From Wickerhamiella versatilis (Eukaryota), in NCBI GenBank assembly GCA_030867685.1, contig JAQOWU010000007.1, positions 62,001 to 126,000 on the forward strand: a stretch of 64,000 nucleotides of DNA, read 5' to 3'. Under the pieces are notes generated by a model that did not search any database, was not told the origin of the DNA, and saw nothing but the letters and a program-made list of their open reading frames with translations. This document shows positions 1 through 64,000 of the stretch, piece after piece (the first letter of the stretch is position 1; each line of letters opens with the position of its first letter). The position numbers and the translations under genes were made by a program.

Positions 1-357
1 CCCAAATTCGCATTTAGATTCGGTCTCCTGTTGTATGCGATAGATAAACTCCTCTGTAAAAGGCTCATCATTTAGAAAAGTCCACGGGTAATGAAACCAA
101 TGGTTGAAATGAACTTCCATTGATCTCACACTCTGAATTATCCCTTCAAGATCTGAGTTACGAGACAGGACAAGAAGAGTTGCGTTTGCACGCGGTCCTG
201 ACACATCGGGCTCGCGGCAGCCCACCACAAAAGGTTCATCCCACTTCCCACCCATGCCCGGATGTCTCCATATCCACAACCTATATGCATAAATTCCACA
301 AAAAGCTACAGTCATAAACAAGAGCAGTTCCAAACAACTTCGTTTCCGCCATCTCAT
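1..357 (-). CDS. GT15 (KRE2/MNT1/KTR family) alpha-1,2-mannosyltransferase, 5' part only; runs off the window edge
   Basis: Not in the ORF track. Manual translation from the ATG at 357 gives MRWRKRSCLELLLFMTVAFCGIYAY...PFVVGCREPDVSGPRANATLLVLSRNSDLEGIIQSVRSMEVHFNHWFHYPWTFLNDEPFTEEF. This has a type II membrane anchor plus the GT15 RNxDL and YPWxFLNDEPFTEEF motifs. Confidence 0.9.
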   Translation of the reverse strand, partial: MRWRKRSCLELLLFMTVAFCGIYAYRLWIWRHPGMGGKWDEPFVVGCREPDVSGPRANATLLVLSRNSDLEGIIQSVRSMEVHFNHWFHYPWTFLNDEPFTEEFIYRIQQETESKCEFG

Positions 358-1190
358 TCGCAAATAGTGTTACTAATCATTGCAAATTCTACCGACTACT
401 TCTCCAAGCATTTGACACTTTGCCCTCTGAGAAGAAGGCTGAATTCACAATTACGGCAGTTTCTGCTTCATATTCTTGACAGTGATATAAGTTAGATTCT
501 TCAATAGCCATAGCTGAGTTCCGTGACCTCATTTGTCCTTGAAACAGCCGCTAATCAGGTGCTACATGTAATATATTAAGTTACTGTAAGTGGCGCAACT
601 TCAACTGCTAAAGTGGAAATGATATCCTTTATACTATTTTTGGTGCTTGGGCATACTAGGCGACAATACTATATACTGCATAGAAAATGCCTTGGCTTTT
701 AATCCTTTGAATTTAGCGAATTGTCGAATGTCGCAAGCGTGACAGCTCAGAAATTATATTTCCAGTGAAATAGCAAATGATTTGGGGGTGCTTTGTTTGA
801 TTTCGAAAGCTTATACAGAAACATCAACTTAGTCCTGACGCAATTATGGCTTAAATATTTTCCCTGGCTCGAACACTTCTACAAACATACGTACCCCGGG
901 GGACGGTAAACCACCCGAGTAGTCATCCACTCACCCTTAGTATGAGGAAAGCGGCAGCGGCAGCGGCAGAGAGTCAAGCGCTGAACCCCCAATCAATTTT
1001 GGCTCAGGTTTTCATGAGAGCGTCTACTTTTCTCACGCGGCTTTGATCGCAGATATGAATTTTATCTTGAAAAGTCGACACAACTATCGTGAAAAGTATA
1101 TGGCCTGCAAATTATTCTTGCGGTAGTGTTAGCGTACCAGTATTTGGAGAAATTTTGCCTCGGTCTGGGGTCGATTAGCGAGAGCAAAAG

Positions 1191-1213
1191 GGTTCGACAA
1201 TGCAAGATATCTC
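1191..1213 (-). repeat. Dispersed 31-bp element, variant subtype (GAGATATCTTGCATTGTCGAACC)
   Basis: Exact reverse complement of 6673-6695. Confidence 0.9.
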
Positions 1214-1446
1214 TTAGTAATCCGGCGAGTAAGAATGGTCAGGTAACCTGGGAATAAGAGGAGTTCTTTCTCCGTAATAAATTTTTTTGGCATCAATAAC
1301 AATATCTTATCTTCTTAGTTACCTTTCAGCATTTATACTTACTTGTTTACCAATACCATAATCATATATCACATTCATTGCGTTACCTTCTCCCCCGTGG
1401 TGTCGTAGGTTCCTTGATCCCTCTGCCGCAACCACTATCGAGATTT

Positions 1447-1497
1447 TGGGCTATCTTGCGACTAAAGTGGCTATCTTGCATTGTCCAGCCAGGCTTG
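1447..1497 (+). repeat. Dispersed element: left half-site followed by a near-complete copy
   Basis: tgggctatcttgcgac at 1447, then agtggctatcttgcattgtccagccaggcttg at 1466-1497. Another left half lies on the minus strand at 1597-1612. Confidence 0.9.
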
Positions 1498-1802
1498 AAA
1501 TAGCATCATTGCAGTTCTCCTGGCGGAAGCTTCTAAACATCTATATTTTCGTGTTAGATTATCTATTACGAAGCATCATATCAGTGGTGATCAGAACAAT
1601 ATAGCCCACTACCATTTACACTACCATTTTAGCATACTCTTATTAGGCTAGTTCCTACAGCTTTCCTAAGCTGACCTCTCGGAGTTTCAGGCATAATTTC
1701 ATCCTGTATGGCCCTATTAGTGTCAAATGCTGGCACGAGGTGTAAAATGACGCATGTTGTTTCTTGCTTTCAACATTAATAATCCGTAGTCCCCCGCGAA
1801 GC

Positions 1803-4010
1803 ATGACCACTCAAGATAACGATTTATCCGAGAAAAAGGATATTCCGCCCACGTATGTAGAGGCAACTAAGATACGACCCTTGGTTTTTTACCCTATTGA
1901 CGGATCGCTGCCTCATGACATTGTCACCACGAAGACTGTATCATCCGACGAGTGCATTGCCCACCTCAAGCTCATCAGCATTTTTTCAGACTTACGGGAA
2001 GTAATATCCCTGAAAGATGGTGTTTTTGGTCTCTGGGATTCCATGGCAGAGCATTCTATAAAGCAAAATTACGATAGGGCACTTGCTCTGGTCCGCGAAA
2101 AGAGATGGGCAGTGTATGTAAACAGAGCCGTGGACCGCTTTCAATCATGGCTTGAAACGAGTTTACAGGATATGAACTTCTCATTTAACATGGAAAGAAT
2201 GACTGTCACACAAGTTGAAAAGATGAAAATATCACTAACAGATAAGCGGACCCGGCAGCCCTGGTCTCCTGAAACACTGCCCCCTCTAGATGTGCTGATG
2301 GTGTGGCACTCATATATGCTAAATCCTCGAGACTTCCTCGAAGATTGCATGCGGAACGGGCTTTTGCCGTTTTGGGCTGCCGGCTTCCCTTGGCATGCTA
2401 TTGATAAGTGTATTAGCGACACACTTGACTACGTTCCATCGTCAGATGCCGTCAGTAGATTTGAGAATCTCACAAGTAGAAAGTGGGTGAACGAGGAAGA
2501 AAAAAACTTCAAATCTCTTAAGTGCCCATCGTGTGAGGCAGATTGTGAAATACCTTGGACAAACACGAAAGTTCTTGGCAGCCTTGATCGGCCATTTGAG
2601 GATGGAACTGGGTTTGCTGATGGTAATTTATATTTTTTGTGCACTAATTGCAAGTGCAATATCACCCACCCCGTACTGCAGATATCAAAATTCCGCAACA
2701 ACGTTCTAGAGCTCTTTAAGGAGGACATTCCCATGCCTGGCACGCTGCTCTCACCCATTGGGCTACCGGCTCCTACACCAACGCTTCCTGAACAAACTTA
2801 TGCAAACCACCTAATAGGAAAAGGTATGTCTTTTAAAAATTGGATGGCAATGACCGAATTTACCACTGCTCCCCCTAAGACGATTGGTAACGTGCGGAAC
2901 ATATTCGAAGCTCTTTGTAAGGATCGTACGATCTTGGCACGTGCAGGTGGATACCATGGTACTTCACAAAATGTGGCACGGATTCGAAGGATTTCTATTC
3001 GCAGAATGATGTCTCGTTACTGGAATAACCACTCACCGTTCTCCCTGGACCTGGTCGGAGCGGTGCTGCGCCAGGGTTCGTTCGTGCAAAAAATGGACGA
3101 GATTGACTGGTTGCATTCTCCAGGATTGGAGAAAACCATGGTACGGCTGATTGATAAGTACCGGGTATTTCTTGAGATAATCGCAAAAAACTCTGAGAGT
3201 ATGGCGGTGCCAACTTTGGATGTTGACCTTGCTTGGCATACTCATCAATTGTCCCCATATAGGTACTATGCATACTGCAAGAAGCATGCCAATACTTTGA
3301 TCAATCATGATGACAAGGTCGAGGAAGGTAAGCTCTCTGACGGGTTCGAGTGGACTAGCAAGGAGTATCAAAAAATGACGGGTGGCCAGTTATATAGCAC
3401 TTGCACCTGCTGGTATTGTGAAGCTATAAATGAGTCTGGTGTATCATCAGTCTCAGCAAAACTTTTTACTGCCTCGCCATCATCCAGAGCGCGCGAAAAT
3501 ATGCTCACCCTCCACAAATCTCCCGAACAGCATTCTTATGCCCAGAAACGGGCCCATATCTCTTCTCATAATGCTATTTCTCCAAAAGGAATGCCGGAGA
3601 GCCTAAATTCGGAGAATATTCGGCAACAAAGACTTAAAAGTCTATACGAAAAAGCATTGAGACGCCTACGTAAACGCGGCATCGCGACTACGAATCCAAA
3701 GCGCGATAGAGGTGTTCAGGACTCCGAAAAGCCTTATGCAGTCGATGGCAATGTAACTAACTGCGATTCTATCTATGGGAGCAATCCAGCATGTGCAAAC
3801 TTTGCCGCAGGGGCAATAGGGAATTGTGTTGGTGCCATGTGTGGCGGGCGAGTAGCAGCGGCAGCTTGCATGAGTGGAGCATGCGGTGGTGGATCAGCAG
3901 GTGGCCAGGCGGGGACCTGCTCGATGCTGGCCGGGTGCGGTGGAGGTGGTGGAATAAACCAAGGCAGTGGTGGAAGTGGTGGTGGAGGTTGGTTTGCGGT
4001 GGGATTCTGA
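1803..4010 (+). CDS. DUF1399 / glycine-rich domain-containing (GRDP-like) protein
   Basis: Motifs PPLDVLMVWHSYMLNPR, VPTLDVDLAWHTHQLSP and HDDKVEE, with a Cys/Gly-rich C-terminal tail. First ATG is at 1803. Confidence 0.85.
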   Translation: MTTQDNDLSEKKDIPPTYVEATKIRPLVFYPIDGSLPHDIVTTKTVSSDECIAHLKLISIFSDLREVISLKDGVFGLWDSMAEHSIKQNYDRALALVREKRWAVYVNRAVDRFQSWLETSLQDMNFSFNMERMTVTQVEKMKISLTDKRTRQPWSPETLPPLDVLMVWHSYMLNPRDFLEDCMRNGLLPFWAAGFPWHAIDKCISDTLDYVPSSDAVSRFENLTSRKWVNEEEKNFKSLKCPSCEADCEIPWTNTKVLGSLDRPFEDGTGFADGNLYFLCTNCKCNITHPVLQISKFRNNVLELFKEDIPMPGTLLSPIGLPAPTPTLPEQTYANHLIGKGMSFKNWMAMTEFTTAPPKTIGNVRNIFEALCKDRTILARAGGYHGTSQNVARIRRISIRRMMSRYWNNHSPFSLDLVGAVLRQGSFVQKMDEIDWLHSPGLEKTMVRLIDKYRVFLEIIAKNSESMAVPTLDVDLAWHTHQLSPYRYYAYCKKHANTLINHDDKVEEGKLSDGFEWTSKEYQKMTGGQLYSTCTCWYCEAINESGVSSVSAKLFTASPSSRARENMLTLHKSPEQHSYAQKRAHISSHNAISPKGMPESLNSENIRQQRLKSLYEKALRRLRKRGIATTNPKRDRGVQDSEKPYAVDGNVTNCDSIYGSNPACANFAAGAIGNCVGAMCGGRVAAAACMSGACGGGSAGGQAGTCSMLAGCGGGGGINQGSGGSGGGGWFAVGF

Positions 4011-4036
4011 AGAGAGACCGAATGTACCTCGTAAAC

Positions 4037-4043
<7 letters not shown>

Positions 4044-4075
<32 letters not shown>
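4044..4075. repeat. (AT)n microsatellite
   Basis: Uninterrupted AT run just after the stop codon. Confidence 0.95.
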
Positions 4076-4079
<4 letters not shown>

Positions 4080-4354
4080 AAGCCAGTATTGAGCTCGGCC
4101 ATTCTACCAAGTCTTTGGTATTTTTTGCTGATCACATGCGTCATTTCGACCAAGGCTGGTGTGGAAATGGGCTTCCTTCGATTCCGGAGTTTGACTAATT
4201 AGCCTATTCAAAGATGAGTTATGTACATATGATTTCCTGCTGGTTCTTAATGACCTTATCTCAGGTTCGTGCTGGTGGATACTGCTTCGATAACTGTAGC
4301 TATAGTGAAGTGGGAATTGTATTATGCTTCCTCAATTCCCTTAATTTCTATCAT

Positions 4355-5911
4355 TTAATACATATAAAAGAATCTAGGATTGAGTTCTCCCTTTTGACCC
4401 CTTTGTTCCGCGCTCATCTCATCCCATTTCTGCTCATATTCCACAATGTTTCTTCTCTTCTTGGCATTCTCTAAGTACACGAGCAGCATGTAAAGGGCGG
4501 ACGTACCAATGCTCAATATAACTGTAGCCAGGGATACCCATAGGCCTGTCAGGTATGCGGGTGCATCGTCGCTCTTATAGGAAAAAGTCGAGATTATTCC
4601 ACCGATGTTACCGAACGAGATTGTGAACGCAGAACTCACCATTTTCCGTGTATGACCAACTGTGTTCATAGTTGTCCAGCACACCAAAATTGGACCAGCG
4701 CAGTAAACGCCCACCGCAACCAAGAAGCAAGCGGCATAGCGCACATTAAGGTTGTCCACAGTAGGGGCAGTGCCTAACAGTAGGGCCAGACCTACCAAGG
4801 AAGTGATCGAGCAACCCAGGGTATATAGATATCGGTGCCTGGTCAAGTCTGAGAAAGCAGCAACAACAATATTCATGCCAAATGCCGTGATCCAAGGGTA
4901 TATCGAATGCACCTGGGTTTGTACCGGAGAGTAACCAAATGTATTGATGATCGCAATAGAAAAATATGCATATCCGTATATGGTGATGATCAAACCGAAA
5001 TACATAACACCCGAAAGTGTGATTTTCGGATCCTTGAAAACCATTGCCATCTCCTTCAGGGTTGGCGTGTGCTCATATGCCGAGTCACCCTGATCAATAG
5101 CCAGCTTAGCTTTGATGTACTCCCGTTCATTCGGCTTAAGAAACTTAGCTGTCTCAGGAAAGTCTGCGATCATGAAGAACAGGCATAACCCACAGAAGGT
5201 TGTAATGGCGCCTTCAACAATATACAGCCAGCGCCAACCTTCTAAGCCAAGCCGCATGTCGATGGTGTTCATTCCATATGCAATCAGCCCGCCAAACGCA
5301 CCGGCCAATGAAGTACTTGAGAAAAAAAAGCTGTATCGCTTCTGCGCCTCAGCACGTGTGTACCAGCTACCCAGCAAATAGTAGCAAGCAGGGAGCATAG
5401 GTGCCTCCGCAAACCCTAGAAGAACCCGGCAGACAATTAATCCCTGATAGTTGCGTACAAACCCCTGGCTGAGAGACACACATCCGAAGATGGTGATTAA
5501 AACGGAGAGGACCACATGGGGGCTGAAGATCTTCAAAAGATAGTTCCCAGGAAGCTCAAAAACGACATACGGAACAAAGAAAACTGCCAGGGCAATACTG
5601 TACTGCATGCTATCGAGACCCAAATCCTCGCTCAAGCCGTAAACGTTCGCATTTGAGATATTGAGGCGGTCCAAGTAGGCCAGTAAGTACAGAAGGCAGA
5701 TTGGGGAGATGATGGCGAGATCCATTTTGATCTGGAGCTTTCGTTGACTCACGCCGTGCTTCTCAGCCAATTCATGAAAAATGCTCTTTGTTTCTCTGTC
5801 CACGATGCCTTTGGGCTCCCTTGTATCTGGCTCCCTTGTATCTGCATATTCCTCCCAGCTCTCGGAATAGTTATCTTTCTTGGTGCTATCATCCATCCTC
5901 GATGCAATCAT
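4355..5911 (-). CDS. MFS transporter, anion:cation symporter (Dal5/Tna1-like) family
   Basis: Motifs LDRxNISNA, WYTRxEAQKR and GWRWLYIVEG, about 12 hydrophobic segments, and a C-terminal NPRFxY. Confidence 0.92.
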   Translation of the reverse strand: MIASRMDDSTKKDNYSESWEEYADTREPDTREPKGIVDRETKSIFHELAEKHGVSQRKLQIKMDLAIISPICLLYLLAYLDRLNISNANVYGLSEDLGLDSMQYSIALAVFFVPYVVFELPGNYLLKIFSPHVVLSVLITIFGCVSLSQGFVRNYQGLIVCRVLLGFAEAPMLPACYYLLGSWYTRAEAQKRYSFFFSSTSLAGAFGGLIAYGMNTIDMRLGLEGWRWLYIVEGAITTFCGLCLFFMIADFPETAKFLKPNEREYIKAKLAIDQGDSAYEHTPTLKEMAMVFKDPKITLSGVMYFGLIITIYGYAYFSIAIINTFGYSPVQTQVHSIYPWITAFGMNIVVAAFSDLTRHRYLYTLGCSITSLVGLALLLGTAPTVDNLNVRYAACFLVAVGVYCAGPILVCWTTMNTVGHTRKMVSSAFTISFGNIGGIISTFSYKSDDAPAYLTGLWVSLATVILSIGTSALYMLLVYLENAKKRRNIVEYEQKWDEMSAEQRGQKGELNPRFFYMY

Positions 5912-6484
5912 CAGGGAATAAAGAGTATTAGCCTGGAAGAAAGGTAAAACTGTGGGGAAAAGCGAGGCTTACGTAGTGTTTCAGAACCCTCACTGCATTT
6001 CCCCACATCTGCTGATACAACTGCATATCATTAGTAACACGTCAGCCCCTTGCTATCTCCACTTATTCTCCTACTGTTTTCTGGTGATTGTTCGCGTAGA
6101 TTCCATTTCTGATAGTATCCTCGTGCACTAGTTACCACTAGGAATCCCCTGCTACGTCTGAGATGGAAATATAACGAGAGTGATCTTCTTACAAAGATGA
6201 AGATCGAACCATTATCTGTAGGGTAAGATTGTACCTGAATTAATCTGTTAAAATTTTCTTTCAACTGAAGTATTCCTCATTTGGTAAGGCTTCTTCCCAG
6301 TTTAGGCATATTGCCCAAAAATTATGCTAAATTTGGATGCAGAACTTTTTTAAATATTTCACATGGCATCAACAGCAAGAATTTGAGTAAGCTAAACACT
6401 CTGATAGGCACTGATATGAAAAATGAAGTGTTCGTTTAGACTTAGAACTTATATCTCCATGCAAATGGCCCATAAAGAACCATA

Positions 6485-6701
6485 AGTGGGCTATCTTGCG
6501 TTGCCCTGACCAAGCCGGATCTCTACCGAACCGACCCATTCATAGACAACGAAACGAGTCGATGATTATCTTGCATTATCCAACTAAAATAAACATAACC
6601 ATGGGGCTGAGACATAAATCTCTTGTTATTGACTTGTTTTAAATCCCTGCCTAGATGCAAATAGATAGGACTGAGATATCTTGCATTGTCGAACCTGCCA
6701 G
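6485..6701 (+). repeat. Cluster of three dispersed-element copies (6485, 6567, 6673)
   Basis: agtgggctatcttgcgttg; tatcttgcattatccaac; gagatatcttgcattgtcgaacc. Confidence 0.85.
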
Positions 6702-6820
6702 TAATAGTTTACATACCAAATGATTATGTGATGCGGTATATTCGTATTCAGCGGTATTTCTCAGCAGTTGTTTTCGTTTGACAAAAAACACTTCTCTTTT
6801 TTGCAAAGAGATAAATCGTG

Positions 6821-8875
6821 ATGAGATTAATTCCTGCTCTATTCGGACTAGTTGGATCCGTCACCATATCAGGAAAATCCTCCAACACTTCGTCCAGTAC
6901 CCTTATTGGCATAGAGTTTGAGGATCTTAATCACTCGGGGGATGGTGGTATATACGGCGAGCTGCTGATAAACCGGGCTTTTCAAGGGGCTAGTCGACCT
7001 GATAACTATACCGAGCTGGCTAATACGACATTATCTTTGTCTGACGATGAACCTTTGTCTTCGGCTCTTCCTCATACCCTGAAGGTTGAAGGTGACGGAT
7101 TCTATAATGGTGGTTACTGGGGTATTAATGTGCAAAAAGGGACAACGTACACAGCACGATTTTATTATAAAGGTGATGCGAAAAACTTCACTGTATCGTT
7201 AAAGAGTATCGATGAAGAGACTGTATTCGCGTCAGCCACACCTCATAAAGTGACTAACGGTTCCCGTATTTGGGTCCCACGATCCAATGGATATCAATTA
7301 TATGAGGCCAAGCTGATTCCACAGAAGTCTGCTCCTGATTTCGATAATGGGCTCTTTGTCTCGACCAAGGGCGATGGGGGCTATTTTGGCATGGTTTCTC
7401 TTTTCGGAGAGACGTACAATAGCCGAGAAAATGGTCTGAGAAACGACCTTGCAAAGGTAGCTGCGGATTTTTCCCCAACATTCCTTCGTTTTCCTGGTGG
7501 TAATAACCTCATGGGCCATACCTCAGACTTCGAAACTCGCTGGAAGTGGAACAACACGATTGGCCCTCTTGTGGATCGCCCTGGGCGATATGGCGATTGG
7601 AATTACTGGAATACTGATGGACTTGGGCTCCACGAATATTTCGATTGGATGGAGGATATGAGCTTGGAACCTTTATTAGGGGTGTGGGCTGGCTATAGCC
7701 TGGACCATCCCAACAGTCACTCGGGATATAGTGTACCAAAAGATCAGCTTAATCGTTACATTGAAGATGTCCTTAATGAACTTGAGTACATCACAGGCAA
7801 TACGAGCACACACTATGGAGCTCTGAGGGCCAAAAATGGCCGTGAGAAACCATGGCATTTAAAATATGTGGAAATTGGTAACGAGGACTACTTCACAGAC
7901 ACGTATTCGTATCGGTTTCCAGCTTACTACCATGCGATTAAAGAGAAATTCCCTGATTTGGTCCCAATAGCTTCAGGTGCCGTTGGCGTGGATTTCCCCG
8001 ATGAACATATGCTTGTCGACATTCATCGATATAAGAGCGCTTCGGAACTAGTAAGTACATTTGACGAGTTCGATTCTTGGCCCACCAATAACACCGGGGT
8101 CTTGGTAGGCGAGTACAATGGTGGTGTTCCGACGATGGAGGTATCCTCGTCTGAGGCAGCCTATCTTATCGGACTTGAGAGAAATTCCAACAAGGTACTC
8201 GCTTCATGCTATGCATCTTTTATGTTTAATGCGAATTCGACGGGAGGTGTACAAGCCTTTATCAGCTTTGATCCTGGCAATATTTGGCTAAGCACAAGCT
8301 ACTATGCTCATAAAATAATCGCAACAACAGTAGGAAGTCGGATTTTAGAGATTGACGATGCTCACTATGATCCACTATACTATACTGCGAATATTTATGA
8401 GAATAATGACACCATTCATGTTCACATTGCCAACCCCAGCTCGAATAGGACGAAATTTTCCGCCTCGCTAGATGTTCAAGGCTTCAAAATAATGTCAGCA
8501 GCAGGCCAGGCAATCTTTAACTCCTCTGGGTCCGCAGGAAATGTCCCACGAAACACAACTGATATCCTCCCACAGAACGTATCTATTTCTCACAACGATC
8601 AGAACTTTTCTCTCTCTGTGGATCCTTATTTTGTAGGCGCAATTACTCTGAAGAGCTACAACAGCACCACTAATGCCAGCTCTTCCTATAGTGGGAGTAG
8701 CGTGTCTTATACCTCAGCAACCAATGAGAGACCCGGTGATGCTACTGCTACCGCAGTACCGTCATCAGGCAGTCCTTCTGTTTCCACGTCCTCCAGCTCC
8801 TCCTCAACTGGTGGCGTAGGTAGACAAAGTACCGTATCATCTCCTTTCATCTTTTTCCTAATGCTAATGTTGTAA
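6821..8875 (+). CDS. Secreted GH51 alpha-L-arabinofuranosidase with a Ser/Thr-rich, probably GPI-anchored C-terminus
   Basis: Motifs FEDLNHSGDGGIYGEL, LRFPGGNN, EIGNE (acid/base) and VGEY (nucleophile). N-terminal signal peptide and a hydrophobic C-terminus. ATG at 6821. Confidence 0.92.
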   Translation: MRLIPALFGLVGSVTISGKSSNTSSSTLIGIEFEDLNHSGDGGIYGELLINRAFQGASRPDNYTELANTTLSLSDDEPLSSALPHTLKVEGDGFYNGGYWGINVQKGTTYTARFYYKGDAKNFTVSLKSIDEETVFASATPHKVTNGSRIWVPRSNGYQLYEAKLIPQKSAPDFDNGLFVSTKGDGGYFGMVSLFGETYNSRENGLRNDLAKVAADFSPTFLRFPGGNNLMGHTSDFETRWKWNNTIGPLVDRPGRYGDWNYWNTDGLGLHEYFDWMEDMSLEPLLGVWAGYSLDHPNSHSGYSVPKDQLNRYIEDVLNELEYITGNTSTHYGALRAKNGREKPWHLKYVEIGNEDYFTDTYSYRFPAYYHAIKEKFPDLVPIASGAVGVDFPDEHMLVDIHRYKSASELVSTFDEFDSWPTNNTGVLVGEYNGGVPTMEVSSSEAAYLIGLERNSNKVLASCYASFMFNANSTGGVQAFISFDPGNIWLSTSYYAHKIIATTVGSRILEIDDAHYDPLYYTANIYENNDTIHVHIANPSSNRTKFSASLDVQGFKIMSAAGQAIFNSSGSAGNVPRNTTDILPQNVSISHNDQNFSLSVDPYFVGAITLKSYNSTTNASSSYSGSSVSYTSATNERPGDATATAVPSSGSPSVSTSSSSSSTGGVGRQSTVSSPFIFFLMLML

Positions 8876-8876
8876 T

Positions 8877-8904
8877 TGGGCTATCGTGCATTGTCCAACC
8901 AGTC
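8877..8904 (+). repeat. Dispersed element, near-complete copy abutting the GH51 stop codon
   Basis: TAA(8873-8875)-t-tgggctatcgtgcattgtccaaccagtc. A degenerate copy lies at 9360-9379, just beyond the stop of the next gene. Confidence 0.92.
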
Positions 8905-9387
8905 CGGTGTCGCTCACAAAAAATGGGAAAAGTGGTGATAGCGAAAAATACAAGAGGACTGTAAAAATAAATAGTCTTTTCTTCGTATCGCTTGATAGTT
9001 CGTCTTTAGACAGATTGGTAATTCCCTGTCTAGCTTGATTACGTATACAGCTCTTCAGTGGGTGATGAGGTATGTGGCTTAACCTGCATATGCATATCGG
9101 CCGCGATGAGTCGGTATGCACTGTTCGGTTCGGGTGAATCTGTATGCATGTTTCGGCTCGGATTGTTTCACTTGCAATGTCGAGTCACGGTCAAAGACGA
9201 TATTGGAGCTCCACTGGATAGATTTAAAATATACCAAATGGATGGATCGCTAGTCAGTATTCCAAGATTATCCCATATACATAACTTGGTCCTAAAAAAT
9301 TCTAAGAGCAGAGTGCATGCATGCAATAATTCGGGTGCAACAAGGAGACAACACAGATATGGGCTATCTAATATTGTCCGGACTCAT

Positions 9388-10560
9388 TTAAAAAATATTA
9401 TTCTCCAAAAATTTCGCAAAAATAGGGAAAATGGTCGAATTTGTCGTGCGGATTGTCCAATCATCATGGTGACCACCAGGTTGATTGAAAATAGTTGCAT
9501 TAGAGTCTGAAATACCTGAAATATCAATCCAACTTTCAATGTCACCTTTCAGAACTTCTTTTTCTCCATAACACACGAATATCTTACTTGATTCTGGCAA
9601 GATCTCTGACCAGTCAATATGGTCCTTCCAAGGATTCAATGGAGTGCTAAGCCTTGTAGCTTCATCGGGAACCAAAAGGGTGCCCATTGAGGCGAGTCCA
9701 CTACCATACGTAATATCCACTACCTCGTATTCAGCATATGTCCCGTTATTGGAGGTGGGGAAGATATTCACCATTGGACTAAACAGAAACAAGCCTCGAG
9801 GAGCCGCATTGACCTTTGGAACGGTTTCCACCTGATACTTCTGGTGTCTGATGAGATTAAGCGCGAGGTGAGCGCCTGCACTGTCTCCAGCGAGCATTAC
9901 ATTTTTCGACTTATCTAATATTGCATTGTATACTTCAGTAGCCTGTCGCAGTTGTGCAGGATACCTATTCTGGATGGAAAGGTCGTAGTCGATCCATAAT
10001 ACCGACAACCTGTCGCTTTGCTCGCTCACATTTCTCCATATATTGGACCAAAAATCCACAGCATTTTCAGCTGGGGGTGTGTAGTATCCGCCACCATGAA
10101 AGTACAGAATAACTGGATCGTCTTCTGCTCGGTCTTGTGCCTCGACAATCCATTTTATTTTTGTCCCACTGAGACTAGACACACCCGTCCCAAAATCTGA
10201 ATTATAGTTCGGCAAATCTGAAGTGTTGCTTTTAGATTGGAATTCCTTGGCACAGTCTTGAAGTGTAGTATTTGATTCCAAAAGAGAAGTGACAAGGAGA
10301 TTTACCGGGAATGAGGTGCTTAGCTTGTTAGCATTAATCAAGAATTCGGCGGAATATTTCTGGACAGTTTCCCCATTCTCAAAGCTAGGAATCTTGGGCA
10401 GGTAGTATGGGCCTGAGCATTGGGCTGCAGCATCGACACCGGCAGTCATACTGGGCAATTCGCCATACGGCGAGATCTCAGGCCATGAAGTAGATGCCCC
10501 TGAGCAACACACCGACAGTGCAAGTGCTAACTGGAGGGTCCAACCAATCTTGGGGATCAT
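9388..10560 (-). CDS. Secreted Say1/Mug180-like (HSL-type alpha/beta) esterase
   Basis: HGGG oxyanion motif, GDSAG nucleophile and a C-terminal GGHHD. The signal peptide fits a start at ATG 10560 rather than the ORF start at 10668. Confidence 0.85.
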   Translation of the reverse strand: MIPKIGWTLQLALALSVCCSGASTSWPEISPYGELPSMTAGVDAAAQCSGPYYLPKIPSFENGETVQKYSAEFLINANKLSTSFPVNLLVTSLLESNTTLQDCAKEFQSKSNTSDLPNYNSDFGTGVSSLSGTKIKWIVEAQDRAEDDPVILYFHGGGYYTPPAENAVDFWSNIWRNVSEQSDRLSVLWIDYDLSIQNRYPAQLRQATEVYNAILDKSKNVMLAGDSAGAHLALNLIRHQKYQVETVPKVNAAPRGLFLFSPMVNIFPTSNNGTYAEYEVVDITYGSGLASMGTLLVPDEATRLSTPLNPWKDHIDWSEILPESSKIFVCYGEKEVLKGDIESWIDISGISDSNATIFNQPGGHHDDWTIRTTNSTIFPIFAKFLENNIF

Positions 10561-12012
10561 TGAGTCTCGGGTCTCGGGTAATGGGTAATCGGCACTTTCC
10601 GACTTAAATTGTTTACTTAATATGGCGCTTATTCTGGGTGGGGGCTGCATGTTAGCCATCGGTTTCATTCGATTTTAACGGTCTGATCCTGGATTAGTCC
10701 TATACAAGGGGATACATAATAAGTTTCAAAAATAAATTAAATCATGTGAAAAGCTTAAGTGGCAGCAAGATAAGGAAGTAACTGTAGGCATTAAAAGACA
10801 GAAGGGCGGATGCAAGATGAGCCTGCTATCCTTGTTCAACATGGTAGCGCACCTTTGACTCAACAGCTACTCTCTTTGAATATCGTGAATTTATAATGCA
10901 AGATATATTAATTGTGTTGGATATTTCAGTCCTAGTACCATTTTCTCATGTCACTTACACTATCCGATCCACAAAATATTCCGGCCTGATCACAAAATTT
11001 TAAAGAAGAGCACTTTTACCAAACTTAATACTATTGTGTGCAATTTCATTTGTCTCGTAAGAGAAATGTCGTAAATCGCACATTAGGTTTCAAGTAGGGA
11101 GATCGGTATCACATTCCAGCCAGTCTTGGTTAGTAACCTGGGCTAGGTTGACCCTTAGGTCGATCGCTTCCAAGTAGTAACAAGAGAAGGTAAGGCCAGT
11201 ATGATCAACATGCGGTTAAACTCCTGTATCAGACAAGACACAGGTTGAATTTTTTGCCTACCAAAAAAATGATATAGTATTATTATTAAGTGCTTCTCCC
11301 ATGACGTCAATAGTGGGCTATCGTGATTTAAATCCGCAGAAAGCATACACTAAAGCTATGATAATTAAGACACGTCATTTCATCCGAAAGATATGTAATA
11401 AGTGCAGCAAAGACAGGTGTTATGTTACTAACTAGATACTCTGGGCTGGGGTGCCATGCAGATATGTATGCAGACGCAAGAAATTAGCTATCCGCGGTTG
11501 ATTCCGAGTGGCTTTCATGGGACACTGGATATATGTGAAAGCCACTTTCCTTGAAATTGTCAAACAGCATATTTAAAAAGTCACGTCTATTTGCACTTAA
11601 AGCTGCATGGACGATGCAATGTTTCTGATAAAAAAAATTAGTATATTATGCAGATCCTCTCTTTTCAATCATATTTCAGTTCTATTTGGTAATCATTGCT
11701 CTACTCATTTTATGACCTCTCGTAGCCATTGTCTGCACATATTGGTCTAGATTGTATCCTGTATGTTGCTCAAGCCGTACTAGTCAGGAATAAACTACTC
11801 AAATAAACAGCATAAGTTTAATGAATAACATAGGCTTAATGATAATTAGTCGACTGTTTGGTCCATTCAAGAGAACGATGCTCGCCCGAGATCACTACGA
11901 AAATCCTTTCTATCACGTAATCGGTATTCAACTCCTCGCCTCAATTCTTATTCATGCGACGACGATCAACGCTCACTGAAGAGATTCAGAGTCTCTCTCC
12001 ATTAAGACACAG

Positions 12013-13329
12013 ATGTGGACGATTGTAAGTGCCCTAGCTTTGCTTTTGGGGACTTGCTCAGCAGGGATAACTTTTGAGACAATTCCACCATATGATGCTA
12101 GTGCTACCACTACATTTCCTTCAGCAACAGCTTCTCCGAGCTCTCCGACTACTTATGTCAACTCTAGTATTGACTTCAGTTCACCGATTCGAGGTGTCAA
12201 TCTAGGAGGATGGCTCGAAGTCGAGTTTTTCCTCACTCCCTCTCTATTTGAGAACTCTAATGCACTTACTGAGCATTCTTTGACGTGGAATTATGGTAAA
12301 GAGAAGTCGAAAAAGCTCCTCGAGCCACACTGGGATACGTTTTACCAAGAATCTGACTTTAAAACCATGGCCTCCTGGGGAATCAATACCATACGGATTC
12401 CCGTGGGATATTATGCCTTTCTTTTACGTCCCACTGATCCATATGTTGATGGCCAGCTGCCCTATCTAAATCGTGCAATCAAATGGGCAGGTAAATATGG
12501 CATGCAGGTAATCATTGACCTGCATATAGTCCCTGGATGGGCTAATTATGAAAATATTGACGAACTTGGGACACCGTGGATAAAGAGTGAAGGTGATATT
12601 GAAGACACAGTAGAGACCATTCGCAGGATAGCTGGAAACGTGACTACGAATTGGGCAGGTACTGTTACTGGAATAGAATTGATGAACGAACCGATTTTAC
12701 CGTCAATCAATCCGTATGGCCCAGTATTTTTGGCTGGTATGACTGATCAGGAGTATCTTAAAAAGCTGCATGCTTTTTATATCAAGGCTATCGAGCAGAT
12801 ACCTAAGGGTATTAGTGTCGTCATCAATAATTATAGTTCTGGCCCGCCCATGCCGAATGACTGGTTTCTCGATGATGAAAGGGTTGTTTACGACTATCAC
12901 TACTACGACCTTAATACAACCAATTTAACTGCACCTTCCAGCGCCCAAGAAAACATACCGGCTTCATGTCACAACATTCCCACCTGGTATGGCAACGATA
13001 CAAGAAAACATATAATAGGTGAGTTTTCTGCTTTGAGATCGGAATGTGAAAGAGAATTCTCAGGTTTGTCAAGTTCAGTTCCCGCGTGCTCCGGGGTGTT
13101 GAATATCAGCTCTTCTTATTGGAGCTCAGAGTATAAGGAAACCACTCGTAGGTATGTGGAAGCACAACTTGATGGATTTGAGCATGCCAGTAACGGTTGG
13201 ATTTTTTGGGCTTATAAGACGGAGAATCGTATAATGATGGATTTGAGACTTCTGATAGAATATGGTTTGTTTCCGCTTCCATTTGATGAACGGAAGTATC
13301 CTGGTCAGTGTAATTATACAAGCAGTTAG
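12013..13329 (+). CDS. Secreted GH5 exo-beta-1,3-glucanase (Exg1-like)
   Basis: Motifs RGVNLGGWL, RIPVGY, IDLH, ELMNEP, GEFS and GWIFW, plus a signal peptide. Confidence 0.92.
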   Translation: MWTIVSALALLLGTCSAGITFETIPPYDASATTTFPSATASPSSPTTYVNSSIDFSSPIRGVNLGGWLEVEFFLTPSLFENSNALTEHSLTWNYGKEKSKKLLEPHWDTFYQESDFKTMASWGINTIRIPVGYYAFLLRPTDPYVDGQLPYLNRAIKWAGKYGMQVIIDLHIVPGWANYENIDELGTPWIKSEGDIEDTVETIRRIAGNVTTNWAGTVTGIELMNEPILPSINPYGPVFLAGMTDQEYLKKLHAFYIKAIEQIPKGISVVINNYSSGPPMPNDWFLDDERVVYDYHYYDLNTTNLTAPSSAQENIPASCHNIPTWYGNDTRKHIIGEFSALRSECEREFSGLSSSVPACSGVLNISSSYWSSEYKETTRRYVEAQLDGFEHASNGWIFWAYKTENRIMMDLRLLIEYGLFPLPFDERKYPGQCNYTSS

Positions 13330-14729
13330 TAAGGTAGATTTAGAGTTCTAATTATCCACTATATTACGTGGAAGGTGACTCATGTAATTTAACCCGTCCG
13401 CATTGGACAGCACCCGTCTAGACATAAACATCGATCTAGCCTACTCGTTTTCCGCAGAACAATTTAATGTCTGAATGGATATTTGGTGGACAGCATTTTC
13501 AGCTGATTGTCCTAATGCTGTAAAGAATATCTCTTACAGAATATTTTGTTGTCAGCTCAATAGTTCCCATCAATGTGACCTTTGAGTGCCAGATCAACGA
13601 GGTTGGGTATGCACTTATCAGTCTTGTGAGCAATATCAATTTGATGCCTCCATAATGTTCAGAATTGTTCAAGCAGCAGATTAAATATATGTATTTATGA
13701 TGTCAAATCATGGGTCATAATTTCCTAACCAAAGAATCTTGTATACCTTCGGCATCCAATTAAATGAACACGATACTTATCATGAAACTTACTGATATCT
13801 GGATACTTAATCAATATTTAAATATCCAAAGCATGGCGGAGGTTCAGCGTATAGACTACTACCGCACATTACTCAGCACATAACGGTGCATGTACAATGG
13901 TAGTAGTGTCATTGGGAGACAGGTATAGCATAATGGAAGAAATCACTGCAAACGACACCCTTATTTTAATCATATGCAATGAGATTCACCTTCAAAGAGC
14001 CTCGCGCTTAAAGAACTGTGATTGGATGTAAGGGATGTATAAAACACTATAGAACGTGCTTTGTCCTCAAAGAAGTGAGATGTAAATAGCGTCCAGGTCG
14101 GGTCATGTTCCCGCGTCATCGCTGTGCTTCTCAGAGGGCTTCATATAGACCACTCGAGATTCATGAATCTCTGGACTGTGAGCGCCAAATCATCACCAGG
14201 GCTTAGATATTCCAATAGCTAATTAATTATCAAATATCAATTGACCAACATGTGTGTGGTCTACCAGACAAGTCAGGTTAATCTCATTACAGTGTGCCAA
14301 TCAACAAGAGGCACGTTTTTGCTATATTCGGGCAATCAGGCGCTAGCTTTCGGCGGCGCTGGACAAAGCTGCTACGCGAAAACGCTTATGCAGGCGAACA
14401 AGGTACCTACCATCCTATTATGAAGCAACATCTACTTTAAAGTAACTCAGCGTGATTCCAGTCGCTACATAACTGATATATTTTCTACAACAGCTAACAA
14501 GCGTACTTCCACACAAATCACATTATCTCGCATTCCACAGGGTAGGGGGTAAGGAAAAGTATGCCGATTGTACACATTACGGTGACTCAGCTAGGAACTT
14601 AGTTCCAATACTTTTTCAAAAAGAAATTAGACACCAATAGCAAAGGGAAAATATTCGTTTAAAGTCGTACCTGCACGTAAATGATTGCTGTGGATCTCGT
14701 CGTCATTAATGAGGATATACGGCCTAGAG

Positions 14730-15318
14730 ATCCATCGAAAAGGAGCCTTGGCTGTAAAGGACGAATATTATGACTCTAGACACCAATTAATATATAGAAA
14801 CTCTCAAGGACTCGAGTCACATCCAAGGTTTTGACGTTCGCGAGGCATCAATCCTTCCGGGAATAATTTACTTACACACCCATCGGGTCGGAGGGACAGA
14901 GGTGGTCACGGGCATTGATCTGTTTGGGTCTACCTAGAAATCTGAATGGCCGAGACTCATCAGGGATATTGTGCCAAATAAAAATGAAGGGGAAAGGCTA
15001 TTTGGGAGAAGTGGGATCTTCCTATTATAAATGACAAAGAAAGAGGGGTCTTTGCCTACCCTGAAATCTAAATGCTGCTAATTTTATTGAATATATGGTA
15101 TTATGTGGTATAGATTTCACTTGCTATGGTTGAATACTGCGGTACTTGATATTCTCGACATAAATGAGAGAACAGGGGCACCAAGAGGAGGTATAATGGG
15201 GTATGACTCTAAAGGGAGGTTAACAGGCGAGTTAAAAGAGACAGCTACAATTCTCACAGAAGAAGCTTCTGAACATATCGAAAATGGAATTTTCTCTACA
15301 AAATTCAAGTTGGCATAA
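14730..15318 (+). pseudogene. Fragmented amidohydrolase-3 (YtcJ-like) remnant
   Basis: Collinear fragments across frames: GALAVKD, FDVREASILPGIIYLHTH (metal HxH motif, 14830-14883) and HLLWLNTAVL...TGAPRGGIMGYDSKGRLTGELKETA. Boundaries are approximate. Confidence 0.65.
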
Positions 15319-15660
15319 ACGGAATACAAGTTGAATCAAAGAGTGATCGTGGTGTTTCGCCACGACTCTTATTCTACACTGGAAGCGAAATGTCGAGTGA
15401 GACCCAAGACCTAATAATAATAATAATCCTATCCTAATGACTAAAATATAACCAGAATTTGCGCTAACATCGCCGACCAAAAGGAAAAATACATTGGTAT
15501 CTGAGATGAAGTCTGAAATGACGGATAAAATCTCGGCTTATCGCTGAACTATCATCAACCGACTGAAAACCTCTAAGTTTGTTCGGTAGCATGTAACAAT
15601 CGGTTCCTTGCAAACATACCGGCCGTAAGACATTCTTCGGTCTCTTTATCGTCCTGACTG

Positions 15661-15679
15661 AGACTGCTTGGACAATGCA
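15661..15679 (-). repeat. Dispersed element, right arm plus core only
   Basis: agactgcttggacaatgca, ending 7 bp from the NmrA-like stop codon. Confidence 0.85.
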
Positions 15680-15686
15680 GCCTCCC

Positions 15687-16574
15687 TTATACCTTCTCAC
15701 GCAGAATCTTCGGAAAGATCTCTAGAGTTGTCGCCGGCTTGCCCAGCACTTCCCAAGTTTGCTCCGAATAGAATGGGTCTTCGAGTTTCCCGAATTACTC
15801 AAAAAGATGAGCTACAAATTTCATCCTCGGATTGAGCAGGCCGAGCATTTTGATGACCTAGAGAGGAGCTACGCAAATTTTGAGCGACTTGTCATAATTC
15901 TGAATAAATTGTTCCATTGCCTGCCTGACAGAAATGGCCTCTGGCCCCTGAATCGGACAATGCTCCTGCATTCTCTCAGGAGCTTGGAGCGCCTTGACTA
16001 CTTGTTTGGCGTAATCAGCGACACTAATCCAGTATACTTTTACACTCATATTACCGATCCATTGGAGAGAGCCCTTGTCAATCATATTTGGCAGCAACTC
16101 CATAAAATGCGTTGGCGCAAAAAATGTGTGAGGTATAACAGATTCCGCGATGACTTTGTGCCCTTCCATCTGGATGATATTTGGCGTCATATTTATTGTT
16201 CCTGATATTCTTCAATGCCGGTGGATAGCCCCTAAGAGCCCCTATCTTAGCAATATATTGAATACTCAGCCCTTGCACAGCAGTTATGATATTTCGAACG
16301 CCCTCCCGCTCCTCGTAGAAAGGGAGCGTCAGGTCGCCGTCTCGGTGGCGAGATTGAGATAGATTGCGTCCACAGAGTCAAAAGCAGCACGCATTCCCGC
16401 AACATCTTTCAAGTTTCCTTCGATGATCCTGATATTTGTCGGAAGCATTTTTCTGGCTTTCTCTGGTGTGCGCACAATTGCTTGTACTTCGAAGTTCTTC
16501 GCTAGTTCGGCAGTAACTGGCGCACCCAGACGACCAGTCGCACCAATGACAGCTATCTTTCGTATCGGTCGCAT
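15687..16574 (-). pseudogene. NmrA-like / atypical SDR NAD(P)-binding protein pseudogene, bacterial-type
   Basis: IAVIGATGRLG Rossmann motif. The gene can be rebuilt across two frameshifts (about 16330 and 16195) and two in-frame stops (15858 and about 15795) to end ...TWEVLGKPATTLEIFPKILREKV*. Confidence 0.85.
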
Positions 16575-16658
16575 GCACGTGCTCACTCTAGATATCTAGT
16601 AGTTGCTCGAAAGATGACTAAAAGCAATTTAAATTGATATTCAGGTACCGCCACTGCC

Positions 16659-16671
16659 AGATAGTCCACTG
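16659..16671 (-). repeat. Dispersed element, left arm only
   Basis: agatagtccactg, the reverse complement of cagtggactatct. Confidence 0.65.
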
Positions 16672-16941
16672 CCATGCGTATGAGTAAGCGCCATGGGCAT
16701 TGTCCCATTAGAGGTCATTACCGTCAACAGGCTAGAATTTACGACGGTAGGTTTTGTGCGTTCAATAGGTTTCTAACTGAATGTAGTATGTGTCGTAGTA
16801 AAGCTTACGTTTCCAGAGTCAGAGCTCTTGTATTGTCTAACAAGTCATTGGGTAAAGATATTCATATTCGTCAGAGATAGCAGCCTTATTATTATAACAG
16901 GCAGAGTATTAACTCTGGCAGTATTTAGTTCACTGAACAAG

Positions 16942-16975
16942 CCAGTGCAACTATTTTGCATCGCCCCACCAGTCT
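16942..16975 (+). repeat. Degenerate full-length dispersed element
   Basis: ccagtgcaactattttgcatcgccccaccagtct aligns end to end with the consensus. Confidence 0.7.
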
Positions 16976-17095
16976 CAGTGGGATTAGCTGTTAAAGGAAA
17001 GATTCGGCTTTACACCTTGCAAGACCCTACTATGCAAACTAAATTATTACATATGCTTCTATGTTGGAGAATCATTTATCAGGTCAGTGGTTCTA

Positions 17096-18645
17096 CTAAG
17101 TGGGACTTTTACTAGTTCGGTATAACAAAACCCAAAGCACAAGGCCAATAACTGAGGCAAGTGATGAAACACCGATGCTGAAGTACATTGTTCCTCTCCA
17201 AGCTCTCAATTCTGGATCAGAATGTTCCATCTGCTGGGACAGCTGGTAGTTGACAGTACCTGAAATCCCAAGAAATATTGAAATACCATAGTTAACCGCC
17301 GTAGAAACTAGAGATCCTGAAAGACCCTGCAAGTGAGGCGGAAGACTATCACTTAATATCACTGTAGCACCGGGAAAGGACCAGTTCATACCAAATACAG
17401 CTATCCACCAAAATCCAAAAGTAGACCGCCAATAAGTCTCGTTTACTGGGCAAGTGGCTAGTATCAAATCTGAAGCCAAAAAGGAAACCATACTGAATAA
17501 AAGCACATGACGGCCAAATTCTTTTTTTTTAAGAGAAATGCGCATAAAAAGCATGCGATTCCTCCGCCGACAACAATTGGAGTATTCGTAGCGCCCGAAG
17601 CGACTGTGGTATAGTCTCGCAATACCACGATCATTTGAAAATATTGATAAAGTTTAATGCCATAGGACCCCCAGCCAATAAAGACAATAGTAAGGGTGAG
17701 CATCAGGTTGAGATTTTTGAAAACTGTGGGTTCTAGAAGTGGACTTTTTGCAAACTTTATCTCGTATAGAACGAATACCGCTATAAGAAGAATCCCAACA
17801 ATTAACAAGACAATGATATATGGGCTACTCCAGCTGGCCTCCGGCGCTTGATTCCATGCAAAATTGAACAAAACGAGACCCGACACGCCGAGAATCGAAC
17901 CAATCCAATCTATACTTTGTTTCTTGTTCGGTTCTATGACTGGTATCGTAATCCAAGAAAGGATAAGGGCAACAAAGCAAACTATTGTAAATGCATAAAA
18001 GCCCCAGTCCCATCTTTTTGTCTCAAACCCGATTATTCCCATAAATAAGGTTCCAAAGAATGCGCCAAGTGGTGCGGCGTACCCTACTAGGCAAAAAGCC
18101 ACGTTTTTTGCTAGTGTATTAGGTTTGTAGATACGCCCTATGACCCCCAGAATATTTGGGAGAACAAAAGCCAGACCACAACCTTGAAATGTTCGACAAC
18201 ATACAAAAAAATTAGAATCCACGTAATAGCTTAGCCCACTCAGTAGCGACCAGATTAGGGTCCAAGCGTAACCTGCAAGTATTACGATTTTGGGTCCATA
18301 TCTGTCTCCTAACGATCCACTGAAAAGAATTAATGTGCCCAATCCCAATCCAATACTAGCTATATACCATGTTGCTGTGGCCTCAGACACGTCGAAATCG
18401 TGCTGAAGCATTTTTAGAATAGGGAGGACTGTTGTCGTGGCACTTAGTGCCAGTAGCTGGCTAAGCATCGCTGTAAACAAGAATAAATATTCGAGTGAAC
18501 GGCTCTTCGCAAAAAACTTAGGATTAGTGAACTTTTGACTCCGCTCCAAATTTTTTGGGACGACTTCAGATTGTTCAGATGTGAACTCTCCGTCATATTC
18601 TTCTGTTTTTCCGGACGATGGGCATGGTGAAACTCCTGAAATCAT
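17096..18645 (-). pseudogene. Atr1-like DHA2 MFS drug:H+ antiporter split by one frameshift (pseudogene or sequencing error)
   Basis: Two overlapping ORFs (17464-18645 and 17096-17554) join at an A9 run (17522-17530). Motifs GSLGDRYG, FNFAWNQAP and TYWRSTF...GMNWSFPGAT. Confidence 0.82.
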
Positions 18646-20848
18646 GAATTCCTTTCGAAGCTATAGTTGTCAACTTGAATTGAAATAAATTTACACAAAT
18701 TATATAATATACATAGGTGAGGCTCTCTGTAGGCAAGCATGGTGCGGACCTCAAAGCGGAGATCGGAGGCTCGGTAATATGCTCGGCTAATAAAACGTCT
18801 AAAAAGTTGTTTTAAGTAGTGGAGTATCAAAATTTAGCTTGCTGATTGAGCCATCAATTCGGATTTCAGAAACCTTGGCCCACATTATTGTAAATGACTT
18901 GGACTTCGTTTGCTTAATTCGCGACGGGATGGTGGAAACTTTACGCATTCAGTACAGTATAACACTAGCTAGCTTGTTCATTATTCGTCTTACTGGTAAA
19001 ATTCCGCTTTGTTAATCTCCAATTAAGTTGTTGTGAAGAATTAGGGTCCCAAGCACCAATCCAAGACTGGCGAGATACCATCTAGGTCACACTCCACTCA
19101 CTTTAAAGTTTTGCTGAAGTATTTTTAAAATCAGTATCACCATCGTACTCGTAATTAAGACCAACACTAGCCAGAGATTGCTAATACACTAAGGAAGTTG
19201 GTTTTTCTCGTGCGCTAGGTTTGAGCAGTAAATAAGCCTACTATCAGACAGTACGTTTAAAATCGCTTTTAACTATCCCAAATAACCAGAAAATATACGG
19301 AGGTAAACAGTTGTAAACCCCACCACCCGAGATCTGCGCGACAGAGACTGACTACTTTTGTTTCTCCGCAGATTAGTAAGTGCGGAATTACTAATACAAT
19401 AAGGTTGGCTATCTCCGCATGGTGCTGGCTCAGAGGGACAGTTGCTTCTAGTCCATATTGTTTTGTATTGATAGTGTGATAATGCCACAATTTACAATCA
19501 AAGTTATAAAAATGTCGTGCTTTTGAGTTTAATGAGACCTAATGGTGGGCCGTTTCCAAATCTCGGGTAAATGTAATGGATAGTCCAATTAGTATGAAAT
19601 ATCGCCCATAGTATCACATTACCACATAAGTTTACCGATGCTAAGATCTAGGTGGATATATGCTACGGTCTGCCGCTTTATTGACCATATCTCCCCATAG
19701 CTCGAACCTTTTGGCATTATGCGACGAATCAGTATCTTTTTTATCATTTTAATTGTACCATTATCTTATTTCGTCGTGCTTTGCAAGACTATAATAGAAA
19801 ATACTATCTTTGCCGTCATTATCAAGAACCTCATTCATCATCTAAAAGGTATAGCTCATCCTTATCCAATTAAAGCCAGTGTCTTTCAAATTATCAAATA
19901 TCTCATCTGCTGATGCCTATTTGAGCGCTTCTGGTATGATAGACTCTGTTTGCATTGGTCCACTAACACCAGCCTATTTCGCACTTACATTTCGGGAGTT
20001 GACTGAATTAGATCCACTGGTAACAAAGGACGGATACTGCCATTCAATGTCTTTTGCAAAAACCAAGAGAATAATTAGCGGCATTTGACCAACTTATCTG
20101 TTTATTCAGATCTGTGTTTTATAATGCGAAAACTGATTTACTTGACTGACTGTTAGCTTGAGGAGGTTTTGTAATTTATCTGCAATACTATATAAAGAAT
20201 AATATACATGGGAGATATACAGGCTTGATAAGTGATTCAAGTTGTTTATGCATGCTCAAGAAATAATAGGTTGGACCATATTGTAGATAGGGATTTGATG
20301 GCATATGCGGCTGACCATCGACTTATTCAATACATTGATAACAGGATTAATTTGATCAATAAAAGCTGCCCCATGAAGAGTTTGATTTTAACTTTCTAGA
20401 TCTTATGCGAACGCGCCAGTCTTACAATTGTCGATATATTTACAATCTCAAGCCACTTCATCGTATCATCTCTGTCATTGATAGTTGCCCTCACTCCAGT
20501 GCGTGCGTCCTTCAAGAGAGTTGCGACTACTTTGTTAATTCCGTAGGTATCTATATTTGAGAAAAGATGCTCCGTTTCTTTGAACAGCATCTTTGAGAAA
20601 AGGAAGGGAAGTATGCTAACCAGGATCGAGCCTGAGGTTCGATTCTGTAGCTCGCATTCAAAATTTCACTACTAGTCTGTCCCAATTTGCCTTGATCCAA
20701 TTCCATACTATCTCCTTCATTCATAAGTGTAAATTCAATTATACGAGTTTGAATCCTTCGAAAGCTATTTTCTGTGTTATCTTGATAAGTTAAAGGTCTA
20801 TATTATATATGAAGTTAAAATATCCGCTTTATACGTATTTAAAGAAAG

Positions 20849-21700
20849 CTATCGTACGGCACCAGGCATGTATATTTTCAAATATTCTGTTTCGATATAA
20901 CAGTTCTCATAAGTTATCAAACCAACCATAGCATTGAAGTAGGAGAAAAAAGAGGTGACAATACCTAACCACCCAGAAGCTTTCTGGAGCCCTACATTCC
21001 CGGTGAAAAAGTAACAAGCCAGTAATACTAGTGTAGTTCCTGCGGTTAAGAATAGGCCGAAGAATGTAACTGTAGACCGAATGGTGCAAAGCATGAGCAT
21101 GTAAACAAACATGGCCCACGTTATTAGAAAAAGGCCTTGTGCATTCTCAAGCTGACCTGGGTATTTCGAATAAGCTTCGGCCACACCAAATCCGGGAGTA
21201 AGAAGTATACCGTAACTGATCCAGAATCCACCCATACCTGACAGTGTCGTAGCTCCAAATGTATTCTCAGAAGCCATCTCCCACATGCCTGCACAGAGTT
21301 GGACCAGCCCACCAAAGGCATAGGCAATGATGAGACCTATGTTTGGCTGATCGACATGACGAGCATGTACATTTGCTAGGCTTACCAGAAATGTTGTGCT
21401 TCCGAAGGCCATCAGACCTAGAGGCGCCCCATTTCCGAATCTGCGTGGAGCAGGAAGATGAACAGCTGGTCTAAGATCTCCACCAGAAGCAGCGATAAGC
21501 TCACTTCGTTTTACGGTCATGTGACCAATATGTACGTATTCATCCTCTTTACCTGACATCTTTATGGCATGAAGTTCTTGAAAGTCGCCGGTATCCTGAT
21601 CATGATTTCGATCCAAAGATGAAGGCTCACTTTTTTCACCAGAATTGAAATGAGTTTGTGATTCAATGTCGTACACCATCAGTTGTCTTGCATAATTCAT
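20849..21700 (-). CDS. Gpr1/Fun34/YaaH (Ady2/Ato-like) acetate/ammonium transporter
   Basis: FGNGAPLGLMAF is a variant of the NPAPLGL motif; also GGLVQLCAGMWE and NTFGAT. Confidence 0.92.
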   Translation of the reverse strand: MNYARQLMVYDIESQTHFNSGEKSEPSSLDRNHDQDTGDFQELHAIKMSGKEDEYVHIGHMTVKRSELIAASGGDLRPAVHLPAPRRFGNGAPLGLMAFGSTTFLVSLANVHARHVDQPNIGLIIAYAFGGLVQLCAGMWEMASENTFGATTLSGMGGFWISYGILLTPGFGVAEAYSKYPGQLENAQGLFLITWAMFVYMLMLCTIRSTVTFFGLFLTAGTTLVLLACYFFTGNVGLQKASGWLGIVTSFFSYFNAMVGLITYENCYIETEYLKIYMPGAVR

Positions 21701-22237
21701 CTGATAAAACGGTGTATTTATACGTATAGGTATATGTGCTTACAAATACATAGAAAGGACAACTTTCGCCTTACCCTTAAGATAGGTAATGATTCCTCTA
21801 CTCCAGTTTACTCGAAGTCTAATTCTTAATTGCTGAAACTCCGTTAAAGCTGACCATTGCTAGATTACTTGCGTTTAGGATCAAACCTTGTCTGATACTA
21901 TCGGAGATAAGTCCAGGCCTCCGCAGTATCCGCATAGACGATCTGACAAATACCGGAGATAACCTCTTCTACGGGTTTTTTTGAGGTAATGTCGAAATAT
22001 ATGGACAAATAGAAGTCTATAGACATCTATTAGGACCTTTGACTTTGTTCAAGCACTCCGAAGCCGATATTATGGGTGCCTTTGAGAAACAAAAAAAAGA
22101 AAAAATTAGGTATATCACTACTGCTTATCTTGCAGCATGTGACCGCCGCATAAAGGCTCCGCACTTTCATATTTAAGATTACACAGAAGCTATATATATA
22201 TACTGTTCTAGGTAGCATATTGATTCATCAAACAGAG

Positions 22238-23491
22238 ATGATAGAACACACGGAAAATTCCACGTTCAATATTATTATAGTTGGAGGGGGGCTTGCAGGC
22301 CTTTCAGCAGCAATTGGTCTTTGTCAAGGTGGACATGATGTGACGGTGCTCGAAGGGGCTAGGAAGATTAGCGAAGTCGGCTCAGGAATCCAAATTCCTC
22401 CCAATTCTGTTAGAGTTTTTGACAGGTATGGCATTGCAGACAGGATTGAGAAAGTAGCTAGTAAGCCCCAGCACATTAGACTCGTTCGATACCAGAACGG
22501 AGATGTTTTGAATGCTACAGATTTGACGGGTCTTTCTAATACGTATGGCTATCCATATTGGCTTATCCACAGAGCCGACTATCAGGATGTGCTTTTACAG
22601 TCGGCTATCGAAGCTGGTGCGAAGATTCGAACGAGCTGTAGAGTCCAGAGAGTGGATGATGAAGAAGTAGCAGTATATTTGACTACAGGAGAAGTTTTGA
22701 AAGCGGACCTTATCATCGGTGCTGATGGAATTAGGTCGTGCGTGCGGGAAACTGCGGTGATACCGGAAGAAGTAGTAGCTCCATTGAAATCTGGATTTTG
22801 CGCCTACAGGGCCATGGTACCGGCAGAATTAATGCACGCAGATCCTAAAGTATCTCATTTGATGAGCGACGTCGCAGCAACGTGCTGGATGGGGTACCGC
22901 CGACACATTATGGCGTACCCTATTAGAGACGATTCGATCTACAACGTTTTTATGGCTCATCCTGGGGATGCTCAGGTTGGAAAATGGAGCGAGGAAGGCA
23001 ATGTTGAAGAAATGCGAAAAACATATAGCCACTTCGATCCCACTATACGACAAGTTCTCGACAAAGTTGATGGATGTCTTAATTGGGTGCTTGCAGATCT
23101 GCCGATGCTTTCGCGTTGGGTAAGTACTAAATCCAAAAGAGTTGTTATAATAGGAGATGCGGCGCATGCGATGTTTCCTTATCTTGCTCAAGGTGCTGCT
23201 CAAGGAATAGAAGATGGTGCTTGCATTGCCAACGAAATTTCCAAGTGTAAAACCAGAGAGGACATTGGCCAAGCCATGCTCAACTATGAGAGGCGACGTA
23301 AGCGAAGATGTGAGAAGATTCAAAGTGGAGCAAGACTAAATAATCATATCTGGCATTTACCCGATGGACCTGATCAAGAAGAAAGAGATCAAAGTATGAA
23401 GAACATTAAATTTGGTGTATCAAATCCGAATCAATGGTCCGACTCCGAATTCCAGAAATGGCTTTTCAATTGGGATGCTTTCACTGATTAG
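22238..23491 (+). CDS. Group A FAD-dependent monooxygenase (salicylate hydroxylase / NicC-like)
   Basis: GGGLAGL, GADGIRS and GDAAHAMFPYLAQGAAQGIEDG fingerprints. ATG at 22238. Confidence 0.92.
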   Translation: MIEHTENSTFNIIIVGGGLAGLSAAIGLCQGGHDVTVLEGARKISEVGSGIQIPPNSVRVFDRYGIADRIEKVASKPQHIRLVRYQNGDVLNATDLTGLSNTYGYPYWLIHRADYQDVLLQSAIEAGAKIRTSCRVQRVDDEEVAVYLTTGEVLKADLIIGADGIRSCVRETAVIPEEVVAPLKSGFCAYRAMVPAELMHADPKVSHLMSDVAATCWMGYRRHIMAYPIRDDSIYNVFMAHPGDAQVGKWSEEGNVEEMRKTYSHFDPTIRQVLDKVDGCLNWVLADLPMLSRWVSTKSKRVVIIGDAAHAMFPYLAQGAAQGIEDGACIANEISKCKTREDIGQAMLNYERRRKRRCEKIQSGARLNNHIWHLPDGPDQEERDQSMKNIKFGVSNPNQWSDSEFQKWLFNWDAFTD

Positions 23492-23983
23492 ATTGGACTA
23501 TTTCTTACCAATGACAGTTGGGCGGGTGATCTTGTATAGACTACGAGGGTTTCACGCACACATATAGACTTCGCTAGCTCCAAGAGATCATAGATATTAT
23601 GGGCTTTTATATTCAGCCCTTCCTTTTATATATTAGAGTAGTAGGAGTAGGGTGATTTATTTTGAAGGAATATTAAGCTACTGTTCTTCTTTTCTTGTGA
23701 TCATGTAGTGAGTTGCGTTGATAATAGCAATTAAATTGTCAAAATTAGGAAATTTTTGACAAAAACTTGAAGAATCAGCGCTTTTCGGCTAAAGGAATTT
23801 GTTCTCAGTAGTTCCAAGCAGTACCTGACCTTATATTGAGCTTACTTCTTCCTACTGGACTTTTTTTTTCTGTTCCATTCTGTATTTGCCATCCGAAAAA
23901 AGGTAGCTATATGTTTTAATGTATTTAATAATAAAGTATCTCTATCCTAGTTTATGTCTATCTAATTTAATATAAAGTTAAAT

Positions 23984-26900
23984 TCAAATTGCCTTAATGA
24001 AAGCGAGTACATCGCTAGGACCAACTACGTCGCCTTCAGAAACAGGAATACTGAGTACCAGGAACTTGCTAGATCCAAGCTGATCTTGATCTTGAACTTG
24101 CACTTCCTCTACGTCCTCGTCACTAGATTCAGCCAAACTCGAGGGAGAGATGTGAATCTCCATTTTCATTGCCTCTAGTATCACGATGCCAGTATCATTT
24201 TCAATAACTTCACCTGCCTTAACCTTTATCTTGAAAACATTCGCAGCCATTCCTCCAGTTATAGGAATCACGTTAGAGTCTTCAGGTGACAAGAGTCCCT
24301 CGTTCTCCTTCTTCGACAATGCTGCTTCCTTCACCTCACTCTCCCACTTAGTAAATGACTCTGCATCTTCATTGGCTAGCTGTAGAGTTGATTTTATTCT
24401 TTGATTGTTTATTTTTTTCGACTCCTTTTCCACCTTCTGGTGGAAAGCAATATATTCGCCAAAATTCAATTCAACCTCTTTGGTCTCAAGCTCAAGTTTA
24501 CCAGATACAAGTAAATTGTTGAGCCGAGTGAGTTCAGCTTCATCGACTTCATAGTACTCGATTTGGTCGAAGTTCGAGAAAAACCACGGCTTGCCTGGTT
24601 TCAAGGTTTTCAAGCTACTAAAAGTGTTCCAGCATAAGTCAGGTAAAGTCATTGCCCATATCATGAATCCACCGGGGCAATCAATTGAGTAGATGGACTG
24701 GCCTACAGAACCACTTCCAATAGCACCCTTTGGCGTAAACGTACGTGGTGGGTTGTATTTTCCTGTCTTGAGCCGCGTACGTGGGTCCAGGTTAACAGTA
24801 AGCGTATTCCCGCAGAAAAAGGAGACAGCAGTGACGATTTGCCTTTGTCCGATTATCATCCTCTTGAAGTCTTCATCTGATTGCAAGTTGTTGGCTTTCT
24901 TGATATAATCAGCATTACTTGGGAGATAAGTTGCATACGGTCTCTGCGAATGCATATATCGCTCCAAGCAATGATCAAGAGCCGAATGCTCAAAAGTGCA
25001 AGGTAGCTTAAAAAGGGTGCTTTTGATGCTTAGATCGTGAGGTGGACTAATAGTCTCCTCCAATCTCTTAATCTTCTCAAGAACGCTATCTCTCGTCACA
25101 ATATTGACATCGAATATTACGCCAACAGCGCCACTGCATGACTCAACACGAATTATCTCTTTGTTGACAGAAGGGTCAAGCATTCTTTCGAGAACTCTTT
25201 GACGGCCACAATTTACCATATCAAATTCTTTGACACCAAAGTCCACAAGGAGCATTCCCTCCCCTGCCTGCCGAATATTGAATTGAGGTATTTCACCATG
25301 TTGGCCACGGTGATACAAAAGACTCTGGAACTTATCTTGAGATAAAACCCCATCACTTTCTAGGGATGGATACGTAGGAAATGGTGCCTCCCCCCTTAGG
25401 GCTATTTCAACAGCTGCGATGAAATCAGTAGCATTCTTATCTAACTCCAAAGCTTGCTCGTATGTCACGGGTCTAAACTTAATTTTTGACCCTACTTGAG
25501 CTTGCCCATTCTTCCACCAATCACATAACGTTGGTACAGCGATGCATGTGAATCCAGATAGCGTTCCCCCATCAACTCCGAAGAGGGCTAGTCCATTTCC
25601 AATCACACTTATACCACATGTAGGGTAAGGATACTCCAGAATATTGCTGGGATGCGAGCCACCATCTCCACCATCTTTACGCGAGAAAACATCAGCCTGC
25701 CCATCTAGTTTGGTGCAGCCACGATTAGAATTGATGTTGACATGATATTCTGTTTCGTAGAACTTCTTCAGTTTATCCATACTGCATATATCTGAGGTAT
25801 CATGTGGACCACTAAGTGTGTGGATTATCCAAGCTTCATTATCATTCTCGAGCTTAGGAGGGATAGCGTAATCAGGAAAATGCATGCAGTGCCGGACATT
25901 TTGGTACTCAGGAGAATAAGAGATACCAAGACAGTCACCCTGCATGATAATTCTGCCCTGATGGCCACCAAGACTCAAGGTTGGGGTGCACGATTTGGAA
26001 CCCAAATAATGCGCAACATCAGGCAGACCACCCTTAATAGCAAGGTATGTACGCGCTCCTGTGCCAGTGGGGGCACCAATTGAAACCAGAGACCCAGCTG
26101 GAACTTCAATGGCGGAGAATGCCGGCGCCTGTTTCTTGTTGATTTTGAAGACGAAGTCGCCGCCAGCTAGACATATAGTTGCAGGGGAGTGGAATTTGAT
26201 TTTTGGCCCTTTCACCGAAATTTCAAGCGCTTCTGTATTTTTATCATTGCCAACTATCATGTTCGCAAGTTGCATATGGAGCGGATCTGCTGCACCACCA
26301 AGAGGTACGCCACCACTGTAGCCTACGCGACCTGGCAAATCCTGAATAGTTGTGTACGCCCCACCCGTGAGAAACTCCATAAGCCTGGGACGAAAGGTAA
26401 AGCTTTTGGCCAAAAACGTCGTTAAGGTACGTCCGATAGCGAATTCGTGGCTCTCTAAAATGGCGATCAAATATTCTTTATTGGTAGAGGGTCCCAAAAT
26501 TGAACTCTTGGTCAACACCTCACCCAATCCCAATCTAGCCTTCTCTCTCATTTCACCCCATACCATATATTTAGCGAGAAGAGGGTCAAAATAAGGCGAT
26601 ATTCTGGATCCTGTGGCAATCCAGTGGTCAACACGCGTCTTGCAATCTGGGGCAACTTTCTCATAAATGTCGACGAGATGAAGGATTCCCGGTGAGGGCT
26701 GAAAGTTCTTGGCAGGATTCTCAGCATAAAGTCTTGCTTCAATTGCATGGCCGTTGGGAATTCCGCTCCCTTGGAACACAGCTAATTCTTGAGTTGGTAT
26801 GCCAGGCTTGCCTCTAGCCTCATAATCAGCCTGAAGCAGCATCATGTAAACAAGGTCTACACCATAAACAAGCTCAGTTATACCATGCTCCACCTGGAGC

Positions 26901-27790
26901 CTTGTGTTCACTTCCAAGAAATAAAATTTAGACGTCTCATCATCAAGAAGAAACTCAACAGTGCCTGCAGATTTATACTTTACAGATGATGCAAGTTTCC
27001 TGGCACTAGCACAAAGTTTTTCACGTAGTTCCATATTTTCACCTACAAAGGGGCTTGGACTTTCTTCAATTACTTTCTGGTGTCGACGCTGGATGCTGCA
27101 CTCACGCTCACCGAATGTGACGACGTCGCCTTGGCCATTTCCAAAAACCTGAACTTCAATATGCCGGCCTGACTGAATATACTTCTCCAAAAAAACACCT
27201 GCATTTTTGAATAGGGTCTGTCCACGTGAAACTACCTCACTGTAAGCACCGGCTAATTCAGACTCATTCCAACAAACTTTGAGACCCATTCCTCCACCTC
27301 CAGCTGTAGACTTCAGCATTATAGGAAAACCAATCTTTTTCGCTAATTCCTGGGCTCTTTGAGGGCTTTCAACCAGTGGAGAGCCAGATAATATGGGAAC
27401 AAAATTCTTTTCAGCAAGTTCACGAGCAATGTGTTTAATTCCGAACTGTTCTATGGTTTCTGATGCTGGTCCTGCAAATATTATACCGGCCTTTGCAATT
27501 GCATTGGCAAATTCACTGTTCTCAGACAAAAATCCGTAACCAGGAACAACTACATCAGCCTTTTGGTCAATTGCTATGTTGACCATTTGGTTAGTATCAA
27601 TATACGCAGCACTACCAACACCATTCAGAAGAACGCTGATATCTGCTTCACCGACATGGGCTGAGCCTGCATCTTCTGGAGAATATACTGAAATGGAAAT
27701 CAGCCCGTGCTCTCTACAGGAACGAATTATTCTCACAGCTATTTCACCGCGATTAGCTATCAGCACTCTCCGAATCTTTTCGAATACCAT
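23984..27790 (-). CDS. lamA: Stand-alone urea carboxylase-like protein (biotin carboxylase + carboxyltransferase + biotin carrier), LamA-like
   Basis: Motifs LIANRGEIA, GGGGMG, RECSIQRRHQK, EVNTRLQVEH and the biotin site EAMKME. There is no N-terminal amidase domain, and the gene is divergent from LamB. Confidence 0.85.
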   Translation of the reverse strand: MVFEKIRRVLIANRGEIAVRIIRSCREHGLISISVYSPEDAGSAHVGEADISVLLNGVGSAAYIDTNQMVNIAIDQKADVVVPGYGFLSENSEFANAIAKAGIIFAGPASETIEQFGIKHIARELAEKNFVPILSGSPLVESPQRAQELAKKIGFPIMLKSTAGGGGMGLKVCWNESELAGAYSEVVSRGQTLFKNAGVFLEKYIQSGRHIEVQVFGNGQGDVVTFGERECSIQRRHQKVIEESPSPFVGENMELREKLCASARKLASSVKYKSAGTVEFLLDDETSKFYFLEVNTRLQVEHGITELVYGVDLVYMMLLQADYEARGKPGIPTQELAVFQGSGIPNGHAIEARLYAENPAKNFQPSPGILHLVDIYEKVAPDCKTRVDHWIATGSRISPYFDPLLAKYMVWGEMREKARLGLGEVLTKSSILGPSTNKEYLIAILESHEFAIGRTLTTFLAKSFTFRPRLMEFLTGGAYTTIQDLPGRVGYSGGVPLGGAADPLHMQLANMIVGNDKNTEALEISVKGPKIKFHSPATICLAGGDFVFKINKKQAPAFSAIEVPAGSLVSIGAPTGTGARTYLAIKGGLPDVAHYLGSKSCTPTLSLGGHQGRIIMQGDCLGISYSPEYQNVRHCMHFPDYAIPPKLENDNEAWIIHTLSGPHDTSDICSMDKLKKFYETEYHVNINSNRGCTKLDGQADVFSRKDGGDGGSHPSNILEYPYPTCGISVIGNGLALFGVDGGTLSGFTCIAVPTLCDWWKNGQAQVGSKIKFRPVTYEQALELDKNATDFIAAVEIALRGEAPFPTYPSLESDGVLSQDKFQSLLYHRGQHGEIPQFNIRQAGEGMLLVDFGVKEFDMVNCGRQRVLERMLDPSVNKEIIRVESCSGAVGVIFDVNIVTRDSVLEKIKRLEETISPPHDLSIKSTLFKLPCTFEHSALDHCLERYMHSQRPYATYLPSNADYIKKANNLQSDEDFKRMIIGQRQIVTAVSFFCGNTLTVNLDPRTRLKTGKYNPPRTFTPKGAIGSGSVGQSIYSIDCPGGFMIWAMTLPDLCWNTFSSLKTLKPGKPWFFSNFDQIEYYEVDEAELTRLNNLLVSGKLELETKEVELNFGEYIAFHQKVEKESKKINNQRIKSTLQLANEDAESFTKWESEVKEAALSKKENEGLLSPEDSNVIPITGGMAANVFKIKVKAGEVIENDTGIVILEAMKMEIHISPSSLAESSDEDVEEVQVQDQDQLGSSKFLVLSIPVSEGDVVGPSDVLAFIKAI

Positions 27791-27898
27791 GCGCAGATAA
27801 TAAATTAGTTGTCAAATAAATTCAGTGATATAGTATTGTACTTAAGGAATTATTTGCTTATAAAGTTTGAACGTTATCTCCTATCGCGCCACAACGGT

Positions 27899-27945
27899 AG
27901 ATGACTGAGCTCCGCAGATGACTGAGCTCCGCAGATTGCTCCGCA
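27899..27945 (+). promoter_or_regulatory. 17-bp tandem repeat (AGATGACTGAGCTCCGC x2 plus a partial copy) in the lamA/lamB divergent promoter
   Basis: Seen directly. Contains three TCCGCA (CGG-type) motifs and two TGACTGA motifs. Confidence 0.7.
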
Positions 27946-28022
27946 TTACAAATACTTTTTGTAGTTATATATTAGCTTCAGGGCTCTCTAAACAAATATT
28001 TATCAAGTTCAACTATCGGAAT

Positions 28023-28853
28023 ATGTTTACGAAGAATGCTAACTCTCATATTGCGCCTCAACTCGCTGGAAGCGCAGAAGACAACGTGCTAATTCCAAAT
28101 CATGAGCTTAATTGCGACATGGGTGAGGCTTTTGGCCCATGGAAAATGGGACCCGACGAGGAGCTTATGCCAATTATTGACGCGGCTAATATCGCCTGTG
28201 GTGGTCATGCTGGTGATCCTCAGACTATGCTTAAGACTGTACGTCTGGCTAAGAGGCATGGTGTGCGTGTAGGGGCACACCCAGGATTACCTGATCCTCT
28301 TGGTTTCGGTCGTCGCCGCTGGTCCTTGTCACCTGAAGAAGTTTTCACTCTAATTCTCTACCAAGTAGGAGCGCTTCAGGGTATAGCTCGAGCGGAGGAC
28401 GTCGAGGTTTCATATATAAAGCCCCATGGTGAGCTTTATTTTTATATAGAAAGAGATGACGAAATTATGAAGGCTGCTTTGAGAGCCGCTAAGACACTCG
28501 GGCTTCCCGTCATGGGTGGAAAGAGCAAACGCTATCTTGAAATGGCCCATGAGTTTGGCGTAAAGTTCATTCAAGAAGCTTACGCTGACCTAAACTATAC
28601 GCCATTTGGGGCCCTAATAAAGCCACCTTCAGAGCCTAAGTTTCGAAAGACACCTGAGGTCATCTCAAACTTCGTATTACGAGCGGGAGAGGCTGATCAA
28701 GCAGTGGATACTGAAGGAAATATCATTGACCTCAACTTTGATGGGGCTCACATCACATTTTGTCTTCATTCGGACATCCCAGGTGTACTTGAAAACGCCA
28801 CAGCAGCGAGGAAAGCTATCGATACTATTAATAAGAGAAAATATGGAGTATAA
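28023..28853 (+). CDS. lamB: LamB/YcsF (PxpA-like) lactam utilization protein
   Basis: Motifs LNCDMGE, ANIACGGHAGDP, GAHPGLPD..GFGRR, YIKPHG and CLHSD. The probable start is ATG 28023. Confidence 0.92.
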   Translation: MFTKNANSHIAPQLAGSAEDNVLIPNHELNCDMGEAFGPWKMGPDEELMPIIDAANIACGGHAGDPQTMLKTVRLAKRHGVRVGAHPGLPDPLGFGRRRWSLSPEEVFTLILYQVGALQGIARAEDVEVSYIKPHGELYFYIERDDEIMKAALRAAKTLGLPVMGGKSKRYLEMAHEFGVKFIQEAYADLNYTPFGALIKPPSEPKFRKTPEVISNFVLRAGEADQAVDTEGNIIDLNFDGAHITFCLHSDIPGVLENATAARKAIDTINKRKYGV

Positions 28854-29094
28854 TTTACTAGTAAACTAAATGTTCCACTTTAAAAACCAACACCGCTTAT
28901 CGTCAGTTAATTTTATACAATTGCAGATTTATATACTCTTGTTGACACCATTGCCCACATATCTCTGAATCTTGGCATAAAATGGAGCAAATTGGAGAGA
29001 GAGGGTAAAGTAAAACCACCTAGGTTGTCTATAGACCTTAGTTGATTAATAACGATAGATAAGTAGCTAAGTAGCGGAGTCAAATTAGACGTTG

Positions 29095-29110
29095 GTGGCT
29101 ATCTTGCGTT
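29095..29110 (+). repeat. Dispersed element, left arm plus core
   Basis: gtggctatcttgcgtt, upstream of the tautomerase. Confidence 0.7.
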
Positions 29111-29226
29111 TGCTTACGTGTCAGATAAGTGCGGAGCGGAGGCCCTCCGTATGGATCTATAAGCGTGTCCGCACGAAAACATTAAAGAGAGTGGGAGTCC
29201 TGAATCCTCTTTTAACTAAAAGAAAA

Positions 29227-29454
29227 ATGCCTCACGTCATAGTTAAGGCTATAGAGGGTAAGTCGAAGGAGCAGCTCAAAGGGCTGGTGGATGGCATAAC
29301 CAAAGCTTTTGTTGACCAAGGAATAGGTGCAAAAGCTGTGACCGTACGCTTAGAAGAGTTTCCTCGAGAGCAATGGATGGAGAAGGTTTACCATGTTGAT
29401 GTTGAACATGGACCAGGTCAACTGATGAAAGGCCCAGAATATGATAGCGTCTAA
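29227..29454 (+). CDS. 4-oxalocrotonate tautomerase family (PptA-like), 75 aa, bacterial-type
   Basis: Starting at ATG 29227 gives M-PHVIVK, with the catalytic Pro-1. Also GKSxEQ, EE..W.EKVY..D and K.P.Y at the end. Confidence 0.85.
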   Translation: MPHVIVKAIEGKSKEQLKGLVDGITKAFVDQGIGAKAVTVRLEEFPREQWMEKVYHVDVEHGPGQLMKGPEYDSV

Positions 29455-29494
29455 AACAGAACCGTACAACTTTCTATAGATTTCCTACCTTAGA

Positions 29495-31327
29495 TTAACA
29501 TCGATGAGCAAAGAGCATATCGGAAAGTAAGTCATTTATGCTTTGAAATTCCAATTCTGGACTGGTGACTTCGATGTTCTCTTCATACTCCGCATATTGT
29601 TGCTCTGGTTGTGGTACATCTTCTTTTTCATGATCTTGGGAATTCATCGACTTTTTTAGTGATTTCACAAGGTCTTGAAATTTTGAATAGTCATAAAATT
29701 TCCGTCTTTCCATCAGCGTAACTAGATTGTATGCCGTATTGACGGTATCCGTAATTTCTTTCGTCTCGAAGTTCTGCGACACTAATACAATTGCCTTCAA
29801 TGCTTTATCAACAAGGGTGATTGACTTTTTGCTGTCAATTATTAGTAACATGCAAAGCAATTGAAATGGAAGATTGGCGACGTGCCACCAGGGAATCTGA
29901 TTTCGTGCGAAGTCACAGCATGCGTCGAGCCCGGACACTGCGACGTTCAGTAAAAGAGGCGTGATATCATTCACAAATGAATACTTAAGCGAGTATAGTC
30001 TTCGGAAGAAAATGATCGCTAGATAGCTCCTTTCCAAGGATAGATGCTGGTTAGATGGAATGTATTTCTCCAAGATCCTGATTCCATGTGAAATATCCTT
30101 AGCTCCGGAATTAGGAACCAGGGTTGATTCTGTTATCCTATAGAGTTCCAAATATTCGTGAATGCAGTCGTTAGCATCATTTTTGTTATCGGGGTAACGC
30201 GACCTGATGGTATTGTGCTGAACTTCCGGGAGACCAAGCTCTATAGAAGTCATGTAATTCAAAGATTTTAAATACCAAAAAACTCTTCTCGACATATCCT
30301 GCTCATATCCAGGCTTCCACCTAGACTCAGTCGGAAGGCCTACTAGCTCTGCATACTGTAGCGCCTGTGAGCTAGTCATCCACATGGCAGATGGATTAGC
30401 TGCAGCCCTTAAATACACTAAGTAAAGTATCCAAGCCTGTAAATAGCGAAGAGTGTTCAGATTATTGCTTTTCAGGCCAGAACTTGATACCCGATACAAC
30501 CTTAATTCGACTGTATGAATTAATAAACGCTCCAATTCTCGTCGATCAACTATTGAAGGGACTATTTGCTTTCCTCGGGAGAAAAGTGAGCCGAGTGCGA
30601 TTACCCCAAAAATAACCAACTGGAAGCCGTCCCCATACTCAAATGGCTGGTCGCTGTAGACAAGGGCAAGTTTCTCCGTATATGATTTCTTGTCAACAAT
30701 AGAGTAGATTGGGTGCACTATGTCGAAAAAGCTTAAAGAAAGGCGCTCAGTATGGGCTTGAGATAGGACTTTTTTAATGTCTACCAAGCGGAACATCTGA
30801 CGGTCATCCGTTAGACCCAGGTTCCAAGCACGTCCATGAATAGAAATGTTCTCCCCTACCTCCTGTGATATCCAGTTTGTGAAAACATTTCCTCGTGAAG
30901 AATTCTTCAAATGATCCTCGGGAGTGGCATAACGGGGTGCGAGACTGGAGCGCTCAGCTATATCCTCATTTGAAATGACCTTGCTCATTGGTTCCATACA
31001 ATTTTCGTTATATTGCAGAAGACTATTGTCCGATTCTGAATCTTGATGGCGATTGCTCTGGACATATAGTTTTGCATAACTTTTTAATGGACGTCGAGAG
31101 ACATCTGACACTTGTTTATGCGGGAACGGGAGACTTGCCTGATTTTCATGACTACCCTTAGCTCCCAGTGTACTGGATGCCTCGTAGGTACAATTTCGCG
31201 AGTACTTTCTACAAGTCTCACAAGGCATAAGTCCATTACACTTTCTCTTACTGCGTCGACATGGATGACAAGCCTGCTGGACTACTTCTCTAGGACGCTT
31301 TTTCAATGGACCAAAATTCTCATTCAT
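29495..31327 (-). CDS. Zn2Cys6 fungal transcription factor with a Fungal_trans domain
   Basis: ACHPCRRSKRKCNGLMPCETCRKYSRNCTY; also FFDIVHP and RRVFW. Confidence 0.92.
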   Translation of the reverse strand: MNENFGPLKKRPREVVQQACHPCRRSKRKCNGLMPCETCRKYSRNCTYEASSTLGAKGSHENQASLPFPHKQVSDVSRRPLKSYAKLYVQSNRHQDSESDNSLLQYNENCMEPMSKVISNEDIAERSSLAPRYATPEDHLKNSSRGNVFTNWISQEVGENISIHGRAWNLGLTDDRQMFRLVDIKKVLSQAHTERLSLSFFDIVHPIYSIVDKKSYTEKLALVYSDQPFEYGDGFQLVIFGVIALGSLFSRGKQIVPSIVDRRELERLLIHTVELRLYRVSSSGLKSNNLNTLRYLQAWILYLVYLRAAANPSAMWMTSSQALQYAELVGLPTESRWKPGYEQDMSRRVFWYLKSLNYMTSIELGLPEVQHNTIRSRYPDNKNDANDCIHEYLELYRITESTLVPNSGAKDISHGIRILEKYIPSNQHLSLERSYLAIIFFRRLYSLKYSFVNDITPLLLNVAVSGLDACCDFARNQIPWWHVANLPFQLLCMLLIIDSKKSITLVDKALKAIVLVSQNFETKEITDTVNTAYNLVTLMERRKFYDYSKFQDLVKSLKKSMNSQDHEKEDVPQPEQQYAEYEENIEVTSPELEFQSINDLLSDMLFAHRC

Positions 31328-31828
31328 AGTGTTATCCAAACGTGTTGCGTGGTGCCACTAGTCTCGAGTAGTGGAGGGGAAGATATATATTACATAATTA
31401 CTAGCCTGATTAGAGGTGGCTCGGTAACCGTTGTAATCATACAGATAAAAAGAAAAGCAATTTGTATTACATCTAATATCAGGAAGCCGTAGTCTCAGCT
31501 ATTTTTAAAGTCATAATGTTACAAGCGCTTGACCGGGGAACGTCAGGGGTTGCGAAATGCAAATTGGTGTATAATGCAGTCATTGCAGCTTAATTAATAG
31601 TAATCTAGATATATCTTATTGTATGCATAGATTTATACACTAATATGGCGCGCCTAACTATATGAGAAACGAATAGTGATATTCTACCAATAGAGAGTTT
31701 TTATCAAGATCTCGCTGAGAAGCAAAAAAAGCTACACGCTTCTTATCAAAAAGGATTAATTATACAACCGAAAATATTCTCAAATTTATTACATCAAATT
31801 TTTGAAGCATTCCACTTTTCGGCAAAAT

Positions 31829-31844
31829 AAGTGGGCTATCTTGC
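31829..31844 (+). repeat. Dispersed element, left arm plus core
   Basis: aagtgggctatcttgc. Confidence 0.8.
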
Positions 31845-32026
31845 GACATTTCACACCCGCACTAACATGCGGGACTAAGAGTCATAACTAGCCATTCACA
31901 GTTGCTCCGACTATCTCCGCATCACGCATTCTTATTATCATTCTTATTATAGGGTAAGGTACGGTTCGGGGCATTTGATAATAAATATGTTACTTTAGGT
32001 GTTAGAAAGTCATCTCAAGTCGGTTA

Positions 32027-33040
32027 ATGAGCGCTGAGCTTAGTCTGGAGCGAAAAAAATTTAGTCCGAAGGCAGACTTAAATGAAGTTCAGTTAAATTA
32101 CGAATATGACATGGCAAAGTACGTGAAGTATTCAAGTACAGTCAAGTTAAATCCTGATGCTGCAGCAATAAAAGCTTTCCTTGTTGAGGTTGAGCACGCT
32201 CTGGAAAAAGGGCTTTCAATCGAAAGTACACATGAGGCGTTTGGGGAATCTAAAGTCAGGACGGTCATCTATGCGGTCAAAGAACTGGAGCGTCTGGGTC
32301 ACACCGATGAAGCTACTGTAGCAGCACGACAATGTTTGCAACAGTATGTGGAGCTTCATATTAGCCGACATTGGACGCTTCCTTCGGATCTTGAGCCGCT
32401 GCTTCGTGGATTCCTGGCCGAGGCACCAACAAAAACCAGTGGAATAGCACAAAGAGGGGGAACAATACCCCTCACTAAGGCACATGTGCAAACAGCTACC
32501 AATTTCGACTATGAACGGTTTGTTTATAGCAGATATAGTACGAGACATTACACAGGGGAGCCTGTTTCTCACGAAGTTGTGAGAAAAGCAGTAAAGTTGG
32601 CTATCAAGACACCTCGCGTATGTAACCGTGAGGCTAGGCGCGTATATGTTGCGTTAGATCCAGAAATTCGGTCAAAGCTCCTCCAATTTCATCACGGTCA
32701 TGCAGGCTTTGGTCATAAATTGGGAGCTCTCTTTGTTATCACCGCTGATATTCGTGAGTATGCTCATATTGGAGAACGTAATCAAGGATGGATAGACGGT
32801 GGTATGTTTGCTATGTCTTTATGCTTTGCACTGCACTCCCAGGGCCTTGGTACTTGCATGATGAACTGGTCTGAACCGCATGACCATGACCAAAGGCTTA
32901 GAAAAACTTTCTCTATTCCTGAAAATGAAATCGTTATCACATTTCTAGGGGCGGGACACATACCTGAAAAAATAGAAGTGGCTAGTTCCATTTCACCGAG
33001 TGTGGATGACATCCTATCCGAAATTGTACTGCGTCAGTAA
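32027..33040 (+). CDS. Nitroreductase family protein with an N-terminal extension, bacterial-type
   Basis: Motifs SRYSTRHY, KTPRVCNRE, GERNQGWIDGGMFAMS and GLGTC. Confidence 0.88.
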   Translation: MSAELSLERKKFSPKADLNEVQLNYEYDMAKYVKYSSTVKLNPDAAAIKAFLVEVEHALEKGLSIESTHEAFGESKVRTVIYAVKELERLGHTDEATVAARQCLQQYVELHISRHWTLPSDLEPLLRGFLAEAPTKTSGIAQRGGTIPLTKAHVQTATNFDYERFVYSRYSTRHYTGEPVSHEVVRKAVKLAIKTPRVCNREARRVYVALDPEIRSKLLQFHHGHAGFGHKLGALFVITADIREYAHIGERNQGWIDGGMFAMSLCFALHSQGLGTCMMNWSEPHDHDQRLRKTFSIPENEIVITFLGAGHIPEKIEVASSISPSVDDILSEIVLRQ

Positions 33041-33263
33041 CCCTTGTAGGAAACGCAACAGAGCTTATGGAATGCAGCTTAGGCACCCATACACGACTTA
33101 CTACGTCATATGCAGGCATGTCACCACCTTGCCACAATGGAATAGTCAATATCAGTACTTTTCCAGACATGAACAATGAATAACGGGAATTCCAGCGCTG
33201 AGATGCTATATATATGAGCGAAAATTATGTAAAATGGACTTAATTAGCTCCCTAGGGTATAAT

Positions 33264-33286
33264 GGTATCTTGCATTGTATAACCAG
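33264..33286 (+). repeat. Dispersed element, core plus right arm
   Basis: ggtatcttgcattgtataaccag. Confidence 0.75.
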
Positions 33287-34063
33287 CGTATGGGTGGCTT
33301 ATCTATGCTACCCATCATATACGCTGGCACAACGGATGGACCTCACAGATGACAAGCCAGATAATATCAGCATCTATGGGATATAGGTATAGTATAATCT
33401 AAGATTTTCTTAAAAAAAAATTCTTTATACATTTCTTTCAACTTCAAAAATTGCGTACTTAAGGAATGTTGAAGAGCACATCTGACATATCAAAAACAAA
33501 AAAAAACGAAATGAATCCTCGAAGATTCCAGTTATATAGAAATTGGACTGTTTCACTATCCTGATACCATAGCTATATGTTTTAGTGGGATTCATCGATA
33601 ATAGACGCCAGTCGAGATAGATCAAACCTTGTGACTTCGTCATTGACTTCTCATTTACAGGCTGTGAGCAGAAAATTATCCACTAGATAGTTTAATAAAT
33701 AAATACTGAATTGGATGATCTTCGATGGCAATAAATATCTATGGCATTCCATTTAAAACTCTCAAATAAACTTCTTAGTGGTTTCGTATCATATATCCTG
33801 GCCAAAGACAACTATATTAAAAATTAAAAGCTTGCTTACCATTGGTGCTTTGGAAGATCTGAGGGACAGTTTAGAATATCTTACTTATAATGCCAATCTT
33901 GCATTTTTCACGTTTGAAATTGATCTGAACTTCATTCTAGGCCTCAACAAAAACATTATGTGGCGCTTTTGTCTTTTCTCAAGAGCCGGGTAATTTTTTT
34001 AGACGAAATATTAGTTAATTGTACACAAATATAAGTCTTATAAGCCTATATAGTCAGTATTAC

Positions 34064-34179
34064 TGTGGTTTATTTTGCATTGTCCAGCCAGTATCTGGTG
34101 CTACAACTGGGGAGCTGGTTATACTTGACTAAGATACCGCCCCCTAGAAATGCAAGATAGTCCTTATGAGCTATCTTGC
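34064..34179. repeat. Cluster of dispersed-element copies (34064 +, 34149 -, 34169 +)
   Basis: tattttgcattgtccagccagt; aatgcaagatagtcc; agctatcttgc. Confidence 0.8.
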
Positions 34180-34326
34180 TCTTGCGAGAATATAAAGTTT
34201 TAACATAAGCTTCATAAGATCTAGTAAGTTGCTAAAGGCCATAATATCCTATTATCCCACTAGGTATCCCATCAGGGTACAAATGTCCATGTTCACCACT
34301 TGGTCGACGACTGATTGTTGGCCTAA

Positions 34327-35229
34327 CTACTTATCACCACTATAAGGATCGTAGACAGAGGGCCAGCTTGCAGGATCAAAATCATTCGATAGATAGTGCT
34401 CATCTGGGTTACCAAGCTCTGTAAGCTCGTGTTCCGTGAGTCTGAAGTCGGAAACGTTAATATTCTCCTCCATGCGCTGCCGGCTCGTAGTTTTGGCCAA
34501 CGGGATAGCACCAAAGTCTAAGGACCATCGCAAAAGAACTTGAGCCGAAGTCTTATTGTACCGCCTAGCCAGTTCATTCAGAGAGCTTTCTTGTGTAAGT
34601 CTAGTTCCTCGAGTTAAGGGCCCCCAAGCTTCGAAAGCGATACCATGAGTCCGCAAAAAATTTACCAACTCCTTTCGCTGTAGCCAAGGGCTCAATTCTA
34701 TCTGATTCACAACGGGTAAAGGCAGTTTTGCATCGATAATCTCTTGTAGGTGATGAATCCCGTAGTTAGATACTCCGATATCCTTGACTAGGCCCTTTTT
34801 CTGAGCACCTAGTAAAGCCCGATAAGTGTTGAGCCGTGTTTCGGGGCTACCAGATGGTAAATGCACAAGCAGTAAGTCGATATACCCTATTTGTTGGACA
34901 CGATGAAATGACTCACAAATCAGCTCATATGCAATGTCATAGGAGTAGTTCGCCCCAAAAATCTTGGTCGTATAGAAGATATCACTACGCTTCACGTCTG
35001 GATAATCTTTCAAAAATTCAGAAATTGCCTCACCTGTAGCCTTCTCATTCTTATAGCGAGCAGCAGTATCGATCAAACGATACCCTGTGTGAAGAGCATT
35101 ATACACAATTTCTTTCGTAGCCGAAGGATCAACCTTGTAGACGCCAAACCCCATGCTGGGAATCGTTCTACCACTAGACAACTTCACCTCTGTGGGAGAA
35201 TCTTCAATCACAGTCGTACAAGATGCCAT
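34327..35229 (-). CDS. Aldo-keto reductase
   Basis: Motifs GYRLIDTA..Y.NE, TTK, DLLLVH, IGVSNY, NQIELSPW and AQVLLRW. Confidence 0.95.
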   Translation of the reverse strand: MASCTTVIEDSPTEVKLSSGRTIPSMGFGVYKVDPSATKEIVYNALHTGYRLIDTAARYKNEKATGEAISEFLKDYPDVKRSDIFYTTKIFGANYSYDIAYELICESFHRVQQIGYIDLLLVHLPSGSPETRLNTYRALLGAQKKGLVKDIGVSNYGIHHLQEIIDAKLPLPVVNQIELSPWLQRKELVNFLRTHGIAFEAWGPLTRGTRLTQESSLNELARRYNKTSAQVLLRWSLDFGAIPLAKTTSRQRMEENINVSDFRLTEHELTELGNPDEHYLSNDFDPASWPSVYDPYSGDK

Positions 35230-35675
35230 ATTTCTGATTTGAAAAGAAACTCTCTTCGCCGCTTAAATACTTGCCATGCTCACCTTCGATTTTCCCGGGT
35301 AAGGGTAATCCTGGCAAGTGGGCTATCTGCCACGAAGTAACTATGGCTCAATTCATCACTTGAAACTAGTTGAGAATTATGACGTAGTCTAATATATTAC
35401 CAGAGCTTGACTGGAAGCTGCAAGGCAATAAACACTCTAGAAATTGATCTATGACGATGGGTGCTGCGGTCAGGGCTGATTACTGTATTTTGGTATATAC
35501 ACCGTTGCTAGCTCAGCAACAAGAACCATCTCCCCCAGCAAAACTGAAGAAAACCAAAGCGCTTCTCAGCTAATTACCCAAATATACAATTTCTCCTTTT
35601 GCGATGGCCTCTCGATAAAATCAAGATGAAGTCAATTAGTTCATGGAAAGTGGGGAGAATGACTTGGTACGTCAT

Positions 35676-35692
35676 TGACGTCATTGACGTCA
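35676..35692. promoter_or_regulatory. Tandem CRE (TGACGTCA x2) bZIP sites in a divergent promoter
   Basis: tgacgtca-t-tgacgtca, preceded by tacgtca. Confidence 0.5.
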
Positions 35693-36296
35693 AAACCCTT
35701 ACCCAAACATCACTTCTTTAATCGTAAGACACACAACGTCTGGCAGGACGCTATCTTGAATAGTCGTTCCTAACTACTCAATGGCTTGAAAGTTAGTGAA
35801 ACTACAGTAGGTGGTTGTCAATTTGTAGGTAAACATGCATTTTGACCAATCTTCTAGCCCTCGTGTTGGTAAACGAGTGACACACGATGACACAAGTATG
35901 AATGGCCATCTTCCCCACTTATTCATCGGCATATTTCTTTGCACAGGTACCTGCGTCCACTGTTATAGAGCAAATTTTTATCCGTCGCCTTTCGTGAGTA
36001 TTGGAGTATAAAATGATAGACAATTCTTATAGTTGTAGCTCAACACCAGAATGACCACCTTAGAGTATATATTTCTGTTTAAATTTGCAACAATGGCTCT
36101 GGGGGGAGTCTCTGGGTTTTGGAGGTAACCGCAGCCCAACATTGCACATTTAATTAATTTCTCGAAGCGATATTAGGCTATGTTAACCTAAAAGCTTAAA
36201 AAATTAGCGAACTTGTTTTACTCTTATGATAAAATATACCGACGAACTGCTTAAATATGCCAGTATACCAGCTCAATTGCCATCGTTCTTTTCCTC

Positions 36297-36854
36297 ATGC
36301 AATTCACCACTCTTTCCATCCTTGCCTCTTTCGTTCTTGCTGCCCCTTCAAACTTCGACAACACTGTTGATGACTGCTTCGACCAGAGTGACTACGATGC
36401 TAACTCCAATCCTAATATGGCTGGCCTCCATAATGCCATCACGAATTCAAAGCAGGTCGTCGACACTCTTGCTGGTCAGATCAAATCCGGTGACGGTCAC
36501 GCCGTTGCCAGTTCCCTAAACGCCTTGATCACTGGAACTGACTCCCAGATTGACAATGTTCTCGGTATGCTCACCGACTCCAAGCTGCTGACATATGCTT
36601 CCCTTGGTATCAACAAGGACATTGGTAACTTCCTCCTCGGCGACTTCTTCCAGTCGGTAACCAACGGTGTCGAGGTTCTGATCGGTAACATTGGTGGTGG
36701 TGCCATAGACTTGATCACCGACGGTGGGGTCAAGGACCTTTCAGAAGCCATTGGCAAGCTGAGTGACATGGCATCTAAGGACTATCACGTTAGCGATAAC
36801 AAGGTCAATGCCTTGACCAACGCCAACACTCAGCTTATGCAGCTCAAGCATTAG
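36297..36854 (+). CDS. Small secreted protein of unknown function (possible cell-wall protein)
   Basis: Signal peptide MQFTTLSILASFVLAAP. Codon usage is strongly C-ending, unlike its neighbours. Confidence 0.8.
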   Translation: MQFTTLSILASFVLAAPSNFDNTVDDCFDQSDYDANSNPNMAGLHNAITNSKQVVDTLAGQIKSGDGHAVASSLNALITGTDSQIDNVLGMLTDSKLLTYASLGINKDIGNFLLGDFFQSVTNGVEVLIGNIGGGAIDLITDGGVKDLSEAIGKLSDMASKDYHVSDNKVNALTNANTQLMQLKH

Positions 36855-36924
36855 ATTACAAAATGGCGGTGTATTTTAGAGAGATTTAATCATAAACACA
36901 ATATAGATTCGCTTGCTGCCTTCT

Positions 36925-36966
36925 GCGACAAGACCAGTGGACTATCTTGCATTGTCCAACCAGTCT
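36925..36966 (+). repeat. Dispersed element, extended 42-bp copy
   Basis: gcgacaagaccagtggactatcttgcattgtccaaccagtct, 16 bp from the siderophore transporter stop codon. Confidence 0.95.
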
Positions 36967-36982
36967 GACTAGAGATTTATTA

Positions 36983-38899
36983 CTAGATAAAGAAGTCAAT
37001 TAACTTTGTCGAACGGGAACGATTATCTGAATGAACACCCTCTTCATCTTTTTCAGTCTCATCATTTTGATTTCTTAAGTGTTCACCAATTGGTTCAGCC
37101 AACGTATAATGTTCATTTAGGTGTGGATTGGGCAAAAATAAGCCAAATACGAGCGTAGGTACACAAAGGCACACACCAATGATGCACATTAGTCGTTCAA
37201 CAACTCTATAAGACTCTATTGCAGCAGTTCGACGATAGTCTCCCAATGGATAGAAGGAATAGGCATTTGCAGGACTTTCATAAAACCATTCCGCAACTGT
37301 CTCACCGTTTGTTGGCGCACTCCCAGTTCCAAGGTCTCTTTGGGCTTGAGAAATAATTTTGGATGAGACCTTCTCATCCCCAAGTCGGCTTATTAGCTCC
37401 GGAAGCATTCTTTGTGTCCATAGTGCGCCTGAAACACACTCTCCAAATCCAAATCCAATAGCATACATCGCGTTGTAAAGTCCAGTCACGGTACTCAGTT
37501 GCTCGTGAGGAACAAGGGACTGGGCAATAGTCTGACCAATATATGGATAAAATCCCTCGCCAATACCCATCACAACCTGCGTACCAATAAATCCTGCAAG
37601 TCCTCCCCCGTCATTTTGGCCTCGGTATTTGACCATTAAACCAGTGCCAAGTGTGAAGCAAAGAATACCAAAAATCAGCCAAATTTTAAGTCGACGAGTG
37701 AAGTATATTATAAGGCCCGCAAATGGAGCTGTCACTGCATCGCAGAATGAATACAAGTTGCTAATACGAGCTGCGGCTGCCGCACTTTGGTCATAGCCGA
37801 CATAAAGTACATTTAACATGTACTCCATCACAGTCATTACAACAAAGTCCCCAAAGACGGCCACCCCAAATGCGGCCCAAATATAAGGGTTTTTAATTCG
37901 ATGGAAAGGAAGAAGTGGATGGGGCGAAAAATATTCCCAGAGCACAAATAGTGGGATGCACGCAAATCCCACGCAAAGCGGAGCTATAATCCTAGCTTCT
38001 TGCCACTGGTCATTTACGCCACCTGCAATTGTGAGTGGCACTAAAATCATGATAAGGGCACCCAAAATAAATATCATACCCACCACATCAAGACGCCAAA
38101 AGAGGTCCACCGCTATATTCTTTAGTGAACCGGTGCGCTTGAAATATGAATCGTAATTCAATTTTCCCTGCTTATTAGCTTTATATGTTACCCAACCCAG
38201 AGATGCTATCAATGGCAGAGAAAATACACTAACAATAATACACCACATACCAATTCCCCATCTCCAGTTGTTTTGGGGGCCAACATCATTAATGACACTA
38301 CCAGATGCCCAGGTAGTAATAATATTTGGCGTTACTGGGATGATAGCAAAAAAGTATCGCCAGCGAACGTTAGTAAAGTCTGCCATGATGAGCTCTTCAA
38401 TTAGCGACATAATGGTAAATCCAAAGATTTGAACTACTGAACCACCAGCATAGGTTTGAACATCCTTGCACGCTGCTAAGATGACAGTTCCAACAACGTA
38501 GACAACAACAGAAAATATAAGCAGCTCTAAGCGGCCAAAAATATCGGCGAGCTTCGCTGCAGGGGGGTAAACCGCAGCTCGTACAACAGTAGTCACAATA
38601 CTGATTGTGGAGATAAGAGCCTGGTTGTGGAACTCTGAAGTGGCAAAAGTTTCATACGTGCTTGACACTGAGCTGTTGAAGTAGCACACAAACGATAGAA
38701 GAAATACGCCAGCCGCGATAGCAATCCTGTCTACATTTGACATAACAGCGAGCGTTGCTTCGGCTCTCAATACTCCAGGAGACTTACTTTCCTCCTCTGC
38801 AACATACTTAGGATCCCAAGCGTATCTTTCCGGCGTTGTGGCTTCGTCTGCGTTCGTGTCAGTGAGGAATGTTGAGCCCGGCTTTATTTCAGGATTCAT
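36983..38899 (-). CDS. Siderophore-iron transporter (Arn/Sit1/MirB family MFS)
   Basis: Motifs SPGVLRAE, AKLADIFGR, WRWGIGMW and FWRLDVVG, with about 14 hydrophobic segments. Confidence 0.92.
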   Translation of the reverse strand: MNPEIKPGSTFLTDTNADEATTPERYAWDPKYVAEEESKSPGVLRAEATLAVMSNVDRIAIAAGVFLLSFVCYFNSSVSSTYETFATSEFHNQALISTISIVTTVVRAAVYPPAAKLADIFGRLELLIFSVVVYVVGTVILAACKDVQTYAGGSVVQIFGFTIMSLIEELIMADFTNVRWRYFFAIIPVTPNIITTWASGSVINDVGPQNNWRWGIGMWCIIVSVFSLPLIASLGWVTYKANKQGKLNYDSYFKRTGSLKNIAVDLFWRLDVVGMIFILGALIMILVPLTIAGGVNDQWQEARIIAPLCVGFACIPLFVLWEYFSPHPLLPFHRIKNPYIWAAFGVAVFGDFVVMTVMEYMLNVLYVGYDQSAAAAARISNLYSFCDAVTAPFAGLIIYFTRRLKIWLIFGILCFTLGTGLMVKYRGQNDGGGLAGFIGTQVVMGIGEGFYPYIGQTIAQSLVPHEQLSTVTGLYNAMYAIGFGFGECVSGALWTQRMLPELISRLGDEKVSSKIISQAQRDLGTGSAPTNGETVAEWFYESPANAYSFYPLGDYRRTAAIESYRVVERLMCIIGVCLCVPTLVFGLFLPNPHLNEHYTLAEPIGEHLRNQNDETEKDEEGVHSDNRSRSTKLIDFFI

Positions 38900-39578
38900 G
38901 ATGAAAAGAAGTCGAGCGTCTTAGATGTTTTAGACAACATCTATGACAAATATACCCTTTTTTCTCCCATCCAAGACAAAACCCTTGCCGCTAACTCTCA
39001 ATGATGCGTCTGATTTTATAGATAAAGGGTGATGTTATGACAATATCTTAAAGCTAAAAAGTCAAAAAATCGATATAATATATCCTTGTTGTTTCTCTTG
39101 AGAGATCAAAGCATTCAAATCGTAGCCAGTGACAAGACTGAAGGGGTCATCTGATTTGTCAAGTATGTTAGATCAGAGTCATGTAAGGATATTAATATTA
39201 CTTGTTTCTACATATTGGCAAAATGTCAAAGGAAATTCTGGAGGCGTAGGATATGAATAAATAAATTGTGTAGTTATCACTAGCATGACACTAGCAACAC
39301 AACTTCAACTTATACCCCTGAAGAGGGAAGTTATTATATTAGTTTTTAGGAATAGCATAGTACAATGGCCAAAAGTTCGGCACTTTTCCATGGTATAGTG
39401 CATTAATTCCTGATAAATACTTTTTTTAGTTACTAGAATTCCTGCATTAGCCTTTGGTGTCCTAGTGTATATGTCATATGCTGCTCATAAAAGAGGTGGA
39501 TCAGGCTCTATGTGAATGTATTCTAGCTTATCTTGTCGTAGAAAGTGAATATATTCAGGCTTAAAGTCGAAATAAATA

Positions 39579-39620
39579 GCGACAAGACCAGTGGGCTATC
39601 TCGCGTTATCGAACCAGTCT
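39579..39620 (+). repeat. Dispersed element, extended 42-bp copy
   Basis: 37/42 identical to 36925-36966 (counted by hand). Confidence 0.93.
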
Positions 39621-40925
39621 AAGGTAGTTCCGCATTGCGGCGATAAATATATTGATCATTTCGATTTCCATGGGCATGGGCAATGTTGGGTTATTACATA
39701 ACTTCGGCCGGCGAATTTTATTCCCGAAATTTGTTAACGCCAGGGTAGTCATCAATCGAGAGTACTTATAACCCAAGAATTACTTCTATTTCATGGCAGT
39801 CTATAAAAGTCCATCTGAACTCAGTTCACAAATTAGCTCTCCCTAGTATATTTTTATTCATTTCACGGTTCCTGGCAGCCTACAGGGCGCTGTGATAGCA
39901 AACCTTCAACTTGACCCTAACCACAGGGCTCATCACATTATCACCTGAGGGCATGAAGTTACCATATCAAAAGACCCTGTGATCTTAATGGCAGTGTGAA
40001 GCCGAAACCAAGATGAAATTGTTCATGGATATTACTTGCTAGAGGTGCGTTAGGTAAGAAAAATGAATTTGAGTATACAGAGATTCTAGAGAACGTGCAT
40101 GATGTTTCTAAGCGAGGAGGTTTAAGACAGATCAGACCATGGACCTTTCAGGCAGCGAATATTCAAATTAATATTTCATTAGCAGTAAGTTCCTACGCTT
40201 TTTGGCTCATTTAATTGCATTAAAACTAGCCTGTCCAGGCTCTACCTAGACGACTACTACCCAACATTGATAGAATTTGGCCTCTGCTTCTTGCATCCTG
40301 TGCTTGGTAGTATGCTAGGGCCGCAGTCAACGAGAGATATTTAAATTAGAAGTTCAAAGATATGTGAAAATCAGCTGAATTTTAACGTCGAGTATAAAGA
40401 ATGTGACATTACCGACCTTCGGGACTTTCGTCTCGAAATTGCACGATTTCGCCTTGTGCCTATTCATATAAGCATTTAGTCGTTCGCTGCGCTCATATAG
40501 CTGGTGTGTTGGCAAAAAAGTGAGTATAGCAGTGAATTTGTTGATGCAGGAATGCATTATTTGGTTTCTGTTTCACTGGTATGTCTAACAGTGTCAATAC
40601 CTACTTGTTAGATATTAACCCAGACTAAAGCACATCCTCAACTTCTGCGGCGAATAATCTTACATGCTATCTTTTTTGGAGCAGCATACTTGGGCTATAT
40701 CACGCCAATGATGAACAGAATTGGTATAGGCTGAACGTTTACTTTATTCTGCTTTTGACACTCAGTGTACCCCATTGATAAACTCTCAGTTTAAATATGG
40801 GTAGCTTTGGCGTAACAGGCGAGTTTTGAAGTGTGAGCCTGCAATTTCTGCAAACTGAGGCAAAACTGACTCTAGAAAATGAGGATATTCAGAGCTATTA
40901 TATTCCATCCTGTGTAATGTTTTGC

Positions 40926-40956
40926 AGTGGGCTACCTTGCATTGTCTAACCAGTCT
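40926..40956 (+). repeat. Dispersed element, complete copy
   Basis: agtgggctaccttgcattgtctaaccagtct. Confidence 0.95.
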
Positions 40957-41015
40957 CGTAGAAAAAAAACAGAGGTGTTGTAACTAATTCAGATCTATTT
41001 TACACTAAATTCTAA

Positions 41016-42518
41016 CTAATCCACATATCCATATTCATGAAAACTATTGAGGATTTGAGATTTTAATGATTCCGGATACGAATGCTCAAAGGAAGCTGCT
41101 GACGCTCTCATTTCACCCTTGAACTGCTCGGGAAAAAGGCAGTTTATAATCATGTTCCCCCCTTTTCCTGACGCAAGATCGTCACCATTAAGGTAGGGTA
41201 CAAGTGGAAAAGTGCCAATATCCGGATAGCTGATAAAGTCATGCTTTGGATGTGCCCGACTGGCTAGGGTCCATACCACCTGGTCTATATTGGTGATGTC
41301 AATATCATTACCCACGATAATAACCTTCGGCACCAGATTGCCAGCATGGGTTTTGAAATGAACTTGAGCCACTCGGTCTGCGAACTCTTTTGCATTGGTA
41401 TTCAATTTGGCTAGTTGCGCGACATCGACCGATATAACAACCCAGCAAGCAACCGCTTCGTATGAACACCAAGCCATGTCCACTGGTAGTCCTCCCTTTT
41501 GAAGGTCTTCAAGTACCTGTGCCGAAATCATAGTACACCAAATGGTATGATTTTCTTCAGCGGGTAGCCCAGCGACACAGATGGGTAGGATAGGGTTATT
41601 TCGAAACGTCACCGCATTGACGTTAAAAACAGGCTGCACGTGGCCTTCAGTATGTTGATAGCCATGGTATTCTCCCATAGGTCCCTCTACCGCGGTTTCG
41701 TGCATTGAAATTTCTCCTTCAAGCACGATCTCAGCATTCTCAGGTACCCATAGATTGTTTGTTTCAGCCTGAGCAACCTTAAGTGGCTGTCCTAACAAAG
41801 CTCCTATATATCCTGGCTCACTCACCCGGGCTGGAAGGGGCATTCCTGAAACAGCTATAGCAGCGGGTGCGGCACCAAGCGCAAAGGCCCAAGGAGTTGG
41901 CTTGCCTTCGCGAGTCCACATGTCTCTTATCATACCAATATGCTGAGTGGGAATTGTAGGCCCTGTGAGTTTGTTGTGGTCAACTAGCATCATGCGCCCA
42001 ATGCTCCAACTGTCCCAGGTCTGATCAGGCGATTGAACTATATGGAAGCCGTAAGTACCAAGGTAGCGACCTCCATCTTTCTCATGTAAAAAAGGGATAG
42101 GGAGCCGGTTGAGATCCACTTCGTCTCCCACCCACTTGTTTTCCTTTACAGGACCCGTTTTGACTCTAACGGGGTCAATAGGTGGTGCCTTCATGGCATC
42201 ACGAATACAAGCAATCAACTCGTGCGGCCGGGTATTTTCAGGCAGGCCGAAATGCAACGCTAGGCGACTATACTCGCGTGATTTATCCTTCAGCATACCA
42301 GCCGGTGCGCCCAGTATACGAGAACCAGGCAGAGCATCCCTGATGTTACTGAATAGAGGAGCCGGCAGCCGCTGCTCGTATACTCTTCTGCAAACTGCAG
42401 CAACTTCAAGATATGAGTCCACTTCCTTTCTCACATCAACCAAGTCGTTTCTACTGCGTAATTCATTCAGAAACGCACGAAAATCAAGCGCCTTGTCGAT
42501 CAGTTTCTTATTCGACAT
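41016..42518 (-). CDS. UbiD-family prFMN-dependent decarboxylase, HudA/PA0254 (pyrrole-2-carboxylate decarboxylase)-like
   Basis: Motifs LHEKDGGRY, WSIGR, EIVLEG and EGPMGEYHGY. From memory, the whole sequence resembles Pseudomonas HudA more than yeast Fdc1. Confidence 0.9.
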   Translation of the reverse strand: MSNKKLIDKALDFRAFLNELRSRNDLVDVRKEVDSYLEVAAVCRRVYEQRLPAPLFSNIRDALPGSRILGAPAGMLKDKSREYSRLALHFGLPENTRPHELIACIRDAMKAPPIDPVRVKTGPVKENKWVGDEVDLNRLPIPFLHEKDGGRYLGTYGFHIVQSPDQTWDSWSIGRMMLVDHNKLTGPTIPTQHIGMIRDMWTREGKPTPWAFALGAAPAAIAVSGMPLPARVSEPGYIGALLGQPLKVAQAETNNLWVPENAEIVLEGEISMHETAVEGPMGEYHGYQHTEGHVQPVFNVNAVTFRNNPILPICVAGLPAEENHTIWCTMISAQVLEDLQKGGLPVDMAWCSYEAVACWVVISVDVAQLAKLNTNAKEFADRVAQVHFKTHAGNLVPKVIIVGNDIDITNIDQVVWTLASRAHPKHDFISYPDIGTFPLVPYLNGDDLASGKGGNMIINCLFPEQFKGEMRASAASFEHSYPESLKSQILNSFHEYGYVD

Positions 42519-42583
42519 TCAATTAATAATCACGTAACGGCAATGAGCAGTACCTCAGCCGTTTTATAGTACAGGCAAATCCA

Positions 42584-42614
42584 AGACTGGTTGGACAATG
42601 CAAGATAGCCCACT
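42584..42614 (-). repeat. Dispersed element, complete consensus copy, followed by a partial second copy (42625-42670)
   Basis: agactggttggacaatgcaagatagcccact. Confidence 0.95.
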
Positions 42615-43625
42615 TCACTACCCGAGACTGGTTGGATTTATTTGCGATCGAACCACTTATTCTCCTAAAGGTGTATAATTCTCTATGTCGGGATCGGGTA
42701 GGCGTTGCCGAAAGTTGATTTATAATCCAACGCAACGTATTGATCCATTAAAATGTAGGTATGTTCGTTTGCCCCTAGCAGTGTTCAGCGATGCGATACT
42801 CAATAGTAAATAGATAGATAATATACGATTATGTCTCGCAATATCTAAGTCGTGAGTATAGCATTAAGTGGTCGACCAGATTATGTTGTAGATAAAGCTA
42901 ACGGGATAATAGGATGCTTATAAACAAATGTATTGGCATAAACAGAACTTGAGCCTTCACATATGCCTCTGAATAGAATAGTGATCTGTAGATTCTGGTG
43001 TCTAGCATCGCCCAGCCGATCCTAAATTAGGTTGTCTTACGTCATTCAGCAAATCACCTCTTAGGTTATCTAGCATTTCTCAGCAAATCAGATTTCATAG
43101 ATTTCATATCAGACATTCCGGAGACATGTACTGAGAGAACTGGTGAAGCACGCTTAGCTCTTGATAAACAGTACTATCTATTGCTAGCATTTATTAACAG
43201 TATGAGTCAATTCCATTGTTGTACCTGAGGCTGCTAGCCTAACCTGGACACTAAGGTGGCTTATACCGGCCCCAGAAACATTCTCCAAGTAACATCTTCA
43301 CTCCATCCATTGATTCAGCTAAGCACCGAGCCGTAGGAATGCTGGCATGTAATTCAGGTATTGTAGTAACAACTTACTTCATAAGCAGAGCGTACAAGAG
43401 GAACAAAATGTCTCAAAGTGAATTTATTTTTGCAGACCCTGTGGTTGACTTTCCTAATGGGCTCCCTGTAGGACCTCGGAGCACAGGCTTTGTGCTGAGG
43501 CTAGTTGACGCTGTTTTTCTACTAGTTGTTTGACCTGATGTGACACCACTTCGTAATAGACGTCATAATTGCAATTAACGAAAGAAGGCTACCCTGGATT
43601 GTCATTATTATTAATTTTATTTCAG

Positions 43626-45548
43626 TTAAAAGGTATCTTGGAAAAAGTTCGCAAATCTATTAAGGACATTGTCATCACCAATTGTGACCATCGAATCATG
43701 TATGCCCCGAGGGACCACATAATACTGGTCACTGCGAAGACCGGCATTTCTTATAAAGGCCTTTGAAGAATTCACAACCGTGTCAGATTCGCCGTATGAA
43801 ATGAATACACTCTGAGGAAGAACTGGCTTCCAGTTAATGCCAGAGTCATTCGCGGGTGCCACAACTTGAGGCTGGAACCATAATGGGTTGGCAACATTGG
43901 CACCCAAGGCCCAGGTCCAGATAAATGAGTTAGCAAGCCCACTGTAATCAGACCACGGAGATGACATTGCCAAACCTGTGGTTGCATTATTCACTGGCAC
44001 TTTGGGAAGAGATGGGTAGGGATTTGCCTGATGCAACAGGAACTGTAATCCCAAGTGAGCCCCAGAAGAGTCCGTAAATATTATTATATTGGACGAGCTT
44101 TTTAGCAATTCATTGTAAAGCAAAATTGTTTCGTTCAGCTGGTATGGATATGGTCTTTCCGTTCCCAACGTGTAATCCAAAACCATTAGAGATAAACGTG
44201 GGTTATTTATCTTCTTGATTAGGTCATACAACATACCCGTCTGGCTAGGAATTAATCCCCAAAAGTAGGATCCCCCATGAAGGAAAAGTATCACAGGATC
44301 TTCCTTTGTACGGTTTGGTGCCTCAGTAACCCATATAGCCTGATCAAAATGTAGACCATCCACAGAAAATTCCTTTCCTTGATTAGGGAGACATCTGATA
44401 TTAAGAAAAAAAAGATTCTGCTTAACAGTCAGTCGTGGCGAAAAAAGGCTGTAATCGGACGGATTATAGGTGCTGGACGGGATGGGTCCAGCCCATGAGT
44501 TATAGCGAGCTCTCCAATTCTGAAGGTCCATACCTGGGTACGGGTAAGGGAATTGATAATCAACGTAATCCACAGCACATGGCGTGCAAGTATTATTGAA
44601 TTCCTGATTCAGAAAATTAGAACAGTTTGACACTGGTACATGAGTGGTGGAGGTAGCGGGTGCTGTACTTAATGTATTCGAAGCACGGTTCACTGTGTGA
44701 GAAGCAATACCAGACGCATTCGATGCTGAGAAGCTGGCAGAGGGACTCTGCGTGAAGTACTCAGTGACGGAAGTATTCCATAATGGATTCGGAATACTGG
44801 AGCTGATCAATGGACTATAGTCACTTATAGGGACAGAGCAAGGGGCACTGGTTCCATATTCAGTGATAGTCTTTGTTGCTGAGCTTGGAACTCCTGACTC
44901 CGTCACGGTTTCAGTGATTACTGAAGCCGGCGCTGTCACTGATCTTGCGGTCACTGTTTCGGTTACAGTCTGGGTAACAACGGACATCAATGGCTGACTT
45001 AAATCCACAGTCGTTGTCCCATTTATGACTTCAGTGACGGCAGGTTCTCCAGAAGCAGGTTCAGTTGTTACTGAGGGGTTGAGCGATAGCTGCGTGGAAG
45101 CGAAGGTTGACTGCTTCTCAGCGGTTTGAGAATTTCCGTCGCTCGTTTCATGGTGATTAACGGCAGCACTGCTGGTGCCCCATTTAGGTGTACTGCCAGT
45201 GACAGTCGGGCTCCTCATAGTCATTTCTGAACTCACAGAACTTGTGACATCATCCTTAAGGGATGTAGAGGTTGCGATAATATGCCTCTTTGTATTTGAG
45301 CCCGAGTCAGTCTCTACGGAAGAAGGAGGAAAAGCATGATCTATACTGCTGGCGTTTGAGTATGATTTGGACATCACTTGTCGAACGGACGAGATATTGG
45401 TAGCTGCTAATGTATTACTGCTGTCGCTAACCCGGGTAACATCATGATAGGGAGCCCACGACGCGTTTCCTGAGGAACCTAACGTCAAATTTGCGAGACA
45501 ATGACTGAAGAAAACCAGCCAAATATAAGAGTTCAACCAGCCCATCAT
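43626..45548 (-). CDS. Secreted Say1-like esterase with a long Ser/Thr-rich N-terminal stalk
   Basis: Signal peptide and about 290 aa rich in S/T, then DPVILFLHGGSY, TDSSG and a C-terminal GIHD. Confidence 0.85.
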   Translation of the reverse strand: MMGWLNSYIWLVFFSHCLANLTLGSSGNASWAPYHDVTRVSDSSNTLAATNISSVRQVMSKSYSNASSIDHAFPPSSVETDSGSNTKRHIIATSTSLKDDVTSSVSSEMTMRSPTVTGSTPKWGTSSAAVNHHETSDGNSQTAEKQSTFASTQLSLNPSVTTEPASGEPAVTEVINGTTTVDLSQPLMSVVTQTVTETVTARSVTAPASVITETVTESGVPSSATKTITEYGTSAPCSVPISDYSPLISSSIPNPLWNTSVTEYFTQSPSASFSASNASGIASHTVNRASNTLSTAPATSTTHVPVSNCSNFLNQEFNNTCTPCAVDYVDYQFPYPYPGMDLQNWRARYNSWAGPIPSSTYNPSDYSLFSPRLTVKQNLFFLNIRCLPNQGKEFSVDGLHFDQAIWVTEAPNRTKEDPVILFLHGGSYFWGLIPSQTGMLYDLIKKINNPRLSLMVLDYTLGTERPYPYQLNETILLYNELLKSSSNIIIFTDSSGAHLGLQFLLHQANPYPSLPKVPVNNATTGLAMSSPWSDYSGLANSFIWTWALGANVANPLWFQPQVVAPANDSGINWKPVLPQSVFISYGESDTVVNSSKAFIRNAGLRSDQYYVVPRGIHDSMVTIGDDNVLNRFANFFQDTF

Positions 45549-45621
45549 GCTAAAGAACGTGTGTGGTGAGGATGAGGCGAAATGTAGATATTACTCGAGC
45601 ACACGTCGCATACCCTAACAT

Positions 45622-45663
45622 CTGGAATTGTGACGCGTGAAGCTTCACGCGTCACAATTCCAG
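45622..45663. repeat. Perfect 42-bp palindrome
   Basis: ctggaattgtgacgcgtgaag|cttcacgcgtcacaattccag, with no spacer. Confidence 0.97.
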
Positions 45664-45954
45664 CGGCGTTAACCTCATAGAATGATTCCAAAGCTTATGG
45701 AACCTTTATAAATGCTCGAGCCTAAGAAAATATTTTGGATCATATGGACAGAGATATATATTATGCGATTAAGCGTCTTACTCCAGCATCTCTACCTCTC
45801 GCCGAAACCTACTGTCTTAGTCATTCCGTCTGTTTCAAATGACTGGCGGTATCCTGCTTTGTCCGACATACCTAAAAATGTATCACTTCGCCCTTAGTTT
45901 GACTAACTAGTATTCGATTATTTCAATTTCTACTTTAGCCATCATTAAGAAACT

Positions 45955-47040
45955 TTAAATATCTTTCAACCATTCCACAATGGTGTCCTGCATAATTTCG
46001 GTATTGTTTCCTGACAGAGTAGAAGAGTGACCACCAGGTAAGTAGGTAAGGCTCAGATTAGGCGTACGTTCTCCAAGTCCAATATTCATGATGTCAGTTT
46101 GAATGGAGTCATTTTCCATTTGCCAAACTTTCACTCTGTCCACTGGTAGATTTTGTCGATACATCTTCCCGCTTAGAATTCCAGGAACTACTCGGTTAAA
46201 GACATACCATTGGTATTTCTGCTCCCCGTGAGCCATGGAATCCTTGTCGTAGTCACCGAAATTGTATATTAATGCCCTGGCAATCTCACTATTCAACACA
46301 TCGGCTAGTGCATTGGCATTTGATGAATTTAAAGCATGCAATCCATCCTGTATCTTCGATTCAATCCAGTTGGGTAAGCCTGTTTCGGCAAGTACTTCAG
46401 GTATAACAGGCACTGCAATTTCTTCTTCGTAACTCAACATAATCCATTGTGAGAGGACCTTTGTCAGGTTCTGTTGGTTAAATACAAGGTTTTTTGTCTG
46501 ATCTATTAAGGCTTGATAGCCTAAATCAAATGATGGCCCTCCAGTGGACATGATAGCAGCAATTCTATGACTGTCAGGATACATAGAACAATGCTCTGAA
46601 GCGATAAATGGACTCCAGGTACCTCCCCATACAATGACTCTTTTGTCGGGGGATACAGCATCAATAACAGCACCCATTTCATTAGCTAGATTTGTGATAC
46701 TATAACCTTCCGGTCCCCATGGGTGGCCGCTTTTTCCAGCTCCCCGCTGATCATAGAGAACTACATGTACGCCCCTTTTAGCGAGTGTCGCTGCAAAGTC
46801 ATTATACTGACTAGCTCCAGGTGGCCATCCGCCTGTAGCTATAACTGTTGGGTCGTCAGGGTTACCATACTCATAGTATGAGATGGGAATATCCTGATAA
46901 TAGACATATTTTAGAGAGTTGGCATCGTGGTATGAACTCGGGACATCAGTTGTAGAGGATCCATAAGGTGCTATCTTAGACGCAACAATACCACCCAAAG
47001 CCCCATGGATGGCAAGCAATAATGAACTTAACCACATCAT
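45955..47040 (-). CDS. Secreted alpha/beta-hydrolase fold protein (epoxide hydrolase/EphD N-domain-like) with atypical catalytic motifs
   Basis: Signal peptide; GNPDDPTV..GGWP, YDQRGAGKS, a GGTWS elbow and LPGGH. Confidence 0.75.
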   Translation of the reverse strand: MMWLSSLLLAIHGALGGIVASKIAPYGSSTTDVPSSYHDANSLKYVYYQDIPISYYEYGNPDDPTVIATGGWPPGASQYNDFAATLAKRGVHVVLYDQRGAGKSGHPWGPEGYSITNLANEMGAVIDAVSPDKRVIVWGGTWSPFIASEHCSMYPDSHRIAAIMSTGGPSFDLGYQALIDQTKNLVFNQQNLTKVLSQWIMLSYEEEIAVPVIPEVLAETGLPNWIESKIQDGLHALNSSNANALADVLNSEIARALIYNFGDYDKDSMAHGEQKYQWYVFNRVVPGILSGKMYRQNLPVDRVKVWQMENDSIQTDIMNIGLGERTPNLSLTYLPGGHSSTLSGNNTEIMQDTIVEWLKDI

Positions 47041-47265
47041 CCAAATTACTAGATCTGTAATTTCATTATATATATTAATTCATATCTATATATACGAAAT
47101 AACGCGAGTATTATATAACGGTATTTGTTAATAACCATAAACATGCATTACAGCTGTTTCTGTAGAGCATCGGAATTGTGTGTTTTTGTGCAATCATGAA
47201 TAGTTATTCATTGATACTATTAGCCAGTTAATTATATGAGACGTTATGCATCCTTGAAATTGCCG

Positions 47266-47282
47266 ATGCAATATAGCCCACT
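47266..47282 (-). repeat. Dispersed element, core plus left arm
   Basis: atgcaatatagcccact. Confidence 0.75.
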
Positions 47283-47794
47283 ACTAGTGTGCGGACCCCC
47301 CAGAAACGCGTACGTCGTTATATCGCATACCACACATGCAGTGAGTGTGAGTTACCTAAGTAAGTGGGGATAGCAAAGCTAGTTGAGGGTATATTGCATA
47401 CACCTATCAGAAAAGATTATTCTAAGTATATTCAGATTTCAGTCACGCCTCTTCTTAGCGCATGGAGCCACTAATATTGATAGCAGGATTAGTAGTCATC
47501 ATTAGAGACATGAAATGCAGAGTGTGCGTATTTTGTTGGAGTTCAAAATTGTCCGATTGATAATTCATCGCTATCAGAATTCAAGCATCACTAGTTAATG
47601 GGGCCCATTCAACAGCAAAAGGCAGGAGAATCCCCTCTTTCATTTGAAGCTGATGTTTTTATAAATTTCACACATTCCGGAGCATATAAAAGCAATACTT
47701 GTCACATTTTTTTCTCCAAGATTTCAAGTCCTTTGGGGTTCGTGATGCGTAAAGATACTATGCTGTTACTAGCGAATACTTAGTAAAATTACAC

Positions 47795-48463
47795 CTATAG
47801 TCTTTTGAGCGATATTGATTTGGCTTCTGGAGCTATTTCAAGATGAAATTCTAGAATTTCCCAATAACTGTACCACCCTTTCACTTTCTGAACACCCTCT
47901 CGATGAGCGCGCCCCTCACCTCCTTTCCTGGCATCTCTCTTGTTTCTCCAGTAGCAAGTTGCAAGATTGCGACCGTGGAGATCCTCTGGCACACCAAACC
48001 AATATTTCAACAAGCCACCACTCTCATTTGCCTCGGCATGGGCGTGTGTGTCGATATCTGCCAATTCTTTCCTGCAGGTTGCTGACTTTCTCACTTCATC
48101 TTTAAGTGAAGAGCAAAAAGCAATCACATATGCTGTTATGCCAGGAAACCTGTAATTAATTTGCAATGAATATTGCTCTACCAGAGCTCTAATCTCTTCA
48201 AGATTAAATATGTCTTCGTACTCGTCAAAAGCATAATTTTTATCCAGTCTTAGAGAAAATGACAGAAGAGCATATGCTACCAGCTGATATGGTCGCTCAA
48301 GTTTACCTAGGTGCAGTAAATTTCTCTTTCCAATGTACGGTGAAGAGACTATTACTTCGACCAAAGGATTGTACTGGTTCCTATATCTATGAACCACAGG
48401 CGTGAGTAAATTATTATCTTCATCAATATGTATAGTTCCCCCTTTTGTCATAATTACTGTCAT
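47795..48463 (-). CDS. UPF0643-like conserved fungal protein
   Basis: AHAEANESGGLLKYWFG, GRNLATCYW and GG.G.AH. Confidence 0.75.
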   Translation of the reverse strand: MTVIMTKGGTIHIDEDNNLLTPVVHRYRNQYNPLVEVIVSSPYIGKRNLLHLGKLERPYQLVAYALLSFSLRLDKNYAFDEYEDIFNLEEIRALVEQYSLQINYRFPGITAYVIAFCSSLKDEVRKSATCRKELADIDTHAHAEANESGGLLKYWFGVPEDLHGRNLATCYWRNKRDARKGGEGRAHREGVQKVKGWYSYWEILEFHLEIAPEAKSISLKRL

Positions 48464-48807
48464 CTGCTAAGAAGGCTCCGTCTTTCCTGTATTAATGAGT
48501 ACATGGGAACAGTATGACGCAATCTAAGCATGTAATCAAGATTTATTGATAAGGTAGTGAGTTATGAGGCTGCCTCATGGAATTTCATCATTGCAGTAAG
48601 AGAATTGAGATACTGCTACTGCTACTTTTTGTTTTTAAATAATTTGAGGACTCTCACACGTCTTGCTTTTTATAGAGGGGTAATGGTCAGCATCTGACGC
48701 AATCGCAATCGACCCTGGTTATATAATCATAAGCCACAAGTGTCACTAATTTTAAGAAACGCCTAGGAATTTGTCTTGAATCCTAAGTACAATAGCCTCC
48801 CGTTGAC

Positions 48808-50364
48808 ATGTTGTTTTTTGAAAAGGCGCCACAAACTACCACCGCCGAAGAGTATACGAGTAGTAGTGAGCAAGACTCTGCCCCAGATGTAGATGGCGAC
48901 ATGATTGGAGTTGTTACGGACGACCTGATCTTCTGCAGAAAGCAATTATTAATTCAAAATGCTATAAATCAAATCGGCTTGAGAGGATTTCACTGGAAAC
49001 TATTTTGCCTAAATGGATTTGGATATGCAGCGGATTCAGCGTTAGTGTCTTGTCAGCTTCTATCTCAAACACAGGTTAACCTCGAATTCAATCGTACGGG
49101 CTCTAATAACCCTATATATGGAGTTAGTACTGCATCGGCAGTTGGTCTACTGGTAGGTGCTATTATTTGGGGAGTTGGCGCTGATTCAATTGGGCTACGG
49201 GTGGCATTCAACAGCTCTCTATTTATTTGTGCTGTATTTGTTATTATTGCAGGAGCTATGCCGACCTTTATTTCCTTCTGTGCCTTGGTAGCTATCTACT
49301 CGACCGGAGCTGGTGGAAACTACATACTCGATGCTACGAACTTCTTAGAGTTCCTGCCGAGATCATATAGCTATCTCACGACAATTTTAGCTTTATGGTG
49401 GGGCGTTGGATACGTAGTGACAGCACTATTGGCTTGGGCGTTTTTCACTAATTACTCGTGTTCTACTTCAGATACGTGCACCTATCATAATAATGAGGGA
49501 TGGCGCTACCTGCACTATACGGTCGGTGGTTTAATGTTCGTTCTTGCTATTCTTCGTATCACGCTAATCCGGTTACCACACACACCGAAGTGGCTAGTTT
49601 CTCAAGGACGCGAGGCAGAGGCTGTTAGAGACCTCAGGAATTTGGGCCACAAATACAATGTTCCCATTTATCTCACAGAACGAGAATTATTAGAGGGCAG
49701 TGAAGAAGGAGCTAAGGAGAAAGACCATCGGTGGTCTGGCAAAAAGGTCCTCAGGCATGTCAGGGGGTTGTATGCGACAAAATATTTGGCATGGACTACC
49801 ACGCTGGTTTTTTTCTTATGGATCTTGATTGGTATATCAAATCCATTGTATAGCGTTTTCTTACCATACTATTTGTCAACTAGAGGTTATCAAGATTCGA
49901 AAGCGTCCCCTAACATTACATGGAGAAATTATGTAATTGAACAGGTTTGTGGGCTGGTCGGTCCTCTTTTGGCTCTACCCCTGATCAATACTAAATACAT
50001 TAAACGTCGTGGTACTCTGGCTATTGGTGCCCTTCTTACCATGGCTTTCCAGTTTGGGTTAACCCAAGTAAAAACCCCCACTCAAAACCTCGCACTAAAC
50101 TCAGTCATTGGAGCCGTATCAAACATATTCTTTGGAGCTCTTTATGGTGTAACTCCAGAGCTTTTCCCCACATCCTCGAGAGCTACTGGATATGGTATAT
50201 CTGTGGCGATCAATCGTATCTGCAATGTGTTGGCTAACGTTATCGGCGGTTATGCAAATATCAAAACTACTGCACCTTTATTCGTTTGTGCCGCACTCAA
50301 TGGGGCGATTGCCCTGGTTTCCGTGCTCATCCCGATAGAACCGGCCGATAAATTTGTTCCTTAG
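48808..50364 (+). CDS. MFS transporter (sugar-porter/SV2-like)
   Basis: Motifs WKLFCLNGFGYAAD, GGNYILD..FLEFLP, GWRY and TPELFPT..RATG. Confidence 0.9.
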   Translation: MLFFEKAPQTTTAEEYTSSSEQDSAPDVDGDMIGVVTDDLIFCRKQLLIQNAINQIGLRGFHWKLFCLNGFGYAADSALVSCQLLSQTQVNLEFNRTGSNNPIYGVSTASAVGLLVGAIIWGVGADSIGLRVAFNSSLFICAVFVIIAGAMPTFISFCALVAIYSTGAGGNYILDATNFLEFLPRSYSYLTTILALWWGVGYVVTALLAWAFFTNYSCSTSDTCTYHNNEGWRYLHYTVGGLMFVLAILRITLIRLPHTPKWLVSQGREAEAVRDLRNLGHKYNVPIYLTERELLEGSEEGAKEKDHRWSGKKVLRHVRGLYATKYLAWTTTLVFFLWILIGISNPLYSVFLPYYLSTRGYQDSKASPNITWRNYVIEQVCGLVGPLLALPLINTKYIKRRGTLAIGALLTMAFQFGLTQVKTPTQNLALNSVIGAVSNIFFGALYGVTPELFPTSSRATGYGISVAINRICNVLANVIGGYANIKTTAPLFVCAALNGAIALVSVLIPIEPADKFVP

Positions 50365-50406
50365 GTTACAGAATGCATGAGAGGATAATCTTAAATACCG
50401 AAGATT

Positions 50407-51195
50407 TTAAGGACTCGTATGCACTATGTATTTTGCAGGACGAGGAAGTTTTTGCCCGTCGACATAAATGTCTACAGTCTCGTTCCAGAAACTCCATCGT
50501 CCTTGGATACGAGCCACTTCTGGTGCAGGGTCTAAATAAGTCCACACGACATTCGGAATCTTCTTACCATTAATTTCTGCATTGAAATATGACGCTACCC
50601 CTTTGTATGCGCAGGCACTACGATATGTGCTGGGGGAAAAATAATGTAGTCCTTGGATATCCACAGTGTTAAAGTAATAGCGCGTTGGGTGGCCATTCTC
50701 ATATAAAAATATTGCATTATTCGTTTCGGCCACTGTTTGTCCTTCTATTACTACTTTGACTGACCGAGAACTCTTCCGCGTATCTAATCCCTTGTAAGGA
50801 CTTCGTGGATGACCAATCACCAACTCGTCATCCTCTAACCATTTCTTTAAACTTTTGAACTCGATAACAATTAGGTCTTTGTAATCAGTATTCTCTGCAG
50901 GAACAAGCCAAGCAGCATTAGAAATTGTTTCTCCTGTATTGAGATGTATATCAAACCACTTTCTATCATCTGTCTGAGGTGCTCCTGCCTCTTTGAGAGC
51001 AGGTATGACATCCTCAGGCGGGAAGGCCCAAAATGGAATCAGCTTAGAACCCTCCCAACCAATAAATACATTCTTCGATTCCACAACCTTGATATCGTCA
51101 GAGGCAAATCCTCGAATCCATCGAGGACTGGGTTCTACATGAAAGCCTTCAATAGGCTTGAAAAGAGTAGCATATGATCTGTAATGATTAGTCAT
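50407..51195 (-). CDS. Tandem DUF427 (NTP_transf_9) domain protein
   Basis: Motifs HPRSPY, LYENGHPTRYY, CAYKGVASY and WTYLDP. Confidence 0.88.
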   Translation of the reverse strand: MTNHYRSYATLFKPIEGFHVEPSPRWIRGFASDDIKVVESKNVFIGWEGSKLIPFWAFPPEDVIPALKEAGAPQTDDRKWFDIHLNTGETISNAAWLVPAENTDYKDLIVIEFKSLKKWLEDDELVIGHPRSPYKGLDTRKSSRSVKVVIEGQTVAETNNAIFLYENGHPTRYYFNTVDIQGLHYFSPSTYRSACAYKGVASYFNAEINGKKIPNVVWTYLDPAPEVARIQGRWSFWNETVDIYVDGQKLPRPAKYIVHTSP

Positions 51196-51429
51196 TGTAT
51201 CTCATATTGCTGCGCATTTCAATACTCCATATATATATATCTTTGGGGAAGGGATCAGCGACATTTCACGTGACACGATTGAGGTCATGAAGTCTCCCGT
51301 AGGATACTATGGGGGGAGGGAGAGGAGTAAGGATGCAATTATCCTAGTCATTTTTCACTTGGATTTTTGCGGTGAGCTATATTAGCACTTTGGAGAAGCG
51401 ATAAGCCCATATAATCAGGAACAGTCATC

Positions 51430-51861
51430 ATGCCGCGTGGCCGCGTTAAACTTACTAGCGATCTGGTCGAAAACTACGGGCGATTCTTACCTCTTAGTGG
51501 TGATCATGTGGTTAAAATATACCCGGCAGAGTGTACTGTAACCGTGAAATCCTTTAATGATGAGGTTCTAGCCCGGTCCTCGGATGCCTTATTGGTAACA
51601 GAGCTACATTTCGTCGATGGCGATCCACCAACCAGAGATTATGGAACAGTGTATTATTTTCCACCAGATAGTATAAATTGGTATTTATTTCGAAAAAGCA
51701 GTACAGTGACATACTCACCTTTCAAAGGGTATGCAATTCACTATTCGATACGCGATGTGCCGGATTTGGCCTAGCAGTATCAACATCCCTACGAACAGGT
51801 AGAAGCACTAAAAGCACTCGTAGCATTTTACAGCCCTGAGGTGTTTATTCATTTAGATTAA
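51430..51861 (+). pseudogene. Single DUF427 protein with an in-frame TAG at 51772-51774
   Basis: VYYFP and SPFKGYA..Y motifs, then DLA*QYQHPYEQVEALKALVAFY. The stop sits where the conserved Trp of the AWxY motif is expected, and the frame stays open to TAA 51861. Confidence 0.8.
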
Positions 51862-51986
51862 GATTGACTGGGCAATGTAATTAAAACTGCGGTCACTGAA
51901 AGTAGATAGTATTTATTTCCTTGACCTCGACAATTCTACCCAATTAACGTGATTTATATATTCTAGCTAAATTTATTTGTACATAA

Positions 51987-52016
51987 GGCTGGTTGGACAA
52001 TGCAAAATAGCCCACT
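51987..52016 (-). repeat. Dispersed element, complete copy
   Basis: ggctggttggacaatgcaaaatagcccact. Confidence 0.93.
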
Positions 52017-52808
52017 TACTCCTGGGTATATTTTCCGAGTAATCTCGAGAACAAGGGGGTATCAACAATTTCGGATGACTGATATTCTCTCTAATTCCCA
52101 TTTTCGTAGTATGACATGCAATGCAATGCAGTGAACATGCTCAATTGCTTTACACCAGCTAGGTCACTCATTGGAGTGCCTGTTACTACTTCAATACTGC
52201 CAATATAAGTGATGTTTCCACCCTTCCCTGGTTTCATTAGCTCGCCTGCATGTTTTGTACCAAAGTATACGCTATCTTGTCGAAGCTCATGCTAGATCAG
52301 ACAGTAGATGGTTGATTCAGGCCGCCTGAGTTGTATAAGATAAGATACTTCCTCGCTATGCCTTCAGGAAGATTATGCAATACATAGAAAGGGCATTACT
52401 ATCACTCCGAATTCATAGCTACTGCTTACACATATCATGCAACCGAAATGAGACAGTTGGGATGGAATTTGCATTATTCAGCGGTATTGTATTATTCAGA
52501 AGTAGCTGAGATGACGCCCATGAGCTTAGTTTCAAGGTCTTTGTTGGGCTAAAACCGGAAGAATTTGGGGATATTATAGAGTGGTAGGCTTTATTTTTTG
52601 ATTGAAATGCTAAAGTCACTTGCTAGGCCGTGATATTGACCAATATCATGGCCATGAAGACGTAATTGTCTGACTATAACAAAGATCGCCGCTCGGAACG
52701 TTGTCGTTTGAGAAGTAATACAGATGTCGATCTGCATACCACCCTAACCTAAACTCCTTCCTTAATAAAACGTCCTTGGACACCCACTTTACACCACCTA
52801 TTCGTATA

Positions 52809-53885
52809 ATGTGGTATTACTCGATAATATGCATGGTTCTACTCGAACGATGCTGCGCGGATATCGTATTTAGCACTCTATCGCCTTATCCGGACCCCAC
52901 CACAGGTGCCGTTACCGTGACCAGCGCACCCACGCCGGTTACAACCTCTTCCGCTTGTGCAGCCCAGTTTCCTATGCCAACCCCAGGAATGGATCTATTG
53001 AATTGGACTGATGCTCAGGGAAAATGGTCATCAAAAGTCGAAGGTAGTACTCTGAATATCGATGTCTGGGCTAATTGTCAACCCCAGTTTAATTTTAACG
53101 ACTTACTTTACGACCTTGGTATTAATGATCTGCCGAATCAGGGGAAGCCTTTTCATGTTGATGGCTTAAGTGAGGAGAAGGCTATATGGTTCACCGAGGC
53201 CGAGAATCGGACAAGTGATGATCCGGTTGTGTTGGCTATTCCCGGTGGCGGATACTATTGGGGTATTTTACCAAGCCATATTGGTGCATATGACAAGCAA
53301 ATTAAGCTGGTTGATAACCCCCGTCTCTCTTGGCTTGTTTTGAATTATACCACCACCAATATTGAGAAATACCCTCAGCAGCTCAAAGAAGCGGTGGCAG
53401 TGTATAATGAGCTTCTGAAGACAACAAATAATATAATAATATTTGCTGACTCTACAGGCGGACATCTCGCGTCTCAGCTCCTTATCCATATGAAGAATCC
53501 GTATGACTTCGCCCCCAAAGTAACTGAGAATGATGCAGTGAAGGGATTAGCATTATCGTCTGGCTACTTTGATTTCGCTAACTTTCTAACTTACGTGTGG
53601 GCATACAATGCTGGTGTTTCTGATCTAAGGTTGTGGTCAACCAGCGTGGTGATACCGGGTCAAATCTGGGGCGTTGACTGGAAAAATGTACTTCCAGATA
53701 GAATATTTTACACTTACGGTCAATTTGAACCCGAGGCTTTGATGCTTGAGGTATCCCTAGGTATCACGAAAATCAATAGCTCTGACATTTACCAACAACC
53801 TGGTGGTCAGCATGATGAGCTTGTAATTAATGCCAACGAAGATCTGGCTCACCGGTTTGCCAACTTTTTCAAATCTTTCGATTGA
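52809..53885 (+). CDS. Secreted Say1-like esterase, paralog of 43626-45548
   Basis: Signal peptide from ATG 52809; PGGGY, ADSTG and GGQHD motifs. Shares PGMDL.NW and LPNQGK.F.VDGL with the paralog. Confidence 0.85.
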   Translation: MWYYSIICMVLLERCCADIVFSTLSPYPDPTTGAVTVTSAPTPVTTSSACAAQFPMPTPGMDLLNWTDAQGKWSSKVEGSTLNIDVWANCQPQFNFNDLLYDLGINDLPNQGKPFHVDGLSEEKAIWFTEAENRTSDDPVVLAIPGGGYYWGILPSHIGAYDKQIKLVDNPRLSWLVLNYTTTNIEKYPQQLKEAVAVYNELLKTTNNIIIFADSTGGHLASQLLIHMKNPYDFAPKVTENDAVKGLALSSGYFDFANFLTYVWAYNAGVSDLRLWSTSVVIPGQIWGVDWKNVLPDRIFYTYGQFEPEALMLEVSLGITKINSSDIYQQPGGQHDELVINANEDLAHRFANFFKSFD

Positions 53886-55353
53886 TTTTATTCAGCTACT
53901 CCTCAACGAGCGTCACTGACCTTTTCAAATAGTAACCAGAAGATTGATAATCCCAATAAGAAATTAGACCATACTGTCTTCCCTAAGTGAAGGGTCTCTA
54001 TCCATGATCTGGCCAATTGAAAGTTTTAGGATCTCAATACTATTTGGAGGGTAGGAGATGGCCCAATTCTTGAAGTATATTGCGTGAAATTTAATGCTTG
54101 ACGCTCTTTAGTATAGTCAAGATATGGGGTACGCCCGTTCAGAAAAACCGAAAGGCGGTTATCAAAATTGCCTCCATTAAATTATTGTCCTCTGAAGGTC
54201 ATCGGAGCATTTTTGATCATTACATATTCCAGAATGACTTTAAGCTTGATATCTTCCAGTTGTAGTTCTGCCGGAATGCCGCAACGTCGGAACTATCCTA
54301 CCCTAGCATGCACGGTCAAGGTGCACCCACGCGTCAGTTTCTCTTGATGTTTTCAATCCCATAATGAAATAACAAAAAGAAAAGTCTGAGTTTATTATAT
54401 GCCAAATTGATCTCTCGGCCATTCGAGATAAAATGGGAGAGGCAGCATGATATCAACAAGGCCTGCAAAGCTTTGAATTACCACCTGTACTAGATTTTTG
54501 AGTTAAAAAAAAACGTAATACAAAGGTTCATCTGCTTTAAAAGCGTAAGTGCATTCTATAAGACACAGTGGTGCATAAAGCACGTAGTGCGCATCTCGGA
54601 TAACTGGGTTAGGTTAGGCATTTTCCGGCAACTGGGTTATATCTCTTGCATATGCAGTATATTTACAAACCACATACACACTATGAGAGAAAGGCAGGGA
54701 AATCCTAGCCTCATCGGATCGCGTGTCACATCTGAAATATGCTGAGTAGAGTCTACGCTATGAACAGAGGATTCTAGGAAGAAGTTGCTTATCGCGTGGC
54801 ATGTGAGAAATAATTGAATATTGCATGGGTTCAGTTGAAGTCTCAGATGTAATAGAGACCTGTTCCGACATTGCAAGATCTGCTGAAAGATGGTTACTTC
54901 GTTAGATGCGATTGAACACGTTTTGCAAATGTGGTAATAAGGCTGTCCCGAGTTTATTATTTTATTATAGTCTGCTCCTGTAATTGGGCTGGTTGATTAT
55001 CGGGGTTAAGGGCTTTCTTGATGCGCTCGCTTGCGAATATATTTCGAGTCTATGGTGTCAAGGCTTTTACTACGACTAGAGTTAAAGCATAGAACCCAAT
55101 ACACACTTGCGCGTTCCCGATGCTATATGTATGTAGTAGCTCAAAACAAAGATCATACTAGGGCATACCAGTCAATAAATTATCCCGCTTGATCTGTGAC
55201 CTCCAAAGAAGCCAAATTTATTTCTCATTCTGAGCATAACTCCGTTTGCGTCGAAATGTTTCACATAAGATGGTCAGATGTGGTGTGAACTTTGCTAATA
55301 CTGGAACCCGCTTATGAAAAAAACAATCTTATATAGCTATCTTGTCCCTATCA

Positions 55354-56919
55354 TTAAACTTTTTCATCGTAAATAAGACTTTTTCTGGATACGATCTTGT
55401 CGAGCGCTTCCTCTAGCATATTCCAAGGAATCACTTTGATTTCCCTCACTATATTTCGGGGTCGAGGTGGAGGAAAATTCATGATTAAACTGAAAAAGTC
55501 ACCATGATCAGGATTTTGTCTTGATATTGTCACAGGATTGAAAATATCTAAATTCCTTCTTGTGCGATTTTTCTCTTCAATATCAAGTTTGCGATTGAGA
55601 ATGAATTCAAGAAAGTTTATGTAGTCTGTAGTCGTGAAATAGAAACACTGCTTTGATCGATAAAAAATACAGGATATTGTGGCCATTCCTGGAGCCCATT
55701 CTTCAATTTGAATAGGTCTGAATCTTAGTATTATTTCAAAATCATGTTGCTCACGGGTAAACCAGAGAATTCTGCGACCCTCTAGAAACTCTTTGGTGGT
55801 CCACCACTGAACTACCGAGGCCAAGTCTCCCTCTAAATGTAAATACACCGCTTTTTCGTCGTATAAAGGTGATCTGTAGACGAGACAATACCTGGATACA
55901 ATCTTTCTGAGAGCTTCCTCTAGCATATTCCAAGGAATCACCTTAATTTCCCTCATTATATTCCGTGGTCGAGGCGGACGAAAACCCATGATTAGTCTAA
56001 AAAAATCACCGTGATCAAGATTGTGTTCCGAAATTGTCATAGGCTTGAATACTTGTAAGTTCCTTCTTATCCGGTTCTTCTCTTCAATGTTTAGTTTGCG
56101 ATCGAAAATAAATTCAAGAAGACCGATACAGTCTGTTGTTGTGACGTAATATCTTTGACTCAATCGATCAAAAATGCAGGAGACTGCAACCATATCTGGA
56201 GCCCACTCTTCTGGTTGAATAAATTTAAACCGCAACAGCACCCTTAAAGAATTTCGTTCACGGGTGAAACAAAGAATTCTGCGACTTTCAAAGATCTCAT
56301 TTGCTGTCCACAAATATGTAGCCCAACTCAAATTCCCTTCCACATGTAGATGAATCGGTTTACATAGTTTATTATGAAGAGAATTGCCCAGATATTGACG
56401 CTCTGTTAGAATAGCATCCGTAAGTTGCGCAAATCTTGGACTTCTTCGGCACACGCATAGTATGGATTTACTGTAGGCTCGATGATAACTTCCACTAGCT
56501 ATTTGGGAAGAGGTTGGAGTGGTGGATTCCATTATGGAATTTACTGGAACCTGTGAACTGAGATCCTGACGAGGGTTATTTCGTATCATTGGATTCACTT
56601 CTGAATGGAAATCATCTTGACCTAAAGTCAAAGAGCCTGCCGTATTTCCTATTCCAATATCGGGCAAATGGCTAACATCTGGCTCTTGGTTCACATAAGG
56701 CTGATTTTGCAGGAATGAATTGGGAGGTATGCTTGTTGGCACGTCATCAGACAGGTAGCAAGAAGCTAATTCCACCAGAGTTTCCTTCAATTCTGCTACT
56801 CGATCAGTATGCCACTGAGGATACTGTGGTTGACCCATGCTCTTTACTGGCTTGTGCTGAGGAGAAAATGTAAGGGGAGACGTGCAGCGCGGGGGTTGTC
56901 TAACTTCTTCATCTGCCAT
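55354..56919 (-). CDS. Protein with two tandem Medusa(MedA)-type / DUF7082 domains
   Basis: The block SCIF...YxTTTD..LLEFI..EEKNR.RRNL..F.P.TIS...FF.LIM.F.PPRPRNI.REIKVIPW occurs twice, with a DNA period of 507 bp. Confidence 0.8.
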   Translation of the reverse strand: MADEEVRQPPRCTSPLTFSPQHKPVKSMGQPQYPQWHTDRVAELKETLVELASCYLSDDVPTSIPPNSFLQNQPYVNQEPDVSHLPDIGIGNTAGSLTLGQDDFHSEVNPMIRNNPRQDLSSQVPVNSIMESTTPTSSQIASGSYHRAYSKSILCVCRRSPRFAQLTDAILTERQYLGNSLHNKLCKPIHLHVEGNLSWATYLWTANEIFESRRILCFTRERNSLRVLLRFKFIQPEEWAPDMVAVSCIFDRLSQRYYVTTTDCIGLLEFIFDRKLNIEEKNRIRRNLQVFKPMTISEHNLDHGDFFRLIMGFRPPRPRNIMREIKVIPWNMLEEALRKIVSRYCLVYRSPLYDEKAVYLHLEGDLASVVQWWTTKEFLEGRRILWFTREQHDFEIILRFRPIQIEEWAPGMATISCIFYRSKQCFYFTTTDYINFLEFILNRKLDIEEKNRTRRNLDIFNPVTISRQNPDHGDFFSLIMNFPPPRPRNIVREIKVIPWNMLEEALDKIVSRKSLIYDEKV

Positions 56920-58464
56920 TTTTGAGAAGCCAAGCAAATACTTCTATCAAGTATTTTGAAGTATGTATGTTGGAAATACGACCTTAAGTGACGCGGTCTG
57001 GCATCCGGATATACCCTAATCGCACGTGGTCACATATTTTCCCTTAAGTATGATTGGTGCAAGATAATAACTTCAAACACTTCTTCTCCACAATTTTCAT
57101 AGAAAATTCTGTATTATATTCTGTTCATAGTTCTTAGTCGCGTTTCAGGGCGATAATCCCTTATCGTTCCCAATTGTATATGCATGCTCGGGATTAGACA
57201 CGGATTAGGGTACAGTATGGAAGCACCCTAGTACCTCTTGTCTCTACGCGGATATGTAACATAGAATATAAGGCTACCCGATACGGAATATTTGGAAAAG
57301 AAAAATCTATAAATAGACTTCATTATGCTGGAGTCATATGAAAGGTATACTTGTTTCCTCAACTCCACTACCGAGAGAAAATTTCATGGTTCTTGCAGCG
57401 TCTCATGGTAAGTATTCATCAGATTAACGTTATTTCTTTCTATTATCTTCTCTTTAGCCAATATAAGTAGATCTCTCGTTATCAAGTTTTTCGAGCAGTA
57501 TGAATTTATTCATAAAATCGCAACTGCAAGCTGCTCCTTTATCAACGCGCTGTCTGTATTACCTTAAAAAGTGGAGTAATCCACTGTATTTTCGGTCTTT
57601 AGATTACTGCTTTATCTTGAAGATCAGAAAAAAATAATATTATAGTCATGTTCACAGGCACTTACGGTGGCTAGAGGGTTGTACCTTATTTCTCCAAGGC
57701 AGAGAAACGTATATTTTCAGCTTACAAAACACATTCATGGAAAAGAGCTAGCTTCCGTCTGAGTCGACATTGTGTATTATTTGAGCTCTGGTCTAAATGG
57801 TGCTTGTGTCCATATCCACCCAGCTAAAGTCTGCACATGTAACATGGGTTGCATATGCACTTGCTCTAAAAGCTTGAGACACAACCCTGATATCCATGAT
57901 TCATTGACGCCCCTGCGCGCCCACTTTGAAAATGCCCCTGCTCACATACATAGGGTTCTGAGTGTTCAGTTGTTAGTACACGGCCATCGTAGAAAGGCAT
58001 GTACGGTTAATTAAACAGTAACGTTGTATTGTGCTATTGGAAATATGTGGAACTATTATTTCTGCAACCAATGCATCTAGAATTTTTGCACTGCATACAA
58101 ATCTCAGAACATAGAAAAGGGCAAGGGCAAATAGGTCCGGTCTTCGAAAAGATGACCGAACCTTGGTGGGTAGAGTGGTAGTACTACAGTGAGACGACTA
58201 ACATAGCGACTAATTAGGAAACTTTGAGTTGACGGATGTATAACGTGCTACAGAATATTCTGCATGCGTAGTCCAGTTGAAGTGAATCTTCCCAAGTAAT
58301 TTACAATTTCAAACATATAATTAGGGCCCAGCAAAACAAACAATTTGCTAGATTCTTTTTGGTTTCATTTCGATCGATTAGTTTACTCAGAGAGATGTAA
58401 ATGTTCAAAAAGTGTACCTCATCGCCTAGAAATTTTGTTGCTTCTATTGGTGGAGGAAGTCATC

Positions 58465-58640
58465 TTATAACTTCCGCATATGGCTTTTGACATGCGTATT
58501 TAAGGAAGTTTTCTGTACGAAGTTTCTAGGGCACATTTGACATACATGGGAATGACTATCAAGGTGAATGCATAGACGTTTTAAGAGGTCTGTCTTTTTT
58601 CCAAACTTTCTCTTGCACAGTTCAGAATAATAGAGTCCAT
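58465..58640 (-). pseudogene. C2H2 zinc-finger gene remnant
   Basis: One intact finger (CQMCPRNFVQKTSLNTHVKSH) follows a degenerate one. There is no ATG. Confidence 0.6.
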
Positions 58641-58739
58641 TAAGAGCAATTCGGGATATTTCGAGCTGCTGCACTTTGAGTTCCAAATTCCCAGTATATG
58701 ACAGGGACGAGAAATATGTTGTTTTTTTGAGCCAGTCTC

Positions 58740-58770
58740 ACTGGGCTATCTTGCATTGTCCAGTCAGTTT
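58740..58770 (+). repeat. Dispersed element, complete copy
   Basis: actgggctatcttgcattgtccagtcagttt. An inverted right-arm remnant lies at 59216-59231. Confidence 0.92.
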
Positions 58771-59273
58771 GCACTTCCAAAAATAGCAATATGCATTATG
58801 CTTACAATACTGCCGAGAGACATAACCACATACCTGCATCTGCACCCTACATTTCAACACATTAAGTAAGTCATATCGTACAGGATTCTTCTTTCCTATA
58901 ATTCACATCATTAAACCTTCTAAGGTATCTGATTTGAATATTTAAGAGGCTTTTTTTAACAATTCAGTGCAACAAGTTCTCGGCAGCTAATATATGAAGT
59001 ACCTTGAAATCCCCAGTAACCAGGACTTACTGTTTATTCAAGAAAACTTTCAAGTCAGCTTGCATTTTGTCCTTTGACTTATCAGAAATGTACTTCTAAA
59101 TACACATATGCGTGGAAGCCTGGGTCAGGGCACCCATGTCTGCTACATGGCTTTGAACATCTAAATTATCTCTCGGACCCTCCTTGAACTACTATCACAT
59201 ATGTATCACACTCTCAGACTGATTGGACGATTCAATTTTAGGGCATATTATAATTGAGGCACAACCAAGAATC

Positions 59274-61622
59274 TTAGTCGTCATATTTATATTGGTACCC
59301 TGGGTGATCACTTGGTAAGTGATCGTGACCGAAAACCTGCCCCCTCGCGGTTGAAGTATTTGCATAATCATAATGAAATAATCCTCGTTGTTGAAGTTCA
59401 GGAATTAGCAGGTCCACAATATCTTCATATGTACCCGGTGATGTGATATGGGCAAAATTGAATCCGTCCAAATCTGACTCTAACGCCCAACGTTCAAGTC
59501 TGTCGGCTACTGTTTTTGGACTACCAATAAGCTTTCTACTAAATCCACCAAGAACCAGCTCCCTTGCTATGTCAGATTTGGTCCACTTCCGAGAATTGTT
59601 GATATCGAGCAAGGTTGACTGAATAGCGGGTGGTCCTTCAAAGCGAAAATCGTCATTATCACCATACTGTGATAAATCGTAGCCTGTCCAGCCGCCAAAT
59701 AGTGTCAAGGCACCTTCGATATCTGCATAGCTTAGATACTCCTCATATTTCTCTCTGGCTTTTGCATCCGTTTCTGCTAAAGTTACTACAACGCTGGCCA
59801 CAATTTTGATTTGATAGGCCCCACGACCTTGCTCCACAGCCTGCTTTCTGAGTGACGCTACCGTTTCAGCAGTTTTTTCGGGGTTAAATCCCCGAATGAA
59901 AATTAACTCACTGTGCTTGGTACCAAAAGAACTTCCCTTCCTTGAAGTTCCCGCCTGGAAAAGTAAAGGGGTACGCTGAGGTGATGGTTCATGTATATGT
60001 ACACCATCGACTTTGTAGTACTTAGATTCGTGATGAATAGGTTTTACTTTTTTCACATCAGCAAAAACTCCATGTTCTTTGTCACGAAGTATCGCATCGT
60101 CCTTCCAGCTAGATTCCCATAGTTTGTAGCATACTTCAAGAAACTCTTCCGCTTTGACATAACGTTCATCATGATCAATTTGAGTATGCAGCCCGAACAT
60201 ATATGCTGCACTGTCTAAAACTGATGTCACAATGTTCCACCCTATTCTTCCGTCGGTTAGATGGTCTAAAGTTGAAAATCTGCGAGCTACAGTATACGGA
60301 TGCTCATATGTGGTACTAGTAGTCACACCAAAAGCAAGATGTTTCGTAACACTGGCCATGGCTGAGATAGAAAGAGAAGGATCACCTACCGGAAATTGCG
60401 TACCTGTCGCTACAGCCGGATCGACATTTCCTGGCCCCCGATAAACATCACTAGGTCCTAAAGAATCAGCGATAAAAACAGCGTGGAATTTACCTCGTTC
60501 AAGTAGCCTTGCGAGCTTTATCCAATAGCTTGACTTGTTGTAGTCTGACGTCTCGCTTGACGGATCTCTCCACATACCTGGAGATAGATGGTTTGGTGTA
60601 CTCATAACGAAAGCATTCAAAATGAGATTTTTTTTCCGATGATTGCTTTTAGACTCATCTAGTCGTTCTGTGTCAGCTTGGCTTGTATAGCTTGAATTGG
60701 GTAAGTTCTGATCCAGGTGATTTCTTATGTCGATCGCATCTGAATCATACTCTGCTGATAGAGGATGGGGTTTAATGCTCTTGACAAGGTGAGGATTCGA
60801 TAAAAAGTATTCTCTAAAGGCAATAAGAGCATTTGGGTCGACAGCTAGAGCCTTTGATCCTGCTTCGGGAGACAAGTTCTCATCCCTAATGAGTACACCG
60901 CTCCAAACCTTACGCACAAAATCCCAATTACTAGCTCTTATGCCAGGTTTTACCAGGCGAATGTAAGCGATCCCTCTCCCCCTCTTCTGATTAAGCTCCT
61001 GCAAAGCTAAAAAGTAAGAATAGATTGGAATGGGGCCATATGAATATGATCTTTCCCAAGGGCTCAGGCTTACACCCACCTTAGAACGTCCAATACTTTT
61101 TGAGAGTGCATCAACGACTTCATTTAGTAGTCTCACTTTATTTTCGATGATGCTACCATAGGCATCTTTCCGATTGTTGCTGTCCTCAAAAAATAGATGA
61201 AGCAGAGTTTTGTCCTCCCCACCAATTTCTACACCGTCAAATCCTACCTCTATAGCAGTACTGGCTGCCTGAACATACCCTCGAACAATTTCGCCTATAT
61301 TCTTCGTGGAAATTTTTTTGATGCCTTGGTCGAAGGTGTATTCATCGCTTAGCCAAAGCTGTAAATATATAAATGACCTTAATTGGTGTACTTTTTCGAC
61401 GACATCCTTCCAATGATTAATTTCATCATTGTTTTTCGTCGCCCCGTCAACATTGGGGATGTTCAACCTTACAATCAGCAATGTTCCTGGTACCTCTACT
61501 CTCTGTGTATACCACTCCGCATTCAATTCATTAGGAACCACAATGTCGTTCTGAAGTGGCGGTACCACAATTCGATGTCGCAAGTCTATGTCACCAACTT
61601 CGATGGGCTCAAAGAGTGACAT
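59274..61622 (-). CDS. Fusion of a degenerate Old Yellow Enzyme domain with an NtaA/DszA/DmoA-family FMNH2-dependent monooxygenase
   Basis: N-terminal LFEPIEVGD..L.HRIV, GFDGVEI and RKDAYG..ENKVR. C-terminal LLERGKFHAVFIAD, ARRFSTLDHLTDGRIGWNIVT and PSPQRTPLLFQAGTS. Confidence 0.88.
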   Translation of the reverse strand: MSLFEPIEVGDIDLRHRIVVPPLQNDIVVPNELNAEWYTQRVEVPGTLLIVRLNIPNVDGATKNNDEINHWKDVVEKVHQLRSFIYLQLWLSDEYTFDQGIKKISTKNIGEIVRGYVQAASTAIEVGFDGVEIGGEDKTLLHLFFEDSNNRKDAYGSIIENKVRLLNEVVDALSKSIGRSKVGVSLSPWERSYSYGPIPIYSYFLALQELNQKRGRGIAYIRLVKPGIRASNWDFVRKVWSGVLIRDENLSPEAGSKALAVDPNALIAFREYFLSNPHLVKSIKPHPLSAEYDSDAIDIRNHLDQNLPNSSYTSQADTERLDESKSNHRKKNLILNAFVMSTPNHLSPGMWRDPSSETSDYNKSSYWIKLARLLERGKFHAVFIADSLGPSDVYRGPGNVDPAVATGTQFPVGDPSLSISAMASVTKHLAFGVTTSTTYEHPYTVARRFSTLDHLTDGRIGWNIVTSVLDSAAYMFGLHTQIDHDERYVKAEEFLEVCYKLWESSWKDDAILRDKEHGVFADVKKVKPIHHESKYYKVDGVHIHEPSPQRTPLLFQAGTSRKGSSFGTKHSELIFIRGFNPEKTAETVASLRKQAVEQGRGAYQIKIVASVVVTLAETDAKAREKYEEYLSYADIEGALTLFGGWTGYDLSQYGDNDDFRFEGPPAIQSTLLDINNSRKWTKSDIARELVLGGFSRKLIGSPKTVADRLERWALESDLDGFNFAHITSPGTYEDIVDLLIPELQQRGLFHYDYANTSTARGQVFGHDHLPSDHPGYQYKYDD

Positions 61623-62197
61623 TATTCAAACGATTCTATAGAGTGTGATACACTACTCTTTGAGGCTGGGCATTTCATTACGAATAAACGCGTTATCACA
61701 CGTGATGTAATAAGGAAGCATAATACAACCCCATGTTTCCTGGGTTATAGATGACCTAATGGTTACTTAAAGCTAAGCCACGACGAATGCGTTAACTATA
61801 GCAATTTCTAGAGATTCAAATTGATACCCTCGCACAACCGGTCTGTTACAGAACTACTTCATATGCACTTTTCAAGTCCGAAAATTTTGTATCAGGGAGT
61901 CCATTCCAAGAATAGTGAGTCTGTTTCACAATCAGTTACATATATAGACCCTGAAATTACCTCATTATTTTATATTAAAGGAAACTGAACTTATCTCATT
62001 ATGAGACTGCATATTCTTTCGGCACATCTTATTCTGATCGTCGTTTTGCTGATAGTAAGTCTTAAATAAAGATATGAGTTTCTGAATCAAATTCAAAGAA
62101 TATTAGATATATAATTGTCAAATTATGTGAATTAGCGTGATCTCACATGATACGCAGGGTTATCTTGCAGTTATCCGAACTTAATAATGTTATCTAA

Positions 62198-63928
62198 ATG
62201 ACTGGTGTGGCTAATACCCTTTTCGAGCCATTGGCAAGGCTTAAGTGGGGAATAATTCCCATTCGTCGCAAGGTGGATGATGATATCGAGGATACACAGG
62301 GAAGTTCCTACGATGAGAAGGAGGGAGGCGTTCCACAAGGAACAACTCTTGAATATCGCGACGAGGCGAAACGACCCTGGACTAAGCTATTTGACGAATA
62401 TGAATACAGAAAAAACATCTACGAACGTAAAGCGCACAAGTGGTATAAGTGGTTTGACGAGAATGATAAGCCTGCGGAGAGAAAGTTGATGTGGAAAATT
62501 GATATTATACTGACACTATACTCTATGGCAGCATATTTCTCGAAATATTTAGCTCAGCAGAATCTCACAAATGTGTATGTCCAAGACGACTTTAAACGGG
62601 ATATTGGTATGGGTGGGAATGACCTTGTTAACACGCAGGCTATATTCAATATTGGAAACATTGTTTTGCAGATACCCTTCGCCTATGCGCTGTATGCACT
62701 TCCTCTCACATATATACTCCCTGCTTTGGACATATCATGGGCAATACTTACAATAGGAGCATCTCAGATCTCCTCTGTAGGCCAATTGAAAGCACTGAGG
62801 TTTTTAATTGGTTGCTGTGAAGCTCCTAGCTACCTGGCGTACCAGTTTCTATTTGGCACGTGGATCTATGATCCAGCAATGATGACAAGACGTTCCTGTG
62901 TTTACTACACCGGACAGTATCTTGGAATTTTATGCTCCTCAGTTCTGTCAGGTTCAATCATACGTCATTTTGATGGTGTCAATGGTTACCATGCATGGCG
63001 TTGGGTATTCATCTGGGATGGTATCATTTCGATAATCATTGGTGTCATTGGTTTGTATATGATTCCCGGTACTCCCACAGACTGCTACTCCATATGGCTT
63101 ACGGACGATGAAATTCGCTTGGTGCGGAATCGTTTAAAGAAGAATCACACTGCTGGAAGGGATAAGACCAATAGTCTTAGATCATTTTTTTCGATAAAGC
63201 TGTGGAAAAATATATTGCTGTCGTGGGAATTTTATTTTTTGAGCTTCTGGAATGGTTTAGGATGGAATACTAACAATGGCTCTAGTGGTGCGTATGTGCT
63301 ATGGTTGAAATCTACCGGTTGGTACTCTGAAGCCAAAGTCCAAGACATGTCAGCCATCACTCCAGGCCTGGGAATTCTATGGCTTATACTAATTGCTTTA
63401 TGGGCAGATATGCTGGAACAGAGATTTGCTTCTATATTCGGGGCACAGGTAATAAACTTGGTGGGTAATATCATTCTAGCGGTTTGGAATGTTCCAGTCG
63501 GAGCTAAGTGGTTTGCATGGATGATTCAATATTTCTGCTGGGCAGAGAGTCCACCTTTTTTCTCGGCTTGTAATGACATATTACGACGCGATATGAGGAA
63601 GAGAGCAGTCGTCATGGTTTGGCTTAATATGTTTGGACAAGCTGCTTACACCTGGATGTCGGTGATTATGTGGAAAACCGTAGAAGAACCTCGCTATCTG
63701 CACGGATTTACTTGGACAGCTTGCTCTGCATTCTCATTTGCCATGCTGTGTCCAGTAGCTATGTTTCTATACAAGCGTCAGGAGAAGAAATTCGCCCTGC
63801 AAAATGGCATTGTTCTGTATAACTCCAAGTACGAAAGCTGTCCGAGTATTTCGTTGTCTCACGAGGATTCTGACTCAGGTAAAATAGAATGGAAAGCTCC
63901 CAAGGTTGCTGTATCCCCCGCGAATTAG
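62198..63928 (+). CDS. SEO1: Seo1-like MFS permease (allantoate/anion:cation symporter family)
   Basis: N-terminal LEYRDEAKRPW.KLFDEYEYR...KWYKWF; also WRWVFI.DG and WKTVEEPRY. Confidence 0.85.
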   Translation: MTGVANTLFEPLARLKWGIIPIRRKVDDDIEDTQGSSYDEKEGGVPQGTTLEYRDEAKRPWTKLFDEYEYRKNIYERKAHKWYKWFDENDKPAERKLMWKIDIILTLYSMAAYFSKYLAQQNLTNVYVQDDFKRDIGMGGNDLVNTQAIFNIGNIVLQIPFAYALYALPLTYILPALDISWAILTIGASQISSVGQLKALRFLIGCCEAPSYLAYQFLFGTWIYDPAMMTRRSCVYYTGQYLGILCSSVLSGSIIRHFDGVNGYHAWRWVFIWDGIISIIIGVIGLYMIPGTPTDCYSIWLTDDEIRLVRNRLKKNHTAGRDKTNSLRSFFSIKLWKNILLSWEFYFLSFWNGLGWNTNNGSSGAYVLWLKSTGWYSEAKVQDMSAITPGLGILWLILIALWADMLEQRFASIFGAQVINLVGNIILAVWNVPVGAKWFAWMIQYFCWAESPPFFSACNDILRRDMRKRAVVMVWLNMFGQAAYTWMSVIMWKTVEEPRYLHGFTWTACSAFSFAMLCPVAMFLYKRQEKKFALQNGIVLYNSKYESCPSISLSHEDSDSGKIEWKAPKVAVSPAN

Positions 63929-64000
63929 ATCACTTTTATAGTATTGTGTTTAAAATAGATATCACCTGACATAATTGGTATAAGCTTTTCAATTGCTGTA

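Follow-up and report, generated by a model that had tools for sequence, protein, structure and literature searches.

Bacterial genes in yeasts are already known, and the way in which they enter yeast chromosomes is mostly guessed because the sequence that preceded the insertion has been lost. The locus described here raises the question of whether such an event can be read from its scar and, if so, what kind of event left it. Within a stretch of 64,000 nucleotides (hereafter the window), a gene of bacterial type lies between two pieces of a 31-bp motif that together make up one copy; since sister copies of the motif allow the target to be reconstructed, the scar of an old transfer becomes readable at base level. 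This base-level view of the target is new, as is the question of whether an abundant 31-bp motif attracts foreign DNA. The host is fungal: the 25 ORFs of the window include a Zn2Cys6 and Fungal_trans factor as well as members of other families of fungal type. The window has a GC content of 42% and uses CTG 13 times per 1000 codons.

Anatomy of the probably split motif copy

The left half of the split copy occupies 15661-15679 on the + strand (AGACTGCTTGGACAATGCA) and corresponds to motif positions 1-19, with 18/19 bases identical, and the right half occupies 16659-16670 on the same strand (AGATAGTCCACT) and corresponds to positions 20-31, with 11/12 identical. The variant base of the right half is also present in the copy at 36936. 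A preliminary description of this DNA had proposed that the two flanking pieces form one complete element, and this is what is found: the halves abut exactly, and the motif is contiguous in nine other copies. It had also called the element a minus-strand one, which has to be corrected, as both halves are on the + strand and share the orientation of the copies at 42584 and 51986. When aligned by an nhmmer profile, 15661-15679 falls on model positions 1-19 and 16655-16670 on positions 16-31.

At the left junction (...AATGCA / GCCTCC), the similarity to the motif breaks off right after the TGCA that ends the left half, the following 12 bases agreeing with positions 20-31 at 3/12 by manual count. 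The motif halves missing from the two sides are not found at the insert ends, where the matches, counted in the same way, are 3/12 and 7/19. The right junction (...GGTACCGCCACTGCC / AGATAGTCCACTGCC) is more complex. It carries an 8-bp direct repeat, CCACTGCC, which is present on the + strand at 16651-16658 and again at 16666-16673 and flanks AGATAGT, so that the whole arrangement extends from 16651 to 16673. By our estimate, a repeat abutting a junction in this way would occur by chance at ~1e-3. The repeat fits a short templated patch from repair, and it fits equally well an earlier tandem right half minus 7 bases; whether no target bases were lost thus hinges on how it is read. It includes, directly before the right half, a TGCC that resembles motif positions 16-19 (TGCA) and weakly supports a duplication of the TGCA core.

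The insert proper (15680-16658) measures 979 bp and is made up of one minus-strand gene, 84 bp before its ATG, and 7 bp after its stop, in agreement with the earlier statement that the roughly 980 bp between the halves hold only the gene. Its GC content is 46.7%, compared with 40.8% and 42.0% in the 2-kb flanks. Adjoining the right half is a possible degenerate inverted copy of the motif (16683-16714, minus strand), a weak match with an exact 9-mer at 16697-16705, ~17-18 of 31 bases identical by eye, and an nhmmer E value of 17.

The 31-bp motif across the window

The 31-base consensus is matched five times with at most three mismatches in the window and zero times in 100 shuffles. With nhmmer, nine strong full copies are detected, and the 64 kb hold a further ~20 partial ones. 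Two strong copies lie on the + strand, at 42584-42614 (31/31, the intact reference) and 51986-52016, and seven on the minus strand, at 1465-1495, 8875-8905, 34064-34094, 36936-36966, 39590-39620, 40926-40956, and 58740-58770. In an ungapped scan, all 29 pieces scoring at least 11 fall within the 26.7 kb of non-coding DNA, a density of about one piece per 0.9 kb of such DNA in the window. Partial copies mainly retain the centre (positions 14-24) or the right part (positions 17-31), and the AGATAG core is common to both types. Right-side partial copies stand alone at seven other places, and left-only pieces are rare, with three other non-coding examples that are all weaker than the piece at 15661. 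The motif forms clusters in both orientations, such as those at 6485-6700, 34064-34180, and 1445-1610, and is found in divergent, tandem, and convergent intergenic regions, at 5' as well as 3' gene ends. Motif pieces do not lie closer to ORF ends than positions drawn at random from non-coding DNA (median 226 vs 337 bp, P = 0.07), and they also flank fungal-type genes, for example, an arabinofuranosidase gene at 2 and 126 bp.

The flanks of the five best copies share no sequence, and none of the nine strong copies is accompanied by target duplications. Terminal inverted repeats are likewise missing, since one end of the motif is not repeated in inverted form at the other. An RNA gene was considered and rejected, with no Rfam match at gathering thresholds and no tRNA found by ARAGORN. 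A hairpin or dyad structural element was rejected as well, because the weak dyad in the consensus (GGACAAT vs ATAGCCC, centred at position 19) pairs at only 5/7 positions and shows no compensating changes. When metagenomes were scanned with a degenerate 21-base version of the motif core, a single match was obtained, a chance one inside a bacterial pyruvate kinase ORF. Exact-sequence literature searches, with most subscription journals and supplements outside their scope, gave nothing relevant, and no repeat of this kind was found in the Geotrichum candidum genome paper; that genome, at 48% GC, also does not fit the 42% of the window. Within the window, the region 13330-17095 has no further repeats.

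Because the motif has an AGATAG (GATA-type) core, is excluded from ORFs, is clustered, and occurs in both orientations, we infer that it is most likely a cis element to which a protein binds, as opposed to a mobile element or a site of recombination. It resembles the sites of GATA-type and general regulatory factors in yeast in being confined to non-coding DNA, in occurring in either orientation and in clusters, and in its presence at both gene ends; it differs from them in that its 31 well-conserved bases are far longer than a usual site. It should be noted that the copies at 36936-36966 and 39590-39620 on the minus strand share a further 11 downstream bases (GGTCTTGTCGC) that are absent from the other copies, and that these two copies are direct repeats flanking an MFS gene. 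Moreover, partial motif starts come after two full copies, one at 42625-42636 and the other just past 58740.

The motif also neighbours a second gene of bacterial type, an intact UbiD-family decarboxylase gene (41016-42518, minus strand) situated between inverted full copies, of which 40926-40956 lies 60 bp past the stop and 42584-42614 lies 66 bp before the ATG. Among the 120 best relatives listed, all those with a name are bacterial, including Paraburkholderia (70% identity), Rouxiella and Pantoea (69%), and Pseudomonas (63-67%); one 98% twin is also among the listed relatives. A gene on a Burkholderia plasmid is 65% identical over 99% of the length. Both of the clearly bacterial-type genes in the window, NmrA-like and UbiD, therefore touch the motif (2/2); given that fungal-type genes touch it too, the link between the motif and bacterial-type genes is a lead, not a finding.

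The gene between the halves and its bacterial relatives

The gene within the insert (15687-16574, minus strand) belongs to the NmrA-like/atypical SDR family and is a pseudogene. It runs from an ATG at 16572-16574 to a terminal TAA at 15687-15689 and can be aligned, over its full length, to bacterial proteins of 297-299 aa (residues 1-292 or 3-294), which are annotated as 'SDR family oxidoreductase' and 'NAD(P)H azoreductase'. Members of this family carry the Rossmann signature GxxGxxG near the N terminus, and the glycine-rich motif GATGRLG is present in the translation of the pseudogene. The ORF at 16329-16586 on the minus strand, with the N-terminal 85 residues, matches the Pfam families NAD_binding_10 (PF13460; 48.6 bits, cut-off 27.2) and NmrA (PF05368; 46.4 bits, cut-off 27), and the 110-aa C-terminal ORF taken alone matched no Pfam family. 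Unlike members of the family, the gene has a reading frame broken in four places, by a frameshift near 16333, a second one near 16192 that restores the frame, a TAG at 15858-15860 at the site of a conserved W, and a TAA at 15795-15797 at the site of a conserved Y. Thus, no NmrA-family protein can be made from it as it stands, and it is a fixed relic, not a working acquisition. The preliminary description, which spoke of a bacterial-type NmrA gene, was right about the type and overlooked the decay.

Judged from sequence comparisons, the gene is bacterial in type. A protein search with its C-terminal 168 residues as the query, in which each stop was written as X, gave 109 full-length protein matches at 59-76% identity to these residues. 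Organism names are attached to 13 of them: 11 are bacteria (Pectobacterium, Trinickia, Pseudomonas, Burkholderia, Paraburkholderia, Dyella, Granulicella, Devosia, and three Gluconacetobacter) and two are Lachancea yeasts. A scan of one genome per prokaryote species revealed 20 loci with relatives at 59-73% protein identity, 17 of which we take to be from acetic acid bacteria. At the DNA level, the gene is 67.7-70.5% identical to the 18 bacterial loci that have the whole gene, the two further loci showing DNA similarity to only a part of it. For comparison, other genes of the same window reach 37-39% (AKR), 32-38% (hydrolase), and 45-47% (LLM domain) against plasmid-borne genes.

The limits of this similarity bear on the insertion itself. 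Along the 18 loci, DNA similarity starts at 15700-15735 and ends at 16556-16576, with nothing outside 15700-16576, and the protein alignment to bacterial relatives covers 16574-15696. The similarity to a potential donor consequently stops inside the half-sites, an outcome in line with the earlier proposal that it should end at the junctions. The spacer upstream of the ATG (16575-16658, minus strand, 84 bp), which is part of the insert, shows no similarity at the DNA level to any of the 20 bacterial loci. Nor is the 31-bp motif present in these donor-like loci, where the best match is 16-20 of 31 bases.

In a quick IQ-TREE analysis of 110 rows, in which no support value is 95 or higher, the window gene groups with the protein P0007 and Lachancea mirantina (SH-aLRT 92), and this group is nested, likewise at moderate support, in a 19-row clade (93) to which L. 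meyersii and Gluconacetobacter sacchari also belong. Because Lachancea and the window gene are placed in one clade, the yeast genes may share a donor group or even an origin. In the protein database searched, no protein of at least 295 aa is more than 76% identical to the pseudogene, in contrast to the UbiD gene with its 98% twin; the database therefore contains neither an intact allele nor an intact paralogue from this species. The GC content at the codon positions of the gene is inside the range of host genes, which, along with the modest GC excess of the insert, fits an old event.

The insert in other lineages

The region 13400-18700 is partly present in 20 of 24 listed public runs, which come from 12 studies, and four runs (X12, X20, X8, and X9) were compared in search of an empty site. 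A contig of the X12 isolate spans 13400-16888 with 63 substitutions, amounting to ~1.8% divergence; none of its 35 gap letters falls within the gene, the CG added after 16648 being in the spacer. Both junctions are spanned by contigs of X20 (15559-16074 and 16524-16722) and of X8 (15584-15982 and 16478-17231), and for X9 none of the pieces listed bridges either junction. Among the pieces listed for the four runs, three of which bridge both junctions, no empty site (a joint across 15680-16658) is seen. The search for an uninterrupted element in another strain, as suggested by the preliminary description, has thus yielded the insert in three of the four runs and no empty site among the pieces listed. 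The ~1.8% diverged lineage X12 carries the same reading-frame defects, without any length change inside the gene. Given that the insert and its frame defects are found in other lineages, they are older than the split of those lineages.

The surroundings vary as well. One indel between lineages, a 183-bp skip at 14597/14781, is located at a direct repeat and not at the motif. X12 ceases to match the window at 16888, 2 bp past a 9/12 look-alike of the right half (16875-16886), and neither X12 nor X20 has cover to the right of ~16900. Contigs of other strains have loose ends at 15269-15347, for which reason the same sequence may recur at other places in the genome. A short ORF at 15091-15315 on the + strand matches positions 99-149 of the Amidohydro_3 profile with an E value of 6.5e-5, below the cut-off, and is probably a truncated amidohydrolase relic, ~345 bp to the left of the left half. 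On the other side, an MFS transporter gene at 17096-18645 (minus strand) is present as two overlapping ORFs (17096-17554 and 17464-18645), a result of either a frameshift or an intron, and so may be a second decayed gene beside the NmrA relic.

How the gene may have entered the chromosome

Given the observed anatomy, the bacterial type and decay of the gene, and its presence in other lineages, the reading that we favour, at a probability of about 0.6, is one old transfer of a single gene, taken up by end joining where a motif copy was broken and followed by decay of the gene. The target would have been a pre-existing copy of the abundant 31-bp intergenic motif, and the inserted piece would have comprised the NmrA-like/atypical SDR gene with 84 bp upstream and 7 bp downstream, placed between motif positions 19 and 20 with presumably no loss of target bases. 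The most likely route would be the capture of a short foreign fragment during end joining of a chromosome break, with the right junction patched by a short local copy (CCACTGCC); the event would be old, and the gene would have turned into a pseudogene later. We infer the end-joining route from the anatomy of the junctions only: since the insert is without complementary halves and the window without a recombinase or transposase, the scar looks like that of end joining and not of a conservative crossover, and the features of the scar, no target loss and a short local duplication, are as end joining would leave them. The proposal that foreign DNA was inserted in the middle of a motif copy is hence probably right, with a bacterial-type gene wholly between abutting halves, whereas the more specific claim of a crossover in TGCA/AG is not sustained by a single case with no recombinase in the window and no missing halves inside the insert. 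Among the points against our reading is that the locus is otherwise rearranged, as indicated by the amidohydrolase relic and the X12 breakpoint at 16888.

The reading presupposes that a motif copy was indeed split. It might instead be that two independent partial copies happen to lie near the ends of the gene, a coincidence for which the frequency of pieces speaks, at ~29 in 26.7 kb of non-coding DNA and with right-only pieces at seven other sites. In a Monte Carlo simulation, in which 6 left-side and 9 right-side pieces were placed randomly in non-coding DNA in 20,000 trials, 4.9% of trials (P = 0.049) gave one or more pairs that were exactly complementary, co-oriented, and no more than 1.1 kb apart, and 31% did so when a slack of four positions was allowed. 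By themselves, these motif statistics are only suggestive of a split, because the motif is abundant and right-side pieces also occur alone. A second complementary pair on one strand is in accord with chance, too. It consists of 42625-42636 (+; an exact copy of positions 1-12, 10 bp past the full copy 42584-42614) and 47264-47282 (+; positions 13-31, 17/19), 4.6 kb apart, and it encloses two hydrolase genes, of which 43626-45548 matches a steryl acetyl hydrolase/alpha/beta-hydrolase family (by Pfam only, with no NCBIfam match). As a candidate for another split, between positions 12 and 13, this pair was rejected, being compatible with chance (0.45-0.72) and enclosing a gene (45955-47040) that is not of bacterial type; the suggested search for other split elements, confined to the window, gave no other pair at positions 19 and 20. 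The case for the split rests instead on the tight bracketing of a foreign gene, the abrupt left end, and the exact abutment: the 15661 piece is the sole strong left-only copy (18/19), the halves join without gap or overlap, and the chance that a foreign gene would be bracketed within 7 and 84 bp is ~1e-4, as estimated by us from piece densities and not simulated. We therefore regard mere coincidence as unlikely.

If a copy was split, the motif may have played more than a passive part. Capture would still have proceeded by end joining under a reading in which the motif is a break-prone or preferred landing site, owing to a fork-stalling protein or as a nuclease target. At 9 × 31 bp, the strong copies make up ~1% of the 26.7 kb of non-coding DNA, yet the single datable foreign insert struck one, the UbiD gene sits between two full copies at 60 and 66 bp, and, post hoc, the X12 breakpoint lies 2 bp after a right-half look-alike. 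Such a preference is nevertheless improbable to us, as the evidence amounts to one split and one bracketing, the arabinofuranosidase gene shows that fungal-type genes are flanked too, the pieces are no nearer to ORF ends than random positions, and the 183-bp skip took place at a direct repeat. Carried further, the motif would be a sequence-defined gateway for foreign DNA, a protein-bound or nuclease-targeted break site through which both the NmrA-like and the UbiD gene entered; this would be a defined entry point for bacterial genes into a eukaryote if true, and we hold it to be rather improbable. Site-specific recombination, with the motif as an att-like site and circular DNA integrated by a recombinase through a crossover in TGCA/AG, could draw on the position of the split, which adjoins the centre of the weak dyad, and on the TGCA at the left and the TGCC before the right half, which could be a duplicated core of 3-4 bp. 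A three-of-four core match has a ~5% chance, though, and the 8-bp local repeat to which TGCC belongs explains it better; the dyad is a weak one, without compensating changes in variant copies such as that at 40926. Furthermore, no recombinase or transposase family is found by Pfam and NCBIfam among the 25 ORFs of at least 180 aa in the 64-kb window, the insert ends are without complementary half-sites, and the case is a single one, all of which renders such an integration very unlikely. Least probable of all, and to be entertained with great doubt, is a mobile unit whose two ends are the halves, whose empty form is the 31-bp copies, and whose cargo is the NmrA gene. The gene does fill the space between the halves almost exactly, and partial motif starts follow two full copies; however, the ends are not inverted repeats of each other, there are no target duplications beside the nine copies, an identical internal joint in all copies would need a 31-bp master element, and in many partial copies just the central or right-hand portion is retained, a pattern expected of a binding site.

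Capture by end joining, the reading preferred here, has parallels. Yeast captures stray DNA at chromosome breaks by end joining, with inserts of mitochondrial DNA and Ty cDNA as examples. The locus resembles such captures in its short insert, the absence of target loss, junctions with little if any homology, and a small one-sided local duplication; it differs from them in that the captured DNA is foreign and includes a whole gene, and in that the event is deduced from the scar alone. Site-specific integration is known from integron cassettes at attI/attC, phage att sites, and the fungal Cryptons and Starships. With these the locus has in common a compact, gene-sized insert central in a repeated, weakly symmetric site, but it has neither a recombinase gene in its vicinity nor a partner site within the insert, it does not form an array, and in the window no other motif copy carries an insert at that position.

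As for other bacterial genes in yeasts, Rolland et al. 2009 (PMC2715888) describe genes of bacterial origin as single small genes with a median of 248 codons and propose capture at double-strand breaks as the mechanism. Like those cases, the present one concerns one small metabolic bacterial-type gene in non-coding DNA, without flanking bacterial sequence, and its ~297 codons come near that median. Unlike in those cases, the target here can be rebuilt from paralogous motif copies and the junction read to the base; and whereas those genes are under selection, the NmrA-like gene is dead. The two Lachancea proteins in the same clade set it apart from those cases in another respect, in that the transfer may not be private to this yeast.

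Other genes of the window

Two further arrangements in the window are worth recording. The 782-aa ORF at 59274-61622 (minus strand) is an unusual fusion of an Oxidored_FMN (OYE-type) part with an NtaA/DmoA-family FMN monooxygenase domain; the latter scores 484 bits (NCBIfam cut-off 280) and is only 45-47% identical to plasmid-borne genes. At 23984-28853, a urea-carboxylase-like gene of 1268 aa is arranged divergently to a LamB/YcsF (PxpA-type) gene.

Follow-up and report, generated by a model that had tools for sequence, protein, structure and literature searches.

Pieces of a 41-bp chromosome-end repeat bracket a bacterial-type ubiD gene in an end region of Wickerhamiella versatilis

The ubiD gene and its bracket

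A ubiD gene in a chromosome-end region of the yeast W. versatilis is enclosed by two short elements that are inverted and nearly identical, and this raises the question of what these elements are and how the gene came to lie between them. The window analyzed here, i.e., the whole stretch of 64,000 nucleotides corresponding to C7:62001-126000, is an intron-poor yeast chromosome-end region, and the searches covered the assembly to which it belongs (9.88 Mb, 8 contigs). The original prediction described the locus as a recent, minimal cassette with a bacterial gene, possibly invertible and comparable to pdif modules. The features of the locus are the following:

40926..40957, minus strand: left patch, 32 nt of a 41-bp unit (registers 6 to 37), with 2 mismatches to the terminal array of contig C4
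40958..41015, no strand: 3' flank of ubiD, 58 bp, unique and without bacterial homology
41016..42518, minus strand: HudA-clade UbiD decarboxylase CDS, 500 aa, intact, with the Pfam domains UbiD_N/UbiD/UbiD_C
42530..42537, minus strand: bZIP-like octamer 19 nt upstream of the ATG, a candidate core-promoter element of the host, with a putative function
42563..42568, minus strand: TATAAA box, 50 nt upstream of the ATG and inside the bracket
42584..42636, plus strand: right patch, 53 nt or 1.3 units, from register 7 via 37 to register 18 of a second unit

The alignment of 40926-40956 (plus strand) with the reverse complement of 42584-42614 confirmed that 29 of 31 positions are identical (2 differences), and the ORF at 41016-42518 confirmed the gaps of 59 and 65 bp between these elements and the ends of the CDS. 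The right element, which forms part of the inverted repeat, is longer than first noted, since it extends to 42636, and it shows 1 mismatch to the terminal array. The outward strand of both patches points away from ubiD, which in the right patch is opposite to the majority orientation of the arm, and the left patch ends at the commonest stop register of the copies described below. No target duplication or other repeat was found at the flanks of the unit. Three weak profile matches with a spacing of 34 bp are located just past the right patch (42992-43090). The idea that the bracket leaves hardly any room for a promoter had to be abandoned, as the TATAAA box (-50) and the bZIP-like octamer (-19) both lie within it.

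UbiD is encoded by a single copy in the assembly (one genome match). Its best matches are two proteins at 77%, followed by clusters from Pluralibacter, Pantoea, and Klebsiella at 72%. It shares 63% identity over its full length with HudA (PA0254), a pyrrole-2-carboxylate decarboxylase from Pseudomonas aeruginosa (PMC7976604), and scores 762 bits to PA0254 compared with 433 bits or less to Fdc1-like entries. In the FastTree phylogeny, the protein is placed among Enterobacterales, in a clade that includes Rouxiella, Klebsiella, Pantoea, Pluralibacter, and Yokenella (support 0.99 with 39 proteins and 0.95 with 38 proteins), and Fdc1 from Fusarium (42%) belongs to a separate clade. Judging from these sequence comparisons, ubiD is an enterobacterial gene of the HudA clade and not an Fdc1 gene, in agreement with the resemblance to HudA first noticed. 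Depending on the source of the two proteins at 77%, there may have been an intermediate host between the bacterial donor and the yeast.

The comparison with the structures of PA0254/HudA (PDB 4IP2, 7ABN) revealed that UbiD keeps six of the seven active-site residues (equivalents of E278, Y279, E316, N318, W322, and F432), having Leu in place of M434. These residues and the clade suggest that the enzyme is probably a prFMN-dependent decarboxylase of heteroaromatic, pyrrole-2-carboxylate-type substrates, which would receive its prFMN from an unlinked PAD1. In fact, none of the 25 window ORFs scanned matched the UbiX/Pad1 family, as first noted for the window; for the genome this absence does not hold, since a PAD1-type gene is present on C8 (a 230-aa ORF above the TIGR00421 cut-off), with its best named matches (55-61%) among fungi and Bacillota. 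The reference strain of W. versatilis is described as having one UbiD-family gene, labelled as Pezizomycotina-derived, beside KRE6 on the PAD1-bearing end and weakly expressed (0.7-6.3 TPM) (PMC13376923). In the assembly studied here, the 1.19 kb upstream of the corresponding KRE6 contain no ORF of 60 aa, and the only UbiD is the one at the present locus.

Of the cassette first proposed, the apparent gene-sized unit with an element at each junction is supported, and the recent bacterial origin is not: the closest relatives are at 72-77%, the GC3 of ubiD (0.44) resembles that of its neighbours (0.35-0.55), and the comparison to 12 bacterial loci gave no bacterial homology outside the CDS. The relatives of UbiD within its cluster, which are assumed to come from yeasts, differ at 8, 24, and 33 of 500 residues. 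Since the patches carry only 2 mismatches in 32 nt and 1 in 53 nt while these assumed yeast relatives differ at up to 33 of 500 residues, the bracket appears to be younger than the transfer. The metagenome scan did not reveal a yeast copy of the ubiD locus among the 27 loci listed, the best of them reaching 70%. As a case of horizontal acquisition the gene is unexceptional, and the pairing of a bacterial UbiD with an unlinked PAD1 gives it a modest interest.

The 41-bp repeat and its copies

The unit from which both patches derive forms perfect head-to-tail arrays that extend, with the same polarity, to the terminal base of C4 (11.4 units) and of C1 (5.5 units). Among the contig ends examined, only these two have a terminal array, and it is not proven that contig ends correspond to chromosome ends. 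Internal arrays of 12 and 3.4 units are located 3.1 kb inside C8 and 1.8 kb inside C7, respectively. The C4 array (L002 5960-6696) starts 280 bp past another patch, inside a short-chain dehydrogenase (SDR) ORF that becomes truncated at about codon 59, and because it begins mid-ORF it looks like a newly added telomere. The right end of C7 (L005 6509-9609) and the left end of C8 (L001 91-3635) have 3.1 kb in common at 99.9%; on C7 this block adjoins a single 50-nt pass and on C8 the 12-unit array, and register 37 is the end point in both cases.

The genome encodes an intact TERT, a 766-aa ORF with the domains PF12009 and PF00078, for which the search returned no named relative from yeasts. The outward strand of the unit is not G-rich, containing 9 G and 11 C among its 41 bases. 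The terminal tracts published for W. versatilis measure 410, 329, 410, 206, and 121 bp (PMC13376923, Supplementary Data 12), and all except that of 121 bp correspond to n x 41 or n x 41 + 1, i.e., four of five. The tract lengths of two other species fit shorter units, namely 30 bp for all 4 tracts of W. domercqiae and 20 bp for all 4 of S. bombicola. We conclude that the 41-bp repeat is the chromosome-end repeat of this yeast; the terminal arrays are observed, and it would be telomerase that synthesizes them.

The profile search found 21 copies of the element in the window, compared with 0-2 in each of 20 shuffles, and a 24-mer of the element gave 175 genome matches with at most 3 mismatches, its reversed-pattern control giving none. 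The ubiD elements are not a private pair, they are two among about 20 copies in the window. Four others are the following:

8877..8904, minus strand: patch of registers 8 to 35 abutting the stop codon of an arabinofuranosidase-like gene
36936..36966, minus strand: nearby patch covering registers 7 to 37, with the stop of an MFS gene at a distance of 16 bp
39590..39628, minus strand: nearby patch belonging to this family, from register 40 to 37
51989..52017, plus strand: inward-pointing patch, register 10 to 38

Past the stop register, the patches at 36925-36966 and 39579-39620 have 11 non-telomeric bases in common, flanking the MFS transporter gene as if a single junction had been duplicated around it. 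The inverted patches at 1191-1209 and 6677-6695 carry identical variant bases, which suggests that one of them arose as a copy of the other during an inversion or duplication. Other observations in the window concern its genes: a single ORF (59274-61622) fuses an old-yellow-enzyme-like domain to a bacterial luciferase-like monooxygenase; the ORF at 55354-56919 has two DUF7082 domains that originate from an internal duplication of 507 bp; and urea-carboxylase-like, LamB/YcsF, and Zn-cluster genes form a three-gene block (23984-31327) with no strong patch inside. The pxpA gene in the reference table (PMC13376923) has neighbours other than those of this block.

A register-aware scan of 648 kb of end-proximal DNA (both ends of C7, C4, C5, and the left end of C8) and three 50-kb interior samples detected 192 copies in the end DNA vs none in the 150 kb of interior sample; low-density interior copies exist elsewhere in the genome. 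The same scan found no copies in three shuffles of the C7 left stretch. Across 260 kb from the end, the density drops from 17 to 0-1 copies per 20 kb, and only 3 of the 192 copies lie inside ORFs. Most copies point outward on the three arms tested (44/62, 52/70, and 15/17). Whereas the starts of the copies are spread over the registers, 58 of the 86 copies extending to register 37 have their end within one base of it (register 37-38), compared with 7% or less at registers 8-28. Such a fixed stop register suggests that the copies are single telomerase passes which ended at the template boundary.

Target-site duplications of at least 5 bp were found at 4 of 188 patches (null mean 6.1), without overall enrichment, and were discarded as a general signature. 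Few of them are expected if most patches join unrelated pieces. The tightly bracketed genes (35 proteins scanned) are of bacterial as well as of fungal type and, thus, brackets are no peculiarity of bacterial genes. A 570-aa gene that has no NCBIfam match (L069 5225-7075; C7:2555 kb) has the same inverted bracket as ubiD, even tighter (47 + 55 bp).

Junctions and the search for a telomerase RNA

Two junctions are informative about the way in which the patches arose. At C8:309256, a perfect 50-mer is flanked on both sides by a 7-bp direct repeat, the final 3 bases of which match the unit in register; one contig of run X20 skips 53 nt at this position and retains a single 7-bp repeat. This filled/empty evidence comes from a single contig of a run that may be RNA, and could also reflect an artefact or a later deletion. 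No such skipping joint appeared in run X24 at this site. At the ubiD site itself we saw no empty allele. The second junction is provided by a bacterial CurA gene on C5, which carries a patch at each end, where its 94% match to a paralogue on C7 stops; the C7 paralogue has no patches at those points. The CurA junction also has 3 bases in register with the unit, hence both informative junctions, only two cases, show a 3-nt in-register microhomology. More generally, a patch is located at 24 of 62 ends of dispersed duplicates, or at 16 of 54 when 4 rows overlapping arrays are subtracted, compared with about 6% expected, the rows being not all independent. Another patch follows entH, with which the bacterial enterobactin cluster ends, at a distance of 72 bp (L161 5569-5608; C1:805.6 kb).

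Ku70/80 are present in the genome. Some end-joining genes, e.g., XRS2 and NEJ1, have been reported as absent from Wickerhamiella/Starmerella (W/S) yeasts (PMC12629084), and we speculate that, with end-joining genes missing, breaks may stay accessible to telomerase.

No telomerase RNA was identified in the assembly, and the Rfam search gave no match. The assembly contains only three perfect single copies of the full unit and, since all of them look like junction scars, the telomerase template is a postulated one. The 50-mer at C8:309256 (the unit plus 9 nt, in a 1.35-kb ORF-free gap), which was the best candidate, was considered improbable as a telomerase RNA on account of the X20 contig without the element and of the 7-bp flanking repeats. 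The copy at C7:2636508 was rejected as the junction of a duplicated segment, and that at C7:2634272 because of its 6-bp flanking repeats. The C8 gap shows low unstranded RNA depth over approximately L019 2430-3150, and the X20 skip could be a reverse-transcription artefact; no RNA datasets were listed with the candidate C8 gap. That region, located between the genes for glycogen phosphorylase and yapsin, combines the low unstranded depth of X24 with a matching X20 contig block and could be a non-coding RNA. Moreover, X24 has loose ends at L019 2762 and 2807, where well-covered RNA reads hold the repeat with two unique flanks that were not found in the assembly. These reads may represent strain-specific patches in transcripts, or else a telomerase RNA missing from the assembly.

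Origin of the bracket and comparison with known systems

With the stop register, the polarity, and the junctions described above, we consider a telomerase origin of the bracketing elements highly probable. In the mechanism that we propose, a broken 3' end with a few matching bases would serve telomerase as a primer, the enzyme would copy its template once or slightly more, and it would halt at the template boundary; the extended end, rather than becoming a mature telomere, would then be connected with other DNA. As for ubiD, the best explanation, and a probable one, is that the domesticated gene moved as a fragment of about 1.6 kb, both ends of which were extended by telomerase before joining. 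Both 3' ends of the 1.63-kb piece 40958-42583 may have served as primers, since each patch is directed away from ubiD, with its start at register 6 (left) or 7 (right); once extended outward, the piece would have been joined into the left end region of C7. The gene would have come from an enterobacterium earlier, having already acquired a yeast promoter, and the bracket would most likely record a later move within the yeast genome rather than the first entry.

It could also be that each patch was laid down on a different occasion, by stepwise end healing and capture plus an inversion, the inverted bracket being a coincidence in a dense field of scars. This possibility, which we regard as doubtful, has the telomerase origin in common with the best explanation, and only the timing differs. 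Among the 67 single-gene units between adjacent patches, 13 are inverted like ubiD, 47 are direct, and 7 face inward, with no enrichment of inverted brackets: about 13 of 67 are expected from independent copies with an outward bias of 71-74%, so that the orientation of the ubiD bracket is unremarkable. The two patches also differ in length and in number of mismatches, and the unit lacks a flanking target duplication. However, the ubiD bracket is the third tightest of the 67 units when ranked by the larger gap, and few patches in the window are as well preserved as its two.

Another reading places the capping at the first entry, i.e., a free linear bacterial fragment would have been capped by telomerase at both ends in the nucleus and then integrated at this site. 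The two patches do point outward from nearly the same start register (6 and 7), which is what a linear molecule with two ends would show; tight brackets also surround other bacterial genes (CurA and a PRK08642 reductase), and there is the patch past entH, where the ent operon ends. We find this reading unlikely, nevertheless, because the fragment has no bacterial homology beyond the CDS in 12 bacterial loci and includes a TATA box, the closest relatives (72-77%) are distant and GC3 is ameliorated, the patches look younger than the divergence of the protein within its cluster, and fungal-type genes are bracketed too.

The copies might have been kept for another reason, as sites for telomere-binding proteins or transcription factors, in which case they would be relay silencers or promoter elements responsible for the weak expression in the long end domains. 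Nearly all copies are intergenic and graded from the ends, and the end domains are unusually long and weakly expressed (PMC13376923), as such a function would predict; yet the avoidance of ORFs is expected anyway from selection against disruption. In addition, mismatches are spread over all positions of the unit (2-18%), with no markedly conserved position, and copies are denser in convergent gaps (0.87/kb) than in divergent ones (0.52/kb), which argues against an origin as protein-binding sites and led us to reject a promoter-element origin. We hold this reading for improbable, and a binding role could be a secondary effect rather than the origin of the copies.

The unit could also be a subtelomeric satellite or a repeat maintained by recombination, with copies pasted from the arrays by polymerase template switching and no participation of telomerase. 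The failure to find a telomerase RNA would fit, as would a unit that is not G-rich and exceeds the range of 5-30 nt quoted for telomeric motifs (PMC10100673). The copying of tandem DNA arrays, on the contrary, gives no reason for one stop register or for the polarity towards the ends, and the intact TERT and the array that starts mid-gene on C4 make this reading quite improbable.

The view of the elements as site-specific recombination sites (pdif, FRT, or lox-like) and of ubiD as an invertible or mobile cassette can practically be dismissed in spite of their inverted, near-identical, and tight arrangement and of an imperfect 8-bp dyad around 5 bp in the unit (6/8 pairs), since the elements correspond to segments of the terminal array in circular permutation, with 5' ends that vary, no fixed length, and no conserved core, their inverted orientation is not enriched, the XerC/XerD arms match at most 8/11 near them, and PF00589 gave 0 matches in the genome in a search that detected 14/14 controls but was confined to this family (not Flp-type or DUF3435 recombinases) and to an assembly that may be incomplete. 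The pdif modules, in which inversely oriented short sites flank one gene, are bacterial and have fixed 28-bp two-arm sites that need XerC/D. The yeast elements are unlike them in being permuted pieces of variable length that show none of these features.

Our results suggest that telomerase also patches joints when genes, including foreign ones, move into the end regions. The interest of the locus lies in a genome-wide mechanism, ubiD being one example of a genome-wide pattern. Tentatively, and with considerable doubt, this could be extended to a telomerase with a record template of more than 41 nt that works as a routine adaptor for joining ends and that in this way brought hundreds of bacterial and fungal genes into W/S-clade genomes and reshuffles them there, the ubiD unit having been capped at both ends and integrated. 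The long telomeric unit makes the junction scars readable, as they report the primed end, the stop of synthesis, and the relative age, and through them a role of telomerase in gene capture becomes testable. The route of entry of foreign DNA into the most transfer-rich yeasts is an open question (PMC13376923). Our literature search found no paper on telomeric repeats and telomerase in Starmerella, nor on telomerase-linked horizontal gene transfer.

The closest parallel to the patches are the short interstitial telomeric sequences inserted by telomerase at mammalian double-strand breaks (Nergadze et al., 2007; PMC2246262). As far as described there, these are also short telomeric tracts at repaired breaks, with empty orthologous sites, in-register microhomology, and target duplication in a minority of loci only. 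In contrast to mammals, the unit here is 41 bp long and most scars are shorter than one unit, which makes the fixed stop register visible; the end regions contain about one copy per 3 kb; and the scars mostly join unrelated gene-sized blocks instead of being simple break fills.

Telomere internalisation and sequence capture at failed ends have been described in Pyricularia (Rahnama et al., 2021; PMC8381367), where, in the account available, internal telomeric tracts resemble ours in their subterminal enrichment, mostly outward orientation, association with duplicated segments, and lack of target duplications. Unlike those of Pyricularia, the pieces found here look like single-pass products and not eroded arrays, many captured blocks consist of one gene, which in several cases is bacterial, and no MoTeR-like retrotransposon came to notice.

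The long telomeric repeats of budding yeasts, such as those of K. lactis (25 bp) and Tetrapisispora (28 bp) (PMC12134996, PMC8211666), are similarly homogeneous, differ from TTAGGG, and form perfect tandem arrays in the presence of TERT. The unit of W. versatilis has an outward strand that is not G-rich and a postulated template and, if made by telomerase, it would exceed by 13 bp the longest telomerase repeat found (28 bp, PMC8211666); the available parts of PMC12449055, PMC10767889, and PMC13148404 mention no longer yeast telomeric unit. At the level of the enzyme, the yeast UbiD, whose activity is predicted, differs from HudA of Pseudomonas in the Leu at the position of M434 and in the unlinked PAD1.

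Finally, the genome fits the "End" domains rich in foreign genes that have been described in the W/S clade (Brito et al., 2026; PMC13376923). It shares with them the ent operon, reported there as a mark of the Wickerhamiella/Starmerella clade and present here as an entF/C/E/A/H cluster on C1, the PAD1-glucosidase-MFS (TPO1) order of the W. versatilis table, and tract lengths that fit 41 bp; the datasets that contain its sequence come from food fermentations. That study states that the mechanism of incorporation of foreign DNA is outside its scope, and neither the motif nor its interstitial copies appear in its available text and 15 supplement files, although the large supplementary PDF and three other files may print them. 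From the mammalian and Pyricularia systems, the pattern found here differs in the length of the unit, the density of its copies, and the partitioning of a transfer-rich region into gene-sized blocks.
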